A stretch of 64,000 nt of DNA from Actinophytocola sp. (GCF_049647105.1 NZ_JBARWZ010000147.1:10754-74753); one strand, 5' to 3'; counted from the first letter of the stretch, positions 1-64,000 are shown. Numbers and translations are program-made. Notes: generated from the sequence alone by a model not told the origin.

Positions 1-609
1 GGCGTGTCCGTGCCCACGATCAAGTACTACCTGCGTGAGGGCCTGTTGCCTGCCGGTGAACTGGTCAGCAAGAACCAGGCCAACTACGACGACGCCCACC
101 TGCGGAGACTTCGGCTCATCCGCGCGCTCGTCGACATCGGCGGCCTGACGATCGCCGCGATCCGTGACGTGCTGGCCGCCGCCGACACGCCGGAGGAGAC
201 GGTACGCAAGATCCTCTACACCGCACAGGAGAACATCAGCGTCCGGCCGGACCTGCCGCGCGACGAGGTGTGGGCGGAAGCGGAGCGCAACGTGGCCGAC
301 CTGGTCGAGCGACGCGGCTGGCAGGTCAACCACGACAGCCGCGCCTGGCAGACCGTGGTCGCGGTGCTCGTCAGCGCACGCGAGCTCGAACACGGCGTGT
401 GGACGCACAAGCTGGACATCTACGCGGAGGCGTGCGAGCGGATCGCCGCCGCGGACCTGGACTACGTGGCGGGCATCGAGGAGGTGGACGCGATGCTGGA
501 GGGCGTGGTGGTGGGCACGGTGCTCGGTGACACGCTGGTCACGGCGTTGCGCAGGCTCGCCCACCAGAGCGAGTCGGTCCGGCGGCTCGGCGACGACAAA
601 CACGAATGA
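1..609 (+). CDS. MerR-family transcriptional regulator (5' end cut by window edge)
   Basis: The frame is open from base 1. The first residues GVSVPTIKYYLREGLLP are the recognition-helix part of a MerR-type HTH, so the true start lies upstream of the window. TGA stop at 607-609. Convergent with the thioesterase gene. Confidence 0.85.
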   Translation, partial: GVSVPTIKYYLREGLLPAGELVSKNQANYDDAHLRRLRLIRALVDIGGLTIAAIRDVLAAADTPEETVRKILYTAQENISVRPDLPRDEVWAEAERNVADLVERRGWQVNHDSRAWQTVVAVLVSARELEHGVWTHKLDIYAEACERIAAADLDYVAGIEEVDAMLEGVVVGTVLGDTLVTALRRLAHQSESVRRLGDDKHE

Positions 610-636
610 TCCCGCTGAGGTGTGCCGCGGCGCCGC

Positions 637-1404
637 CTATCTCGGCGAACCCGCGGCAACCGACTGGGCGTGCGCGCGGAGCCTGGTGAGGATCTCCGGC
701 ACGATGTCGTTGAGGTAGAAGTGCCCGCCGGGGAACACGGACAGCTCGAAATCACTCTCGGTGTGCTCGCGCCACGCATCGGCCTCGGCGACCGTCACCT
801 TGGGATCGTTGTCGCCGGTGAGCGCGTAGATGGGGCAGCGGAGCTTCGGGCCGGGGCGGTGGGTGTAGGTCTCCGCGGCCGTGTAGTCGCCTCGGATCGC
901 CGGCATGACCATGGCCAGGACGTCTTCGTCGTCGAGCAGCTCGGCCTCGGTGCCGCCCAGCTGCTTCATGGCGGCGAGCAGACCGGCGTCGTCACGCAGG
1001 TGGATGCGCTCGACACGGGAGCGGTGTGGCGCGGGCCGGCCGGATGCAAACAGGGCGGTCGGTATGATACCGGACTGCTCCAGACGGCGGGCAACCTCGT
1101 AACCGAGTGTCGCGCCGAGGCTGTGGCCGAAGATCGTGAGCGGGCGGTCGGTCAGCGGCGCGATGGCCGCCGCCAGACCGTCGGCGAGGTCGTCGATCGA
1201 GCGCAGGACCGGCTCACGGCGCCGGTCCTGGCGGCCGGGGTACTGCACGGCCAGCACGTCGACCTCGGGCGCGAGTGCCCTGGAGACACCGAAGAAGTAA
1301 CTGGCCGAGCCGCCAGCGTGCGACAGGCACAGCAACTGGGTCTCGGCGTCATCCGCCGGATGGAACCGCCGCACCCACAGGTCGGTGTCGGTCATCTCGC
1401 TCAC
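637..1404 (-). CDS. Type II (editing) thioesterase, alpha/beta hydrolase
   Basis: 255-aa ORF with a GHSLGA nucleophile elbow and an N-terminal LLCLSHAGGSASYF motif typical of PKS/NRPS-associated TEII. The track start is GTG 1404. The ATG at 1395 lies 7 nt after GAGGTG and may be the real start. Confidence 0.9.
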   Translation of the reverse strand: MSEMTDTDLWVRRFHPADDAETQLLCLSHAGGSASYFFGVSRALAPEVDVLAVQYPGRQDRRREPVLRSIDDLADGLAAAIAPLTDRPLTIFGHSLGATLGYEVARRLEQSGIIPTALFASGRPAPHRSRVERIHLRDDAGLLAAMKQLGGTEAELLDDEDVLAMVMPAIRGDYTAAETYTHRPGPKLRCPIYALTGDNDPKVTVAEADAWREHTESDFELSVFPGGHFYLNDIVPEILTRLRAHAQSVAAGSPR

Positions 1405-1491
1405 CTCGGGATTTTCACAGGAAAAGGTGTCAACAGAGCAAACGGGCTCAACACCGGCCCCCGACCCGGTGTTGAGCCCGCACCTGTCGCC

Positions 1492-1677
1492 TCAGGAAAC
1501 GACGGTGCCGTTGCCCGCGGAGTGGCCGTCCGACCAGCTGATCGTGGTCGGGGCTACCGCGGTCAGACCGGAGTTGGTCCAGCTGTCCAGCACATCGATG
1601 CTGATGCTACCGGCGGCAGGCGCCTCGGCGCCGCTGAAGAAGAAGGAACGGAGAATCTCGCTCGTGGCGGTGGACAT
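1492..1677 (-). CDS. Small 61-aa hypothetical protein (Ser/Thr/Gly-rich C-terminal half, no Cys)
   Basis: ATG at 1677 is preceded by GAGGAGAC about 5 nt upstream; the longer 75-aa track ORF has no RBS. Third codon positions are almost all G/C, like neighbouring genes. Product MSTATSEILRSFFFSGAEAPAAGSISIDVLDSWTNSGLTAVAPTTISWSDGHSAGNGTVVS; no family recognised. It lies 87 bp upstream of, and co-oriented with, the thioesterase gene. Confidence 0.55.
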   Translation of the reverse strand: MSTATSEILRSFFFSGAEAPAAGSISIDVLDSWTNSGLTAVAPTTISWSDGHSAGNGTVVS

Positions 1678-1803
1678 GGGGAGTCTCCTCGGGGTTCGTT
1701 TTGCGAGAGCGGGGAGCAACCGCTGGTCTCAAATCTGCGCCATCAGGGTGGTCCGGGACAAGTTCCGTGCTCATCGTTCGCCTGGGTTTCTCACCCGGAC
1801 AAC

Positions 1804-1886
1804 CCGTGAATCGCTCATATCGACACTGAGCAACCGCCTTGCTACCGTGGGTGTCCGCTGTGGCGTCCCCGACCGTGAATCGCTCA
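1804..1886. promoter_or_regulatory. Two perfect copies of CCGTGAATCGCTCA (1804-1817 and 1873-1886) in the divergent promoter region
   Basis: Exact 14-bp direct repeat, 69 bp start to start, between the small-ORF/TEII operon and the SARP/PKS operon. The binding factor is unknown. Confidence 0.35.
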
Positions 1887-2015
1887 CCGCCACCGTTTCC
1901 GTTGTTCACACCGGAATGCGTGAGGTGGGACCGTTCCTCGAGGGCGTCCCGGGATGGAACCATTGCCGTGCCGACATTGCCGGCTGGGGGCATTTCCAGA
2001 CTCGGAGTAAAGCCC

Positions 2016-2789
2016 ATGAGGTTTTCTGTTCTCGGGAGTATCGAGGTCACGACCGACACCGCCCCACTCGAACTGGGCGGGGTCAAACAGCGTGCGATCC
2101 TCGGCTACCTCGTGCTCCACGCGAACAAGGTGGTGCCGACCAGCCGTCTGCTACAGGCCATGTGGGACGGTGTCCCGCCGCCGACCGCACGCAAGATGAT
2201 CCAGAACGCGGTGTCGGGGATCCGTCGTGTCCTCAATGGACCGCACGCCGAGGGCCCTTCGTCGCTGCGCACCCACCCGCCCGGCTACCAGCTGCACGTG
2301 GACACCGACTCCGTCGACCTGCACCGGTTCCGCGCGCTCGCACGGGACGGCAGGGCGGCCATCGCAGGCGGCGAACCGGAGCGGGGCGGTGAACTGCTGC
2401 GCTCCGCGCTGTCGCTGTGGCGCGGGCGTGCGCTCGCCGACCTGGTCGAGGCCGGCTACCGGTGGTCGGAGCTGACCGCCGTCGAGGACGAGCGTCTGTC
2501 CACTTTGGAGGATCGGCTGGACGCGGAGCTGGTGTGCGGCAGGCACCGGGAGATCACCCCGGAGCTGGAGGTGCTGACCGCGACCGAACCGCTGCGGGAA
2601 CGGCTGTGCCATCAGTTCATGCTGGCGCTCTACCGGTCCGGCAGGCAGGCGGACGCGCTGCGGGTCTACCGGCGCACCAGGGAGGCGCTGGTCGACAGCC
2701 TCGGCCTCGAACCGGGACGCGACCTCCAGGAGCTCCAGCAGCGGATTCTCGACCACGACGCCGCGATCCAGGCCGTCACCAGTAGTTGA
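2016..2789 (+). CDS. SARP-family transcriptional activator (winged-helix + BTAD)
   Basis: ATG 2016 has GGAG 8 nt upstream; the track start at 1839 is an unsupported extension. MRFSVLGSIEV...GGVKQRAILGYL is the OmpR-type DNA-binding domain. It is followed by a BTAD (LWRGRALADL ... LALYRSGRQADALRVYRRTREALVDSLGLEPG). Confidence 0.9.
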   Translation: MRFSVLGSIEVTTDTAPLELGGVKQRAILGYLVLHANKVVPTSRLLQAMWDGVPPPTARKMIQNAVSGIRRVLNGPHAEGPSSLRTHPPGYQLHVDTDSVDLHRFRALARDGRAAIAGGEPERGGELLRSALSLWRGRALADLVEAGYRWSELTAVEDERLSTLEDRLDAELVCGRHREITPELEVLTATEPLRERLCHQFMLALYRSGRQADALRVYRRTREALVDSLGLEPGRDLQELQQRILDHDAAIQAVTSS

Positions 2790-2880
2790 CGAGTGCCGGG
2801 CTCCTCGCCGGTTACCGGTCAATGAGTGGTGAGGGTCAGCATGGGCCCTGGTACCAACGACTTCTAGCGAGGCCTACGAC

Positions 2881-5800
2881 ATGCCGCGTACCGAACTGCT
2901 CCGACCGCTACCCGAGTTGCTCAGCGAGAACGCGAGCCGGTATGGCGAACGGGTCGCGTTCGCCGACTCCCGGCGCACCGTGACGCACGCCGACCTGGCG
3001 ACGCGCACGGCGCGGTTGGCAGGCCACCTCACCGATCTCGGGGTGTGGCCGTCGGACCGCGTCGCCGTCCTCCTCGACGGCGCGGACGGCGTCGCCGCGG
3101 TGGAGAGCATCGTGGCGATCGGCAGGTCGAGCGCCATCGCCGTGCCGCTCGACCCGGCACTCGACGACACCGAGCTGGCCCGGCTCGTCGCGGACAGCGG
3201 CGCCGACACGGTCATCACCGGCGCGGCGCTCGCGCACCGGGTCACCGCGCTGGCACCCGCGCCGCAGAACGTGATCGTCGTGGGCGGCCCGGCCGACGGG
3301 ACCACCGCGTCGTTCGAGGAGCTGGCGACCACCGAACCCGATTCGGCTCCGAACGACGACCTCGCGCTGGACGACCTGGCCTTCCTGGTCTACACGGCGG
3401 GCACGACCGGCCCGCGCAAGGGCGTGCTGTCCACGCAACGCAACGCGCTCTGGTCGATGGCCGCCGCGTACGCGCCGGTCGTCGGACTGTCCGAAGAGGA
3501 CAGTCTGCTGTGGCCGCTGCCGGTGCACGGCGGGCTCGCGCACCACCTGGCCGTACTGGCCCCGATCGTGGTCGGCGCCTCGGTGCGGTTCGCGGACCCG
3601 GTGGACCTGCTGGCAGCACTGGCCGACAGCACCATCGTCGCGGGCACCCCACGAATCCTCGCCACGCTCCTGGACTCCCCCGCGCCCAACCTGCGCGCCG
3701 GGCTCGCGGTCGGCGCGGCGAGCGACGCGGACCTGCGCACGAACTTCGCATCGGCGTTCTCCGCGCCGCTGCTGGACGTCTACACCACCACCGAGACCTG
3801 CGGCCCGGTCGCGCTGACCTGGCCGCGCGGCGAGGACACCCAGGCTTCGCGCTGCCTGCCCGTGCCGGGCCTGAGCGTGCGCATCGTCGACCCGCTGACC
3901 GGCACCGACATGGGTACCGGCCAGGAGGGTGAGCTGTGGGTCAGCGGCCCGAACGTGATGGCCGGCGGCTACCACAACCTCCCCGACGCGACGGCGTCCG
4001 TGCTGCGCACCGGCTGGTACCGCACCGGTGACCTGGCCCGCCGCGACGAGTCCGGCTACCTGACGGTCACCGGCAGGCTCTCCGACGTCATCGTGGTCGG
4101 CGACGAGCGGGTGCGCCCGGAGCGGGCCGAGGCCGTGCTGCGTGCCGTGGCCGGTGTGACCGACGCCGCGGTGGCGGGACGGCCCGATGACGAGCTTGGT
4201 GCCACCGCGGTCGCGTTCGTCGTCGGCGAACCCGACCCGGCTGCCCTGCTCACCGCGTGCCGCGACCAGTTGCCGCCCGCCGCGGCGCCGGTCGAGGTGT
4301 TCGCCGTGCCCGCGATCCCGCGCACGGCGGCCGGTGAGATCAGCAGGCACCGCCTGCTCGACCTCCCCGCCCGCCTGCTCGCGACCACCGCCACCGGCGA
4401 GCTGTTCACGCTGGACTGGGAACCGGTCGCGAACGCGGTCGACAGCGAACCCGGCGACTGGGTCCTGGTCGGCCCCGGCGCCCTCGCGACCGACACCGAG
4501 GTGTTCGCCGACACCTATCCGGACCTGCCCGCGCTGGCCGAGGCCGTCGCCGCCGGGCGGGCCGCCCCTGACGTCGCGTGCGTCGAACTGGACGCCGACG
4601 GCATGCCACCCGGTGAACCGCGTGCGTTCCTCGCCGACGAGCAGGTCGCGGTGACCCGGCTCGTGTTGCTGACCCGGGGTGCCGTGCACGCCGGTGGTTA
4701 CTCCCCCGAGCCGGGGCTGGCCGCCGCGTGGGCGCACGCGCGGGAGATCCAGAAGCGCTACCCGTGCCGCATCGCGCTCGTCGACGCCGACGCCGTTTCC
4801 CCGCACGCGCTGCGTGGCGCCGTGGGGTCCGGGCACGACGAGGTCGCGATTCGGGTGGAAGACCTGCTGCGACCCCGTTTCACCCCCGTCCCCGCCACCA
4901 CGGGCGGTCAAGCGCTCGGCGGCACCGCCGTGCTGGTCGGCAAGGCGGACGAGGTACTGGCCCGGCACCTGACCGAGGCACACGGCACGACCGTCGTCAC
5001 GGCGGAGGACGCCGCCGCGCTGGCCGCGATCCTCGCCGACCGCACCGGGGGCGCCGCGGTCACGGCCGTGGTGTGCACCGACCCCGAGCCGGGCACCGCG
5101 CAGTTCGCGCACGAGCAGACCCTCGCGCTCGACCTGTCCGCGTTCGTGCTGCTGACCACCGGTTACGACACCCCCGCGACCGCGTTCGCCGACGCGCTGG
5201 CCCGCCACCGCGCGGTGCTGGGCCTGCCATCGGTCGCGATCACGTGGTCCCCGACGGGTTTCCTGACACTGCCGGAAGACCGCCGCACGGCCATGTTCGA
5301 CCTGGCGCTGGCCGCCGGCGCGCCGAGCGTGGTCGCGGCACGCAGGAACGAGCTGGCCACCGGGTCGACCGCGATGCTGAACGCACCCGGCGCCGAGGCG
5401 ACGCTCGCCGCGTTGCGGGACCGGCTGCTCACGCAGACGGCGGCCGACCGGACGCGGACCGTGCTGGACCTCGTGCACACCGAGACGATCGCGGTCCTCG
5501 ACAGCCAGGCACCGGCCACGCTGGACGCCGAGACCCCGTTCCGGCAGCTGGGTTTCGACTCGCTGGCCGCCGTGCAGCTGCGTGGCAGACTGTGCGCCGC
5601 CACCGGTCTCGACCTGCCCGCCACCCTGATCTTCGACTACCCGACCCCGGACACGCTGGTCGAGCACCTGCTGGCCGAACTGGGCGTCGGCGACGTGACC
5701 GAGCAGGCCACCACCACCGTCACCGCGCGGTACGACGACCCGATCGCGATCGTCGGCATGGGCTGCCGCTTCCCGGGTGGCGTGCGTACCCCGGACGAGC

Positions 5801-8800
5801 TGTGGCAGCTGGTGGTCGACGGCGTCGACGCGGTGTCCGCGTTCCCGACCGACCGAGGCTGGGACCTGGCCGCGCTGTTCGCAGGCGACGGGCCGGGCAC
5901 GATCAGCGCGCAGGCGGGTGGTTTCCTGCACGACGCCGCCGACTTCGACGCGGAGTTCTTCGGCATCAGCCCCCGCGAGGCGCTCGCCATGGACCCGCAG
6001 CAGCGGCTGCTCCTGGAGACCTCGTGGGAGGCCCTGGAGCGCGCGGGTATCGACCCGACCGGCTTGCGCGGCACCGACACCGGCGTGTTCGCAGGCGTTC
6101 CGGTGCAGCACTACGGCCGGGGCGGGCACGCTGAGGAGGACGGTGTCGAGGGGTTCCTCATCACCGGCATCGCGAGCAGCGTCGCGTCCGGCCGCATCGC
6201 CTACGTGATGGGCCTCGAGGGCCCGGCGATGACCGTCGACACGGCGTGCTCGTCGTCGCTCGTGGCACTGCACCTCGCGGTGCAGGCGCTGCGCTCCGGT
6301 GAGTGCTCCCTCGCGATCGCGGGTGGCGTGACCGTGATGTCCGGGCCCGAGACGTTCACCGAGTTCTCCCGCCAGGGCGGCCTGTCGCCGGACGGCCGGT
6401 GCAAGGCGTTCTCCGAGGATGCCGACGGCACCGGCTGGTCCGAGGGCGCGGGCATGCTGGTCGTGGAACGGCTGTCCGACGCGCAGCGCAACGGGCACCA
6501 GGTGCTGGCCGTGCTGCGCGGCACCGCGATCAACCAGGACGGCGCGTCGAACGGGCTGACCGCGCCGAACGGGCCGTCGCAGCAGCGGGTCATCCGGCAG
6601 GCACTCGCCAACGCCGGGCTCGCCGCGTCCGATGTGGACGCGGTGGAGGCGCACGGCACCGGCACGATGCTCGGTGACCCGATCGAGGCGCAGGCCCTGC
6701 TGGCGACCTACGGGCAGGACCGAGACCGGCCGCTGTGGCTTGGGTCGCTGAAGTCCAACATCGGCCACGCTCAGGCCGCGGCCGGGGTCGGCGGTGTCAT
6801 CAAGATGGTGATGGCGCTGCGCAACGAAGTGCTGCCCAGGACGCTGCACGTCGGGGAACCGACGAAGAAGGTGAACTGGTCGGCTGGTGCGATGAGCCTG
6901 CTGACCGAGCCCGCCGAGTGGCCTGCCGGTGCGCTGGTGCGCCGGGCGGGGGTGTCGTCGTTCGGGATGAGCGGCACCAACGCGCACGTCATCATCGAGG
7001 AGGCGCCGCCGGCCGAGGTGACCGAGCCCGCCACGACACCGCCGGTGGTGCCGTGGGTGCTGACGGCACGGTCCGAGCAGGCACTGCGGGCACAGGCACT
7101 GCGCCTCAAGTCCTTTGTGGAGTCGCGGCCCGCGCTTCTGCCCGCGCAGGTCGGGCGGTCGCTGCTGGACACCCGCGCGCGGTTCGACCACCGGATGGTG
7201 GTGACCGGCGCGGACCGGGACGACCTGCTGGTGGGGCTCGTGTCCGGGACGCCGTTCACCGGTGCGTCCGGCAAGCTGGCGGTGCTGTTCACCGGCCAGG
7301 GCGCACAGCGCGCCGCGATGGGACAGCGGCTGTACGGGGCGTTCCCGGTGTTCGCGGCCGCGTTCGACGAGGTGTGCGCACACTTCGACCCGGGTCTCCG
7401 CGACGTGATCGAGTCAGGAGAAGGGCTCGACGACACCGGCAACACCCAGCCGGCACTGTTCGCGATCGAGGTCGCGCTCTACCGGCTGCTGGAGTCGTGG
7501 GGGGTGCGGCCCGACTACCTGGCCGGGCACTCCATCGGTGAGCTGGCCGCCGCGCACGTCGCGGGCGTGTGGTCCCTCGAGGACGCCTGCACGGTCGTCG
7601 CCGCACGCGGGCGGCTGATGCGGGAACTTCCCCGTGGTGGCGCCATGATCGCCATCCAGGCCACAGAAGCGGAGATCATCCCGCACCTCACCGACACGGT
7701 CGACATCGCCGCGATCAACGGGCCGGACTCGCTCGTGATCTCCGGCGACGAGGGCGCCGCGCAGGCCATTGCCGCCGTGTTCACCACGCAGGGCCGCAAG
7801 ACCAAGCAGCTCACCGTCTCCCACGCGTTCCACTCGCCGCTGATGGACCCGATGCTCGGCGAGTTCCGGGCCGTCGCGGAAAGCGTGACCTACCACGAGC
7901 CCGCGATCCCGATCGTCGGCGCGGAGCCGACCGACCCGGAGTACTGGGTGCGGCACGTCCGCGGCACGGTCCGGTTCGCCGACGCCGTCGCCGCGCTGGA
8001 GGCCGCCGGGGTCCGCACGTTCGTCGAGGCCGGGCCCGACGCGGTGCTGACCGCGCTGACCGGCAGCCCCCAGGCGATCCCGCTGCTGCGGGCGAACCGG
8101 GACGAGCTGCGGACCGTCGCCGACGCGTTCGGCCGCCTCGCCGCGGTGACCACAGTGGACAGTGCGGCGTTCTTCCCCGGCGCGGGCGTGGTCGAGCTGC
8201 CCACCTACGCGTTCCAGCGCCGCTCGTACTGGCTGCGGCCCGCCAACCTCGGTGACCTCGGCGCGGCCGGGCTCACCGCGACCGGCCACCCGCTGCTCGG
8301 CGCGATGCTCGGGGTCGCCGACTCCGACCGGCTCGTGCTGACCTGGCGGCTCTCGCTACAGGCGCAGCCGTGGCTCGCCGACCACGCCGTGCTCGACTCG
8401 ATCCTGTTGCCTGGCACCGCGTTCGTGGAGCTGGCTGGCCGCGCCGCCGAGTACAACGGGCACGCCGCCATCGAGGAGCTGACGCTGCGGGCACCGCTGC
8501 GGCTCACCCACGAGACGCCGATGGACCTGCAGGTGTGGACCGGTCGGCCCGACGAGCACGGCCGCCGCACGGTCGAGGTGTACTCGCGCCCGGCGGACAG
8601 CGGCGGTGGCACTGACGGAGAGTGGACCTGTCACGCGGCGGGTGTCCTCACCGACGACGAGGTCGCCGCACCGGCCACTGTGGACACCGAGTGGCCGCCA
8701 TCGGGTGCGGAACCCGCCACGACAGGCGACTTCTACGACTGGTTGCTGTCCCGCGGCTTCACCTACGGCCCGGCGTTCCAGGGCGTGCAGGACGTGTGGC

Positions 8801-11800
8801 AGCGCGGTGAGGAACTGTACGCGCAGGTGACGCTGCGCGAGGACGAGCAGTCCGGCGCCGCCCGGTTCGGCGTGCATCCGGCACTGCTCGACGCGGCCAT
8901 GCATCCGATGGTGCTGCACCTGGACAAGAGCACGCAGAAGGCGCAAGCATGGCTGCCGTTCTCGTGGCGCGGGGTGCGGCTGCACCGCTCCGGCGCGACG
9001 GCCCTGCGCGTGCGGCTGGTGCCGGACGGCGCCAGCTCGGTGCGCGTGAGTGCGACCGACGACGACGGCAACCCGGTGCTCGACATGGAGTCGGTCGCGC
9101 TGCGGCCGGTGTCGACCGACCAGCTCGGCGGCGCCACGACCCCGGAGGCCGCGCTCTACACCAACGAGTGGGTCACCGTGCCAACCCCCTCGGGCCGCGA
9201 CACGGCGGGCACCGGGATCCACCCGATCGAGGCGGGCACCGCGGTGCGGGAGGCCGTCTTCGGCACCCTCGCCGCCCTGCGTGATTCGCTCACCGGCGAC
9301 GACCGCCTCGCCGTGGTCACGCGGCCGGACGACCTCGCGGGCTCGGCGGTGGCCGGACTGGTCCGGTCGGCCCAGACCGAGCACCCGGACAGGTTCGTGC
9401 TCATCGAGACCGCTGGCGACCTGGTCGACGCGGCGATCGCGTCGGGCGAGCCGCAGGTCGCGGTCCGCGACGGCGCGCTGACCGTCCCCCGGCTCACCCG
9501 CGCCGAGACCGCCACGTCGGACGACCGGCTGTTCGACCCGGCAGGCACCGTCCTGCTCACGGGCGGCACCGGCGCGCTCGGTGGCGCGCTGGCCCGGCAC
9601 CTGATCACCGAACACGGCGCGCGGCACCTCGTGCTGACATCGCGCCGCGGCCTGGACGCTCCCGGCGCGACCGGGCTCCGCGACGAGCTGACCGAGCTCG
9701 GCGCCCGCGTCGAGATCGCCGCCTGCGACGCCGCCGACCGCGACGCGCTCGCCGCGCTGCTGGCGACCATCCCGCACCTGGCGGGTGTGGTCCACGCGGC
9801 CGGTGTGCTCGACGACGGCATCCTCGAGTCGCTCACCGAGGAGCGGGTCGACGCGGTACTGGCGCCGAAGGTCGACGCCGCGCTCAACCTGCACGAGCTG
9901 ACCGGTGACCGGGACACCGTCGAACTCTTCGTGTTGTTCTCGTCGGTCGCGAGCATCCTCGGCACCGCAGGGCAGGCGAACTACGCCGCCGCGAACGCGT
10001 TCCTCGACGGGCTCGCCGTGCACCGGCACGCACAGGGCAAGGCCGCGACCGCGCTGTCGTGGGGCCTGTGGGAGCAGGACAGCGCGATGACGGCGAACCT
10101 CACCGAGGCCGACCGCGCACGGCTCAACCGGGGCGGTGTCCTCCCCCACTCCGTCGCGGACGGGCTCGCCATGTTCGACGCGGCGTGCCGCACCGGCCTC
10201 CCGCACCTCGTCCCCGTGACGCTGGACCTCGCGGCGCTGCGCACCGCGACCACCGCTCCCCCGCCGCTGCAGGGGATGGTGAAGACCCCGCGCAAGCGGA
10301 CCACCGGCAAGCCGACCGCGGCCGCGCTCACCGAGCGGCTCGCCGGGCGGACGGAAGACGAGCGGCGCACGTTCCTGCTGGAGGTCGTGCGCACGCAGGT
10401 GGCGTCGGTGCTGGCGATGCCGGACCCGGACGCACTCACCGCGACGCACGCGTTCAAGCAGCTGGGTTTCGACTCGCTGACCGCGGTCGAGCTGCGCAAC
10501 CGGCTCAACACGGCGACCGGCCTGCGGCTGCCCGCCACGCTCACGTTCGACTACCCCACGCCGGAGTCACTCGTCGAGTTCCTGCTCGCCGAGCTGGGTG
10601 AGGGACAGGAACAGCAGGCGGTCGCCGCGCGGGTGGTGGCGACCGACGAGCCGCTCGCGATCGTCGGCATGGCCTGCCGCTACCCGGGTGGTGTGTCCAC
10701 TCCGGACGAGTTGTGGGAGATGCTGACCGCGGGCGCGGACGGCGTTACCCCGTTCCCCGCCGACCGCGGCTGGGACCTCGCGAACCTGTTCGACCCGGAC
10801 CCCGACACCCCCGGCACCAGCTACGTCGACCAGGGCGGGTTCCTGCTCGACGCGGCCGAGTTCGACGCGGAGTTCTTCGGGATCAGCCCGCGCGAGGCCC
10901 TCGCCATGGACCCGCAGCAGCGCGTGTTCCTGGAAACCTGCTGGGAGGCACTGGAACGCGGTGGCCTCGACCCCGCCACGCTGCGTGGCACGGCCACCGG
11001 CGTGTTCACCGGCCTCATGACGCACGACTACGCGGCCCGCTCCAGCGCGGTGCCCGACGGCGTCGAAGGGTTCTGGGGCACCGGAACCGCGGGCAGTGTC
11101 GCCTCCGGCCGGGTCGCCTACACGCTCGGGTTCGAGGGCCCGGCGGTCACGATCGACACCGCGTGCTCCTCCTCGCTCGTGTCACTGCACCTTGCCGCGC
11201 AGGCGCTGCGCTCCGGCGAGTGCTCGCTCGCGCTCGCCGGCGGCGTGACCGTGATGGCGACCCCCGGGCTGTACGTGGAGTTCTCCCGCCAGCGCGGTCT
11301 CGCGAAAGACGGCCGCTGCAAGGCGTTCTCGTCGGCCGCGGACGGCACCGCGTGGGCGGAGGGTGTCGGTGTGCTGGTCGTGGAACGGCTGTCGGACGCA
11401 CGCCGCAACGGGCACCCGGTGCTGGCGCTGCTGCGTGGCTCCGCGGTGAACCAGGACGGCGCGTCGAACGGGCTGACCGCGCCGAACGGGCCGTCACAGC
11501 AGCGGGTCATCCGCTCCGCGCTGGCGGGCTCCGGCCTCACGCCGTCCGATGTGGACGCGGTGGAGGCACACGGGACCGGCACGTCGCTCGGTGACCCGAT
11601 CGAGGCGCAGGCGCTGATCGCGACCTACGGCCAGGACCGCGACCGGCCGCTGTGGCTGGGTTCGCTGAAGTCCAACATCGGGCACACGCAGGCCGCGGCC
11701 GGTGTCGGCGGCATCATCAAGATGGTCCTCGCCATGCGCAACAACCTGCTGCCGAGGACGCTGCACGTCGAAGAGCCCAGCGACAAGATCGACTGGTCCG

Positions 11801-14800
11801 CCGGCGCGGTGGAGCTGCTGACCGAGCCGGTGCCGTGGGTGCGCAACGGCCACCCCCGCCGGGCGGGCGTCTCGTCGTTCGGTGTCAGCGGCACGAACGC
11901 GCACGTGATCATCGAAGAGGCGCCGACGGCGCCGGTGAGCGAGCCGGAAGACGGGCCACCCGTCGTGCCGTGGGTGCCGTGGGTGCTCTCGGCGCGGACC
12001 GAGCAGGCCCTGCTGGACCAGGCGGCACGACTGAGGTCCTTTGCGGAGTCGAAGCCGGAGCTGGCGCCGGCCGACATCGGCCGGTCGCTCGTGGAGTCCA
12101 GGGTCGGGTTCGACCACCGCGCGGTCGTGTACGGCGCGGACCGGGACGAGTTGCTGCGTGGGCTGGAAGAGCTGACGACCGGCGTGGTGCGGGGCGGCAA
12201 GCTGGCGGTGTTGTTCACCGGCCAGGGCGCGCAGCGGGCCGGGATGGGACAGCGGCTGTACGAGACGTTCCCGGTGTTCGCGGACGCGTTCGACAACGTG
12301 TGTGCGTACTTCGAGACCGACGTCCGCGAGGTGATCCGGTCCGGGGAAGGACTCGACGACACCGGCAACACCCAGCCCGCGTTGTTCGCGTTCGAGGTGG
12401 CGTTGTTCCGGTTGCTGGCGTCGTGGGGTGTCAAACCCGACTACCTGGCCGGGCATTCGATCGGTGAGCTGGCCGCCGCGCATGTGGCCGGGGTGTGGTC
12501 GATCGAGGACGCGTGCACGGTCGTCGCCGCTCGTGGCCGGTTGATGCAGGCGCTGCCGCGTGGTGGCGCGATGATCGCGATCCAGGCGACCGAGGACGAG
12601 ATCGCGCCGCACCTGACCGACACGGTCGGGATCGCGGCGATCAACGGGCCGCGGTCGATCGTGATCTCCGGTGAGGAAACCGCCGCCGAGGCTGTTGCGG
12701 CGCGGTTCGCGGACCGTAAGGCCAAACGGCTCACGGTCTCGCATGCGTTCCACTCGCCGTTGATGGACCCGATGCTCGACGAGTTCCGGGCCGTCGCCCA
12801 AGGCGTGACCTACCACGAGCCGACCATCCCGATCATCGGCGCAGAGCCCACCGACCCCGAGTACTGGGTGCGGCACGTCCGCGGCACCGTCCGGTTCGCC
12901 GACAACATCGCCGCACTCGAGTCGGCCGGGGTCCGCACGTTCGTCGAGGCCGGTCCGGACGCGGTGCTGACCGCGCTGGGCGGCGACGACTTCGTGCCCA
13001 CCGCGCGGCGGGACCGCGACGAGGTCCGCACGGTGGTCGAGGCGCTCGGCGGGCTGCACCAGCGTGGCGTCCGGGTCGACCTGCCCGCGCTGTTCGCTGG
13101 CGCGGGCCGGGTGGACCTGCCGACGTACGCGTTCCAGCACCAGCGGTACTGGCTGATCACGCAGGAGTCGGCGGGCAGCGCGACCGGGCTCGGGCTCGGC
13201 GCGACCGGCCACCCGCTGCTCGGTGCCGCGCTCGGTCTCGCCGACTCGGAGCGGGTCGTGCTCACCGGCAGGCTGTCGCTGCGCGACCACCCGTGGCTCG
13301 CCGACCACGTCGTGCTGGGCACGACGCTGGCACCGGGTGCCGCGCTGGTCGAACTGGCCCGCCGCGCGGCGGAACACACCGGCCTCGACGTCATCGACGA
13401 GCTGACGCTGCACGCACCGCTCGTGCTGAGCGAGACCGACGCGATGCACGTCCAGGTCGAGGTCGGCGAGCCGGACGAGGCCGGACAGCGGCCCGTGCGG
13501 ATCCACTCGCGCCGCGAGGGCGCCGACGACCAGTGGACCCAGCACGCGAGCGGCCTGCTCGCCACCGGCGACCACACTCCCGACCACGTCGGCGAATGGC
13601 CGCCGCCGGGTGCCGACCCGGTGCCGGTGGACGACGTGTACGACCGGATCGCGGACCTCGGCGTCGACTACGGGCCGACGTTCCAGGGCCTCACCGCGGT
13701 GTGGCAGCGCGGGGACGACCTGTTCGCCGAGGTGTCGCTGCCCGACGGGCTCAGCCCGGACAAGTACGGCATCCACCCCGCGCTGCTGGACTCCGCACTG
13801 CACGCGATGTTCGTGCCGGAACGCGAGGACCGGCAGGTGGTGCTCCCGTTCAGCTGGAGCGGCGTGCGGATCGCTGGCACGAGCCCGACGGCGTTGCGTG
13901 TGCGGATCACGAAGACGGGCCAGGACGCGTACGCGCTGACGCTCACCGACCGCACCGGCGCGCCGGTGGCGAGCGTGGAGACCCTCGTCGCGCGGCCGGT
14001 CAGCGCGGACGCGCTGAACTCCGGCCCGGACTCGCTGTACCGGCTGGACTGGGTGCCCGCTGGCCCCGCGTCCGACCCCGTCACCGCGGAAATCCTGCGC
14101 GTCGAGACCGACGATGTCGGCCAGGCCGTGCACGAGACGCTGGCGGCGCTGCGGAACGCACCCGACCGGCTGGCCGTGGTCACCCATGGCGCGACGACCG
14201 GCGAGAACCTGGCCGGTGCCGCGGTGTGGGGCCTGGTCCGCTCCGCGCAGACCGAGCAGCCGGACCGGTTCGTCCTCGTCGACACCGACGGTGACCTCGA
14301 CGCGGCACTCGCGTCCGGTGAGCCGCAGGTCGCGGTCCGCGACGGCAAACTGCTGGTGCCCCGCCTGGCCAAGGCGACGTCCACTTCGGACGGACGACTG
14401 TTCGACCCGGACGGCACGATCCTGATCACCGGCGGCACCGGCGCCCTGAGCGCGGCACTGGCCCGCCACCTGATCACCGAGCACGGCGCGCGGCACCTGG
14501 TGCTGACCTCCCGCCGCGGCCCGGCGGCACCGGGAGCGGCGGAGCTGATCGCGGAGCTCGGCGTCGAGATCGTCGCCTGCGACGCCGCCGACCGGGACGC
14601 GCTCAAGACGTTGCTGGACGGCATCCCGAACCTCGCGGGCGTGATCCACGCGGCGGGCGTCGTCGACGACGGCACGATCGAGTCGCTGACCCCCGACCAG
14701 GTGGACGCGGTGCTGCGCCCGAAGGTCGACGCGGCGATGAACCTGCACGAGCTGGCCGGTGACGTCGAACTGTTCGTACTGTTCTCGTCGGCGACGGGCA

Positions 14801-15681
14801 TCCTCGGTACGGCGGGACAGGCGAACTACGCGGCGGCGAACGCGTTCCTGGACGGGCTCGCCATGCGACGGCACGCGGCGGGCCTGCCAGCGGTGTCGCT
14901 GTCGTGGGGCCTGTGGGCGCAGGACAGCGCGATGACGGCAAACCTCACCGAGGCGGACCTGGCCCGCATCAACCGAGGCGGCGTGCACGCGCACACCGTC
15001 GAGGAGGGCCTCGCGCTGTTCGACGCGGCGTGCCGGTCCGGTGAGCCACACCTGGTGCCGGTGAAGCTGGACCAGCGAACCCTGCGCACGGCGACGAACG
15101 TGGCACCCCCGCTGCGGTCGTTCGTGAAGGCCCGCCGCCAGACCAAGGCAGCGGTGGTCCCGCTGGCACAGCAACTGGCGGGCCGCACAGAGGAAGAGCA
15201 GCGCACACTGCTGCTGGACCTGGTGCGCACGAACGTGGCGACGGTCCTGGCACACGGCACCCCGGACACGATCTCGGCGGACCAGCAGTTCAAGCAGCTG
15301 GGCTTCGACTCGCTGACCGCGGTGGAGCTGAGGAACCGCCTGAACACGGCGACCGGCATGCGCCTGCCCGCCACGCTCACGTTCGACTACCCGACCCCAC
15401 AGGCGCTGGTGGCGCACCTGTTGTCCGAGGTGGGCGGCAGCCAGACGAAACTGCGCCTCCGCACCCTGGTCGACACGATCGCCAAACTGGAGACCGCACT
15501 GGAGGGCATCGAGTCCAAGGACACGGAGGACACCGACATCGCCGCGTCCCTCCAGCGCCTGCTCACCAAGTGGCGAGACAAGTCGCAAGCCGCCCCATCC
15601 CAGGAGAAGGACGACCTGGACGAAATCACGGCCGACGACCTCTTCGACCTACTGGACGACGAACTGGGCGACGTGGCCTAA
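2881..15681 (+). CDS. Modular type I polyketide synthase: loading [acyl-AMP-ligase-like A, degenerate KR, ACP] + 2 x [KS-AT-DH-KR-ACP] + C-terminal docking tail, no TE
   Basis: 4266-aa ORF. Approximate nt ranges: A 2881-4400 ([19 protein letters not shown]); KR-like fossil 4430-5400; ACP 5470-5690 (LGFDSLAAV). Module 1: KS1 5737-7010 ([23 protein letters not shown]); AT1 7270-8130 (GHSIGE, HAFH = malonyl type); DH1 8280-9130 ([21 protein letters not shown]); KR1 9250-10100 ([17 protein letters not shown]); ACP 10370-10600. Module 2: KS2 10649-11930; AT2 12190-13050 (GHSIGE, HAFH); DH2 13200-14000; KR2 14150-14930; ACP 15200-15430. Acidic helical docking tail to 15678. The two extension modules are close paralogues with long identical nt runs. 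Confidence 0.95.
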
Positions 15682-15810
15682 CCCCCGCCCCGCAGGGCGC
15701 GATGCTGATCAGGCGCTTTCAGGACGTCGAACGCCTCAAAGCGCCTAATCAGGGACATCCGCATCGCATCCCGAGAAGGGCGCAAGCCCGCCACCAAGGG
15801 GCTCCCTTCC

Positions 15811-15855
15811 ATCCCGGAGACCTGCCCCTCCGGCGAAGAGCCGCCGGAGGCAAAC
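15811..15855 (+). repeat. 45-bp dispersed intergenic element, copy A (contains hairpin CCTCCGGCG-N6-CGCCGGAGG at 15827-15850)
   Basis: atcccggagacctgcccctccggcgaagagccgccggaggcaaac matches 38082-38126 at 43 of 45 positions. It lies between the convergent PKS and membrane-protein genes, so it probably acts as a bidirectional terminator. ccggaggcaaac recurs at 15870-15881. Confidence 0.6.
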
Positions 15856-15909
15856 CCAGTGAGAAGCCCCCGGAGGCAAACCGGTGAGGCAAAACGCAAG
15901 CAGGCTCGG

Positions 15910-16425
15910 TCAGGTGAACAGCCAGCCGAACGCGGTGTGGGTCGCGAGTACCAGCAGTGCGCTCCACGTGGTCGCGCCGACCACCAGCCACACCAGCAAC
16001 CGCTGACGCGCCAAGCCGAGCGCGGACCCCAGCACCGCGGACACCCACGTCCCGAACAACGCGGGCCCGACCAGCCCGAAACCGGCAGGCCCGAACCGGG
16101 TCAGCACCCGGCGCGCCTTCTCCATCCTGGCCGCCCGCCGCACCGCGGCGCGCTCCGCGCGTTCTTCCGGATCCCCCTGACGACGGCGCCGCAGACGGCG
16201 GATGAGACGAACCAGCAGGAGATGACGGAAGACACGCAGCCGAGGACGTCGGCGCGCACGCAGCCACTCCATCGCGAACAACGCGATCACGAAGCTCGCC
16301 GCCGCGCTCGCCGACACCGCGAGCACCGTCGCCCAGGCAGGCAGCCGCAACGCAAGCCCGACCGGCGCGGCGGTGGACGGGCCCGCGAAGAAGCCGGTCA
16401 GCCACACAGACCAGAAGCGCCCCAC
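15910..16425 (-). CDS. Small integral membrane protein (small multidrug-export / COG2426-like)
   Basis: GTG 16425 lies 7 nt after AGGGAGG; the track start at 16497 would overlap the upstream gene. Several hydrophobic helices and an Arg-rich loop. GPALFGTWVSAVLGSALGL resembles the PxxGTGaWtGa motif of that family. Last gene of the SARP/ScoD/ScoC-like operon. Confidence 0.55.
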   Translation of the reverse strand: MGRFWSVWLTGFFAGPSTAAPVGLALRLPAWATVLAVSASAAASFVIALFAMEWLRARRRPRLRVFRHLLLVRLIRRLRRRRQGDPEERAERAAVRRAARMEKARRVLTRFGPAGFGLVGPALFGTWVSAVLGSALGLARQRLLVWLVVGATTWSALLVLATHTAFGWLFT

Positions 16426-16493
16426 GGCGACCTCCCTGAACAGCGCGGGAGGCGCGCCCGGACAACTCCAGGACGCGCCTCCCGCGGCAGGTC

Positions 16494-18062
16494 TCAACTC
16501 ACTCGGCGCTCTTCGCCTTGCCAGAAGCGCTCGCGCAGCTCGCGGCGCAGGATCTTGCCGCTCGGGTTGCGTGGCACCTTCTCGATGAACTCGTACCGCA
16601 GCGGCTGCTTGAACGTCGCCAGCTTGCCCGTGAGGAACAGGGCCAGCTCGCGCTCCGTCAACGTCTCGCCCTCGACCGGGACGACGAAGGCGTGCACGAT
16701 CTCGCCCCAGCGCTCGTCCGGGACGCCGACGACCGCGGACTCCGCGACCTTCTCGTGCTTGCCGATGACGTTCTCGATCTCGGCGGGGTACACGTTCTCG
16801 CCCGCGACGATGATCATGTCCTTGATGCGGTCGCGGATGAACAGGTAGCCGTCCTCGTCGAGGACGCCAGCGTCACCCGTCACGACCCAGCCGTCGACCA
16901 GCGTCTTCGCGGTGGCCTCCGGCAGGTTCCAGTACTCCAGCATCGCCGCGGGGGTACGCAGCCACACCTCGCCCACCTCACCGGCGGGCAGCGGGTTGCC
17001 ATCGGCGTCCGCGACCTTCACGTCGAAGCTCGGGTAGGCGCGGCCCGCGGCCTGCATCCGCCCGCTGTCCGGCGTGTGGTCGGCAGGCGGCAGGCACATC
17101 GCGGTGTTGCCGGTCTCCGTCAGCCCGTAGATCTGGGCGAACTCGCAACCGAACCCCTCGACGCACCTGGCGAGCAGCGCAGCGGAGATCGGGGCGCCGC
17201 CGTAGATGACCTTGCGCAGCGTGGTGAAGTCGTCCTTCGTCACGCCGGGCTCGGCGAGCAGGAGCCGCATCATCGCGGGCACCAGACATGCCGTCGTGAC
17301 GCCGAGTGTCCTGATCAGCTCCACCGCGCCCGCCGTGGTGAACTCCCGCATCACGACGTTGGTGGCACCCGCCGTGAAACCCTGCGTCGCCCACCAGATG
17401 CCGCCGATGTGGAAGCCCGCCATGCCGATGAGGCTGACATCCTCGGGGTAGAAGTCGATCCACTTCTCCCCGGCCTCGGCGAGTGCGTTGCGTACCGCGA
17501 AGAAGCTGCGGTGCCCGAGCACGACACCCTTCGGCAGTCCGGTGGTGCCGCTCGTGTACATCTGCACGAGCGGCGTGTCCGGCGTGACCCGGCCGAGCAC
17601 GTTCGTGTCCGGCTGCGCCGCCAGCCACGACGTGAACCCGGCGCCCGGCGCGTCCGGCGTGTCCAGCCGTACCACGGTGGTCAGCTGCGGCAGCTCAGGC
17701 GCGAGCCGGTCCGCAGTGGCCTCCGCCGCGGTGTCGGCGAACAGCACCGTGGTGCCCGAGTCGCGCAGGATGTGCTCGACCTCGTCGGCGGCGAGTCGCC
17801 AGTTGATCGGCACCAGCACGGCACCGCACTTCGCGGCGCCGAACAGCAGCTCGTAGTAGTGCTCGGACTCCTTGCCCAGGTAGGCGACGCGGTCACCCGC
17901 GCGGACACCGCCGGCCTGGAGGCCGTGCGCGACCTGGTTGCTCACCCGGTGCAGCCCGGCGTAGTCGGTCCGGCGACCCTCGCAGATCATCGCGACCGCG
18001 TCCGGCTGCTTCGCGGCATGGGCTCGCACCACGTCGACGAGCGTCCGCAACTGGGGTGCCAC
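16494..18062 (-). CDS. Fatty acyl-AMP / acyl-ACP ligase, FadD10/ScoC-like
   Basis: AMP-binding motifs YTSGTTGLPKGVVLGHRSFFAV, FHIGGIWW, YGLTETG, GWVVTGDAG and PSGKILRRELR. The RSFFAV..EAGEKWI and HIGGIWW segments match what I recall of M. tuberculosis FadD10. The best start is GTG 18062, preceded by AGGAGGA; the track start at 18080 is a TTG. Confidence 0.85.
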   Translation of the reverse strand: MAPQLRTLVDVVRAHAAKQPDAVAMICEGRRTDYAGLHRVSNQVAHGLQAGGVRAGDRVAYLGKESEHYYELLFGAAKCGAVLVPINWRLAADEVEHILRDSGTTVLFADTAAEATADRLAPELPQLTTVVRLDTPDAPGAGFTSWLAAQPDTNVLGRVTPDTPLVQMYTSGTTGLPKGVVLGHRSFFAVRNALAEAGEKWIDFYPEDVSLIGMAGFHIGGIWWATQGFTAGATNVVMREFTTAGAVELIRTLGVTTACLVPAMMRLLLAEPGVTKDDFTTLRKVIYGGAPISAALLARCVEGFGCEFAQIYGLTETGNTAMCLPPADHTPDSGRMQAAGRAYPSFDVKVADADGNPLPAGEVGEVWLRTPAAMLEYWNLPEATAKTLVDGWVVTGDAGVLDEDGYLFIRDRIKDMIIVAGENVYPAEIENVIGKHEKVAESAVVGVPDERWGEIVHAFVVPVEGETLTERELALFLTGKLATFKQPLRYEFIEKVPRNPSGKILRRELRERFWQGEERRVS

Positions 18063-18185
18063 GATGTCCTCCTGTGTCAATTTGGTCGCTTCGCTCCTCC
18101 GCTAAGCCACCGTCTTCCCTCCTGCGCGCGGAAGCCCCTGGGCTCGTACCTCGCGCAGGGACTTCCGTACTCCGAAAGGTGCTGG

Positions 18186-18800
18186 TCAGGCCGCGCGCAG
18201 CTTCATGCCAGGCGGGTCGACCAGTGCCATCCGGACCTCACCCTCGGCGTAGCCGCCGTTCTCGTCCCAGAAGCGCCACGGCATGTCGACCTTCAGGACC
18301 GGACGGCTGCGGTTGGTCTCGGCGAACTCGGCGAAGGACACCTCACCACTGAAGTCCGCCGAGTCGATCGGGCGCTTGAAGTTGCTGGAGAACCTCGCGA
18401 TGAGGATGTCCGGCAGCTGCTTGGCCCAGTAGTCCTCCATCGACCACGCGTCGAACGCGCTGAGCGCGCGCTCCTGCACGCACTTGGCGATCAGGTAGTA
18501 CATCAGCTGGTTGAAGCAGATGTTCACCTCGACCGAGTTGAGGTGGCCCGTGTCGTCGATGTAGCAGGGGAACGGGATGGCGAACCGGCCCTCCGCGCTC
18601 GCCAGCCCGTCCGACACCGCCACCGTCGCCGACTTCAGGTACTCGGTCTTCGGGCGCGCATAAGGGCGCAGTACGTCCGAGAGCAGTGCCGGGTCGTTGG
18701 CGAAGTTCGTTTCGCCGGAATTGTTGTTCGGCAATACTGTCATCATTTCCTCCTCGGCGCGCCCACGCGATTCGAATCGACCGTAATCGGTGCTGGTCAT
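18186..18800 (-). CDS. FcoT/ScoD-family hotdog-fold protein (Rv0098-like; glycine Michael-addition enzyme of isonitrile pathways)
   Basis: DTGHLNSVEVNICFNQLMY, SMEDYWAKQLPDILIARFSSNFKRP and FWDENGGYAEGEV correspond to the motifs I recall for Rv0098 (STGHFNAVELILCFNQLAY, FWDENGG). ATG 18800 overlaps the SARP stop (ATGA). The alternative ATGs at 18746/18743, just after GAGGAGGAA, give a 185-186-aa product closer to the family length. Confidence 0.85.
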   Translation of the reverse strand: MTSTDYGRFESRGRAEEEMMTVLPNNNSGETNFANDPALLSDVLRPYARPKTEYLKSATVAVSDGLASAEGRFAIPFPCYIDDTGHLNSVEVNICFNQLMYYLIAKCVQERALSAFDAWSMEDYWAKQLPDILIARFSSNFKRPIDSADFSGEVSFAEFAETNRSRPVLKVDMPWRFWDENGGYAEGEVRMALVDPPGMKLRAA

Positions 18801-19933
18801 CCCCCGGTAACAGCGGACGAATTGTCGCGCCGCCGCGGCTGCTGACCGGACCGCACGAGCCGGTCGAGCAGCATGTCGGAGGTGAGCGACCGGTCGGCCA
18901 GCACCGGGTCGGTCGACAGCAGGGCCATGTGCAGCGCCCGGATCCGGTCGGATGGCTCGATGCCCAGCTCGTGCAGCATCCGCTGCCGGAAGCGCATGAA
19001 GACCTCCAGCGCGGCGGACGCCCGGCCCGCCCGGTACAGCGCGATCATCAGCATCGTGTGGGCCGACTCGTGCAGCGGGTGCTCGACGACGAGCGAGGCC
19101 AGCTCGCTGATCATCTCACGGTGCCTGCCGATGCACAGGTCCGCGTCGATCCTGGTGGTGTGCGCGTAGAACCGGCGCTCCTCCAGTCGTGCGACCTGGG
19201 CCCGCAGAAGGGTTCCCCACTGTCCATGATGGACCACGTTGCCGCGCCACAGGGCCAGCGAGCGCCGCAGGTCGGTGGCGGCCTTGTCGTAGTCGCCTGC
19301 GTGCATCGCGGCCGAGCCCGCCGTGACCAGCTGATCGAACTCGGTGATGTCGAGCTGCTGCGGGTCGACCCGCAGCACGTAACCACCGGAGCAGGTCTGC
19401 AGCACGTCGCTGGTGATGTACTCGACGGACAGGCCGAGCACGGAACGGAATAGCCTGCGCAGCTTGAACATGTAGGTCTGCAGCGTCGAGTGCGCGGTGC
19501 GTGGGGCGCCGTCACTCCACAGCTCCCGCGCCAGCACGGACGCGCCGACCGGCTTGTTGGCGTTGAACAGCAACGTGGACAGGATCAGCCGCAGCTTCGG
19601 CGCGCTCGGCGCCACGTCCAGTTCCCCGTGCCGGATGACCAGCGGTCCGAGCAGTTCGAAGCGCAGGTCGGCGAGCGGGTTCTGCTCGGGGGTGCGGGGT
19701 CGCACCAGCGTGTTGGCCTCGGCGGCCGTGTCCTCGTCGGGTCCGGGGGGTGATGTCGTCTCCAGGAGAGTCGCGAGGAGGGCGAGCTTCTCCTCGTGCG
19801 TCATCATTCCCAGCTCATCTAATTTGGTAACCATTTTCGGGACCTCGCTATCAGCCAGATCCACCGCACTTTCCGCCGCCGACGGGGTGTACCGGCGGGA
19901 TAGTCCCGGCAGGATGCGACGATCGGTGAACAT
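18797..19933 (-). CDS. SARP-family regulator with about 95-aa N-terminal extension
   Basis: LRFELLGPLVIRHGELDV...KLRLILSTLL winged helix plus BTAD (LWRGNVV..., ALYRAGRASAALEVFMRFRQRMLHELGIEPS). The start is uncertain: ATG 19933 has a poor RBS, while ATG 19834 (MVTKLDEL) has GAGG 9 nt upstream. Confidence 0.85.
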   Translation of the reverse strand: MFTDRRILPGLSRRYTPSAAESAVDLADSEVPKMVTKLDELGMMTHEEKLALLATLLETTSPPGPDEDTAAEANTLVRPRTPEQNPLADLRFELLGPLVIRHGELDVAPSAPKLRLILSTLLFNANKPVGASVLARELWSDGAPRTAHSTLQTYMFKLRRLFRSVLGLSVEYITSDVLQTCSGGYVLRVDPQQLDITEFDQLVTAGSAAMHAGDYDKAATDLRRSLALWRGNVVHHGQWGTLLRAQVARLEERRFYAHTTRIDADLCIGRHREMISELASLVVEHPLHESAHTMLMIALYRAGRASAALEVFMRFRQRMLHELGIEPSDRIRALHMALLSTDPVLADRSLTSDMLLDRLVRSGQQPRRRDNSSAVTGG

Positions 19934-20073
19934 GGATATCAGGACATCATCACGGTATTCCGAGGCGGCGCCGTGCCGATAGTGACGCCGTCATAAATGG
20001 GCAGTGAGTAACCGAGATGCAGCACATGAGTGGTGCACTTGTCCAGTAGTACGTGCGCGACGCACGCTTGGGC

Positions 20074-20102
20074 TCAAGCGAGGCTCAAGCGGCGGTCAAG
20101 TG
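20074..20102 (+). promoter_or_regulatory. Three 11-bp-phased heptamers TCAAGCG / TCAAGCG / TCAAGTG
   Basis: Heptamers at 20074, 20085 and 20096, one mismatch from the SARP-box consensus TCGAGCG. They end 1 nt before the RBS GAGGAGA (20104-20110) of the YcaO gene, so their position is atypical for a SARP-activated promoter. Confidence 0.3.
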
Positions 20103-20114
20103 CGAGGAGAAGTC

Positions 20115-22451
20115 ATGACCACCTCAAGCAAGGAGAGCGGGCTACGCATCGGGTTCAAGCGGCACCTGCGGGCACACGTCGTCCGCGGGGAGGCGGTGTA
20201 CCTGCTCTCCGAGCGTGACGCGACCTCCGTGGCGGGTGCGCACGTCGAGGCGCTCGCTCCACTCCTCGACGGCAGCCGTGACCTGGCGGAACTGTGCCGG
20301 GACATCCCCGATGGGCTGACACTGGCGGAGGCGGGCTCGGTCGTGACGAGCCTCGTCGACGCCGGGCTGGTGGCGCTGCGTGAGCCCACCGAGGACGCCG
20401 ACCCGCCGAGCCTCGCCTACTGGGAGGCCGCTGGCCTTGAGCCAGCGGGGGTCGTGCGCACGGTGCGGAACACGTCGGTCTCGACGATCTTCCTCGGCGC
20501 CGACGACGGCGCCGACGACGGCATCGACGCCGTCACCGCGACCGCCGCCCTGCGCGCCGCCGGGCTGACCACCGTCCCCGGCAGTGCCGACCGGCTCACC
20601 GACGACACCGCCCTGTCGGTCGTGCTGTGCGAGGACTACCTCGACCCGGCGCTGCCCCGCATCGACGCACTGCACCGCGCGGCGGGCCGCCCGTGGCTGC
20701 TCGCGAAGCCGGGTGGCACACAGGTGTGGATCGGGCCGTTCTTCGGACGGCGGGAAGACGACCAGGAACACGAGCCCGCCGCCTGCTGGCACTGTCTCGC
20801 GCACCGGCTGCGCGGCCACCGCCAGGCCGAGACGCACCTGCGGACCAGGCTCGACCACCAGGTCCCGCTCATCCCGCCCTCGGTGTCGCTGCCGCCGCTC
20901 GGCGCGGCCGCGATGCACCTCGTCGCGCTGGAGGCGGTCAAGTGGGTCGCCGGCATGCGCACCGAGAGCCAGCGCGCGGTGTGGACGCTCGACAGCCTCG
21001 ACCTGAGCGGTCGCCGCCACGAGCTGCCGGCGCGCCCCCAGTGCCCGTCGTGCGGGGATTCCGGCCTCATGAGCGAGCAGGCGCGCCGCCCGGTCACCAT
21101 CGAGCACCGGAACAAGACCAGCCGCTCCGGCGGCGGGCACCGGTCGAGCCCGCCGGAGGACGTGCTCGCCGCCCACGAGCACCTGATCAGCCCGGTCACC
21201 GGCATCCTCAAGGAGATCACGAAGGACTCGCGCGGCCCGTCGTTCTTCAACTCCTTCCGCGCAGGGCCCAACCTCGCGCTGAACGCGCGCAGGCACTTCG
21301 ACCACCTGCGCTCGGCCCGCGCGGAGAACGGCGGCAAGGGCATCACCCCGCTGCACGGCAAGGTGAGCGCGCTGTGCGAGGCGATCGAGCGGCACAGCGG
21401 CTACTTCCACGGCGACGAGGAACGTGTCGTCGCGAGCTATGCGCAGCTCGGCGACGACGCCGTGCACCCGCGCGAATGCCTGCTGTTCGACGAGCGCCAG
21501 TACGCAGGCCGCGCGGAGTGGAACTCGACGCACTCTTCGTTCCAGTACGTGTGCGAGCCGTTCGACGAGCACGCGGTGACCAGCTGGACGCCGGTGTGGT
21601 CGCTCACGCAACAGCGGCATCGCCTCCTGCCGACCGGGATGCTGTACTTCGACGTCCCCGCCGAGCACGGCGGCGGCGGCTCGCTTTCTGCCGACTCGAA
21701 CGGCAACGCGGCGGGCAGCAGCCTGGAGGACGCGTTGCTCCAGGGCCTTTTCGAGGTGGTCGAGCGCGACGCGGTCGCGCTGTGGTGGTACAACCAGACC
21801 AGAGCGCCTGGGGTCGACCTCGACAGTTTCGGGGTGCGCTGGATCGATGAGTTGCGTGCGGTGTACGCGGCTCTCCATCGCGACGTCTGGGTGCTGGACG
21901 TGTCCTCGGACGTTGGGATTCCAACCATGGCCGCGCTGTCTCGTCGCACCGACGGGTCGCCAGAGGACGTCATGTTCGGATTCGGGGCACACCTCGATCC
22001 GCAGGTGGCGCTGATCCGCGCGCTCACCGAGATGAACCAGTTGATGCCGGCGGTCGTGTCAGCTCGCGACGGTGAAGACTACGACTGGTCCGACCCCGAC
22101 GCCGTGCACTGGTGGCGCACCGCCACCTGGGACGGCATGCCGTACCTGCGGCCAGATCCCGCGGTGCGGCCACGCACACCCGCCGACTACGCGCACGTCC
22201 CCACCACGGACCTCCACCAGGACATCACCGATGTCCAGCGGCGGCTGGAACGACTGGGTCTCGACGTCATGGTCCTCGACCAGACCCGCCCCGACGTCGG
22301 GCTCCCCGTGGTGAAGGCGATAGTGCCGGGTATGCGGGGCTTCTGGGCGCGCTTCGCGCCCGGCAGGATGTTCGACGTGCCCGTCCGGCTCGGCCGTCTC
22401 GACGCGCCGACGCCGTACGAGCAGTTGAATCCGATCCCACTATTCGTGTGA
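20115..22451 (+). CDS. Fused E1/ThiF-like leader-binding domain + YcaO cyclodehydratase (TOMM/LAP azoline-forming type)
   Basis: ATG 20115 lies 4 nt after GAGGAGA; the track start at 20004 is an extension. The N-terminal half has two CxxC pairs (CWHCL, CPSCG) as in E1-like docking domains. The C-terminal YcaO half has GKG.T...A...ALCEAIERHSG, NGNAAGSSLEDALLQGLFEVVERDA and a proline-rich C-terminal tail NPIPLFV. Confidence 0.9.
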   Translation: MTTSSKESGLRIGFKRHLRAHVVRGEAVYLLSERDATSVAGAHVEALAPLLDGSRDLAELCRDIPDGLTLAEAGSVVTSLVDAGLVALREPTEDADPPSLAYWEAAGLEPAGVVRTVRNTSVSTIFLGADDGADDGIDAVTATAALRAAGLTTVPGSADRLTDDTALSVVLCEDYLDPALPRIDALHRAAGRPWLLAKPGGTQVWIGPFFGRREDDQEHEPAACWHCLAHRLRGHRQAETHLRTRLDHQVPLIPPSVSLPPLGAAAMHLVALEAVKWVAGMRTESQRAVWTLDSLDLSGRRHELPARPQCPSCGDSGLMSEQARRPVTIEHRNKTSRSGGGHRSSPPEDVLAAHEHLISPVTGILKEITKDSRGPSFFNSFRAGPNLALNARRHFDHLRSARAENGGKGITPLHGKVSALCEAIERHSGYFHGDEERVVASYAQLGDDAVHPRECLLFDERQYAGRAEWNSTHSSFQYVCEPFDEHAVTSWTPVWSLTQQRHRLLPTGMLYFDVPAEHGGGGSLSADSNGNAAGSSLEDALLQGLFEVVERDAVALWWYNQTRAPGVDLDSFGVRWIDELRAVYAALHRDVWVLDVSSDVGIPTMAALSRRTDGSPEDVMFGFGAHLDPQVALIRALTEMNQLMPAVVSARDGEDYDWSDPDAVHWWRTATWDGMPYLRPDPAVRPRTPADYAHVPTTDLHQDITDVQRRLERLGLDVMVLDQTRPDVGLPVVKAIVPGMRGFWARFAPGRMFDVPVRLGRLDAPTPYEQLNPIPLFV

Positions 22452-22456
22452 ACGTG

Positions 22457-23950
22457 ATGTATTACGCGGGCGGCGTGTGCATGCACACCGAGGAGCGACA
22501 AGTGCCATCCGAAACCGGCACTCCACCCGACGTGAGCCTTCCCCTGTGGTCCTTCAGGGACGACGTGGTCATCGAGCCTGCTGCGGGCGGCAGCCTGATC
22601 GTGCTGACCCGATGGGGAGATGTCCTGGTGGACTCGCCCGCGCCGGCGATCGTGGACAGCCTGTACCGGATGACGCTGGGACCGGTCGAGCTCACGAACG
22701 TCGACGGCCTTGACCGCGACGACCTGCTCACCGTGCTCGCACGGTTGCCGGGCTGCGTCGTGCGGTCGCTCGGCCTGAAGGAGACGGCGACACCGCTGCT
22801 GTCGGCGGTGCCCCTCTCGCCAGGCGATGTCCTCGAACTGCCCGGCATCGACGACAAACAGCCGGTCCGGCTGTCCCGGTTCGCGATCGTCCGGGAGACC
22901 GGCGGGGAGCTGGTGGTCGAGTCGCCGCTGTCGCACCACCGGGTCGTCCTGCACCGGCCGCTGACCACGTGGGTGGTCGGCGCGCTCGGACGGCCGACCA
23001 CCGCGAGTGCCATCGCGCAGGGCATCAACGTGACCAGGGGCCTGATGACCGAGATGCTCGCCTACCTCGTGGCCACCGGGATGGTCGTGACCGGCGAGAC
23101 CGGCCGCGCTAGACCCGTCTTCGCCGAGGACACCGACCCCGATCTGCGCACCTGGTCCCCGCACGATCTCCTGTTCCACTCCCGCAGCAGGCTCGGCAGG
23201 CACGACGACGCCGCGGGGGCGGCGTTTCGCAACGTGTCCGACCTGCCGCCACTGCCCGTCGTGCGGCCGGTGCCCGCAGGCACCCGGTTCCCGCTGCACC
23301 AACCGGATCTGTCCGTGCCCGCGCCGGGCGAGCTGTCGCTGACCGAGGCCGTCGAACAGCGGCACTCGGTGCGCGAGTTCGCCGACGACGGCCCCTCCGT
23401 GCATCAGCTCGGCGAATTGCTGTTCCGGACCGCGCGGGTCCGCTCGCAGACCGAGGCGGTCGGCGCGGGCGGGGTGCGCTACCGCGTCTCGGAGCGCCCG
23501 TACCCGAGTGCCGGGTCGCTGTACGAGCTGGACCTGTACCTCACCGTGGACCGCTGCGACGGCCTGCCGCGCGGGATCTACCACTACGACCCGGAAGGCC
23601 ACGCGCTCACGCTCGTCAACGAGAACGCCGCGCACGCGGACGAGTTGCTCGACAGCGCGATGGTGCAGCTGGGGACGAGCGGGCGACCGCCGACGCTCAT
23701 CACGATGACCGCCAGGATGGGCAGGCTGTCGTGGGTGTACGACGGCATCGCCTACGCGACGACGCTCAAGCACGTCGGCGTACTGCAGCAGACGATGTAC
23801 CTGGTCGCGACGATGCTGGGGCTCGCACCGTGTGCGGTCGCGACCGGCGACAGCGAGATGGCGACGGCCGCGTTCGGGCTCGACTGGCCCGCCGAGGTCA
23901 GCGTCGGCGAATTCGTCGTGGGGCTGCCGCTTACCCAGGTTCCGTCATGA
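22457..23950 (+). CDS. SagB-type FMN-dependent (nitroreductase-fold) dehydrogenase with N-terminal extension
   Basis: RPYPSAGSLYELDLYL, GIYHYDP.GH.L and ATTLKHVGVLQQTMYLVATMLGLAPCAV are typical of SagB/ThcOx-type azoline oxidases. The start is ambiguous: GTG 22448 (GTGA overlap with the YcaO stop), ATG 22457, ATG 22481, or GTG 22502 (6 nt after GAGGAG). The stop at 23950 is firm. Confidence 0.85.
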   Translation: MYYAGGVCMHTEERQVPSETGTPPDVSLPLWSFRDDVVIEPAAGGSLIVLTRWGDVLVDSPAPAIVDSLYRMTLGPVELTNVDGLDRDDLLTVLARLPGCVVRSLGLKETATPLLSAVPLSPGDVLELPGIDDKQPVRLSRFAIVRETGGELVVESPLSHHRVVLHRPLTTWVVGALGRPTTASAIAQGINVTRGLMTEMLAYLVATGMVVTGETGRARPVFAEDTDPDLRTWSPHDLLFHSRSRLGRHDDAAGAAFRNVSDLPPLPVVRPVPAGTRFPLHQPDLSVPAPGELSLTEAVEQRHSVREFADDGPSVHQLGELLFRTARVRSQTEAVGAGGVRYRVSERPYPSAGSLYELDLYLTVDRCDGLPRGIYHYDPEGHALTLVNENAAHADELLDSAMVQLGTSGRPPTLITMTARMGRLSWVYDGIAYATTLKHVGVLQQTMYLVATMLGLAPCAVATGDSEMATAAFGLDWPAEVSVGEFVVGLPLTQVPS

Positions 23951-24108
23951 CGGAACGCGCCTGGTCAGATGCGGTCCGTGGTGTGCATTCCGGGTTGCGC
24001 CGAACGGCCCCGACCGACCGCTGGGAAGCGGATAATGATTACTGCGTAGCCACCCGCCCGCGTGGTAGAACACATGGCGAATCGGGCAGCTCGGAGGTAC
24101 ATCCGCGA

Positions 24109-24714
24109 ATGATCAAGGTCATGCTGGCCGAGGACATGCACATGGTCCGCGGAGCCCTCGTCGCGCTGCTCAACCTCGAGCCCGACATCGAGGTGGTGGC
24201 CGAGGTCTCCAACGGCACCGACATCCTGGCCACCGCACAGAAGTTCAGACCGGACGTCGCCGTGGTCGACATCGACCTGCCCGGCAAGGACGGACTGACC
24301 GCGGTCGGCGAGGTCCACGAGCACCTGCCGGAGATCCGGACACTGATCCTCACCGGGCTCGGCAGGCCGGGGAACCTGCGCCGCGCGTTGTCGGCGAAAG
24401 TGGCGGGCTTCCTGCTCAAGGACGCGCCACCGGCCCAGCTGGCCGACGCCATCCGCAGTGTGGCGGCGGGACAACGGGTCGTCGACAGCCAGCTCGCGAT
24501 GGCGGCGTGGGACAGCGCGGAATGCCCGCTGACCGCACGGGAGACCGAGGTGCTCCGCCTCACCGCGGAAGGGTTGCAGGCAGTCGACATCGCGTCACGC
24601 CTGTTCCTGTCGGTCGGCACCGTCCGCAACTACCTGACGACGGTCATCGGCAAGCTCGCCGCCCGCAACCGCGTCGACGCGATCCGCATCGCCCGCGAAG
24701 CGGGCTGGCTCTGA
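24109..24714 (+). CDS. NarL/LuxR-family response regulator
   Basis: MIKVMLAEDMHMVRGAL...VVDIDLPGKDGL receiver domain plus a C-terminal LuxR HTH (LTARETEVLRL...VGTVRNYLTTVIGKL). GGAGG lies upstream of ATG 24109. The in-frame upstream extension has poor GC3. Confidence 0.9.
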   Translation: MIKVMLAEDMHMVRGALVALLNLEPDIEVVAEVSNGTDILATAQKFRPDVAVVDIDLPGKDGLTAVGEVHEHLPEIRTLILTGLGRPGNLRRALSAKVAGFLLKDAPPAQLADAIRSVAAGQRVVDSQLAMAAWDSAECPLTARETEVLRLTAEGLQAVDIASRLFLSVGTVRNYLTTVIGKLAARNRVDAIRIAREAGWL

Positions 24715-24737
24715 GCGTTCCCCGGGTGGCAAGCCAA

Positions 24738-24780
24738 GAAGGCGCTTCCGGGACACAGTCCGTGTCCTGAAAGCGCCTTC
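24738..24780. terminator. Imperfect 19-nt-arm inverted repeat between the convergent response regulator and kinase genes
   Basis: gaaggcgcttccgggacac-agtcc-gtgtcctgaaagcgccttc, with 2 mismatches. It belongs to the AAAGCGCC-type hairpin family also seen near 15705-15745, 37840-37880 and 50020-50070. Confidence 0.55.
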
Positions 24781-24797
24781 GAGACAACCGGCCCGCG

Positions 24798-25958
24798 TCA
24801 GCGGTCCATGCGCAGCGGGACATCCACCTTGAGCCGGAACATGTTCGGCTCGTGTTCCACCGTCACCGAACCGCCGATCTCCCCTGCCCGCACCGACAGG
24901 TTGTGAAGCCCGCTACGACCACGATCCTCAGGCACCTTCGGATTCGGCTGCACATCGTCGTTGACGATCTCCAACATCGCCCGATCGTGAGACTGAAGAA
25001 TCGTTATCTCACAGTGCTTCGCCTTGCTGTGCCGTAACAGGTTCGTCACGCCTTCCCGCAACACCGTCGCGAGCACCGTGCTCACCCGAACCGGCAGATC
25101 AGTGTGGTCACTGTCCAGCTTCACACTGATGTCAGCCGCCTCCAGCACCGACACCGCCGACCGGCACTCGTCCTCCAGCGACAACTCCCGGTAGCCGGTC
25201 GCCACCGTCCGCGCGTCGGACAACGCCAGCCGGGAGATATCCAGGATCTCCAGTAACTGGTCACTCGCCTCCTGCGGCGACTTCTCCAGCAACCGATGCG
25301 TCAACTCGATCTTCAGGGTTATCGCCGAAAGGCTGTAACCAAGCAGATCATGCAGGTCACGCGCGAACCGCAGCCGCTCACGCAACACCGCCATCCTCGC
25401 GATCTCCGCACGCGTCGACTGCACCTCGACAACCAACGCCGTCAACCTCGACAACCCGTAGACCACCAACCCCGTGGTCACCGTCGAGATCGACGTGTAC
25501 AAGATGTCCACCGGCGTACCAGTGAACATCAACTGCGCAAACCCCATACTTGCGACGATCAGCGAAAACGCCGCCCACGCCGCGACCGGCCGCAGCACCA
25601 ACAGCACGCTCCCGGCCAGGAACCCCGGCATACCCACCCACGCCTGACCGAAGACCAGAATGGGGAGGTAGACCAGACATGCCTGTGCCGCGAGGATCCC
25701 GTAGCCGAGCCGCGACCGCAGCGGCGCGTTCGACCGGCCATACCACAACAGTTGCATCACCAGTAGCGCGACGATACAGCCGAACGACAGCACGATCTCG
25801 CCCACACCGATGGGCAGGAACAGCACGTGCAGGAACCCGATCAGGCTGATGCTGACGAAAACCGCGGTGACCACGCCGACCGCGAGACGCGGGGCGGGGA
25901 ACGAGACGGTTCTGTCTCCTTCGGACGTCAGGTGTCCTGGTGTGGTGGAGGAGTCCAT
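24798..25958 (-). CDS. Membrane sensor histidine kinase, HisKA_3 (DesK/NarX-like)
   Basis: The N-terminal half is multi-spanning hydrophobic. It has the phospho-acceptor box RFARDLHDLLGYSLSAI and an HATPase region (LREGVTNLLRHSKA, GSGLHNL). Visibly lower GC than its neighbours. Confidence 0.9.
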   Translation of the reverse strand: MDSSTTPGHLTSEGDRTVSFPAPRLAVGVVTAVFVSISLIGFLHVLFLPIGVGEIVLSFGCIVALLVMQLLWYGRSNAPLRSRLGYGILAAQACLVYLPILVFGQAWVGMPGFLAGSVLLVLRPVAAWAAFSLIVASMGFAQLMFTGTPVDILYTSISTVTTGLVVYGLSRLTALVVEVQSTRAEIARMAVLRERLRFARDLHDLLGYSLSAITLKIELTHRLLEKSPQEASDQLLEILDISRLALSDARTVATGYRELSLEDECRSAVSVLEAADISVKLDSDHTDLPVRVSTVLATVLREGVTNLLRHSKAKHCEITILQSHDRAMLEIVNDDVQPNPKVPEDRGRSGLHNLSVRAGEIGGSVTVEHEPNMFRLKVDVPLRMDR

Positions 25959-26545
25959 GGTGGGCCCCTGTCCCGCTACCGTAATCGGGGCGCGTCCGAG
26001 GGGCGGACAACAGCTTGTATGCCCTCGTCCGCGATGGGGTGATACTGCGGTGAACGCGAAACGTACACGAGCCTAACTCCTTGCACCCGAAGGAATCCCC
26101 GTCGCACTTGTGCCATGCGACCTGTTCGCCATGCCGTTGCGACACGACGGGCGAGGTTCCCCAAGGATACGACCGGCAGATCGACGACAGCAGCGCATGC
26201 CGGGTCGCGTGCGGTGCGTCGAACCGTCATCCGGCCCACCGCCCACCGTCCCGGCACCGGTACCGATCGTCATGCCGCCCACACCCGATCCTCACCGTTC
26301 TGCCACAGAAACGCGTAGAAATGACATGCCACTGGAGAGAATAGACGATATAGGCGACCGTTGGGTAAATTGATTGCGGCGTCAACCTGGAATCGCTACC
26401 ACATTTGACCAGCTCAAATAAAGCCCGAAGACGCGCGCCGTACGTTCCCACAGGGTTTTGACACTTGTCAAGGAGTTCGGAGACAGTTCCTCCGGGTTGC
26501 TGTCGCCGGGCGCGTTGACAGATGCAAAGGACTACGCCGGACGCC

Positions 26546-27121
26546 CTATCGCCTCGCCGCGGGGGTGCTCCGCAGGCCGAGTCCGAGCGCCTCGACCAGC
26601 TCCCGGCGGGCCCGCGCGACGCGGGACCTGATGGTCCCGACCGGACACCCGCAGACCTGGGCCGCCTCCGCGTACCCCATCCCGAGCACCTGCGTCAGCA
26701 CGAAGGCGTCGCGCCGGTCTCCCGCCAGCGTCCTGACCGCGAGGTTGATCGATACCGTGTCGTCGATCCCCGGCAGGCCGGACATGACGCGCTCGTCGGC
26801 GGCCGCCTGCCAGTCCGCGTCGGCGGCGATCTTCGGCCGGGTCGCGGCGGCGCGGAAGTGGTCGGCGGCCACCCGGCGCGCGATGGAGAGCAGCCAGGTG
26901 CGCGCGTGGCTGCGTGCGGTGAACCGGTGTGCGCTCCCCAGCGCCCGCACGAACGTCTCCTGCGTGAGGTCCTCGGCCTCCGACGCGCCCGCCAGATAGA
27001 CGAGAAACCGCCAGACGTCACGCTGCGTGCTCCGGATAAAAGCGTTCGCCGCGTCGCGGTCACCGCGCCCGGCGGCAAGTGCCAATTCGGTGATCGTCTC
27101 GTCCGCAGCTAAGTCCGCCAT
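26546..27121 (-). CDS. ECF (group IV) sigma-70 factor, SigC-like by recollection
   Basis: ATG 27121; the track start at 27343 is an extension. Region 2 (DLTQETFVRALGS..RF.ARS.ARTWLLSIARR) and region 4 (AQVCGCPVGTIRSRVARARREL) are present. The VWRF..YL and VCGCPVGTIRSRVARAR blocks match what I remember of mycobacterial SigC. This needs BLASTP confirmation. Confidence 0.85.
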   Translation of the reverse strand: MADLAADETITELALAAGRGDRDAANAFIRSTQRDVWRFLVYLAGASEAEDLTQETFVRALGSAHRFTARSHARTWLLSIARRVAADHFRAAATRPKIAADADWQAAADERVMSGLPGIDDTVSINLAVRTLAGDRRDAFVLTQVLGMGYAEAAQVCGCPVGTIRSRVARARRELVEALGLGLRSTPAARR

Positions 27122-27209
27122 GAATAGGACGGTACGCACCGAAATGCCGTGGCAGAACTGGTGAGAGCGCGATTCCAGCGAACCTCGTGCCGATAATTGA
27201 AGACCTGCT

Positions 27210-27238
27210 GGAACCGGGCACCGGATGTGCCCGACTAC
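27210..27238 (+). promoter_or_regulatory. Candidate ECF-type promoter GGAACC-N16-CGACTAC(T) for the anti-sigma gene (leaderless)
   Basis: -35 GGAACC at 27210-27215, a 16-nt spacer, and CGACTAC at 27232-27238. The GTG start is at 27245, only 6 nt after the -10 block. The same motif with the same spacing occurs at 37690-37718 on the minus strand. Confidence 0.6.
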
Positions 27239-27244
27239 TAGTAC

Positions 27245-27916
27245 GTGGACTGCGAAGAATACCGAGAAGCCCTGTCGGCCCGCCTCGACGACGAGGAGGG
27301 GCCCGGCGACACGCGACAGCCGACCGACCGCCACCTCGAGCACTGCACCGACTGCGCCCGCTGGTATGACAACGCGGCGCTGATCACCCGGCGCACCAGG
27401 ACCTCGGCCGCGGTCTCATGGCCGGACGTGTCCGACGCCGTGCTGGCGCAGGTGCCCACCGGAGCCTCCGTGACGGCCACCCGGCTGCGGGTGGCACTGG
27501 GTGTCGTCGGCACCGCACAGGGTACGACAGCCCTGGTCTCCCTCACCGGCGGCGGCGACTACCCGACGGCGGCGTGGCATTTCGCGCTGGCGGTCGCGTT
27601 CTGCGCGGTCGCCGCCCGCCGCACGCAGCCCGCCGGGCTGGTACCGCTGCTCGGCACGTTCGTCGGCGTGCTGTCGTGGGGGTACGTGACCGGCCTCGCG
27701 ACCGGCGCGACGGGGATGCTGTCGTTCCTGCTGTCCGCCGCGGGCCTCGTGCTCGTGGTGCTGCTCGGCCGCATACCGCCGTCACGACGCGGCCCGGTCC
27801 CGCCCGCGGGCGGGACGGCGCGAGTTCGCCGGGCGAGCGGCACAGACGACGAGGACGGTCCGGAAAACCGTACCCACACGGCAATTCGCCGGATCACGCC
27901 CACAAAGGCGGCATGA
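27245..27916 (+). CDS. zf-HC2-type membrane anti-sigma factor
   Basis: N-terminal C..Y...LSARLD.....HLEHCTDC zinc-finger motif, followed by several hydrophobic helices and an Arg/Pro-rich tail. Divergent from the ECF sigma gene. Confidence 0.75.
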   Translation: MDCEEYREALSARLDDEEGPGDTRQPTDRHLEHCTDCARWYDNAALITRRTRTSAAVSWPDVSDAVLAQVPTGASVTATRLRVALGVVGTAQGTTALVSLTGGGDYPTAAWHFALAVAFCAVAARRTQPAGLVPLLGTFVGVLSWGYVTGLATGATGMLSFLLSAAGLVLVVLLGRIPPSRRGPVPPAGGTARVRRASGTDDEDGPENRTHTAIRRITPTKAA

Positions 27917-27926
27917 TCCGGCGAAT
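27884..27926. terminator. 13-bp-stem hairpin (attcgccggatca ... tgatccggcgaat) overlapping the anti-sigma stop codon
   Basis: Perfect 13-nt inverted repeat with a 17-nt loop. A second GC hairpin, gggccgg...ccggccc, follows at 27928-27949. Confidence 0.5.
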
Positions 27927-28069
27927 TGGGCCGGGAGGTCACCCGGCCCGCATTCGTCCGGATGATGATCAGAATTCCCCCGCGATTACCCCTAGGAGGG
28001 CGCGCGAATAGGGTCGGTGGATGCCCGTCGTGATGCGGCGGGCGCCGCCATGCCCTGTTCGCGCGCCCT

Positions 28070-28861
28070 CTAACTTGCCTTGGCGAGCGGCCGCGCGCCA
28101 TAGGTGACCCGGACGACCCCGTCATCGTGACGCTCCGTCGCCGCGGTCACCCCGAACACCTCCGACAGCACCGACGGTGACAAGGCGTCGAGCACCGGGC
28201 CGCACGCCACGACCCGGCCGTGATCCAGCACGACGAGCCGGTCACAGCTGCGGACGGCGAGGTCGAGATCGTGCAGCACGGCCAGCGTGGTGACCCCGAC
28301 CGAGTGCACCAGCTCCAGCAGCTCGAACCGGGCCCGGATGTCCAGGTGGTTGGTCGGCTCGTCGAGCACGAGCAGCTTCGGCTCCTGCGCGAGCGCGCGG
28401 GCGAGCAGCACCCGTTGGCGTTCGCCACCGGACAGCGACCCGTAGATCCGTTCCGCGTGGTCGGTCATCCCGGTCCGCGCGAGCGCGGAGTCCACGATCC
28501 CCCGGTCGGCACCACCCGTCCGGCCGAACATGCCGTGGTGCGGGGTGCGGCCCAGCTCGGCCACCTCCCGCACGGTCAGTCCTGGCGGGGTCGGGCTGTT
28601 CTGCAGCACCGCCGCGGTGTACCGGGCGGCCGTCCGCGCCGACATGTTCCACACATCCGTCATCGTGTCGCCGTCGCCGAGCATGACCGACCCGGTGGCC
28701 GGCCGCATCGAGCGGTAGATCGTCCGCAGCAGCGTCGACTTGCCGCTGCCGTTCGGCCCGATCAGCCCGACGAACTCCCCTGGGAGCACCTCGAGGTCGA
28801 CGTCGTGCAGGATCGGCGTGCCGCCGATGTGCACGCTCACCTGCTGCACCTGGAGTTTCAT
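28070..28861 (-). CDS. ABC transporter ATP-binding protein (FepC/FecE iron-siderophore type)
   Basis: Walker A GPNGSGKST, signature LSGGERQR and Walker B LLVLDEPTNHLD. ATGA overlap with the permease stop. Confidence 0.9.
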   Translation of the reverse strand: MKLQVQQVSVHIGGTPILHDVDLEVLPGEFVGLIGPNGSGKSTLLRTIYRSMRPATGSVMLGDGDTMTDVWNMSARTAARYTAAVLQNSPTPPGLTVREVAELGRTPHHGMFGRTGGADRGIVDSALARTGMTDHAERIYGSLSGGERQRVLLARALAQEPKLLVLDEPTNHLDIRARFELLELVHSVGVTTLAVLHDLDLAVRSCDRLVVLDHGRVVACGPVLDALSPSVLSEVFGVTAATERHDDGVVRVTYGARPLAKAS

Positions 28862-29958
28862 GTGTGTGCGAGGCTCCGATCCCGGCGCATGAGCCAGATG
28901 AAGAACGGCGCGCCGAAGAGTGCGGTCAGGATGTTCAGCGGTAGTTCGTTCGGCGGGTCGACGGTCCGCGACAGCAGGTCGACGACCACCAGGTAGATCG
29001 CCCCGACCAGAGCGGCCAATGGCAGCAGCCTGCGGTGGTCGACGCCGAAGGTGAGCCGGACCAGGTGGGGCACCATCAGGCCGACGAAGCCGATGCCGCC
29101 CGCGACGGCGATCAGCACGCCCGCGATCAGTGAGCTGAGCAGGATCAGGAGCAGCCGCAGCCGTTTGACGTCGATGCCCAGCGCGGTCGCCGACTCGTCG
29201 CCGGTGACCAGCGCGTTGAGCTGGCGGCCGTACAGCGTGAGCAGCAGCGTCGATGCGATGACCACGACCCCCGCCACGTGCAGATGCTCCCAGTGCGCAC
29301 CGGAGACGCTGCCCAGCAGCCAGAACATGATCTGGCGCATGTTGTTCGGCTCGGTCTGCAACTGCAGGAAGTTCGTGGCCGAGGTGAACACGTAGCTCAC
29401 CACGACCCCGGCGAGCACCAGCCGCACCGGGTTGAGCTTGCCGCCCTGCTGGCCGAGCATGAACACCAGGCCGACGGCGAGCATGGCGCCGAGGAACGCG
29501 GCCCCGGACACACCGAGACCGCCGAGCGCACCAGCGCCGAGCGACATGACCGTCACGGCGCCGACCGACCCGCCCGCCGACACCCCGAGGATGAAGGGGT
29601 CGGCGAGCGGGTTGTTCACGAGCGCCTGCAGCACCACCCCGGTCACCGCGAGCCCCGCGCCCGCGAGGGCGGCGAGCAGCACCCTCGGGATCCTGAACTC
29701 CCAGATGATCTGGTCGTGGGCCGGGTTGACCTCACCGCCGAAGATGTGCGCGCTCACGATCCGCCAGCTGTCGCCGAGCGAGAACGTGACCGAGCCGATC
29801 GCGGCGGCCGCCAGGATCACGACGACCAGGAGCGCGCCGAGGACGACAAGCGACACCGGCAGCGGCACCGCGTGCAGTGGCGCGGGCCGCGCCCCCGACC
29901 GGCTCGCCTTGGCGAGCGATCGGGAGGCGGTGCGCCTGGTGATCGGGGTGGCGGTCAT
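28858..29958 (-). CDS. FecCD-family ABC permease (siderophore/metallophore import)
   Basis: ATG 29958 shares one base with the upstream stop (TGATG). The protein is polytopic, with a typical FecCD C-terminus (NILTALFGAPFFIWLM). Confidence 0.9.
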   Translation of the reverse strand: MTATPITRRTASRSLAKASRSGARPAPLHAVPLPVSLVVLGALLVVVILAAAAIGSVTFSLGDSWRIVSAHIFGGEVNPAHDQIIWEFRIPRVLLAALAGAGLAVTGVVLQALVNNPLADPFILGVSAGGSVGAVTVMSLGAGALGGLGVSGAAFLGAMLAVGLVFMLGQQGGKLNPVRLVLAGVVVSYVFTSATNFLQLQTEPNNMRQIMFWLLGSVSGAHWEHLHVAGVVVIASTLLLTLYGRQLNALVTGDESATALGIDVKRLRLLLILLSSLIAGVLIAVAGGIGFVGLMVPHLVRLTFGVDHRRLLPLAALVGAIYLVVVDLLSRTVDPPNELPLNILTALFGAPFFIWLMRRDRSLAHT

Positions 29959-30989
29959 CAGAACGCTTCCGGGTGGAACGCCTTCGCGATCTCCTCGACG
30001 GCAATGGCGTTGCTGGGACCGAGGTAGATCGAGTCGGACAGGACGACGTAGCGCTTGTTCTTCGCGGCGTCCCACTGCGGGAACTGGCCGAACAGCGCCT
30101 TGGCGTCGGCGTCGGAGTCGGGCGACTGGAAGTTCACCACGATCAGCGCGTCGATGTCGGCCTTCGCGACCTGCTCCTTGCTGGGGTTGGCGAACATGTT
30201 CTCCGACGCGCCCGCGAACGCGTTGGTGACGCCCGCCTTCGCCATGATGTCGTTCCAGATGCCGTTGTCGCCGACGGAGCTGAACGGGTCACCCATCGCC
30301 ATGCCAGGGATGATCATCATCGCCTTCAGCTCGGGCTGGCCCTCGACCTTCTTCTCCACGGCCGCGATCCGGTCCTTCGAGTCGGCGACGATCTCCTCCG
30401 CCTTCTCCGAGACGCCGAAGATCTTGCCGAGGTCGCGCAGCATGTTGTAGCTGTCCTCGATGGTCGGCTTGTGGCTGACGGTGCCGACGTCACCACACGC
30501 GCTCTCCGGCGCGTAGGTGTTCGCGTTGATCTTCGCGAGGTCGTCGCGGGTGGCGAACCCGGCCTCGGCGCGGAACCCGCCGTCGTAGGTGGAGATCACG
30601 AAGTCCGGCGTGAGGCCGATCATCGCCTCACGCGGGATGTCCATCATCTCGTTCAGCTCGATGTCACCGGTCGGCAGCTTCTTGATCTCGTCGACGCGGC
30701 CGGGCACCTCCGAGTCGCCATAGGACTGCGCGTTGGCGACGATCTTGTCACCGAGCCCCAGCTCCAGCAGCGCGGACACCTCGGCGACCGAACCGCCGTT
30801 CATGACCACGACCCGGCTCGGCGCCTTGTCGTAGGTGTACTCCTTGCCGCAGTTGGTGATCGTCACCGGGTACGCGCTGTCCGTGGCCTGGTCCCCGGAC
30901 TCCTCGGCGGTGGTGGTCGTGGCGCACGCCGCCGTCGTGGCGAGACACAGTGCGCCGACTGCCACCAGGACAGTCCGCTTGATGCTCAT
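29958..30989 (-). CDS. ABC substrate-binding lipoprotein (FecB/TroA-like metallophore binding)
   Basis: Signal peptide with a lipobox-like LATTAAC. It has the periplasmic-binding-protein fold pattern of siderophore binders (VVVMNGGSVAE, PDFVISTY, LIVVNF). ATGA overlap with the MFS stop. Confidence 0.85.
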   Translation of the reverse strand: MSIKRTVLVAVGALCLATTAACATTTTAEESGDQATDSAYPVTITNCGKEYTYDKAPSRVVVMNGGSVAEVSALLELGLGDKIVANAQSYGDSEVPGRVDEIKKLPTGDIELNEMMDIPREAMIGLTPDFVISTYDGGFRAEAGFATRDDLAKINANTYAPESACGDVGTVSHKPTIEDSYNMLRDLGKIFGVSEKAEEIVADSKDRIAAVEKKVEGQPELKAMMIIPGMAMGDPFSSVGDNGIWNDIMAKAGVTNAFAGASENMFANPSKEQVAKADIDALIVVNFQSPDSDADAKALFGQFPQWDAAKNKRYVVLSDSIYLGPSNAIAVEEIAKAFHPEAF

Positions 30990-32476
30990 CGTGAGCTCCT
31001 CTGGGTGGTCGGGGCGGCAACCGGTGCCGGCGCCGCCGTGGATGGGTCTTCCGTTGGAGGTGTCTCTGCCGGGGTCGCGGGCAGCCGGTGCAGCCGCGCG
31101 TTCAGGAGGCTGGTTACGGTGGCGAGCACCGCGAGCAGCACCGCGGCGGCCGCGAACGCCGCCGCGCTGTCGTCGAACGGCACGCCGGGGTCGCCCGGGG
31201 TGGCGCCGAGCACGGTCCGGTACCAGGCCCCCGCCACGGCCACGCCGAGCGCGAGGCCGAGCTGGGTGACGGTCGTTGCCATGCCGGACGCGGCGCCAGC
31301 GTCAGCGGGCTCGACCCGGCTGAGGATCCCGGCGACGAGCGGGGTGACGACCATGCCCTGTCCTAGGCCCGCGAGTCCGATCATCACCGCGAGCAGCGCG
31401 GGCTGCGCGGACTGGGGCGCCTGCGTGATCGCCGCGCCCGCGAGCAGCACGGCGGCGACGGTGGCGCAGCCGAGGATCGGGATGGGTGCGCGCACCCGGC
31501 TGGTCAACCACCGGTTGGCCGCCGACGCGAGCGAGAACCCGACACCGAGCGGCACGAACATCAGCCCGGCGACGAACGGTTCCAGCCCGAGCCCGGTCTG
31601 CAGGTAGTAGGTGAACACCAGGAACAGCCCGGAGTTCGTGGCGAACAACGCGGCGACGGTCAGCAGGCTCAGCCGCATGCCCCGTGCGCGGAACACCCTC
31701 GGCGGGAACAGCGGGGCGCCGCCCCTGGCGAGCAGTCCGCGCTGCTGGATCGCGAGCACCGCGAACACCGCGACCGCGAGCGGCAGCCCGAGCCACAGCC
31801 ACGACGGGCCGCCAGGCCCGAAGATCAGCGGCACCAGCAGCGCGGGCAGCGCGACCGTGGTCAGCGCGGCACCCGCGAGGTCGAGGCGGCTCTCCCGGTT
31901 CGCGACGCCGGACGGCAGCAGCCTGCCCAGCGCGAGGATCGCGAGCCCGATCGGCACGTTCACGAGCAGCACCGGCCGCCAGCCGAGCCCGGCGATGTCC
32001 AGGTCGACGAGGATGCCGCCGCCCGCGATGCCACTGATCACGCCGAGCCCGATCACGACGCCGTACACGCTGACGGCCTTCGCGCGCTGCTCGGTGTCGG
32101 TCACGGTCGCCCGGATGATCGACAGGACCTGCGGCGCCATGAACGCGGCCGCGGCGCCCTGGGCGAACCTGGCCGCGATGAGCAGCTCCGCGTTCGGCGC
32201 GAGCCCGCACAGCAGCGAGGTCAGCGTGAACCCGGCGACGCCCAACAGGAACACGGTCCGGTGCCCGGCGCGGTCGCCGAGCCGCGCGCCGGTGATCAGC
32301 AGCGCGCCGAACGCGACCACGTAGGCGGCGCCGACGAACTGGATCTGGTCGAACCCGGCGTCGAGGTCGAGCTGGATCGACGGGCTCGCCACGTTCACGA
32401 TGAACCCGTCGACCTGGGTCATGAAGGTGGCGGCCAGGACGGTACCGAGGCCGAGCCATTCGCGGCGGCCGATCAT
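30986..32476 (-). CDS. MFS transporter, 14-TMS DHA2 (EmrB/QacA) type, probable exporter
   Basis: ATG 32476 follows GGAAAGGAAGG and overlaps the NRPS stop (ATGA). GARLGDRAGHRTVFL is the MFS motif A. Confidence 0.9.
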   Translation of the reverse strand: MIGRREWLGLGTVLAATFMTQVDGFIVNVASPSIQLDLDAGFDQIQFVGAAYVVAFGALLITGARLGDRAGHRTVFLLGVAGFTLTSLLCGLAPNAELLIAARFAQGAAAAFMAPQVLSIIRATVTDTEQRAKAVSVYGVVIGLGVISGIAGGGILVDLDIAGLGWRPVLLVNVPIGLAILALGRLLPSGVANRESRLDLAGAALTTVALPALLVPLIFGPGGPSWLWLGLPLAVAVFAVLAIQQRGLLARGGAPLFPPRVFRARGMRLSLLTVAALFATNSGLFLVFTYYLQTGLGLEPFVAGLMFVPLGVGFSLASAANRWLTSRVRAPIPILGCATVAAVLLAGAAITQAPQSAQPALLAVMIGLAGLGQGMVVTPLVAGILSRVEPADAGAASGMATTVTQLGLALGVAVAGAWYRTVLGATPGDPGVPFDDSAAAFAAAAVLLAVLATVTSLLNARLHRLPATPAETPPTEDPSTAAPAPVAAPTTQRSSR

Positions 32477-35400
32477 GACGCCTTCCTTTCCACACCGTGC
32501 GCACCGGCCAGCACCGCGCCGACCACCTCGAGCGCGTCCGCCTCGGTCATCCCGTGGTGCGTCGCGGCGACGTGGTACACGTCCATTCGTCCGTCCACAT
32601 GCGACTCCCAGGTCTCGGGGCCCGGCCACTCCGGGGGTTTGTCCCGCGTCGCCGCGAACAGGTGCACGTCGCAGGCGACGCGGCGGGGCGTCCACGAGGC
32701 ACCGATCCGGGCGCTGTGCGTGTATGCGCGGTACAGCCGGTCGAAGGCGCCGATCCCGTCGGCGTCGGGCACCATGGCGGCGAACTCGTCCTCGGTCGGC
32801 GGCGGCCGGTCCCGCATCGCGGCCGGGAACGGGAACGAGTCGAGCAACGCGAGCAGCGCGACCTCGTGGCCCTGTTCCTCAAGCTGTGCCGCGACCTCGT
32901 GTGCGACGAGCCCGCCGAACGACGCGCCGAGCAGGTGGTACGGACCGCTGGGCCGCACGGTCCTGATGTGGCGCACGAGTTCCTCGGCCACCTCCGCGAC
33001 ACCGGCGTGCCGGTCGGCACCGACGAGCTGCAACCCGTACAGCGGCCGGTCCGGCAGGCGGGCGAGCAGCCCGGCGTAGGACCACGCGAGCCCGGTGGCC
33101 GGGCTGACGCAGAACAGCGGCGGCCTGCTCCCGTTGGTGCGCAGAGGAAGCAACGTGTCGAACGCGCCTTCGTCGACGTGCGCGGTCAGCCGGGGGGCGA
33201 GCGTGGCGACCGTGGGCGCCTCGAACACCGCGCGGATGCCGAGGCGCACGCCGAACTCGGCACGGATCCGCCCGATGAGCCTGCCGACCAGCAGCGAGTG
33301 CCCGCCGAGGGAGAAGAAGTCGTCGTCGATCCCGATCGTCTCGATGCCGAGCAGCTCGGCGAACATCCCGCACAGCACGGCCTCGCGCCGGTCACGGGGT
33401 GGCCGCCCGGTGGTCAGCGCGGCCGGGTCGGGCGCGGGCAGCGCGGCGCGGTCGAGCTTGCCGTTGGTGTTGCGCGGCAACCGGTCCACCACGACGTACG
33501 CGGGCGGCACCAGGTAGTCCGGCATCCGCTGCGCGGCGTACTGCCGCAGGGTGGCCGGTTCCGGCGCGCTCTCACCGGGCACGACGTAGGCGACGAGCCT
33601 GCCGTCGCGGACGACGACCGCGCACTGCGCGACCGAATCGTGGCCGGACAGCACTTGCTCGACCTCGCCGGGTTCGATGCGGAAACCACGTACCTTGACC
33701 TGGTCGTCGGCCCGGCCGAGGAACTCCAGCGTGCCGTCCGGCCGCCACCGCGCGAGGTCGCCGGTGCGGTACATCCGCTCCCCCGGCAGGCCGAAGGGGT
33801 CCTCGACGAACCGTTCCGCCGTGATGCCGGGCCGCTCGTGGTAGCCGCGGGCGACCGGCGCGCCGGCGAAGTACAGCTCGCCGACCACGCCGGGTGGCAC
33901 CAGGTGCTGCGCCTCGTCCAGCACGTAGGCCCTGGTGTTGGCGATCGGGCGGCCCACGACCGGATCGGGGCTGTCGGCGACCCGGCAGTGCAGCGTGTCC
34001 ACCGTGCACTCGGTTGGGCCGTACAGGTTGTAGGTGGCGATGTCGGGCACCGCGCGCAGTGCCGTCCACAGCGCAGGGCCCGCCGCCTCGCCGCCGAGCG
34101 CGACCACCGAGGGGCGGTGCCTGCCCTCCGCCAGCAGCCCGGCCGTGACGAGTTCCTCGGCGTAGGTCGGGGTGATGTCGAGGAAGTCGATACGCCACTC
34201 GTCGATGTAGTCGAGCATCGCGGCGGGTTCGCGGCGCACGTCCTCGCCGACGAAGTGCAGCTCGTGGCCGTCGAGGAGCCACAGCAGGCCTTCCCACGAC
34301 GTGTCGAACGACAGCGAAGCGGACAGCGCGGCCCGGATGGTCCTGCCCTCGCTGTTCGGCCGGATCAGCGTGTCGCGGTGATGGTGGAACAGGTTGACGA
34401 GCCCACTGTGCTCGATCACGACACCCTTGGGGACCCCGGTAGAGCCGGACGTGTGGATCAGGCAGGCCGGGTTGCCGGGAATGAGCGGTGCGTGCCGTTC
34501 GCCGTCGGTGACGTTCCGGTCCGACAGCCCGTCGAGCCGGGTGGCGGTGGCCGGATCGTCGAGCACGACCACGCGCACCACGCCATCGGCGGCGGCCTCG
34601 GCGGCCTCCCGGAGCGCTTCGGTGGTGAGCAGTACCTCTGGCGCGCTGTCGGCGACGGTGAGCGCGATGCGCCGCGCCGGGTGGTCGGGGTCGATCGGCA
34701 CGTATCCCGCACCCGCCTTGAGCACCGCGAACAACGCGACGATCGCGTCCGCCGTGCGGGGCAGCAGAAGTCCCGCGTAGCACTCCGGCGCGGCGCCCTC
34801 CTCGACGAGCAGCCTGGCAAGCCGGTTCGCCCGCCGGTTCAGCTCGTCGAAGGTGAACGTGTCGTCGTCGGCGACCAGCGCGGTCCGGTCCGGCGTCGCC
34901 GCGGCCCGCTCCTCGAGCAGGTCGGGCACCGTCACCGGCGGCACGTAGCGCGTGGTGTCGTTCCACTCGGTCAGCAGGGTGCGCAGCTCGCCGTCCAGCA
35001 GCAGGTCGACGTCGATGACCGGGCCCGATGACGCGGCGGTGACGCGACGAAGGAAGGTCAGGAACCGGCGCAGGTGGGTGGCGACCTCGTCGGCGGTGTA
35101 GCAGTTCGGGTTGGCGTCCACGACGATCCGCAGCCCGCTGCCGTCCGCGCGGTCGTACACGTGCAGCACCAGGTCCTCCACCAGGCCCGCGCTGACGTTG
35201 TGCACCACACCGCGGTGCCCGGAGAAACGCAGGTCGTAGTCGAACGGCATGATGTTGACCGACGGGCCGAACAGTTTCCGTTCGCTGGCAACGAGTTTGA
35301 GGTCTCGGCGTAACTGCTCGTACCGGTAGCGCAGGTGCGGCCGCCCGGCTCGCAGCTCCCCGGTGACCTGCCTCGTGAGGTCGACGAGGCTCGCGCCGGG

Positions 35401-36312
35401 AGCCACCCGCAGCCACAGGGGGACCACGTTGGTCACCATGCACGGCACCCGCAGCGACACCGACCCGATGCGGGCCATCACCGGCACCGCGAACACCAGG
35501 TCGGTCGCGCCGGTCATCCGGTGCAGGTAGGCGGCGAACGTGGCGGTGAGCACCTCGCTCCACGTGGCGTCCGCGCCGGACGCGGTGTGCTTCAGCGCCG
35601 CGAGGTCCGCGTCGTCGAGATCGGCGCTCTCCCGCACGACGGTGTGTGCCAGCTTGCCGGACCGGGGCGCGAGCACCACCGGCACGGGTTTGCCCTCCGC
35701 CTTGCCCACCCAGAAGTCACGGTCCTCGGCGAAGCGCGGCGAGTCCAGGTACGCCAGGTCCTCGGCCACCACGTCGGCCAGCTCGCCGAAGCCGCTCGGT
35801 CCCGGCTCGGTGCCCGCCGCGAGCGCGGTGTAGACCTCCGCGACCCGCCGTGCGACGAGCGCAAGGCCGTAGCCGTCGAGTGCGATGTGGTGGACTCGCT
35901 GGTACCACAGGAAAAGTTCCGGTCCCGCCCGGAACAGGGTCTGCGCGAACACCGGGCCACGGCGCAGGTCCACCGGCACCGCGAGGTCCGCACGCATCCA
36001 CGCCAGCGCCGCGGCGACGGGATCGGTCTCCCCGGCCACGTCGACCACCGCCATCGTCCATTCCGGACAGCGGCCGGTCTCCTGCCATGCCTTACCGTCG
36101 GCGTCGGTGCCGAAACACAGCGACAGCGCGTCGGTCTCGCCGACGGCCGTGCGCACGGCCCGTTCGAACAGCGGAACGTCCACCGGGCCGCGGATCTCCA
36201 CGTACTCGGCGGTGTTGAAGGCGGGACTGTCCGGATCGAACTCCTGGCCGGTCCAGATGCCCTCCTGTGCGGTGGTCAGCGCGAGCCGCCGCACATCCTG
36301 GCGCTCACGCAT
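32473..36312 (-). CDS. Single-module NRPS, C-A-T-TE
   Basis: ATG 36312 overlaps the carrier-protein stop by 8 nt. C domain VHHIALDGYG. A domain [30 protein letters not shown] and NGKLDR. T domain FFSLGGHSLLVGRL. The C-terminal thioesterase has LLGASFGGLVAHE and a distal HHG. Confidence 0.93.
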   Translation of the reverse strand: MRERQDVRRLALTTAQEGIWTGQEFDPDSPAFNTAEYVEIRGPVDVPLFERAVRTAVGETDALSLCFGTDADGKAWQETGRCPEWTMAVVDVAGETDPVAAALAWMRADLAVPVDLRRGPVFAQTLFRAGPELFLWYQRVHHIALDGYGLALVARRVAEVYTALAAGTEPGPSGFGELADVVAEDLAYLDSPRFAEDRDFWVGKAEGKPVPVVLAPRSGKLAHTVVRESADLDDADLAALKHTASGADATWSEVLTATFAAYLHRMTGATDLVFAVPVMARIGSVSLRVPCMVTNVVPLWLRVAPGASLVDLTRQVTGELRAGRPHLRYRYEQLRRDLKLVASERKLFGPSVNIMPFDYDLRFSGHRGVVHNVSAGLVEDLVLHVYDRADGSGLRIVVDANPNCYTADEVATHLRRFLTFLRRVTAASSGPVIDVDLLLDGELRTLLTEWNDTTRYVPPVTVPDLLEERAAATPDRTALVADDDTFTFDELNRRANRLARLLVEEGAAPECYAGLLLPRTADAIVALFAVLKAGAGYVPIDPDHPARRIALTVADSAPEVLLTTEALREAAEAAADGVVRVVVLDDPATATRLDGLSDRNVTDGERHAPLIPGNPACLIHTSGSTGVPKGVVIEHSGLVNLFHHHRDTLIRPNSEGRTIRAALSASLSFDTSWEGLLWLLDGHELHFVGEDVRREPAAMLDYIDEWRIDFLDITPTYAEELVTAGLLAEGRHRPSVVALGGEAAGPALWTALRAVPDIATYNLYGPTECTVDTLHCRVADSPDPVVGRPIANTRAYVLDEAQHLVPPGVVGELYFAGAPVARGYHERPGITAERFVEDPFGLPGERMYRTGDLARWRPDGTLEFLGRADDQVKVRGFRIEPGEVEQVLSGHDSVAQCAVVVRDGRLVAYVVPGESAPEPATLRQYAAQRMPDYLVPPAYVVVDRLPRNTNGKLDRAALPAPDPAALTTGRPPRDRREAVLCGMFAELLGIETIGIDDDFFSLGGHSLLVGRLIGRIRAEFGVRLGIRAVFEAPTVATLAPRLTAHVDEGAFDTLLPLRTNGSRPPLFCVSPATGLAWSYAGLLARLPDRPLYGLQLVGADRHAGVAEVAEELVRHIRTVRPSGPYHLLGASFGGLVAHEVAAQLEEQGHEVALLALLDSFPFPAAMRDRPPPTEDEFAAMVPDADGIGAFDRLYRAYTHSARIGASWTPRRVACDVHLFAATRDKPPEWPGPETWESHVDGRMDVYHVAATHHGMTEADALEVVGAVLAGAHGVERKAS

Positions 36313-36556
36313 CCAGGGCCGCCGGCTGCCGCGATGCCAAGAGGGTCGACCAGTGCTCCAGCGTCGGCTTCTCGGCCAGTTCCACGAAACTGACCGACAC
36401 CCCGGCTTCACGCCACCGCTCGAGAAGCGTCAGCAAGCGGACCGAGTCCATCCCACACTCGAAGAGGTTGTCCTGCTCGAAGGCCTCGTCCGGATTCCGG
36501 TGCAGCAATTCCGCGACATGTGCGCGAATCACCTCCGGCGTCAACCGCTCTGCCAT
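36305..36556 (-). CDS. Free-standing acyl carrier protein (Rv0100/ScoB-like)
   Basis: 83 aa. The phosphopantetheine site is CGMDSVRLLTLL. The RBS GAGGGTGAGG precedes ATG 36556. Confidence 0.8.
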   Translation of the reverse strand: MAERLTPEVIRAHVAELLHRNPDEAFEQDNLFECGMDSVRLLTLLERWREAGVSVSFVELAEKPTLEHWSTLLASRQPAALDA

Positions 36557-36596
36557 CCCTGCCTCACCCTCAGTGCGGAGAATTCACGGGCGCGGC

Positions 36597-36618
36597 GGGC
36601 GCGACCGAAGTCGCGCCC
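36597..36618. other. 9-bp-stem GC hairpin (gggcgcgac-cgaa-gtcgcgccc) in the dioxygenase/ACP spacer
   Basis: Perfect stem with a 4-nt loop. No U-tract follows in the direction of transcription, so it is not a canonical intrinsic terminator. Confidence 0.5.
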
Positions 36619-36649
36619 ACCGAACTCGATCCCTGGCCCGAGGTTTCCA

Positions 36650-36693
36650 TAGTGGACTGGAATTCCATCGGCAGTGAACTGGAATTCCGTCGG
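36650..36693. repeat. Two tandem 22-bp units each containing GGAATTCC (tagtggactggaattccatcgg / cagtgaactggaattccgtcgg)
   Basis: Direct repeat read in the 153-bp, lower-GC gap between the ScoE-like and ACP genes. A candidate operator or internal promoter element. Confidence 0.6.
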
Positions 36694-36709
36694 TGCCCCG
36701 CTTGAGCCG

Positions 36710-37582
36710 TCAGGCGGCCGCGTCGTTGTCGTACACGGTCACCCGGTAGGAAACAGCGGGCTCCGGCGTGGCGGTGTGCAGAGCACGGTGGACGAGGGTG
36801 CGGTTGTCCCACACCAGCATGTCGCCCTTCTCGAAGGTCTGCAGGTGAATGTTCTCGTGCTCGTAGGTCCGGTCCAGCTGCCCGGAGGAGGCCAGCAGCT
36901 CCTTCAGCAGGTCCGCACGGTCGTTGCCCTTGGCGTCCTGGACGGAGAGGGTGAAGCCCTCGCTGACGTACAGGATGGTCTCGTCCGTGAACGGGTGCTT
37001 GACCGCGGTCGCGTCCGTCACCGGCGGCGTCTTGGCGTTGACCTCCTCGATGATCTCCGAGATCGGCCGGTAGACGTCGGTCGGGCGGATCTTGAAGTAC
37101 CGCAGCACGCTGTGCGTCGCCGTGGTGTCCTTCACGATCTCCTTCAGCTCCGCCGACAGCTGCTCGTAGGCCGCTGCCATGTTGATGAAGTACGTGCCGC
37201 GGTTCTTCGTCGGCACCACCTGCGGGTAGATCAGCGTGAGGTCGAACGGACGGGGCATGAACTGGTAGTCGGAGTGCCAGAACTTGCCGGTCTTCGGCAC
37301 GCCGACCTGGCGGCCGTCCTCCTCCTTCACGTTGGAGGAGACGAAGACCTCCTTGACCTCCGGGTGGTGGTAGACCGGCTCGTAGTACTCGGCAACCTCG
37401 CCCATGCTCTTGCCCAGCGCCAGGAACTGCTCCGGGTCCAGGTCCTGGTTCTTCAGCACGGCGATCTTGTTGGTGTAGACGGCTTTCTTCAGCTCAGCGA
37501 TGTCCTCGGCCGAGGCCGTCGCCGCGTTGAAGCCCTCGACGACGACGCCGAACTTCTTGCCGACCTGCGGGGTAATTTTCAT
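36710..37582 (-). CDS. TauD/TfdA-family Fe(II)/2-oxoglutarate dioxygenase, Rv0097/ScoE-like isonitrile synthase
   Basis: ATG 37582 lies 7 nt after AAGAGGA, giving 290 aa; the track start at 37663 is an extension. [66 protein letters not shown] and [15 protein letters not shown] line up block for block with my recollection of Rv0097. Confidence 0.88.
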
Positions 37583-37689
37583 GAGTAGTCCTCTTGGATA
37601 TGACAGTGGAGAGCAGTGACGTCCAGTACGCGGACCACATGAGAAGCGAACGCCGTTGTCCATGATTTCTTCATAGCGGTCTCGTGTAA

Positions 37690-37718
37690 GTAGTCGTACC
37701 GGAAGATCCAGTGGTTCC
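37690..37718 (-). promoter_or_regulatory. Candidate ECF-type promoter GGAACC-N16-CGACTAC(T) for the isonitrile/NRPS/transport operon
   Basis: The minus strand reads gggGGAACCactggatcttccggtaCGACTACTtacacgag. The -35 is at 37718-37713 and the -10 at 37696-37690. It lies about 100 nt upstream of ATG 37582. The -35, spacing and 8-nt -10 block are identical to 27210-27239. Confidence 0.6.
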
Positions 37719-37932
37719 CCCGATTCAGCGAATTATGGCGAACCAATTCAAAATTCACCGCTCCACCACCAGAGACTTACCACCCGATTACCACACAATG
37801 CCCCGAAGGTGCCTCACACGGCGCCGGACAGGCACAATGCCCCGAAAGCGCCTTTCAGGACGTTGAACGTCCCAAAAGCGGCTTTCGCAACACCAACCAT
37901 GCCCCGCCATCCCATCGACCTGGCAACGCCCG

Positions 37933-38009
37933 ATCACACCGTGTCAAGGGGGCACCAACCACCCAAACCCGCGCCACACGCTGGAACCGCCCCCTTGACA
38001 CGGTGTGAT
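37933..38009. repeat. Perfect 20-bp inverted repeat (atcacaccgtgtcaaggggg / cccccttgacacggtgtgat) with a 37-nt spacer
   Basis: Read directly: arms at 37933-37952 and 37990-38009. It lies in the 600-bp gap upstream of the isonitrile operon promoter. Confidence 0.7.
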
Positions 38010-38081
38010 AGCACGAAGTGAGGTCGACGGGATGGCAGGCAGACCCGAACCCAACGCAAGAAAACCTCGAAACCCCAGACC

Positions 38082-38126
38082 ATCCTGGAGACCTGCCCCT
38101 CCGGCGAGGAGCCGCCGGAGGCAAAC
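38082..38126 (+). repeat. 45-bp dispersed intergenic element, copy B (hairpin at 38098-38121)
   Basis: atcctggagacctgcccctccggcgaggagccgccggaggcaaac matches 15811-15855 at 43 of 45 positions. ccggaggcaaac recurs at 38132-38143. It lies just downstream of the hydrolase gene stop. Confidence 0.6.
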
Positions 38127-38181
38127 AACCGCCGGAGGCAAACCCAGCGAAGAGCCGCCAACGACCCGAAAGTCCGCCGGT

Positions 38182-38982
38182 TCAGCGGCTGGCGCGGCGC
38201 TGCGCCTCGCGCATCAGATGTGAGTGACACGCGTGGACGACGGCGGCCGCGCCGTACGGGTCGTCCCGCATGACGAGGTGGCCGCTGCCGAGGATGGTCG
38301 TGTGGCGGGCGTGTGGCACCAGCCGCGCGGCGTGCCGGGCGTCGCACCTCGGGACGACGCGGTCCTGGTCGGCCCACACCAGGTTCACTGGCGTGCCCGC
38401 CAGCCGCTCCGGCGCGGCGAACACGTAGTGGCAGGCGAAGTCCGTGAGCACGGCGAGGTCGTTGCCGACCATCGCGTGGACGTCGGCGGCCGCGATGTCC
38501 GCCTCGATGGCGGCGGGCCGGGCCGACAGCCCCGACATGATCACCCGGTGGAACACCGGGCTGTCGAGCAGCCGCCCGCGCACGACCGGGCCGACCGCGC
38601 GCATCACCCGCATGAGCGCCCCCACCTTGGCACGGCACATGGCGGTGCGGGTCGTCGCGTGGAAGCCGATGGCGCAGAAGGCGGTCACGGCCGCCACCGG
38701 CACCCGGCACGCCAGCTCGAGCGCGACGGCGGCGCCGAGCGAGTGGCCGACGACGTGCGGCCGGTGCAGGCCGAGCGCGGCGATCCTCGCCGCCACGTGT
38801 GCCGCCAGCGCGGGCACCGCGTCGCGGTCGTGGGTGCCAGGGCCGGGCACCTCGATCGAGACCGTGCGCGCGAACCCCGGGATGCGGGCGGCGACCTCGT
38901 CCCAGCTCGTCCGGTCCAGCCCGGCACCGTGCAACAGCAACAACGTCGGGTTGCCGTCCGTGCTCCGCAGAGGCGCGGCCAT
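38182..38982 (-). CDS. Alpha/beta-fold hydrolase
   Basis: ATG 38982 follows GAGGGGGGA. LLLLHGAGLD and the nucleophile elbow VVGHSLGAAVA are present, with a distal GSGHLVM His motif. Confidence 0.85.
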   Translation of the reverse strand: MAAPLRSTDGNPTLLLLHGAGLDRTSWDEVAARIPGFARTVSIEVPGPGTHDRDAVPALAAHVAARIAALGLHRPHVVGHSLGAAVALELACRVPVAAVTAFCAIGFHATTRTAMCRAKVGALMRVMRAVGPVVRGRLLDSPVFHRVIMSGLSARPAAIEADIAAADVHAMVGNDLAVLTDFACHYVFAAPERLAGTPVNLVWADQDRVVPRCDARHAARLVPHARHTTILGSGHLVMRDDPYGAAAVVHACHSHLMREAQRRASR

Positions 38983-39075
38983 GGCAGTCCCCCCTCGTGA
39001 TCCCCTGATCGACATGGATACATGCGTGGGTGGTGTGGCCGGCGTCGCGGTCACACCACCCACGGGGTTGGACGA

Positions 39076-41643
39076 TCAGGACGCGGTCGCCATGGCCCTC
39101 TTCTCCACAGTGGACGGACGAGCCGGCTGCTCCGGCACGGCGCCGCCCGCCTTCGGGGTGAACGTGCGAAGGCGCAGGCTGTTGGACACCACGAACACCG
39201 AGCTGCCCGCCATGATCAAACCGGCCAGCATGGGGTTGAGCAGCCCACCCGCCGCGAGCGGGATCGCCGCGACGTTGTAGGCGAACGCCCAGAACAGGTT
39301 GGACTTGATCGTGCCGAGCGTGCGGCGGGACAGGCGGATCGCGTCCGCGACCACCCGCAGGTCACCGCGCACCAGCGTCAGGTCGGCCGCCTCGATGGCG
39401 ACGTCGGTGCCGGTGCCCATCGCCATGCCAAGGTCGGCCTGCGCGAGCGCGGCGGCGTCGTTGACCCCGTCGCCGACCATCGCGACCACGCGGCCTTCCG
39501 CCTGCAGTCGCTTGATCTCGTCCACCTTGCCGGCAGGCAGCACCTCGGCGATCACCTCGGTGATGCCGACCTCGGCGGCGACCGTCTTCGCGACGGCCTC
39601 GTTGTCGCCGGTCAGCAGGACCGGGGTGAGCCCGAGCGCACGCAGTTCCCGGATCGCCGCCACACTGGTCGACTTGACGGTGTCGGACACGACGAGCAGT
39701 CCGCGCACCGCGCCGTCCCAGCCGACCACGACGGACGTCCGGCCCTCGGCGGCGGCCGTGTCCCGCGCCGCGACGAGTTCGGCTGGCAGATCACCGGCGA
39801 GCGCGGCCCTGCCGACGACCACCTGGTGGCCGTCCACCGTGCCCCGCACGCCGAGCCCGGCCTCGTTGCCGAAGTCCTCGGCCCCGGGCAGGTCACCGAC
39901 CTTCTCGCGGGCACCGGCCGCGATGGCGCGGGCGATCGGGTGCTCGGAAGCGTTCTCCAGCCCACCAGCGAGCCGCAGCAGGTCATCGGCGTCGACACCG
40001 TCGGCCGGCACGACGTCCACGAGGGCCATCTCGCCGGTGGTGACGGTGCCGGTCTTGTCCAGCACCACGGTGTCCACCTTGCGCGTGGACTCCAGCACCT
40101 GCGGCCCCTTGATGAGGATGCCGAGCTGCGCGCCGCGGCCGGTGCCGACGAGCAGAGCCGTCGGCGTGGCGAGGCCGAGTGCGCACGGACACGCGATGAT
40201 GAGCACGGCGACCGCGGCGGTGAACGCCGCCGTCGAGGTCTCACCGGCGCCGAACCAGTAGCCGAGTGTGGCGAGCGCGAGCCCGATGACGCCGGGCACG
40301 AACACCGCGGACACCTGGTCGGCGAGCCGCTGGACCTTCGCCTTCCCGTTCTGCGCGTCCTCGACCAGCCGCGCCATCTGGGCGAGCTGGGTGTCCGTGC
40401 CGACCCGGGTCGCGCGGACGACGAGCCGCCCGCCGACGTTGACCGTCGCGCCGACGACCTCGTCGCCGTTACCCACCTCGACGGGTACCGACTCGCCGGT
40501 GAGCATGCTCGCGTCGACCGCGGAGGAGCCCTCCTCGACCACACCGTCGGTCGCGACCTTCTCACCGGGCCGCACCACGAACCGGTCGCCGACGGTGAGG
40601 TCGGTGACCGGGATGGTCACCTCGCCACCGTCACGCAACACCGCGACGTCCTTGGCGCCCAGGGAGAGCAGCGCCCGCAGCGCGGCGCCGGAGCGCCGCT
40701 TGGCCCGTGCCTCGAAGTACCGTCCACAGAGGATGAACAACGTCACCCCGGCGGCCACCTCGAGGTACATGTTGGATTCGCCCGCGGTTCGCTCGATGGC
40801 GATGCGGAACGGGTGCTTCATGCCCGGCATGCCCGCCTCGCCGCGGAACAACGTCCACAGCGACCACAGGAACGCGGAGATGGTACCGACCGAGATCAAC
40901 GTGTCCATCGTGGCGGCGCCGTGGCGCAGGTTGGCGAACGCGGCCTTGTGGAACGGGAAGGCACCCCACACGACCACGGGCCCGGTCAGCGCGAGACAGG
41001 CCCACTGCCAGTAGTTGAACTGGAAGAGCGGGAACATCGACATCGCGACGACCGGCACGGTCAGGATCGCGACGATGATCACCCGGTTGCGTGCTGACCG
41101 CAGCGCGATGTCGTGCTCGTCCACCTCGGGCGTGAGGTCCACCGCCTCGGACGCGGCCGGTGCCGGCCGTGCTGGCGGCGTCGCCGTGTAGCCGATCTCC
41201 TCGATGGCCGCCACGATGTCGGCCACCTGCACCGACGGCGAGTGCGAGACCTTCGCCTTCTCGGTGGCGTAGTTGACCGTCGCCTCGACCCCGTCGATCT
41301 CGTTAAGGTGGTTCTCCACCCGCGCCGCACACGACGCGCACGTCATCCCGCCGATGACCAGCTCGACCTGCCCGGAAGAGACGGGTGCCTGCGCCGGCTT
41401 CGGCGCCGCCTTCGGTACGGGCCTGGCGACGGGCTTCGCGGTGTAGCCGATCTCCTCGATCGCCGCGACCACGTCGGCCACCCGCACCGACGGCGAGTGC
41501 GTCACCTTCGCCTTCTCGGTGGCGTAGTTGACCGTCGCCTCGACCCCGTCGATCTCGTTCAGGTGGTTCTCCACGCGCGCCGCACACGACGCGCAGGTCA
41601 TCCCGCCGATGACCAGCTCGAACTGGTCAGCCTCCGTGGCCAT
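39076..41643 (-). CDS. Cu(I)-translocating P1B-type ATPase with two N-terminal HMA domains
   Basis: Two [12 protein letters not shown] metal-binding domains, the CPC transmembrane motif ([13 protein letters not shown]), [17 protein letters not shown] and a TGES-type actuator (LTGESVPV). ATG 41643 follows GGAGGGG and overlaps the upstream gene by 17 nt. Confidence 0.93.
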
Positions 41644-42631
41644 GAGTAGCCCCTCCCGTGCTTCCGCCGCCGCTGCTCGGGCCACCCGGCGCCGCGCTGT
41701 TGCCACCCGACAGGTTGATGGCCTTGGCCTGCTCGAACACCTCGGGCGTCAAGCCGTGCGGGGGCGGGTTCGGGCCCTCGACGTTGACCGTGAACTCGGC
41801 GGTGCGGACCTTGCCCTGGTGCTGGAAGTCCAGGAACAGTCGGTAGGGGCCGTACGACGGCGCGGTGGCGTAGAAGTCGACCGTCGGGCCCGGTGCCGTC
41901 TTCCCGTCGCCGGGCGAGCCGTCCGGGTGGACGTGGATGTAGGCCATGTCGCCACCACGCAGCATCACCAGGTGGCCGTACGCGGCCAGGTACGGCTCGA
42001 GGTCGGTGACGGGCTTGCCGTTCTTCGACACGTGCATCGTCAGCTTGGCGTCCGCGCCCGGCTTGAGCTTGCCGCTCAGCGTCACCGTGTAGCCGTCGAC
42101 CGTCGCGGTGTTCGACGGCGCGGGCAGCGCCTTGGGTGCGTAGTTGCCCGCCACGTTGATGTCCATGCCGAGCGTGGTGTTGTGGATACCCCAGCCGGGG
42201 AAGAAGTCCGCGAAGATCCGGTATGTCCCGGCCTCGGGGAAGGTCACCGGGATCCGCCAGGTGCCGTCCGCGCCCATGTTCGGGTGGATGTGCTGGAACC
42301 CGGAGAGGTCGCTCCGCGCGATGACCAGGTGCAGCAGCTTGTCGTGCTGCGCCTTGTACTGCATCAGCGGCGTGCCCTCACGTTCCTGGATCTGGAAGGC
42401 GAGGATCTGCTCCTCGCCTGCCTTCCAGTTCTCGTTGAGCACCTGAATCGTCAGGCTCTCCTCGGAGACCATGAGGCCACCAGGGCCATGCTCCTCCGCG
42501 GCGGGAGCTGCGACGGGCGCGGCGGCCGCCTCGGTGGGCGGCGGACCCACGATGCGACCGACCACGTAGGCGCTCGTGAACACCAGTATCAGGGCAACGA
42601 CAAAGGCCCCGAGCTTGGTCAGCGTTTTCAT
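41627..42631 (-). CDS. Membrane-anchored extracytoplasmic protein with conserved His motifs and a Gly/His tail (putative metal-binding partner of the ATPase)
   Basis: ATG 42631 begins [18 protein letters not shown], a signal anchor. HIHPNMG and YIHVHPDG motifs are present, and the C-terminus is [13 protein letters not shown]. Translationally coupled to the Cu-ATPase. The family is not recognised with certainty. Confidence 0.6.
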
Positions 42632-42812
42632 CAGAACCGTCCTATGTGGACAACAGGCAACCGGAATTGACCAGAACGGTACGCAGGGGAGGTATACGAG
42701 GTCCACGCCGAACGGGGCCGCTACAGACCGATTCGAGAAAAGGAAGACCGCTCTCCAGCAGTGAATTACCGGACACTGCGCATCCACTGGGTGTGCGGTT
42801 ACCATCGGCCTC

Positions 42813-43652
42813 ATGGCAGAGGCTCGCGGACGCAGGAACCCCAGACCGAAGCTCGCACAGGTGTCCCGTGTGGAGCGGCTCACACCGCACATGACCCGGG
42901 TGGTGCTGGGCGGCGACGGTCTCGCCGAGTTCACCGTGGGCGGGTTCACCGACCACTACGTCAAGCTACTGTTCCCGCCGGAGGGTGTCACCTACCCCGA
43001 GCCGTTCGACATGCGGTGGATCCGGGAGGAGCTGCCGAGGGAGCAGTGGCCGAGGATGCGCACCTACACCGTGCGCCGGTGGGACGCCGAGACCCGCGAG
43101 CTGGCCATCGACGTGGTCCACCATGGCGACGAGGGCATCGCGGGCCCGTGGGCGGCCCGGGTCCGGCCGGGTGACGAGATCCGGTTCAACGGCCCGGGCG
43201 GCGGCTACGCACCGTCCGCAGCCGCCGACTGGCACCTGCTGGCCGGCGACGAGAGCGCACTCCCCGCGATCGCCGCGACACTGGAGAACCTGCCCCCGGA
43301 GGCCCGCGCGCACGCGTTCATCGAGGTCAGCGCCCCCGACGAGGAGCAGAAGCTCGCACCGTCGTCGGGTGAGGCCACGATCACCTGGCTGCACCGCGGC
43401 GGCGCCCCCGTCGGCGAGGCACTGGTCCGCGCGATCACCGACCTGGACTTCCCACCCGGCGAGGTCCAGGCCTTCGTCCACGGCGAGGCGACCTTCGTCA
43501 AGGAGCTGCGCAGGCTCCTCCTGGTCGAGCGCGCCATCCCCCGCGACCGCGTGTCGATCTCCGGCTACTGGCGCATCGGCCACGACGAGGACCGCTGGCA
43601 GGCAACCAAGCAGGACTGGAACCGCCAGGTAGAAGCAGAACAAACCCCCTGA
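42813..43652 (+). CDS. Siderophore-interacting protein (ViuB/SIP-type FAD-binding reductase)
   Basis: AQVSRVERLTPHMTRVVLGG...FTDHYVKLLFPP...RTYTVRRWD is the FAD-binding_9 domain. A SIP C-terminal domain follows (LLAGDESALPAIAATLE, FVHGEATFVKELRRLL). Confidence 0.85.
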   Translation: MAEARGRRNPRPKLAQVSRVERLTPHMTRVVLGGDGLAEFTVGGFTDHYVKLLFPPEGVTYPEPFDMRWIREELPREQWPRMRTYTVRRWDAETRELAIDVVHHGDEGIAGPWAARVRPGDEIRFNGPGGGYAPSAAADWHLLAGDESALPAIAATLENLPPEARAHAFIEVSAPDEEQKLAPSSGEATITWLHRGGAPVGEALVRAITDLDFPPGEVQAFVHGEATFVKELRRLLLVERAIPRDRVSISGYWRIGHDEDRWQATKQDWNRQVEAEQTP

Positions 43653-43753
43653 GAACCCGCGACACCACAAACGGCCGCGCTCATGCGCGACACCACCAGA
43701 CCGCGAAGGCGCGCCCCTATCGTCCGGAAGGAGCCAGCGCGAGGAGGATTCCG

Positions 43754-44680
43754 GTGCGTGAACGTGTCGTGTGGTGTGTGTCGGTCCTGATCTGCCTCGG
43801 TGCACTGGTCGCGAACCCGGCCACGCGTGCCTTCGCCCTCTGGAACGTGCTCGTCCAGGTGGCGATCTTCGTACCGTCGGCGTGCATCCCGGCATGGCGG
43901 ACGAACCGGATGTCCTATGTGGACTTCGCATGGCCTGCCGGCATACTGGCGCTGGGCGTACAGGGTTTCATCTTCGCCGAGGAGCTGACCCCGCTGACGA
44001 TCGCGGCGGCAAGCATGTTCACGGTGGCCGGGCTGCGCCTGATGTACTGGGGCTACCTGGTCATGAAGCCGGGCTGGCTCAAGGAGGAGTTCCCCCGCTA
44101 CCAGTACCAGCGCCTGGTCTGGGAAAAGGCAGGCCTGAAGAGCGACCGCCTCTCACTGCAGTACGAAATCAGCGTCCAGGCCACCGCCAACATGTCCTAC
44201 TTCGCGCTCCCGTCGATCGTCATCGCCACCAACCCGCGCGGCGGGCTGCACCCGGTGGAGATCGCGGCGATCGCGGTGTGGCTGGCGGCCTACCTCTACG
44301 AGTCGGTCGCGGACCTGCAGAAGAGCCGGTTCCTTGGCGGCTACGCGAGTGACAGCAAGGACGTGTGCGACACCGGCCTGTGGCGGTACAGCAGGCACCC
44401 CAACTACTTCGGCCAGTGGGTGCAGTGGTGCGCCGCCGTGCTCCTCGCGGTGCCGTCGGTGATCGCCCTCTGGGACCGGTCGCCAGTGGTCTCCTGGGTG
44501 CTGATCGCGGTCGGGCTGCTGTTCCTGGTGAAGGCCATCTACACGGTGATGGTGGACTACTCCGGCGCCGTCCCCGCCGAGCACTACAGCGTGCTCAAGC
44601 GGCCCGGCTACCGGCAGTACCAGGCCGAGGTGAACCGGTTCTTCCCCGGCCCGCGCAAGAAGCAGCCCGCCGTCGCCTGA
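43754..44680 (+). CDS. DUF1295-family polytopic membrane protein (steroid-reductase / ICMT-like fold)
   Basis: GTG 43754 lies 5 nt after GAGGAGGA. GLWRYSRHPNYFGQW is the family signature. Confidence 0.75.
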   Translation: MRERVVWCVSVLICLGALVANPATRAFALWNVLVQVAIFVPSACIPAWRTNRMSYVDFAWPAGILALGVQGFIFAEELTPLTIAAASMFTVAGLRLMYWGYLVMKPGWLKEEFPRYQYQRLVWEKAGLKSDRLSLQYEISVQATANMSYFALPSIVIATNPRGGLHPVEIAAIAVWLAAYLYESVADLQKSRFLGGYASDSKDVCDTGLWRYSRHPNYFGQWVQWCAAVLLAVPSVIALWDRSPVVSWVLIAVGLLFLVKAIYTVMVDYSGAVPAEHYSVLKRPGYRQYQAEVNRFFPGPRKKQPAVA

Positions 44681-44684
44681 CCGG

Positions 44685-45326
44685 TCAGATCTCCTGGAGG
44701 AAGAACCGGCTGTTCTCCCTCATCGAGGTGACCATCGGCTGTGGCGCCTTGCCGGGCGAACCGGTGTCGTGCGGCGGCTGGGGGTCGTACTCGAGCCCGA
44801 GCTGGATCGCCTGCGCCGCCGTGTTCCCGGCGACGCGGTCGATCAGCGCGAGCGCCATGTCGATACCGGCGGAGACCCCGGCGGCGGTGACGTACTTGCC
44901 GTCGAACACCACCCGCTCCTCGACCGCATCGACACCGAACGCGGCCAGCTGGTCCTGGGCGAGCCAGTGCGTGGTGGCCCTGCGGCCCTTGAGCAACCCG
45001 GCGGCGGCGAGCACGAGCGAGCCGGTGCACACCGACGTGGTCCACGTGCTGGTCTCGTCGACCGCACGCAGCCACGACAGGACCTCGTCGTCGGTCATCA
45101 GCTCGACCTGCCCCGGCCCGCCGGGGACGAGCAGGATGTCGGTCTCCCGCACGTCGTCCAGCGCGGCGTCGGCGACCAGCCCGAGGGTGCCCTGCCCGGC
45201 CCGCACCTCACCCTTCCGCTTGCCGACGAACACCACCTCGGCGTTCTCCGAGTACCGCAGGACCTCGTACGGTCCGATGGCGTCCAACGCGGCCATCCGG
45301 TCGAAGAGCAGGATCGCGATGCGCAT
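44685..45326 (-). CDS. DJ-1/PfpI-family protein
   Basis: ATG 45326 follows GGAGAA. MRIAILLFDRMAALDAIGPYEVL, the nucleophile elbow SVCTGSLVLAAAG and TTHW are present. Confidence 0.88.
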   Translation of the reverse strand: MRIAILLFDRMAALDAIGPYEVLRYSENAEVVFVGKRKGEVRAGQGTLGLVADAALDDVRETDILLVPGGPGQVELMTDDEVLSWLRAVDETSTWTTSVCTGSLVLAAAGLLKGRRATTHWLAQDQLAAFGVDAVEERVVFDGKYVTAAGVSAGIDMALALIDRVAGNTAAQAIQLGLEYDPQPPHDTGSPGKAPQPMVTSMRENSRFFLQEI

Positions 45327-45363
45327 GCGGTTTCTCCACTGATCGTCGGAACGCGCCCTCACT

Positions 45364-45996
45364 TCACATTAGTCGGCGCGATGGCGAGGACAAGGCCGCG
45401 AACCAGGGGTTCCGCTGCTCGTCCAGCTCTTCGGCCACCAGCCGCCGGTACCGCAGGGCGGTGACTCCGGCGGCACGCGCGGCGGCGAGGTCGGGGCCGG
45501 TGCTACCGACGAACACGCACTCCTCGTCCCGGACGGCCGCCGCCACGAGGTCCGGGGCGGGCGGCAACTCGGCGCCGGGCCCGGTGCGGGCGGCGAGATG
45601 GCGGATGTGCTGGTCCAGCCCGTGCATCACCAGGAAGGAGCGGACGGCGTCCACGTGCAGGCCGCTGACCACCGTCAACCTGGCGCCCGCGGCGGCCAAG
45701 GTTGCCAGCGCGGCGTGGAGACCGTCCGCGACCCGGGCACCACCGGTCAGCTCGAACTCCACGCGGCGCAGGTGTGCGTACAGCGCGCGTTCGGTCGCCG
45801 GACCAACCGTCGCGGCGTAGGCGATCACGGCGAACGGGTCACCGGTTCTCGCTACCCGCCTCGGTAGCTCCGCCTCCGCGAGCAGCGTGCGGAGCCGGTC
45901 CGCGACCGCAACCGACGGCAGCTCGGCCACCGGCCCGTCGAAGGCGAGTAGCACGTGGTCGCATTCGGTCAGTTGTTCCTCGGCCGTCAATGGCAC
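45364..45996 (-). CDS. HAD-superfamily hydrolase-like protein (degenerate motif I)
   Basis: VLLAFDGPV stands in place of DxDGT, with later VVSG and FVGSTGPDLAAA motifs. GTG start at 45996. Assigned from pattern only. Confidence 0.55.
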   Translation of the reverse strand: MPLTAEEQLTECDHVLLAFDGPVAELPSVAVADRLRTLLAEAELPRRVARTGDPFAVIAYAATVGPATERALYAHLRRVEFELTGGARVADGLHAALATLAAAGARLTVVSGLHVDAVRSFLVMHGLDQHIRHLAARTGPGAELPPAPDLVAAAVRDEECVFVGSTGPDLAAARAAGVTALRYRRLVAEELDEQRNPWFAALSSPSRRLM

Positions 45997-46005
45997 CCCC
46001 CAGGC

Positions 46006-47088
46006 TCAGCGCACGTGGATCACCGCGTGCGCACCGTTGCTCCGCCACTGCTCACCGGACGCGTCCAGCCGGATCACCATGTCGGCCGGTAGGCCGACCG
46101 CGACGTCGCACTTCATCGTGCGCAGCGCCGCGACCCGGCCCGGGAAGTACGCCGTGGTCACCTCGAACGGAGTCGTCGGCGCCCACTGCCGGTCACCGAC
46201 GAGGCGGCGGTAGTTCAGGTCGCCCTTCATGATCGTGACGGTCGCCGAAGCGAAGTCCTCGGCCAGGTCGGCCGGCATGTGGTGGTAGGACCACGGCGCG
46301 CACGAGAACGGGTGCGCACGTACGTCGAGGCGCCCGTCGCGCATGGCCCGGGTGAGGCGGTGTCCCGCGACCGCGACCGGGCCGTCGGTGAGCTTGCGCA
46401 GCGCGGCGACCACGTCATGGAGCAGCGCGTCGGAGACGTAGTACGGGTACGGCTTGACGTGCAGCACGACGCGCGCCGCCCGGCCCGTGGCGAGGAGGCG
46501 GTCGATGAGCAGCAGGTCCGGCACCAGCTCGCGGGCCGAGTTGTCGGCCACGACGCACACCGTGCCCGCGTTTGCCAGCAGTGACCACAGCAGCGGGCTC
46601 TGGTCCACCAGCAGTGCCCCGGCCCCGTCCGCCTGCCCGGCCGACAGGCGGAACCCGAGGTCGGCGCGGTTGCCCCACAGGGACGCGGTCAGCAGCGCGT
46701 CGTCGTCGGTCCGCGTGGCGAACGCGGCCAGATCCTCGGCGAACTCCGGCGTGCGCAGTTCCGCCGACTTGACCGGCTCGAAGGGGTCGACGCCATGCCA
46801 CGGTCCGGGCGCGAAGTAGCCGACCGCGTCGAGGAGCTTGCGGTAGAAGCAGCTTTCGGCCCACAGGAACGGCACGTCGTACCAGGAGCGGCCCGCGTGC
46901 TCCTCCCAGCCGGGCAGCGGGCGGATCTCGCCGGTGATCTCCTCCGCCAGCTCGTCCAGCGCCCAGCCGGTCTTCCTCGGGTAGGGCAGCCCGTCCCGCA
47001 CCTGCGCGATCAGCTTGGGATGCCGGTCGTGCAGCACTCCCCACGCGAACGAGCCGGGCGGGTTGCCGGTGATCTCGGCCGCGGTCAC
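46006..47088 (-). CDS. DUF89 / ARMT1-like damage-control phosphatase
   Basis: GTG 47088 lies 6 nt after GAGGAG and forms a GTGA overlap with the stop of the kinase remnant. PGSFAWGVLHDRHPKLI, VVADNSARELVPDLLLID and IMKGDLNYRRL are typical DUF89 blocks. Confidence 0.75.
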   Translation of the reverse strand: MTAAEITGNPPGSFAWGVLHDRHPKLIAQVRDGLPYPRKTGWALDELAEEITGEIRPLPGWEEHAGRSWYDVPFLWAESCFYRKLLDAVGYFAPGPWHGVDPFEPVKSAELRTPEFAEDLAAFATRTDDDALLTASLWGNRADLGFRLSAGQADGAGALLVDQSPLLWSLLANAGTVCVVADNSARELVPDLLLIDRLLATGRAARVVLHVKPYPYYVSDALLHDVVAALRKLTDGPVAVAGHRLTRAMRDGRLDVRAHPFSCAPWSYHHMPADLAEDFASATVTIMKGDLNYRRLVGDRQWAPTTPFEVTTAYFPGRVAALRTMKCDVAVGLPADMVIRLDASGEQWRSNGAHAVIHVR

Positions 47089-47199
47089 AGCACGCTCCTC
47101 ACGTAGTCCCGGTACGCGTCCTTCATCGGCCAGCCGCTGCGCGAAGAACGTCGACTTCCCCGACGCCTGCAGACCGACCAGCACCACCACCTCACGCAC
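47085..47199 (-). pseudogene. Internally deleted remnant of a P-loop (AAA/kinase-like) gene
   Basis: The N-terminal VREVVVLVGLQASGKSTFFAQRLADE (Walker A) is in one frame. After a frame change there is only a 13-codon tail, MKDAYRDYVRSVL-stop. The remnant is far too short for a functional NTPase. Confidence 0.45.
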
Positions 47200-47305
47200 G
47201 TCACCACCGTAGGTCGCGGAGTTCGTTGGCACGACGTGGTTTCGAGTGATCTTCGAACGGTGACAACGTGGTGACAACTGGTGATCATCGGCATAGGGTG
47301 GAGAG

Positions 47306-48553
47306 GTGTCGAGCACAGAGCCGTGGCCCATCGAAAGTCTGCCGCTCGTCGGCGGTCCCGACTTCCCCATCGGCATCTTCTGGCCGCCGCACCCATATGA
47401 GGTGACGCTGGCGCGCTACCAGGAGATCGCCGCCGCGGGGATGACGTTCCTCATCACCGGCAACTACATGTTCGACCAGCACATCAACCGGCGCGCGCTC
47501 GACCTCGCCGGGCAGACCGGGTTGAAGGTGCTGGTGAACTCGCCCGAGCCGAGGCTGTCGGCCATCACGTCGACCCTTTCGGTCACCGACGACCTGCAGG
47601 CGCCGCTGCGGATCAGCACCTCCGACGCGCGCAGGCTGGTGCAGATCATGCTCGACGAGTACCGGCGGTTCCCCGCGTTCGCCGGTTTCGACGTGTACGA
47701 CGAGCCACCCGCCACCAAGTTCCCGACCGTGGCCGCGGTGACGAAGCTGGTGCGTGAGCTGGGGCCGACGGTGCTGCCGTACTCGAACCTGTGGCCCGGC
47801 ACCGGCGCGGGCTACGCGGCGTTCGTGAAGAGCTTCGTCGACACCGTGCACCCGCCGGTGCTGTCGTTCGACCGGTACCCGTTCCTCAACACCGGCCTGG
47901 ACATCAACTACTTCGACAACTGGGCCATCATCCGCAAGGCGGCACTGGCCGAGGGAATCCCGACGTGGACCTACATCCAGTCGGTCAAGTTCCAGAACCG
48001 GGTGGTGCCGACCGAGGCGCAGCTGCGGTGGCAGATCAACATGAGCCTCGCGTACGGCGCGAAGGGCATCCAGTACTTCACCTACTGGACCCCGGAGATC
48101 GCGCGGGGCGAGGCGTTCGAGTCGGCCATCATCAACGCCGACGGCACCCGCACCCCCCTGTACGACATCGCGTCGCGGATCAACCGCGAATGGCTCGCGC
48201 CGATCGGCCGTGAGCTGAAGCCGCTGGTGTCGGTGTCCGCGACGCACGCCAACGACAACCCGCTGCCACCCGGCACGGAGGCGTTCGCCCCCGACGACCA
48301 CGTGCTGGCCGTCGAGGGCGGTGCGGTGGTGGTCGGCCAGTTCCGCGCCGCGGCCGAGGACGGCAGGCGGTGGGTGCTGGTGGTCAACCGCTCCGACACC
48401 AAGGACACGACCGTCACGCTGACGTTCGGTCCAGCCGCCGCCCGCAGCGAGGAGTTCCGGATCGAGGCCGCCGACTTCGCCTCGGCGTCCGCCGACAAGG
48501 TGACGGTGCAGCTCTCCGCAGGCGGCGCCGCACTGTTCCGCCTCGGCGACTGA
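47306..48553 (+). CDS. TIM-barrel glycoside-hydrolase-like protein (GH42/clan GH-A-like), function unknown
   Basis: 415-aa ORF with good GC3. Patterns such as FDVYDEP, SNLWP, LSFDRYPF and IQYFTYWTP resemble clan GH-A barrels. The assignment is tentative. Confidence 0.5.
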   Translation: MSSTEPWPIESLPLVGGPDFPIGIFWPPHPYEVTLARYQEIAAAGMTFLITGNYMFDQHINRRALDLAGQTGLKVLVNSPEPRLSAITSTLSVTDDLQAPLRISTSDARRLVQIMLDEYRRFPAFAGFDVYDEPPATKFPTVAAVTKLVRELGPTVLPYSNLWPGTGAGYAAFVKSFVDTVHPPVLSFDRYPFLNTGLDINYFDNWAIIRKAALAEGIPTWTYIQSVKFQNRVVPTEAQLRWQINMSLAYGAKGIQYFTYWTPEIARGEAFESAIINADGTRTPLYDIASRINREWLAPIGRELKPLVSVSATHANDNPLPPGTEAFAPDDHVLAVEGGAVVVGQFRAAAEDGRRWVLVVNRSDTKDTTVTLTFGPAAARSEEFRIEAADFASASADKVTVQLSAGGAALFRLGD

Positions 48554-48569
48554 CCCGTCACGCGCCGAG

Positions 48570-48897
48570 CGCGAGCGACGCTGCCGAGCCCGATCGCAAC
48601 GTCGCACGATGACACGTCGTGGCCAACCTGGCGGTAGTCCCAGATGGTTCGGGCATCCCGCCGGTTCCGCTCGGTGATATCGCCGCGCGAATTGCTCACT
48701 GTCGAATCGCTCCTTAACGTCCGCGGCCTGGCGGTACCAAGCCACGGCCACCACGAACGCGGCATCCCGTAGTCCGCGAGCGGTTCGACGACCCACCTCG
48801 TGCGCAGATAGATCGACAACGCCGAGAACCCGACCACGGCGGCGGCGACCAGCATGACGATGACGTACTCCTCACCGCCACCCCCGATGACCCCCAT
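48570..48897 (-). pseudogene. Truncated DUF218 (YdcF/SanA-like) gene with an N-terminal TM segment
   Basis: EYVIVMLVAAAVVGFSALSIYL (TM) is followed by RRDARTIWDYRQVGHDVSSCDVAIGLGS, the N-terminal DUF218 block. After that the ORF runs antisense into the glycosidase-like gene without further family motifs. Confidence 0.35.
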
Positions 48898-49137
48898 TTG
48901 TGTTTAATCGAAACCACGTGTCAATACTCTTTCGGGTGTCGGTGTCTCCGGCGTTGCGGCCGTAGCGTATGTTGGCAGTTGTCACGCATCTAGCGATGAT
49001 CGCAAACGTGGCACGCGAGCCGGAGTTTTGTTTGGCAGGATTCGGACGCGGTCCGCTCCGAACCCCTCCCGATGACGTACTCGCGCCATTCGGTAATTCG
49101 GCAATCCCGATTATGTTCGAGGAAATGAAGGCGCGTC

Positions 49138-50007
49138 ATGCGACGCATCCGCACTGTTGTCCAAGCCCTGTTCGGCATCACCGCCGCCACCGCGAGTCTG
49201 ATCGCGCTGGCCCCGACGGCGCAGGCCATCACCATCCCGGTGGCCTGTGGTGAGAACGCGTTGGTCGCGGCGGTGAACCTGGCCAACTCCACCCCCACCT
49301 CGGACACCCTCGTACTGGCGGGAGGCTGCACCTACCGTATGACCACCAGTCATGGTGGCGCCGCGAACGCGCTGCCGGTGATCACCACCCCGATCGAGAT
49401 GATCGGTCCTGCCACCGTCACCAACGCCTCACTGCTGGGCCTCGGACTGTTCCGGATCGCCGAGGTCGGTCCGACCGGCAATCTCACGCTCACCACCGGA
49501 GTCGCGTTCACCCGGGGCAACGTGCTCGGTGACGGCGGTGGCATCCTCAACCGCGGCGCGGTGACCCTCACCGGCAGCACCCTGACCGGCAACACCGCAT
49601 CGGGCAACGGCGGCGGTCTCGCCAACGCGGACACCCCGACCGGCACCGCGCCTGCCGCGACGTTCACCAACAGCCCACTGTCGGGCAACACGACCCTGCT
49701 CGGCAACGGCGGCGCCATCTACAACGGGCTTCGCGGCACGCTGACCGTCACCGGTGTGTCCGGCAGCCCACTGTTCGTCACCGGCAACTACGCGGGCCGT
49801 GGCGGCGGAATCTCGGCGGTCAACGCCACCGCGACGACCCTCACCCAGACCGCCGTGACCAACAACCACTCGCTGCTGCTCCTCGGCACCGCGGGCGGCG
49901 TGGACCGGCAGGGCGGCACCATGACCACGACCAACGCGCCCATCACCGCGAACACCCCGAACAACTGTGTCGGCGCCACCCCCGCGGTCCCCAACTGCAC
50001 GGGCTGA
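49138..50007 (+). CDS. Secreted right-handed beta-helix repeat protein
   Basis: Signal peptide ...APTAQA. Repeated G-G-G-(I/L)-x-N and T-L-T-G/N-T motifs are typical of parallel beta-helix (Pmp-like) repeats. The RBS GAGGAAATGAAGG precedes the ATG. Confidence 0.7.
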   Translation: MRRIRTVVQALFGITAATASLIALAPTAQAITIPVACGENALVAAVNLANSTPTSDTLVLAGGCTYRMTTSHGGAANALPVITTPIEMIGPATVTNASLLGLGLFRIAEVGPTGNLTLTTGVAFTRGNVLGDGGGILNRGAVTLTGSTLTGNTASGNGGGLANADTPTGTAPAATFTNSPLSGNTTLLGNGGAIYNGLRGTLTVTGVSGSPLFVTGNYAGRGGGISAVNATATTLTQTAVTNNHSLLLLGTAGGVDRQGGTMTTTNAPITANTPNNCVGATPAVPNCTG

Positions 50008-50043
50008 CAGCGATTCGATGCCCTGAGGACGCTTTCGGGACGC

Positions 50044-50883
50044 TCACCGACTCGAAGGCGTCCTCAGCGCACCCAGCAAGGTGGCCGCCGCGGCTTGTGC
50101 GGGCTCGAACTGAGGTCCGGCATAGTCCGCGCCCGCCTCGATGATGACCGCGCAGGCGTAGAGCTGGGAGAGCCGCCCCGAGCGGGTACCGAGGTCGGCC
50201 TGGCGTTCGCGTCGCACCCGCTCGGCGAGCGCCGGGACGGCCAGGGACTCACGCCAGAGGATGGCCGCGTCGTAGCCGCGCGGCGCCAGGCCCCAGTCCT
50301 CCCAATCCAGGAAACAGCAGTTCGGAGCGGTGACGTTGGCCCAGGCCAGGTCCGCGTGGGCAGTGGTCCACTCGGTGATCGTGGTGTCGACGTCCGGGAA
50401 CACCTGGTGGATGGTCGTGCCGATCCGCTCCCGCGTGATCCGGCTGCCCGCCGAGGTGGCGACGCGAGTGGTGGGATGCTTGGCCAGCGCGTCGAGCGAA
50501 CTGTTCAGCGTCGCCCACCAGGACTCGGACAGCTCCGGTTCGATGGTCAGGGTGCCGCCTGGCTTGATGGGCGGGTCGGCGACGAGCTCGATCTCGTCGG
50601 CTCGCCACATCACCCCGAGGTCGTGGTCGAGCCAGGACAGGCCCTGGTACCAGGCCGGCATTGCCACGCCATTCAGTACCGCGGCGTCTTCGTTACCCCA
50701 GCCTTGGCCATCCAGGCGGGACAGGTCACGAATCTCGATGCGAACCCAGGTGTCGCGATCGGTTCGGAAACCGAGGGAGCGGCGTTTGCGGACTTCGGTC
50801 GTGAGGTCGAATTGAAGACCGAGCCGGCGATGGACGTGATCGACTATGACGTCGGTCGAGTGTTTGCGAAGATCTGGCAGCAC
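50044..50883 (-). CDS. Aminoglycoside/antibiotic phosphotransferase (APH)-family kinase-like protein
   Basis: HADLAWANVT...FLDWEDWGLAPRGYDAA corresponds to the catalytic-loop and DFG-like motifs of APH enzymes. GTG start at 50883. Confidence 0.75.
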   Translation of the reverse strand: MLPDLRKHSTDVIVDHVHRRLGLQFDLTTEVRKRRSLGFRTDRDTWVRIEIRDLSRLDGQGWGNEDAAVLNGVAMPAWYQGLSWLDHDLGVMWRADEIELVADPPIKPGGTLTIEPELSESWWATLNSSLDALAKHPTTRVATSAGSRITRERIGTTIHQVFPDVDTTITEWTTAHADLAWANVTAPNCCFLDWEDWGLAPRGYDAAILWRESLAVPALAERVRRERQADLGTRSGRLSQLYACAVIIEAGADYAGPQFEPAQAAAATLLGALRTPSSR

Positions 50884-50955
50884 GGGGAAATTCTAGTCGA
50901 ATTCGCACCGAGTGGGATTCCGGCGCCGGCGTATGAATAGGTTTACATTAGGGCG

Positions 50956-51990
50956 ATGCGTGCTGTTGTGTACTCCGCGTACGGGGAGCCGCCGGTGGTG
51001 ACGACCGTGCCCGAGCCGGTCGCGCCGGACGGGGGTGCGGTGCTCGAGGTACGGGCAACCGGGGTGTGCCGGTCGGACTGGCATGCCTGGCGCGGCCACG
51101 AGCCGGTGCCGCTGCCGCACACACCGGGCCACGAGCTGTCCGGGGTGGTCGCCGAGATCGGCGCCGGGGTCACCCGGTGGCGGCCGGGCGACCGGGTGAC
51201 CGTGCCGTTCGTGTGCGGGTGCGGGGCCTGCGGGTACTGCCGGGCGGGCGACGCGCAGGTCTGTCCACATCAGACACAGCCGGGGTTCACCGGGCCGGGG
51301 TCGTTCGCCGAGCGGGTCGTCGTCCACGCCGCGGACACGAACCTGGTGGCGCTGCCCGGCTCCGTCGACTTCGTGACCGCCGCGTCACTCGGTTGCCGGT
51401 TCGCCACCGCCTACCGCGCACTCACCGCCCACGGCCGCCTCGCCGAGGGTGACTGGCTGGCCGTCCACGGCTGCGGCGGGCTGGGGCTCTCGGCCGTGCA
51501 GATCGGGGTGGCGCTTGGCGCGCGGGTGATCGCCGTCGACATCGCGCCATCGGCGCTGACGCTGGCCGCCGAACTCGGTGCGGCACACACGATCGACGCC
51601 ACGTCCGAGCCCGACCCGGCCGCCGAGGTGCTGGCGCTCTCCGGCGGCGGCGCGACCGTGTCGATCGACGCGCTCGGCTCGCCGGGTACCGCGGCCGCGT
51701 CGGTGCGCGGCCTGCGCCGCCGGGGCAGGCACGTGCAGGCCGGGCTGCTGCTGGACGGCCCGACCCCGCTGCCGATGGACGTGGTGATCGCCAAGGAGCT
51801 GTCGATCCACGGCACCCACGGCATGGCGGCCGTCGACTACCCACCGCTGCTGGCGCTGGTCGCCGACGGCACGCTACGGCCCGATCTACTGGTCGGCTCG
51901 GTCGTCGGGCTCGACGAGGCGCCCGCCGCCCTCACCGCGATGGACCACCCGCCGACCGGGCCGGGCATGACGGTCGTCGCCATCGGGTAG
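50956..51990 (+). CDS. Zinc-dependent alcohol dehydrogenase (MDR superfamily)
   Basis: GVCRSDWHAWRG, PGHELSGVV, the structural-Zn Cys cluster CGCGACGYCRAGDAQVC, and the Rossmann motif VHGCGGLGLSAVQ. Confidence 0.92.
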   Translation: MRAVVYSAYGEPPVVTTVPEPVAPDGGAVLEVRATGVCRSDWHAWRGHEPVPLPHTPGHELSGVVAEIGAGVTRWRPGDRVTVPFVCGCGACGYCRAGDAQVCPHQTQPGFTGPGSFAERVVVHAADTNLVALPGSVDFVTAASLGCRFATAYRALTAHGRLAEGDWLAVHGCGGLGLSAVQIGVALGARVIAVDIAPSALTLAAELGAAHTIDATSEPDPAAEVLALSGGGATVSIDALGSPGTAAASVRGLRRRGRHVQAGLLLDGPTPLPMDVVIAKELSIHGTHGMAAVDYPPLLALVADGTLRPDLLVGSVVGLDEAPAALTAMDHPPTGPGMTVVAIG

Positions 51991-52743
51991 CGGGACCGAG
52001 GCGATCATCGCGAACACCCGGTGCGGCACCATGAGCGGCTCCTCGCCGAACCGGTCCCGCAGCAACCGTGCCAGGTCGGCGTCGAACGCCGCGACGGTGT
52101 CCTCCGGCAGGCTCGCGCCGACGCCGTTCGAGCTGCGCACCCGGCCGCGCCACGCGGCGTGCGGGTACGGGACGTCGACGTCGAAGGTGAAGGTCTCCAG
52201 GCCGGCGAACCCCGCGAGGTCCGCCATCCGCGAGTCTGGAGTTCAGAACCCGCGAGTCCTCGGTTCAGAACCCCCGAGTCCTCGGTTCAGAACCCCCGAG
52301 TCCTCGGTTCAGAACCCGCGAGTCCTCGGTTCAGAACCCGCGAGTCCTCGGTTCGGGACCCGCGAGTCTAGGGTTCAGAACCCGCGAGTCCTCGGTTCGG
52401 GACCCGCGAGTCTAGGGTTCAGAACCCGCGAGTCCTCGGTTCGGGACCCGCGAGTCTGGGGTTCGGGACCCGCGAGTCTGGGGTTCAGAACCACGTCCCA
52501 CCCCCCGCCCGGCAGACCGGTGTCCTCCGCCCGCGCCACCCGGTAGGTCACCTCGACCCCGGTCACCACGCACCCGGCGGCGGCGAGCTCCCGTGCGAGC
52601 GCACCGGTGCCGGTGCCGAGATCCGCGACGCGCTGCCCTGGCACGCCGATCCCGAGCGCGGCGAGGCGGGTGAAGAACTCCGGCGGGAAGCCGGTCCGGT
52701 ACTTCGCGTAGTCCGTCGCTGTAGGACCGAAATCGACGCTCAT
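51886..52743 (-). pseudogene. Class I SAM-dependent methyltransferase whose central part is replaced by the 22-bp repeat array
   Basis: The N-terminal piece (52743-52493) carries motif I, VADLGTGTGALAREL. The C-terminal piece (from 52227) reads ADLAGFAGLETFTFDVDVPY...HRVFAMI. The two pieces are in the same frame, but the array between them contains an in-frame TGA (52375-52377). The 3' end overlaps the ADH gene by about 100 nt. Confidence 0.7.
52229..52492 (+). repeat. Tandem array, 12 x 22 bp, consensus CGCGAGTCCTCGGTTCAGAACC
   Basis: Counted unit by unit; GAGTC recurs at 52254, 52276, 52298, 52320 and so on. Variants alternate in the middle tetramer (CTCG, TGGA, TAGG, TGGG) and in the core (GGTTCAGAACC versus GGTTCGGGACC). 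No spacers. Confidence 0.95.
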
Positions 52744-53078
52744 GACACGCCATCCTGGGCCGCGAGCAGGTCGTCCCCGTGCCGGTCGGCCCAGTCGCCG
52801 AGTGCCTCGAGCGGGCCGAGCAGCGACTCACCCAGCGGGGTGCGTGCGTACTCGACGCGGGGCGGCGCCTCCCGGTACCGCTGCCGCGTGACGAGCCCGT
52901 TGTGCTCGAGGCGGCGCAGCGTCTCGGCGAGCGCCTTGTCGCTGATGCCGCCGATCCGCCCGCGCAACGTGACCGGCCGCACCGGCCCGTTGCGCAGCGC
53001 CCACAGCACGACGCCGTGCCACGTGTTGGCGAGCAGGTCCAACGCCATGCGCGCACGGCAGTCAGGCAGGTATTCCAT
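52740..53078 (-). CDS. HxlR-family transcriptional regulator
   Basis: 112 aa. C..R.ALDLLANTWHGVVLWAL..GP.R...L...I.GIS.K.L...LR.LE..GLV.R......PPRVEY..T.LG is the canonical HxlR winged helix. Confidence 0.9.
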   Translation of the reverse strand: MEYLPDCRARMALDLLANTWHGVVLWALRNGPVRPVTLRGRIGGISDKALAETLRRLEHNGLVTRQRYREAPPRVEYARTPLGESLLGPLEALGDWADRHGDDLLAAQDGVS

Positions 53079-53165
53079 CGCGTGCTCCCATTGTCACCAC
53101 GCCGACGCACACCGATCGGTAGGCATCGGCGCACCTACCGTCCCTTCCTAACAGAAGGAGGACGG

Positions 53166-53347
53166 ATGCGAATCGGGATCCTGGGCACGGGCAACATCGG
53201 CACGGCGCTCGGCGCGGGCCGGAGCGCGCGGCGCTGCTGGAGGCCACGGCCGCGTTCGCGATCGGACTGTGGTTCGGCGGCCCGGACGCGCAGGCGATCC
53301 TGCAACCGACCCGAACGGAGGATGGAGTGAGTCTCATGGCCGGGTAA
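53166..53347 (+). pseudogene. Internally deleted remnant of a Rossmann-fold NAD(P)-binding reductase (usual HxlR divergent partner)
   Basis: A strong RBS AAGGAGGA precedes ATG 53166, and MRIGILGTGNIGTALGAG is a dinucleotide-binding start. The frame then degenerates. A different frame carries a plausible C-terminal tail (ERAALLEATAAFAIGLWFGG...) ending at TAA 53345-53347. Confidence 0.5.
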
Positions 53348-53357
53348 CGTCCTTGCG

Positions 53358-54221
53358 ATGGGGCGCAAGGCAATCCTGCTGACCGCGGTACTCGCGCTGG
53401 TGTGGGCCGGGCTCGGGGTCGCCACCCCGGCCGCCGCCCAGAAGACCTGCCTCGTGGTGGACACCGACGTCGGTGTGGACGACTACCGGGCGCTCGCGGT
53501 GGTGGCACCAGCCCGGGACCTCCGCGCGGTCGTCGTCACGGAGGGCATATCCGGGGTGCCAAACGGCGCGACCGCCGTCTCCATGTTCCTGGCGGGGCGC
53601 GGGGTGAGTCCCCCGGTGCTGCCCGGCCTGGCGTCGCCAAGCCCGCCCGTCTACGACTGGCTGCCGCCGGTCCGGGCCGCCGCGGAACGGATGAACAACT
53701 TCCTGGGCGCGGCCGTCCCCGCACGCGGCACCCCGGACCGGCTCGCCAAGGGCGTGCGGGCGGCGGTCCTCGGCTGCGGCCGGGTCGAGGTGCTGGTGCT
53801 CGGCCCGTGGACGTCCTACCCGAGGTACGCGGCGGCGCTCGGCGGGCACCCGGGAATCGTCGCGTCGGGCCGGTCGTTCGCGGAGAACAACCCGGACAAC
53901 TTCAACTGCGAGTACGACCTCGCGGCCTGCCGCACCGCGCCACGCAGGGCGGTGTACGTCGACCTGCCCGCCTCACCGGCCTACGACCCGACCGAGGAGA
54001 TGGTCGCCCGACTCGGGCATACCGGACGGCCTGGGCTGCTGAAGGCCGCGCTGCTGGCGGACCCGTCGCAGTGGCTCGGCACCCGTCTGTGGGACGACAC
54101 GGCCGCGCTGTCCTTGGTCGAGCCGGGTGTGTTCGCGCCGAGGGGCGGGCACCTGGAGCCGACCGTGGGCGAGGCGGCGTTCCGGGAGCTGGTCGTCGCG
54201 GCGATTAACCGGTCGGGCTAA
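53358..54221 (+). CDS. Secreted nucleoside-hydrolase-like protein (IUNH fold)
   Basis: Signal peptide ...ATPAAAQ, followed by the VVDTDVGVDDYRAL aspartate cluster (DxDxxxDD), the N-terminal signature of inosine-uridine nucleoside hydrolases. Confidence 0.6.
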   Translation: MGRKAILLTAVLALVWAGLGVATPAAAQKTCLVVDTDVGVDDYRALAVVAPARDLRAVVVTEGISGVPNGATAVSMFLAGRGVSPPVLPGLASPSPPVYDWLPPVRAAAERMNNFLGAAVPARGTPDRLAKGVRAAVLGCGRVEVLVLGPWTSYPRYAAALGGHPGIVASGRSFAENNPDNFNCEYDLAACRTAPRRAVYVDLPASPAYDPTEEMVARLGHTGRPGLLKAALLADPSQWLGTRLWDDTAALSLVEPGVFAPRGGHLEPTVGEAAFRELVVAAINRSG

Positions 54222-54633
54222 TAGCCAGTAAAGTTCGAGTGAATCACTGGTGGATCTCGTGCGACGCTCCCTACGATCCGGAAACACCTTGTGTGAGCCC
54301 CAACACACGAGCGAGGAGAGCGATCGTGCGAAGAAACCAGTTCCGGGCGGCGTGCCCCGGCATCGGATGGGAACGCGAACAGCGCAAACCAAGCACCATT
54401 GGCGGCCGGTCGGCGCGTTGGCGTCCCATCGCCACCGGCACCCGCCAGACCACACCCGAGCTTCCGGACGAAGACGCCGTGATCGTCCGGGGCATCGACT
54501 GACAAGGCGGACGCCCGGGACCTGATCGGTGTCCCTGAGCCCGGAAAAGAAAATCCGCGTGCGATGTCGAGATGCGTGGACCTGATCCGACGTGGTGGTG
54601 AGAACAGACCACCGACGACACGGAGCAGGGATC

Positions 54634-56181
54634 ATGAACGAGACCACCGCACTGGCCGGGCGACGGGAGTGGATCGGGCTGGCGGTGCTCGCGCTGCCGA
54701 CACTGCTGCTCTCGCTGGACATGAGCGTTCTGCACCTCGCGGTGCCGCATCTTGCCGCTGACCTCCAGCCGAGCAGCACGGAACTGCTGTGGATCATCGA
54801 CATCTACGGGTTCATGGTCGCCGGGTTCCTGGTCACCATGGGCACACTCGGTGACCGGATCGGGCGCAGAAAACTACTCATGTTCGGCGGGGCCGCCTTC
54901 GGGGTGGCCTCGGTCGTGGCGGCGTTCGCCACCAGCCCGGAGATGTTGATCGTGGCCAGGGCCGCGCTCGGGATCGCCGGGGCGACCCTGATGCCGTCGA
55001 CGCTGGCGCTGATCAGCAACATGTTCGCGGACCCCCGCCAGCGCGGAGTGGCGATCTCGGTGTGGATGAGCTGTTTCATGGGCGGCATGGTGGTCGGGCC
55101 CCTGGTCGGTGGACTCCTGCTCGAGGTCGCCTGGTGGGGTGCCGTGTTCCTGCTGGCCGTCCCGGTCATGGTGCTGCTGATGGTCACCGCGCCCACACTG
55201 CTGCCGGAGTACCGCGACGAGCAGGCCGGGCGGCTCGACCTGGCCAGCGTCGTGCTCTCGCTGGGGACCGTGTTGCCCGTGGTGTTCGCGCTGAAGGAGT
55301 TCGCGAAGGACGGGATGTCGGTGGGCACCTCGCTGGTGCTGGTGTGCGGGCTGGCCGTTGGCGTGGCGTTCGTGCGGCGGCAGCGGCGGCTCGCCCACCC
55401 GATGCTGGACCTGAGCCTGTTCCGCAACCGCGAGTTCAGTGCGGCGCTGGGCATCATGTCGGTCGGCGCGCTGATCATGGGTGGCGTGTTCCTGCTGGTC
55501 AGCCAGTACATGCAGCTGGTGGCGGGGCTGTCGGCGGTGCAGGCGGGCGCCATGCTGGTGCCGCAGGCGCTGGCCGTGGTGGCCGGGTCGCTGATCGCGC
55601 CGCGGCTGGCCCACCGGTTCCGGCCCGAGTTCGTGCTGGGCTTCGGGATGCTCGTCGGTGCGGGCGGGATCCTGCTGTTCACCCAGGTCGGCACGGACGG
55701 GGCGGTGCTGGTGATGCTCGGCATGTCGATCGCGGGGTTCGGCATGGGGCCGCAGGGCGTGCTGTGCACCGAGATGGTCATCGGCTCGGTGCCTGCCCGC
55801 AAGGCCGGTGCGGCGTCGGCTATGTCGGAGATGACCGGTGAGTTCGGCATCGCCATGGGGATCGCGTTGTTCGGCAGTGTTGGTACTGCCGTGTACCGCG
55901 ACGAGCTGACCATGCCCGCTGGCCTGCCGGGCGGTGCCGCCGCCGAGGCGACCGAGAGCCTCGCCGGTGCCACCAACGTGGCCTCGGGGCTCGACCAGCA
56001 ACTGGCCGCCGGGCTGCTCGGCCCGGCCCGCGACGCGTTCACCAGTGGTCTGCACACGGTCGCCGCGATCGGCGCGGTCACCGTGGTGGTGTTCGCGGTG
56101 GTCGGCATGCTGGCCCTGCGCAAGTCCCGCCCGGCGACGACCGAGCAGGAGGTCATCGAGGAGCCCGCGCTGGTGGCGTGA
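54634..56181 (+). CDS. MFS transporter, 14-TMS DHA2 (EmrB/QacA) type
   Basis: ATG 54634 follows GGAGCAGGG. GTLGDRIGRRKLLMFG is motif A, and the hydrophobic profile is 14-helix-like. Confidence 0.9.
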   Translation: MNETTALAGRREWIGLAVLALPTLLLSLDMSVLHLAVPHLAADLQPSSTELLWIIDIYGFMVAGFLVTMGTLGDRIGRRKLLMFGGAAFGVASVVAAFATSPEMLIVARAALGIAGATLMPSTLALISNMFADPRQRGVAISVWMSCFMGGMVVGPLVGGLLLEVAWWGAVFLLAVPVMVLLMVTAPTLLPEYRDEQAGRLDLASVVLSLGTVLPVVFALKEFAKDGMSVGTSLVLVCGLAVGVAFVRRQRRLAHPMLDLSLFRNREFSAALGIMSVGALIMGGVFLLVSQYMQLVAGLSAVQAGAMLVPQALAVVAGSLIAPRLAHRFRPEFVLGFGMLVGAGGILLFTQVGTDGAVLVMLGMSIAGFGMGPQGVLCTEMVIGSVPARKAGAASAMSEMTGEFGIAMGIALFGSVGTAVYRDELTMPAGLPGGAAAEATESLAGATNVASGLDQQLAAGLLGPARDAFTSGLHTVAAIGAVTVVVFAVVGMLALRKSRPATTEQEVIEEPALVA

Positions 56182-56212
56182 CCGACCGAAACACCGACAG
56201 CGAACCGCGGCC

Positions 56213-56410
56213 GGTTCCGAACCCCAAACTCGCAGGTCCCGAACCGAAGACTCGCGAGTCCCGAACCCCAGACTCGCGGTTTCCGAACCGTGGACTCGCC
56301 GGTCCCGAACCCCAAACTCGCCAGTCCCGAACCGTGGACTCGCCGGTCCCGAACCGAAGACTCGCGGGTTCTGAACCGTGGACTCGCGGGTTCTGAACGC
56401 CGGACTCGGG
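56213..56410 (-). repeat. Tandem array, 9 x 22 bp, same family in inverted orientation (GGTTCTGAACCGTGGACTCGCG)
   Basis: Units counted from ggttccgaaccccaaactcgca to ggttctgaacgccggactcggg. The reverse complement of the best units equals the units of the third array. It lies between the convergent MFS (stop 56181) and LuxR-type (stop 56423) genes. Confidence 0.95.
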
Positions 56411-56422
56411 GGGGACTGTGGG

Positions 56423-57379
56423 TTAGAGCCAGCCTCGGTTTGCTGCTTGTACGCCTGCCTGGAAGCGGGTTGTGGCGCCTAGGCGGTCCAGTAGTGCGGT
56501 GATGCGGCGGACGACCGTCCTGCGGGACAACTGCAGGCGCCTGGCGATGGCCTCGTCGGTCAGGCCCGCCGCCATGAGCGTGATGATCGTGCGGTCGCGT
56601 TCGGACAGTCGCACGCTCGGCTCCGCCGCGGTGACCGGCACCCCGAGTGTCCACAGTGTCTCGAACAGGCCGCAGAAGGCGTTCAGCAGACCGGAAGCGT
56701 GCACCACGAGCGAGCCGGCCACCCCCGACCGCGCCGGTTCCGGGATCAGCAGCGCGATGTGGTCGTCGCCGATGATGAGCTTCACCGGGAGGTCGGCGAG
56801 CACGCGGGCGTCCTCGCCCGCCTCGATCATCCTGGTCATGCTCGCGAACAGGTCGGCGTCGCCGTACACCGCCTGCTGGTACAGCGTCCGATAGGCGACA
56901 CCGTCCGCCATGCGCCTGGCCTGTAACGACTCCTGCGCCGCGAACCGCTCCGGTGTACTGCGGTAGGGCGGGCGGTCCAGCCAGCGGATCCGTACCCGCG
57001 CCCGCTCCTGCACCCGCTCGGTCAGCGTGAACAGCTCGGTCAGGTCCGCGACCGGCTCGACGTCGGAGGGCCTGCCAACGTCCTGGCGCGCGATGCGGTA
57101 CAGCTCGTCCAGTTCGGCGCCCGCGCGCCACAACGCGGCCCTCCTGGCTTCCTCCGCGCGCAGCACCTCCGACATCACGCGAACAGGCGGCCGCGCCACC
57201 CACCCTTCTCCTGTGCGGGTGACCGCGCCGAGGTCGGCCAGCTCCACCAGCACCCGCAGAGTGTCCGATATGGACAGTCCGGCCGCGGCCGCCAGTCTGT
57301 CCACATCGGACGGACCGATGCCGGTGAGCGCGCGGTACACGCGGCCCTGGTCGTGGCCTGGATCGAGCACGTCGTACAC
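56423..57379 (-). CDS. LuxR-family transcriptional regulator with N-terminal TrmB-like wHTH
   Basis: The C-terminal LSERDRTIITLMAAGLTDEAIARRLQLSRRTVVRRI is a LuxR HTH. GTG 57379 lies 5 nt after GGAGG. Confidence 0.85.
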   Translation of the reverse strand: MYDVLDPGHDQGRVYRALTGIGPSDVDRLAAAAGLSISDTLRVLVELADLGAVTRTGEGWVARPPVRVMSEVLRAEEARRAALWRAGAELDELYRIARQDVGRPSDVEPVADLTELFTLTERVQERARVRIRWLDRPPYRSTPERFAAQESLQARRMADGVAYRTLYQQAVYGDADLFASMTRMIEAGEDARVLADLPVKLIIGDDHIALLIPEPARSGVAGSLVVHASGLLNAFCGLFETLWTLGVPVTAAEPSVRLSERDRTIITLMAAGLTDEAIARRLQLSRRTVVRRITALLDRLGATTRFQAGVQAANRGWL

Positions 57380-57538
57380 GAGGACCTCCGGGTGGCTCAG
57401 TTGCGCTATGTCGCAGGTGAGCCAGGGGACAGGTCTGGCAATGATCGCATCACACTGTCACGATCCGAGTAACGGAAATCCCAGACAGTTGGTTGAAGCT
57501 TCACAAATCGACTGACCCTGCCTGTCGAAGGAGATCCC

Positions 57539-58162
57539 ATGCGCAGGATCACCGTCAGCGTGGTGGCCGTCGCGGCCGCCGCGACCACCATGTTCGCCGC
57601 GCCACTCGCGGCCGCCGCCCCACCGGACGCACGGCCGGCCGACGTCCATGTCGCCGGCGAGCACGTGCTGCAGGTGGACTACCAGGTCCAGGAGACCGGC
57701 TACTGGTGCGGCCCGGCCGCCACCAGAATCGCGCTCTCGGCCCGCGGTGTGTACCGCAGCCAGGGCGACCTCGCCGCCGAGCTGGGCACCCACACCGGCG
57801 GCACCGACCACATCGGCCAGGTCACGAACGTCCTTGGCGGCTACGTCGGCTGGTACGAGACGAAGGAGATGCCCAACGACCCGCCAACGCAGGCGCAACG
57901 CGACCTGCTGTGGCGCGACATCGTGCTGGACATCGACAACGGCTACGCGATCGTGGCCAACATCGTCGCACCGCCCGGCAACCAGCCGCCCGGCTACCCG
58001 CCCGGCCAGACGATCTACCACTACTTCACGGTCATCGGCTACAACGACGCCAACATGACCGTGCTGATCGCCGACCCGGCCTCGTTCAGCGGCAACCAGA
58101 TCTACTGGCTCACGTTCAACCAGCTGGCGACGCTCATCCCGCCGAAGGGCTACAGCGCCTGA
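57539..58162 (+). CDS. Secreted papain-like (C39-like) peptidase-domain protein
   Basis: Signal peptide ...PLAAAAP. Q.TGYWCGPAATRIAL provides the catalytic Cys context, and HYFTVIGYN the His context. The RBS GAAGGAGA is present. Confidence 0.7.
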   Translation: MRRITVSVVAVAAAATTMFAAPLAAAAPPDARPADVHVAGEHVLQVDYQVQETGYWCGPAATRIALSARGVYRSQGDLAAELGTHTGGTDHIGQVTNVLGGYVGWYETKEMPNDPPTQAQRDLLWRDIVLDIDNGYAIVANIVAPPGNQPPGYPPGQTIYHYFTVIGYNDANMTVLIADPASFSGNQIYWLTFNQLATLIPPKGYSA

Positions 58163-58177
58163 CCGTCCCACTGTCCT

Positions 58178-58222
58178 ACCGCGAAGTCCCCGCATGGCGG
58201 CGCCATGCGGGGACTTCGCGGT
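58178..58222. terminator. 45-nt perfect palindrome (accgcgaagtccccgcatggcg-g-cgccatgcggggacttcgcggt)
   Basis: 22-nt arms read directly, 16 nt after the peptidase stop and before the antiporter start. Confidence 0.7.
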
Positions 58223-58250
58223 AGTGCGCCGGACGGCGGATGATGGTCAT

Positions 58251-60125
58251 GTGCACATCGCGGCGGAGATAGTGGCGCTGGTCGTGGCGGTACTCGTCGT
58301 CACGGCGGTCGCGCGCAGGCTGGACTGGTCGGCACCCCTGTGCCTGATCGGGGTGGGCGTGGTCGCGTCCTACATACCAGGCGTCCCGGAATACCACCTG
58401 TCCGCCGAGTTCGTGCTGGTCGGCCTGCTGCCACCGCTCCTGTACTCGGCCGCCATCCAGACCTCGCTGCTGGACTACCGCAAGATGCGCGGCCCGATCG
58501 TGCTGCTGTCGGTGGGGCTCGTGGTGTTCACCGCGTTCGGGGTTGGGCTGGTCGCGTGGGCCGTGGTGCCGGGGCTGCCGCTGGCAGCGGGCATCGCGCT
58601 CGGCGCGGTCGTCGCACCGCCGGACGCGGTGGCGGCGAGCGCGGTCGCGCGGCGGGTCGGCATGCCGCGCAAGCTGGTCCGGCTGCTGGAGGGCGAGAGC
58701 CTGTTCAACGACGCCGCGGCACTGGTCGCGCTGCGCACGGCCATCGCCGCCATCGCCGGGTCGGTGACGTTGTGGCAGGTCGGCCTCGACTTCGTGCTCG
58801 CCGCGGTCGGCGGCGGGGTCGCCGGCGTGGTGGTCGGGCTCGCGGCCTCGTACGTGCGCAACCGCCTCGATGACCTGGTGACCGACACCGCGCTGTCGTT
58901 CGTGGTGCCGTTCGTCGCCTACCTGCTGGCCGAGGTCGTGCACGGGTCGGGGGTGCTCGCGGTGGTGGCGAGCGGGATCATCATCGGCCACAAGTCGCCG
59001 ACCATCCTGTCCGGGCAGGCCCGCCTCGCGAGCAGGCACAACTGGCAGACCATCCAGTTCCTGCTGGAGAACATGGTGTTCCTGCTGATCGGCCTGCAGC
59101 TGCGGCAGATCGGCGAGGAGGTCGCCGACAGCGACCTGTCCGGCGTCGCGATCGCGGGCATCTGCGCCGCCGTGCTCGGCGCGACCATCCTCACCCGCGT
59201 GCTGTGGATGCTCGGCATCGGCACGATGAAACGGGTCAGGAGGAAGCTCACCGGCACGCGCGGGCACGTGTGGCCATGGACGTACTCCGCGGTGCTCGCG
59301 TGGGCGGGCATGCGTGGCGTGGTGACCCTGGCCGCCGCGTTCATCCTGCCCGCCGACACCCCGGAACGGGCGGTGCTGGTGCTCGCCGCGTTCGTCGTGG
59401 TGGCAGGCACGCTCGTCATCCAGGGCACGACGCTGCCCGCCCTGGTCCGCTGGCTGCGGCTGCCGCCACCCGACCCGGCCGAGGACGCGCTGCAGGAGGC
59501 GGCGGTGCTCAACGACATGGGCAAGGTCGCGCTCGAACGGCTGGCGGAGATCAGCACGCCGGAGGACTCGCCGGAGGTCATCGACCGGCTGCGGGCCCGG
59601 CTGCGGGACCGCACCGACGCCGCGTGGGAGCAGCTCGGCAGGCAGAGCACGCTCGCCGAGACCCCCAGCGACGCCTACCGCAGGCTGCGCACCGAGCTGC
59701 TGGTCACGGAACGCGAGCAGGCCCTGAAGGCCCGCGACAGCGGTCAAGCCGACGATGTGGTGCTGCGCAGGATCCTGGAGCGGCTCGACATCGAGGAGTC
59801 GATGCTCGACCGCGAGGACGATCAGTCCGACACCGACCGTGAGCTGCACACCCCGGTGGCGACGGCCGGGTCGTGCAAGCACCTCGACCACCCGTGGAAG
59901 GACGTGCGGCCAAGCGCGACCGACAGCTGCGCGGCCTGCGTCGAGGAGGGCACCACGTGGGTGCATCTGCGGATGTGCCTCAAATGCGGCAATGTTGCGT
60001 GCTGTGACTCATCCCCGCGCAAGCACTCCGCCCGGCACTTCTACGACACCCGGCACCCGGTGATGCGCAGCTTCGAGCCGGGCGAGACATGGCGCTGGTG
60101 CTACGTAGACAGTCAGCTGGGCTGA
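58251..60125 (+). CDS. CPA1-family Na+/H+ antiporter fused to a C-terminal UBP-type zinc finger
   Basis: The probable start is GTG 58251 (VHIAAEIVALV), downstream of the palindrome; the track start at 58194 lies inside the hairpin. The polytopic exchanger core contains LFNDAAALV. The last 80 or so residues, CKHLDH...C.AC...WVHLRMCLKCGNVACCDSSPRKHSARHFYDTRHPVMRSFEPGETWRWCYVD, form a zf-UBP module. Confidence 0.85.
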   Translation: MHIAAEIVALVVAVLVVTAVARRLDWSAPLCLIGVGVVASYIPGVPEYHLSAEFVLVGLLPPLLYSAAIQTSLLDYRKMRGPIVLLSVGLVVFTAFGVGLVAWAVVPGLPLAAGIALGAVVAPPDAVAASAVARRVGMPRKLVRLLEGESLFNDAAALVALRTAIAAIAGSVTLWQVGLDFVLAAVGGGVAGVVVGLAASYVRNRLDDLVTDTALSFVVPFVAYLLAEVVHGSGVLAVVASGIIIGHKSPTILSGQARLASRHNWQTIQFLLENMVFLLIGLQLRQIGEEVADSDLSGVAIAGICAAVLGATILTRVLWMLGIGTMKRVRRKLTGTRGHVWPWTYSAVLAWAGMRGVVTLAAAFILPADTPERAVLVLAAFVVVAGTLVIQGTTLPALVRWLRLPPPDPAEDALQEAAVLNDMGKVALERLAEISTPEDSPEVIDRLRARLRDRTDAAWEQLGRQSTLAETPSDAYRRLRTELLVTEREQALKARDSGQADDVVLRRILERLDIEESMLDREDDQSDTDRELHTPVATAGSCKHLDHPWKDVRPSATDSCAACVEEGTTWVHLRMCLKCGNVACCDSSPRKHSARHFYDTRHPVMRSFEPGETWRWCYVDSQLG

Positions 60126-60141
60126 CCACGAGGAGGACGAG

Positions 60142-60546
60142 GTGCGAGACGACATCGACAGCGAATCCAACCTGCTGGAACCGGAGGACACCCTCATCGA
60201 CCGTGGCGTGCCCGACGTGCTCGACGAGGGTTACTCCCCCGCCGAGCGGCCGTCGGACTTCACCACCGAGCACGAGGCCCTCGACACCCGCCTGTCCCGC
60301 GAGCTGCCGGAGACCGAGGGCGACGACACCGACGGCATCGGCGACACCACGGACACCGACGGCGAACCGTACGACGACGAGGTCGGCGTGAGCAGGTCAG
60401 GCCGCCTCGTGGCCGACGACGAGGGCACCGACACCCGCACCGACGGCGACACCGACGCCTACCTGTACGCCAGGGACGTGGGCATCAACGGCGCGGCGGC
60501 CTCAGCGGAAGAAGCCGCAATCCACGTCGTCCAAGACGAGGACTAA
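60142..60546 (+). CDS. Acidic DUF5709-like protein
   Basis: GTG 60142 follows AGGAGGA. Very Asp/Glu-rich, with the blocks LLEPEDTLIDRGV.DVLDEGYSP.E and AEEAAIHVV. Confidence 0.65.
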   Translation: MRDDIDSESNLLEPEDTLIDRGVPDVLDEGYSPAERPSDFTTEHEALDTRLSRELPETEGDDTDGIGDTTDTDGEPYDDEVGVSRSGRLVADDEGTDTRTDGDTDAYLYARDVGINGAAASAEEAAIHVVQDED

Positions 60547-60573
60547 CCCGCAGCGCGAACCGCAAGCTAACCC

Positions 60574-60702
60574 CGCGAGTCCACCGTCCAGAACCCGCGA
60601 GTCCACCGTTCAGAACCCGCGAGTCCACCGTTCAGAACCCGCGAGTCCACGGTTCAGAACCCGCGAGTCCACGGTTCAGGACCCGCGAGTTGGCGGTTCG
60701 GG
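60574..60702 (+). repeat. Tandem array, about 6 x 22 bp, same family (CGCGAGTCCACCGTTCAGAACC)
   Basis: Units start at 60574, 60596, 60618, 60640 and 60662, with a decayed partial unit at 60684. The array begins 28 nt after the DUF5709 stop. Confidence 0.9.
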
Positions 60703-60707
60703 AAAAA

Positions 60708-60782
60708 GCAGCGCCCGGCAGCGCGAAGCGCGGCAGCGCCCGGCAGCGCGAAGCGCGGCAGCGCCCGGCAGCGCAGCGCGGG
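60708..60782 (+). repeat. Second tandem repeat, about 3 x 25 bp (GCAGCGCCCGGCAGCGCGAAGCGCG)
   Basis: Unit starts at 60708, 60733 and 60758; the third unit is shortened. It directly abuts the 22-bp array. Confidence 0.85.
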
Positions 60783-61039
60783 GGCAACGGAGCGGAGCCC
60801 TTCTTAACGCTCAGCCTGTTCCGCTGGTGGTCATGTTGGGTGGTCGCGCGGTGGGTGTGGCCTGGTCACGCCCGCTTCGCGGGTGCCGGGCGCTGCGTGC
60901 CCGGCCCGCGCGGCGGGCTTCGTCCGCCGCGCCGCGCGAGGCGCGGCGAAGTCCGGCATGGCGATTGGCTCGATTTCCGGGACAGCGCCGGGGGTTGCCG
61001 GCCGACCGCCGTGCGAACCCGGAGCGAGTGAAGGCGCGA

Positions 61040-61318
61040 TCAGCCGGTGACGCCGCCCACGGTCACCTTCCACGCACGCAGGTAGCGGTCCTTCGTCACG
61101 TCCAGTTGCGTGAACGGGTCGCCCGCGACGAGGTTCTCCGCCGCCGCATGGTCTTCCGCGTCGAGCAGGATCGCGCCGCCAGAGCCGTCCTCGTACGGGC
61201 CCGCCGCCACGAGCGAACCACCATCACGGAGTGTGTTCAGGTACGCGACGTGGTCGTCGCGGCGCTGGGCGCGCAGGTCGGTCTCGTGGTAGCCGTACGT
61301 CAGCAAAAACAGTGCCAC
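61040..61318 (-). CDS. YciI-family protein
   Basis: 92 aa. LFLLTYGY...R...R..H..YL......G.L...GP......G..ILL.A.....E.L...DPF is the YciI pattern. GTG 61318 follows AAGGAGA. Confidence 0.85.
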   Translation of the reverse strand: MALFLLTYGYHETDLRAQRRDDHVAYLNTLRDGGSLVAAGPYEDGSGGAILLDAEDHAAAENLVAGDPFTQLDVTKDRYLRAWKVTVGGVTG

Positions 61319-61330
61319 GGGGTTCTCCTT

Positions 61331-62212
61331 CTACAGTGCGTAAACCCGCCGGGCGGTCCCGGCGAGGATCGCGGCCTGGCCGGCCTCGGGTAGGTGGGCC
61401 ACCGCGTCGCGCCACGCGGCGACGAGCGGCGGCATCGACGTCCACAGCTTCTCGACGGGGAAGTTGGTGCCGAACATGGCGCGGTCCGGGCCGAACCAGC
61501 CGAGCGTCTCGGCCGCGACGAACGCGATGAACTCGCGATCGACGCGGTGGACGAAGGTGCCCTGCCCGGTCAGCTTCACCACCACGTTCGGCAGCTGCGC
61601 GAGCCGCGCCATGCCGTCGCGCCACTCTCGCACGGTCGCGGGTGCCAGATCGGTCAGCATGCCCGCGTGCACGAGCACGAACGTCACGTCCGGGACGGCC
61701 GCCACCAGCTCCGCCGCGTCGGCCATCTGCCCGGGGAACACCTGCAGCTCGAACACCCAGCCCAGTTCCTCCAGCGACGCGATGTTCCTGCGCAGGACCG
61801 GGTCGTTCATGCGGTTCGGCGCGGACGCGAACCGGAACTCCTCCCGCTCGTGCCAGTGCAGCTGCAGCCGGGTGCCCCGCACGACCGGCAGCGTCGACTG
61901 CTGCTTCAGCACGTCGACGGCGTCGGGGCTGAACAGGTCCGCGCTGCCGACCACCGCGGTCGGCCAGCCGGTCCGCTCGTTCAGCTCGGCGAGCCACCGC
62001 ACCTCGGCGAGCACCCGGTCGAGCGGCCAGTTGGCCTGCACGTACACCGACTGCGTGATGCCGCCCGAGGTGGCGTCGGCGATGTACTCGTCGACCAGGT
62101 AGTCGCGCTTGATCGGCTCGTACGGGCCGAAGATCCGCGGCACCATCGGCCCGGACAGCCACGGCATGTCCCTGGTGCGCCACACGTGGTGGTGCGCGTC
62201 GACTATCTCCAT
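61331..62212 (-). CDS. Amidohydrolase-2 family (TIM-barrel metal-dependent hydrolase)
   Basis: ATG 62212 (MEIVDAHHHVW) follows GGGAGAG; the track start at 62635 is an extension. The DAHHH metal motif, VLVHAG and FGTNFP are present. Confidence 0.85.
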   Translation of the reverse strand: MEIVDAHHHVWRTRDMPWLSGPMVPRIFGPYEPIKRDYLVDEYIADATSGGITQSVYVQANWPLDRVLAEVRWLAELNERTGWPTAVVGSADLFSPDAVDVLKQQSTLPVVRGTRLQLHWHEREEFRFASAPNRMNDPVLRRNIASLEELGWVFELQVFPGQMADAAELVAAVPDVTFVLVHAGMLTDLAPATVREWRDGMARLAQLPNVVVKLTGQGTFVHRVDREFIAFVAAETLGWFGPDRAMFGTNFPVEKLWTSMPPLVAAWRDAVAHLPEAGQAAILAGTARRVYAL

Positions 62213-63288
62213 GCGTTCTCTCCCTTGAGAAGCTGTTCGCACGCCGACGCGAGGTCGTCGACCCCCGCGAGCACGTCGATGTCCCCGGCGACCGCGGCCA
62301 TGCCCCTGGTCAGCGGCCGGTACGCCGGGTCGCTGGCCAGCGGCGACCACCACACGAGCCGGTGACCGAGCAGCGCGAGCCGCCGGACCGCCCGCGTGAA
62401 CGGCACGCAGTCGCCGCGTTCCAGGCCGTCGGAGGCAACGAGCACCAGCGCACCGCGTGCCATCCGCAGATGCCTCGGGTTGGCGAGGAACGCCTGCAGC
62501 GACGGGCCGATGCGGGTGCCGCCGTCCGCGTCGCGCACCAGGTCGGCCAGCGCGGCGCCCGCGTCCCTGGCACGCAGCGCGGGGGTGACGTGGGTGAGCC
62601 GGGTACCGAACGTGAACACCTCGGCGCGGTCGCACGTGGCCACGACCGCGTGCGCGAACCGCAGGTACGCGGCGCTATACCGCTTCATCGACCCGGACAC
62701 GTCGATCAGCACCAGCACGGGCCGCTGGCGTCTCGGGTGTGTGCGCCACCGCAGCCGCACGACCTCGCCGCCGGTGCGCCACGCCTCGCGGTGCACGCGT
62801 CGCACGTCGAGGCGGTCGCCGCGGCGGGCGGGCCTGCGGCGGCGCGACCGGATCGTCGGCACGGCCGGGGGCAGCAGCCTCACCACCCTGGCCAGGTCGT
62901 CGTCGGCGACCCGTGCCTGCCGGTCCGCACTGGACCAGCTCGCCGTCGTGCCGTCACCCTCGCGGGTGACCTCGTCGGGTGGCGGGCCGTCGTCCGCACC
63001 GCCGCCGCGGTCCTCCTCGCCGGGTGCCTCGACCGCCGGGACCGTCGCGGCGCCGGTGCCGAACCAGCGTGCGAACACCGGGTCGAACACCTCGGTGTCG
63101 GCGACCGAGCCGGTCAGGGTGGCGTGTGCGATCCAGTACAGATGACCTGGATCGCGCGGCGGCACCACGGTGAGCGCGTGCAGGAAGTCGCGCTGCTTGG
63201 GCACGGGCACGGCCAGGCCCTGTTCGCGCAGCTCCCGCAGGAAGCCACGCACGTGGTCGCGAGCGTGCGATGCCGCAAGCTCGTTCAC
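62203..63288 (-). CDS. VWA-domain protein, CoxE-like (MoxR partner)
   Basis: GTG 63288 forms a GTGA overlap with the MoxR stop. VLVLIDVSGSM is the MIDAS motif, with later FTFGTRLT and VLVASDGLERGD. Confidence 0.85.
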   Translation of the reverse strand: MNELAASHARDHVRGFLRELREQGLAVPVPKQRDFLHALTVVPPRDPGHLYWIAHATLTGSVADTEVFDPVFARWFGTGAATVPAVEAPGEEDRGGGADDGPPPDEVTREGDGTTASWSSADRQARVADDDLARVVRLLPPAVPTIRSRRRRPARRGDRLDVRRVHREAWRTGGEVVRLRWRTHPRRQRPVLVLIDVSGSMKRYSAAYLRFAHAVVATCDRAEVFTFGTRLTHVTPALRARDAGAALADLVRDADGGTRIGPSLQAFLANPRHLRMARGALVLVASDGLERGDCVPFTRAVRRLALLGHRLVWWSPLASDPAYRPLTRGMAAVAGDIDVLAGVDDLASACEQLLKGENAWR

Positions 63289-64000
63289 GGCGCGATCAGC
63301 TCGTCGAAGTGCTCGTGGACGGCCGCGACGTCCGCCTCGTCCTTCACCAGCAGCCCGAGCGCCCTGCGCAGCGCCACCGGCCACGGGTCGCCGTCCCCGA
63401 GGAGGGTCACCGCACCGCGCGCCCACTCGACGGACTCCGCGATCCCGGGCCGCTTCAGCAGGTCGAGGCGTCGGACACCCGACACCGCACGCACCAGCGA
63501 CCCGGCCGCGTCGTCCTCGATGGCCGGGACGTGGGCACGTACGATCGCCCGCTCGCGGGCCGGGTCGGGGAACGGGATCCAGTGGTACAGGCAGCGCCGC
63601 TTGAGCGCGTCGTGCAGCTCGCGGGTGCGGTTGGAGGTCAGCACGACGACCGGCGGCACCACGGCCTCGACCGAGCCCAGCTCGGGGATCGTGATCCGGA
63701 AGTCGGCAAGGAACTCCAGCAGGAACGCCTCGAACTCGCTGTCCGCGCGGTCGACCTCGTCGACGAGCAGCACCGAGGAGCTCCGCAGTGACCGCAGCAG
63801 CGGCCGGGCAAGCAGGAACTCCTCCGCGTACACGTCACCGATCTCGCCGCCCCGCAAGGCAAGCAGCTGCCGGGGATAGTTCCACTCGTACAGTGCCTGC
63901 CCGGCGTCGAGCCCCTCGTAGCACTGGAGCCGCACCAGTTCGCGGTCCAGCACGCGGGAGAGCACGGCCGCGATCTCGGTCTTGCCGACGCCCGGCTCAC
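63285..64000 (-). CDS. MoxR-like AAA+ ATPase (5' end beyond the window)
   Basis: The frame is open to base 64000, where EPGVGKT (Walker A) is read. Walker B is VLLVDEVDRA, and sensor motifs VVVLTSNR and RRC are present. Confidence 0.9.
   Translation of the reverse strand, partial: EPGVGKTEIAAVLSRVLDRELVRLQCYEGLDAGQALYEWNYPRQLLALRGGEIGDVYAEEFLLARPLLRSLRSSSVLLVDEVDRADSEFEAFLLEFLADFRITIPELGSVEAVVPPVVVLTSNRTRELHDALKRRCLYHWIPFPDPARERAIVRAHVPAIEDDAAGSLVRAVSGVRRLDLLKRPGIAESVEWARGAVTLLGDGDPWPVALRRALGLLVKDEADVAAVHEHFDELIAP

What the first reader, a model, noticed from the sequence alone, without database searches (positions are those of the whole stretch)
27210..27247. Identical ECF-type promoter (GGAACC-N16-CGACTACT) upstream of the anti-sigma gene and of the isonitrile/NRPS/transport operon (second copy 37690-37718, minus strand)
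Seen: the plus strand reads ctgGGAACCgggcaccggatgtgccCGACTACTagtacGTG at 27210-27247. The minus strand reads gggGGAACCactggatcttccggtaCGACTACTtacacgag at 37718-37690, about 100 nt upstream of the ScoE-like ATG. The -35 hexamer, the 16-nt spacer length and the 8-nt -10 block are identical.
Other CGACTAC hits in the window lie inside FDYP codons of the PKS ACPs or other coding sequence and lack the -35. GGAAC-N16/17-CG-type architecture is the hallmark of ECF sigma promoters, and an ECF sigma with a zf-HC2 anti-sigma is encoded right there.
At the anti-sigma gene the -10 ends 6 nt before the GTG, implying a leaderless mRNA.
Established parallel: in M. tuberculosis the ECF sigma SigC drives the nrp isonitrile-chalkophore operon and a Cu-ATPase during copper starvation.
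Inference: this sigma directly controls the isonitrile synthase, NRPS, exporter and importer.
Basis: partly seen in the sequence, partly recalled or inferred. Interest (0 to 1): 0.7.

Follow-up and report, generated by a model that had tools for sequence, protein, structure and literature searches.

The report
SigC-type promoters of a chalkophore cluster
Two identical promoter sequences sit in front of a copper-chelator (isonitrile lipopeptide) synthesis and transport operon and in front of a membrane anti-sigma gene; they are almost certainly read by the SigC-like sigma factor encoded next door, so this is a real non-mycobacterial copy of the circuit Mycobacterium tuberculosis uses against copper starvation.

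Summary
GGAACC-N16-CGACTACT occurs exactly twice in 64 kb, at 27210-27239 (+) and 37689-37718 (-), and nowhere else even with 2 mismatches.

One correction: the ECF sigma gene is on the minus strand (26546-27121) and is transcribed divergently from the zf-HC2 gene. The plus-strand ORF at 26522-27112 is not a gene.

- The sigma is SigC-like: 55% identical to the M. marinum sigma at the nrp locus, and its best PDB match is Mtb SigC.
- The zf-HC2 protein is a homolog of Rv0093c, the putative anti-SigC.
- A weight matrix trained only on zf-HC2 upstream regions of other genomes finds just these two sites in the window.
- In 80 related loci it gives 97 hits against 4 expected. Nearly all lie upstream of scoE, the importer operon, the zf-HC2 gene, or once a Cu-ATPase.
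- It also picks out the M. tuberculosis ppe1-nrp upstream region, which the literature reports as SigC-bound.
- In 25 of 25 genomes the -10 block ends 5-6 nt before a GTG start, so the mRNA is leaderless or nearly so.
- None of 35 sigma genes carries the motif.

Verdict: a real, conserved SigC-type regulon, and a new member of a known kind. No transcript data were available.

The parts
27210..27239 (+). SigC-type promoter of the zf-HC2 (anti-sigma) gene: -35 GGAACC 27210-27215, 16-nt spacer, -10 block CGACTACT 27232-27239. Predicted transcription start 27242-27245.
   Evidence: 30.3 bits. The position relative to the start codon is conserved in 25 of 25 orthologous loci.
27245..27916 (+). Membrane zinc-finger (ZAS-type) anti-sigma candidate of 223 aa, a homolog of Rv0093c/'RscA'. 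It has Cys3 plus H30xxxC34xxC37, four predicted transmembrane helices and a C-terminal ...KAA. It has a GTG start and no Shine-Dalgarno sequence, so the mRNA is leaderless or nearly so.
   Evidence: Pfam zf-HC2 23.1 bits against a cut-off of 22.2. BLASTP against Mtb-complex Rv0093c E=3e-16. Family profile against the RsiW anti-sigma domain of PDB 5WUQ E=3.5e-7. AlphaFold model.
26546..27121 (-). SigC-like ECF sigma factor of 191 aa (ATG 27121), divergent from the zf-HC2 gene. No SigC-type motif lies upstream on its own strand.
   Evidence: Pfam r2+r4. PDB 2o7g Mtb SigC E=1.8e-30. NCBIfam SigC is the top hit at 196 bits, below the 219 cut-off. 55% identity to the M. marinum sigma at the nrp locus. 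Motif absent upstream.
37689..37718 (-). SigC-type promoter of the scoE operon: -35 GGAACC 37718-37713, 16-nt spacer, -10 block CGACTACT 37696-37689. Predicted transcription start about 37686-37683.
   Evidence: 20.3 bits with a matrix trained on a different gene class in other genomes. Orthologous sites are found upstream of scoE in 39 other loci.
37583..37686 (-). 5' UTR of about 100 nt for the scoE operon. It holds an invariant 12-nt block TCTCATGTGGTC (37644-37633) and the Shine-Dalgarno sequence AGAGGA. The 31-codon ORF 37674-37579 is not conserved as an ORF.
   Evidence: no significant fold; no Rfam hit; alignment of 7 Actinophytocola loci.
36710..37582 (-). ScoE-type Fe(II)/2-oxoglutarate isonitrile-forming oxygenase/decarboxylase, 290 aa. 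First gene of the operon.
   Evidence: NCBIfam NF049937 461 bits against a cut-off of 400. Pfam TauD.
36305..36556 (-). Acyl/peptidyl carrier protein (ScoB-like).
   Evidence: Pfam PP-binding.
32473..36411 (-). NRPS with domains C-A-T-TE. The ORF limits are given; the true start is probably near 36312, overlapping the carrier-protein stop.
   Evidence: Pfam. Junction sequence.
30986..32695 (-). MFS transporter, the presumed exporter. The ORF limits are given; the likely ATG is near 32476, in an ATGA overlap with the NRPS stop.
   Evidence: Pfam MFS_1. Junction.
28070..30989 (-). ABC importer genes: substrate-binding protein 29958-30989, FecCD permease 28858 to about 29960, ATPase 28070-28861. 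Stop and start codons overlap.
   Evidence: Pfam Peripla_BP_2, FecCD, ABC_tran. Junctions. In 8 other loci this operon has its own SigC-type motif.

Best explanation
The two identical 30-bp elements are promoters for the SigC-like (ECF36-type) sigma factor encoded at 26546-27121 (minus strand). The -35 is GGAAC(C/T), the spacer is 16 nt, and the -10 is CGACTA(CT).

One copy drives a leaderless or near-leaderless mRNA for a four-helix membrane zinc-finger protein, a homolog of M. tuberculosis Rv0093c. That protein most likely holds the sigma inactive.

The other copy drives a tightly coupled 9.6-kb operon: scoE, carrier protein, NRPS, MFS exporter and ABC importer. This operon makes part of an isonitrile lipopeptide copper chelator (chalkophore) and moves it across the membrane.

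Proposed sequence of events: the anti-sigma releases the sigma, by analogy with M. tuberculosis on copper shortage. The operon then switches on, and so does the anti-sigma gene. That is a negative feedback loop which resets the system. The sigma gene itself has no such promoter and is expressed independently.

What is shown:
- The motif, its rarity, and its conservation at fixed positions across about 10 actinobacterial genera.
- The identity of the neighbouring proteins.
- The match to the M. tuberculosis ppe1-nrp upstream site.

What is inferred:
- That this sigma binds these sites.
- The transcription start points.
- Anti-sigma function.
- Copper as the signal.
For: - The motif is unique to these two sites in the window.
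- A start-codon-anchored, regex-free alignment of zf-HC2 upstream regions from 25 loci shows conserved GGAAC and CGAC blocks at fixed distance from a GTG start.
- A matrix trained on those sites gives 97 hits of at least 14 bits in 80 loci, against 4 expected.
- Counting the window's own two sites as well, these hits fall upstream of scoE (40), the zf-HC2 gene (25), a KASIII-like first gene of the operon (10), the importer binding-protein gene (8) and a Cu P-type ATPase (1).
- The same matrix ranks first and second in a 20-kb Mtb-complex locus: the ppe1 upstream site GGAACT-N16-CGACTAAC (21.5 bits) and the Rv0093c upstream site (13 bits). M. marinum and a M. decipiens-like locus behave the same way.
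- Literature: SigC induction raises ppe1-nrp and ctpB; ChIP hotspots and near-identical predicted SigC -35/-10 elements lie upstream of both; ctpB is transcribed in vitro with SigC (PMC7924339).
- The reported ppe1 transcription start is 59 nt before the ATG (PMC8131098), which is 3 nt after the 8-mer in L081.
- The sigma is SigC-like.
- The zf-HC2 homolog co-occurs with the sigma in 24 of 24 loci, and in 21 of them the two are adjacent and divergent.
- The zf-HC2 family matches the RsiW anti-sigma domain and Rv0093c.
- None of 35 sigma genes has the motif upstream. This matches the report that Mtb sigC is not autoregulatory (cited).
Against: - No transcript, ChIP or binding data exist for this organism. 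Sigma-promoter pairing rests on co-localisation and on analogy with M. tuberculosis.
- The sigma scores below the NCBIfam SigC equivalog cut-off (196 against 219 bits).
- GGAAC at -35 is common to many ECF groups, so specificity rests on CGACTA.
- About 30 of 80 scoE loci have no strong hit.
- The window's Cu-ATPase and the ScoC/ScoD genes lack the motif.
- Rv0093c was not listed among genes induced by sigC overexpression in PMC7924339 (one search finds no mention of it).
- The Mtb Rv0093c site has a weaker -35, GGAGC.
Confidence: 0.8

Rival explanations
1. The elements are genuine ECF-type promoters but are read by a different ECF sigma encoded elsewhere in the genome, for example a SigM-like or other GGAAC-recognising factor. 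On this view the adjacent SigC-like sigma has other targets.
For: GGAAC -35 boxes are shared by many ECF groups (general knowledge). In M. tuberculosis, sigM overexpression also raised rv0098-rv0100 (PMC7924339). Only 42 of 80 scoE loci have the SigC-like sigma within 10 kb.
Against: The motif tracks the sigma/zf-HC2 pair: it precedes the zf-HC2 gene next to the sigma in every locus that has one. The orthologous M. tuberculosis sites are reported as SigC ChIP hotspots, and ctpB is transcribed by SigC holoenzyme in vitro. The CGACTA -10 block is specific and rare.
Confidence: 0.1
2. The conserved 30-bp element is mainly an operator for a DNA-binding regulator such as a copper-responsive repressor, not a promoter. 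Transcription would start from another, unrecognised promoter.
For: Some spacers contain inverted repeats. ACTAC-N5-GTAGT is invariant in about 25 Nocardia scoE sites, and GGCAC-N5-GTGCC occurs in the window at 27217-27231. No sigma-70-type promoter was found nearby, so something else could be missing too.
Against: Only the two outer blocks (GGAAC and CGACTA) are conserved across genera, while spacer sequences vary. That is the pattern of a two-box promoter. The fixed 5-6 nt distance from the -10 block to a start codon without a Shine-Dalgarno sequence only makes sense for a promoter of a leaderless mRNA. The reported Mtb ppe1 transcription start falls 3 nt after the block. An extra repressor overlapping the promoter remains possible and is compatible with the main explanation.
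Confidence: 0.05
3. The two copies match by chance, or are a remnant of a local duplication, and have no function.
For: Only two copies exist in the window. 2 of 100 shuffles reached two matches when 2 mismatches were allowed.
Against: Both matches are exact, and about 3e-4 exact matches are expected (inference from composition). The flanks and spacers are unrelated, so this is not a duplication. Both sites are conserved at orthologous positions in many genera, with 97 hits against 4 expected.
Confidence: 0.01

Closest known systems
M. tuberculosis SigC regulon (ppe1-nrp operon Rv0096-Rv0101 and ctpB), the copper-starvation response
   Same: - A SigC-like ECF sigma (PDB 2o7g E=1.8e-30; 55% identity to the M. 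marinum sigma at the nrp locus).
- The same promoter architecture: Mtb ppe1 has GGAACT-N16-CGACTAAC and the window has GGAACC-N16-CGACTACT.
- The target is an isonitrile lipopeptide (ScoE/Rv0097-type) cluster.
- The sigma gene is not preceded by its own motif.
   Different: - Here sigma and anti-sigma candidate sit inside the cluster as a divergent pair. In M. tuberculosis sigC (Rv2069) is monocistronic and far from nrp (PMC7924339).
- There is no PPE gene or PPE1-5' RNA.
- The operon adds an MFS exporter and an ABC importer.
- The NRPS ends in a thioesterase domain. The Nocardia and mycobacterial homologs end in a reductase-type domain.
- ScoC and ScoD are outside the operon.
- The adjacent Cu-ATPase has no motif.
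Rv0093c, the putative anti-SigC 'RscA'
   Same: 33% identity over 209 aa (E=3e-16), with the same N-terminus (M/V)DCExxREALSARLDxE...HLxxCxxCxxW and four transmembrane helices. A SigC-type motif ends 5-6 nt before the start codon in the window, M. marinum and M. tuberculosis.
   Different: Anti-sigma activity of Rv0093c is only a prediction in the literature (PMC6917791, PMC7563442). PMC7924339 states that no anti-SigC has been identified. The window's clade lacks the His-rich 'HLFNESTAW' loop between TM1 and TM2 that the mycobacterial, Nocardia and Lentzea members have.
B. subtilis SigW-RsiW, a zinc-finger membrane anti-sigma removed by regulated proteolysis
   Same: The family profile matches the RsiW cytoplasmic anti-sigma domain solved in complex with SigW (PDB 5WUQ, E=3.5e-7). 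The HxxxCxxC motif is present and the protein is membrane anchored.
   Different: RsiW has one transmembrane helix and is co-transcribed downstream of sigW under an autoregulated promoter. Here there are four helices, a divergent gene, a leaderless mRNA, and a sigma that is not autoregulated. Proteolytic control is untested.
Streptomyces ScoA-E / SF2768-type isonitrile lipopeptide clusters
   Same: ScoE passes the NCBIfam equivalog cut-off (461 against 400 bits). A carrier protein and an NRPS follow it. Homologs of ScoC (56% identity) and ScoD (48%) exist in the window.
   Different: ScoC and ScoD are in a separate unit at 16497-18704, beside a BTAD regulator and a large PKS. I found no published regulation of these clusters by an ECF sigma outside mycobacteria in the searched library.

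Membership tests
SigC / ECF36 sigma factors | ECF architecture: regions 2 and 4 only | tested here: met
   Pfam Sigma70_r2 (E=4e-15) and Sigma70_r4_2 (E=6e-14), nothing else; 191 aa.
SigC / ECF36 sigma factors | Closer to M. tuberculosis SigC than to any other characterised sigma | tested here: met
   PDB: SigC region 2 E=1.8e-30 and region 4 E=5.9e-17; the next full-length sigma scores about 1e-17. NCBIfam ranks SigC first. 55% identity to the M. marinum sigma at the nrp locus.
SigC / ECF36 sigma factors | Passes the curated SigC equivalog threshold (NF007231) | tested here: not met
   196 bits against a cut-off of 219. It is therefore 'SigC-like', not a curated equivalog.
SigC / ECF36 sigma factors | Formal assignment to ECF36 and to a subgroup in the ECF classification | not testable with these tools
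   The ECF Hub models are not available, and the supplements of PMC7826278 are not held.
SigC-dependent promoter | Same two-box architecture as the reported SigC sites of M. tuberculosis | tested here: met
   L081 ppe1 upstream site GGAACT-N16-CGACTAAC scores 21.5 bits with the matrix trained on non-mycobacterial zf-HC2 sites. The original figure (Rodrigue 2007, PMC1855719) could not be read.
SigC-dependent promoter | Transcription start a few nt downstream of the -10 block | not testable with these tools
   No RNA data are available. Indirect evidence: the start codon is fixed 5-6 nt after the block in 25 of 25 loci, and the Mtb ppe1 start is reported 59 nt before the ATG, 3 nt after the block.
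SigC-dependent promoter | Transcription depends on the sigma | not testable with these tools
   This needs genetics or in vitro transcription.
Zinc-finger (ZAS, zf-HC2) anti-sigma factors | HxxxCxxC plus an upstream Cys/His ligand, in an N-terminal helical anti-sigma domain | tested here: met
   C3, H30, C34 and C37 are invariant in 14 and in 20 family members. Pfam zf-HC2 scores 23.1 against 22.2. The model shows three N-terminal helices. The profile matches the RsiW anti-sigma domain at E=3.5e-7.
Zinc-finger (ZAS, zf-HC2) anti-sigma factors | Genetic linkage to a cognate ECF sigma | tested here: met
   24 of 24 homologs in scoE loci lie with the SigC-like sigma, and 21 are adjacent and divergent.
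Zinc-finger (ZAS, zf-HC2) anti-sigma factors | Binds and inhibits the sigma | not testable with these tools
   No complex prediction or assay was possible. The whole-protein fold search gave no significant hit. No sigma fusion appeared among the top 150 family representatives; the fusion in the M. avium complex is known to me only from the literature.
Isonitrile lipopeptide (ScoA-E / Rv0097-0101) cluster | ScoE-type isonitrile-forming oxygenase | tested here: met
   NF049937 461 bits against a cut-off of 400.
Isonitrile lipopeptide (ScoA-E / Rv0097-0101) cluster | ScoC (acyl-ACP ligase) and ScoD (glycine adduct-forming enzyme) in the same operon | tested here: not met
   Homologs are at 16497-18047 and 18216-18704 on the minus strand, 19 kb away and without the motif. 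The pathway is probably complete but is split over two units.

The most novel reading that the evidence does not exclude
The Rv0093c-family four-helix zinc-finger membrane protein is the missing anti-SigC and the input device of the copper-starvation response across Actinobacteria, M. tuberculosis included.

Its gene would be a conserved, leaderless member of the SigC regulon, giving negative feedback. Its conserved cytoplasmic C-terminal Ala-Ala would make it a protease substrate, and the His-rich outer loop found in most members would sense copper or the chalkophore.

This could also explain why the membrane protease Rip1 is needed for ppe1-nrp induction in M. tuberculosis.
Probability: 0.35. 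Interest if true: 0.7.

Novelty: new member of a known kind. Interest (0 to 1): 0.45.

Why it matters
- It gives a compact, cross-validated promoter motif, GGAAC(C/T)-N16-CGACTA. The motif predicts the regulon of SigC-like sigma factors in Pseudonocardiaceae, Micromonosporaceae, Nocardia and Mycobacterium: chalkophore synthesis, export, import, and sometimes a Cu-ATPase.
- It shows that the M. tuberculosis SigC-nrp wiring is ancestral rather than a pathogen speciality.
- It gives comparative support for Rv0093c homologs as the partner of SigC. Both how SigC is controlled and how copper shortage is sensed are stated as open questions for M. tuberculosis (PMC7924339).
- Practically, expressing the sigma or deleting the zf-HC2 gene should switch on such silent clusters.

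Tried and rejected
- Plus-strand ORF 26522-27112 as the sigma gene: no Pfam hit, and the sigma domains are on the opposite strand. Rejected.
- The 31-codon upstream ORF 37674-37579, whose stop overlaps the scoE ATG. Its start codon is lost and non-3n indels occur in related loci, and it has no Shine-Dalgarno sequence. Rejected as a conserved coding leader.
- Structured 5' UTR or riboswitch: fold z-score +0.77 and no Rfam family in 24000-43500.
- Motif upstream of the window's Cu-ATPase, ScoC/ScoD, PKS or sigma: none above 8.1 bits.
- Sigma-70-type promoters near either site: none.
- Reading the original SigC promoter figure (Rodrigue 2007): paper not held. ECF36 supplementary tables: not held.
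- Whole-protein fold search of the zf-HC2 model against the PDB: nothing below E=1.
- Looking for sigma/anti-sigma fusion proteins among the top 150 family representatives: the long hits contain only zf-HC2.
- The full-length M. tuberculosis Rv0098 was not returned by the protein search, so a frameshift-rich Mtb-complex assembly (L081) had to be used. Rv0093c was rebuilt from two reading frames.

Full report
**Observation.** The plus strand reads GGAACC (27210-27215), a 16-nt spacer, CGACTACT (27232-27239), 'agtac', then GTG (27245). The minus strand reads GGAACC (37718-37713), a 16-nt spacer, CGACTACT (37696-37689). A search allowing 2 mismatches finds only these two sites, against 0.22 expected. 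The 8-mer CGACTACT occurs nowhere else in the window. The spacers and flanks are unrelated, so this is not a duplication.

**Gene map and a correction.** Third-position GC content and Pfam show that the ECF sigma is the minus-strand ORF 26546-27121, with regions 2 and 4 and an ATG at 27121. The plus-strand ORF 26522-27112 has no domain. The sigma and the zf-HC2 gene (27245-27916, +) are therefore divergent, and the motif lies in their 123-bp intergenic region, pointing at the zf-HC2 gene.

The second copy lies 106 nt upstream of a minus-strand operon:
- ScoE (36710-37582; NCBIfam ScoE 461 bits against a cut-off of 400)
- carrier protein
- NRPS with domains C-A-T-TE
- MFS transporter
- binding protein, FecCD permease and ABC ATPase, down to 28070

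Stop and start codons overlap at the junctions.

Other context:
- Upstream of the scoE promoter, on the same strand, lie a YtkA-like protein, a Cu P-type ATPase (39076-41706) and an alpha/beta hydrolase. A terminator-like hairpin follows them.
- ScoC and ScoD homologs are 19 kb away (16497-18704, minus strand), beside a BTAD regulator and a 4283-aa PKS.

**What the proteins are.** The sigma's best solved relative is M. tuberculosis SigC: region 2 E=1.8e-30 and region 4 E=5.9e-17. NCBIfam ranks SigC first, but below its equivalog cut-off at 196 against 219 bits. The sigma is 55% identical to the sigma encoded at the M. marinum nrp locus.

The zf-HC2 protein has these features:
- Cys3 and H30xxxC34xxC37
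- three N-terminal helices, four transmembrane helices and a disordered tail
- 33% identity over 209 aa to Mtb-complex Rv0093c (E=3e-16)
- a family profile that matches the RsiW anti-sigma domain solved with SigW (E=3.5e-7)

The literature calls Rv0093c a putative anti-SigC, 'rscA' (PMC6917791). It reports that sigC is fused with Rv0093c in the M. avium complex (PMC7563442). PMC7924339 states that no anti-SigC has been identified and that sigC is monocistronic.

**Comparative test of the motif.** A scan of species-representative genomes with ScoE returned 80 loci. They come from Actinophytocola (81-93% identity, so probably the window's genus), Micromonospora, Saccharothrix, Actinosynnema, Kutzneria, Lentzea, Actinomadura, Nocardia, Streptomyces and Rhodococcus.

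I aligned the 60 nt upstream of every zf-HC2 homolog, anchored only on the start codon. This shows conserved GGAAC and CGAC blocks, and a GTG start 5-6 nt after the 8-mer in 25 of 25 cases, with no Shine-Dalgarno sequence.

I then trained a weight matrix on 20 of these sites, excluding the window.
- In the window it finds only 27210 (30.3 bits) and 37718 (20.3 bits); the next best site scores 8.1 bits.
- In the 80 loci it gives 97 hits of at least 14 bits against 4 expected under a first-order Markov null.

Sorted by the gene downstream, and counting the window's own two sites, the hits precede:
- scoE (40)
- the zf-HC2 gene (25)
- a KASIII-like gene that heads the operon in another cluster layout (10)
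- the importer binding-protein gene (8)
- a Cu P-type ATPase (1)
- a PepSY-type membrane protein (1)
- a few singletons

None of 35 sigma genes has a hit upstream on its own strand. The zf-HC2 homolog is found with the sigma in 24 of 24 loci, and in 21 of them the two are adjacent and divergent.

**Link to experiment.** I recovered an Mtb-complex nrp locus (L081) by way of the Rv0098 sequence shown in a PDB alignment. Its two best matrix hits are:
- GGAACT-N16-CGACTAAC, 61 nt before the PPE1 ATG (21.5 bits)
- GGAGCA-N16-CGACTATT-gatggc-ATG in front of Rv0093c (13 bits)

M. marinum and a M. decipiens-like locus show the same two sites, scoring 20.1 and 18.6 bits in the first and 22.8 and 15.6 bits in the second.

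PMC7924339 reports four relevant findings:
- sigC induction raises ctpB and ppe1-nrp
- ChIP hotspots lie upstream of both
- almost identical predicted SigC -35/-10 elements lie upstream of both
- ctpB is transcribed in vitro with SigC

PMC8131098 places the reported ppe1 transcription start 59 nt before the ATG. In L081 that is 3 nt after the 8-mer.

By analogy, the window's starts should be at about 27242-27245 and about 37683-37686. The zf-HC2 mRNA would then have a leader of 0-3 nt. An in-frame TAG at 27239-27241, and the need to retain Cys3, leave no other start codon.

**Mechanism.** The SigC-like sigma reads both promoters. The membrane zinc-finger protein most likely sequesters it. Release switches on chalkophore tailoring, assembly, export and re-import, and also switches on the anti-sigma gene as negative feedback. 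The sigma gene is expressed independently.

Copper limitation as the trigger is inferred from M. tuberculosis (PMC7924339, PMC9600254). How the signal is sensed is unknown.

**Rivals.**
- Another ECF sigma reads the sites. This is possible because GGAAC is generic, but the motif tracks the sigma/zf-HC2 pair and matches reported SigC sites.
- The element is an operator for a repressor. This is unlikely to be its primary role, because only the two boxes are conserved and the -10 block has a fixed distance to a start codon lacking a Shine-Dalgarno sequence. An additional repressor is possible, given the Nocardia spacer palindrome.
- Chance. This is excluded by conservation.

**Novelty.** The circuit is known in M. 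tuberculosis. Three things appear to go beyond what I found in the searched literature:
- the motif definition across many genera
- the embedding of the sigma and an Rv0093c-like gene inside chalkophore clusters
- the conserved SigC-type, leaderless promoter of the Rv0093c family, including in M. tuberculosis

I rate it a new member of a known kind, of moderate interest.

Noticed in passing
window 27245-27916; L083 5591-6304; zf-HC2 genes in L035-L078: Nearly all family members end in Ala-Ala (window ...PTKAA, M. marinum ...DGSAA, Nocardia ...DPAA). With four transmembrane helices this tail is cytoplasmic, so it may be a ClpXP-type degradation tag.
   Followed up: partly
window 27245-27916 (residues ~100-110); zf-HC2 genes in L035-L078; L083: Most distant family members (Lentzea, Nocardia, Mycobacterium) have a His-rich loop ending in 'HLFNESTAW' between TM1 and TM2. 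The window's Actinophytocola clade has this loop shortened to 'GGGD-YPTAAW'.
   Followed up: partly
L047-L067, L073 at 9951-9980 (+): In about 25 Nocardia scoE promoters the spacer holds an invariant inverted repeat, ACTAC-N5-GTAGT, that overlaps the -35 box, while the 5-nt centre varies. This suggests an extra dimeric regulator bound over the promoter. The window has GGCAC-N5-GTGCC at 27217-27231.
   Followed up: no
window 36651-36688 (-); L002 10895-10932; L003 10917-10932: The 153-nt gap between scoE and the carrier-protein gene holds two tandem copies of GGAATTCCAGTYCACT, 22 nt apart, each with the palindrome GGAATTCC. 0.00 matches are expected by chance, and the repeat is conserved in two related Actinophytocola loci. 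Function unknown.
   Followed up: partly
window 37633-37644 (-): A 12-nt block, TCTCATGTGGTC, in the scoE 5' UTR is invariant in 7 Actinophytocola loci although the surrounding UTR diverges and has indels. The UTR shows no significant fold and no Rfam match.
   Followed up: partly
window 16497-18704 (-), 18797-19990 (-), 2833-15681 (+): The ScoC and ScoD homologs (56% and 48% identity to the Nocardia proteins) lie apart from scoE. They sit behind a BTAD/SARP-type regulator gene and beside a 4283-aa PKS, and have no SigC-type motif. Part of the isonitrile pathway may therefore answer to a different regulator.
   Followed up: partly
window 38182-42949 (-): A YtkA-like protein, a Cu P-type ATPase with two HMA domains and an alpha/beta hydrolase lie directly upstream of the scoE promoter on the same strand. 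They have no SigC-type motif, and a terminator-like hairpin at 38150-38129 follows them. In L037 a Cu-ATPase does carry the motif.
   Followed up: partly
window 20004-23950 (+), 24798-25958 (-): A YcaO cyclodehydratase and a ThcOx/nitroreductase-type oxidase (azole-forming RiPP-like enzymes), plus a HisKA_3 histidine kinase, lie between the PKS region and the sigma gene.
   Followed up: no
L005-L007, L010, L075 at about 19540-20220 (+): In Micromonospora the SigC-like sigma gene follows the importer ATPase gene on the same strand, and no zf-HC2 gene is nearby. There the sigma may be co-transcribed with its own target operon, which would be positive feedback.
   Followed up: partly
L083 2600-8941: In M. 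marinum the order is sigC (-), Cu P-type ATPase (+), zf-HC2/Rv0093c homolog (-), methyltransferase, PPE, then the nrp cluster. Sigma, anti-sigma candidate and chalkophore genes are therefore linked there, unlike in M. tuberculosis.
   Followed up: partly
L084 18921-19856 (-): The public gene call for the zf-HC2 gene (311 aa) in this M. decipiens-like contig is probably too long. The SigC-type motif at 19666 (-) points to a GTG start about 225 nt further downstream.
   Followed up: no
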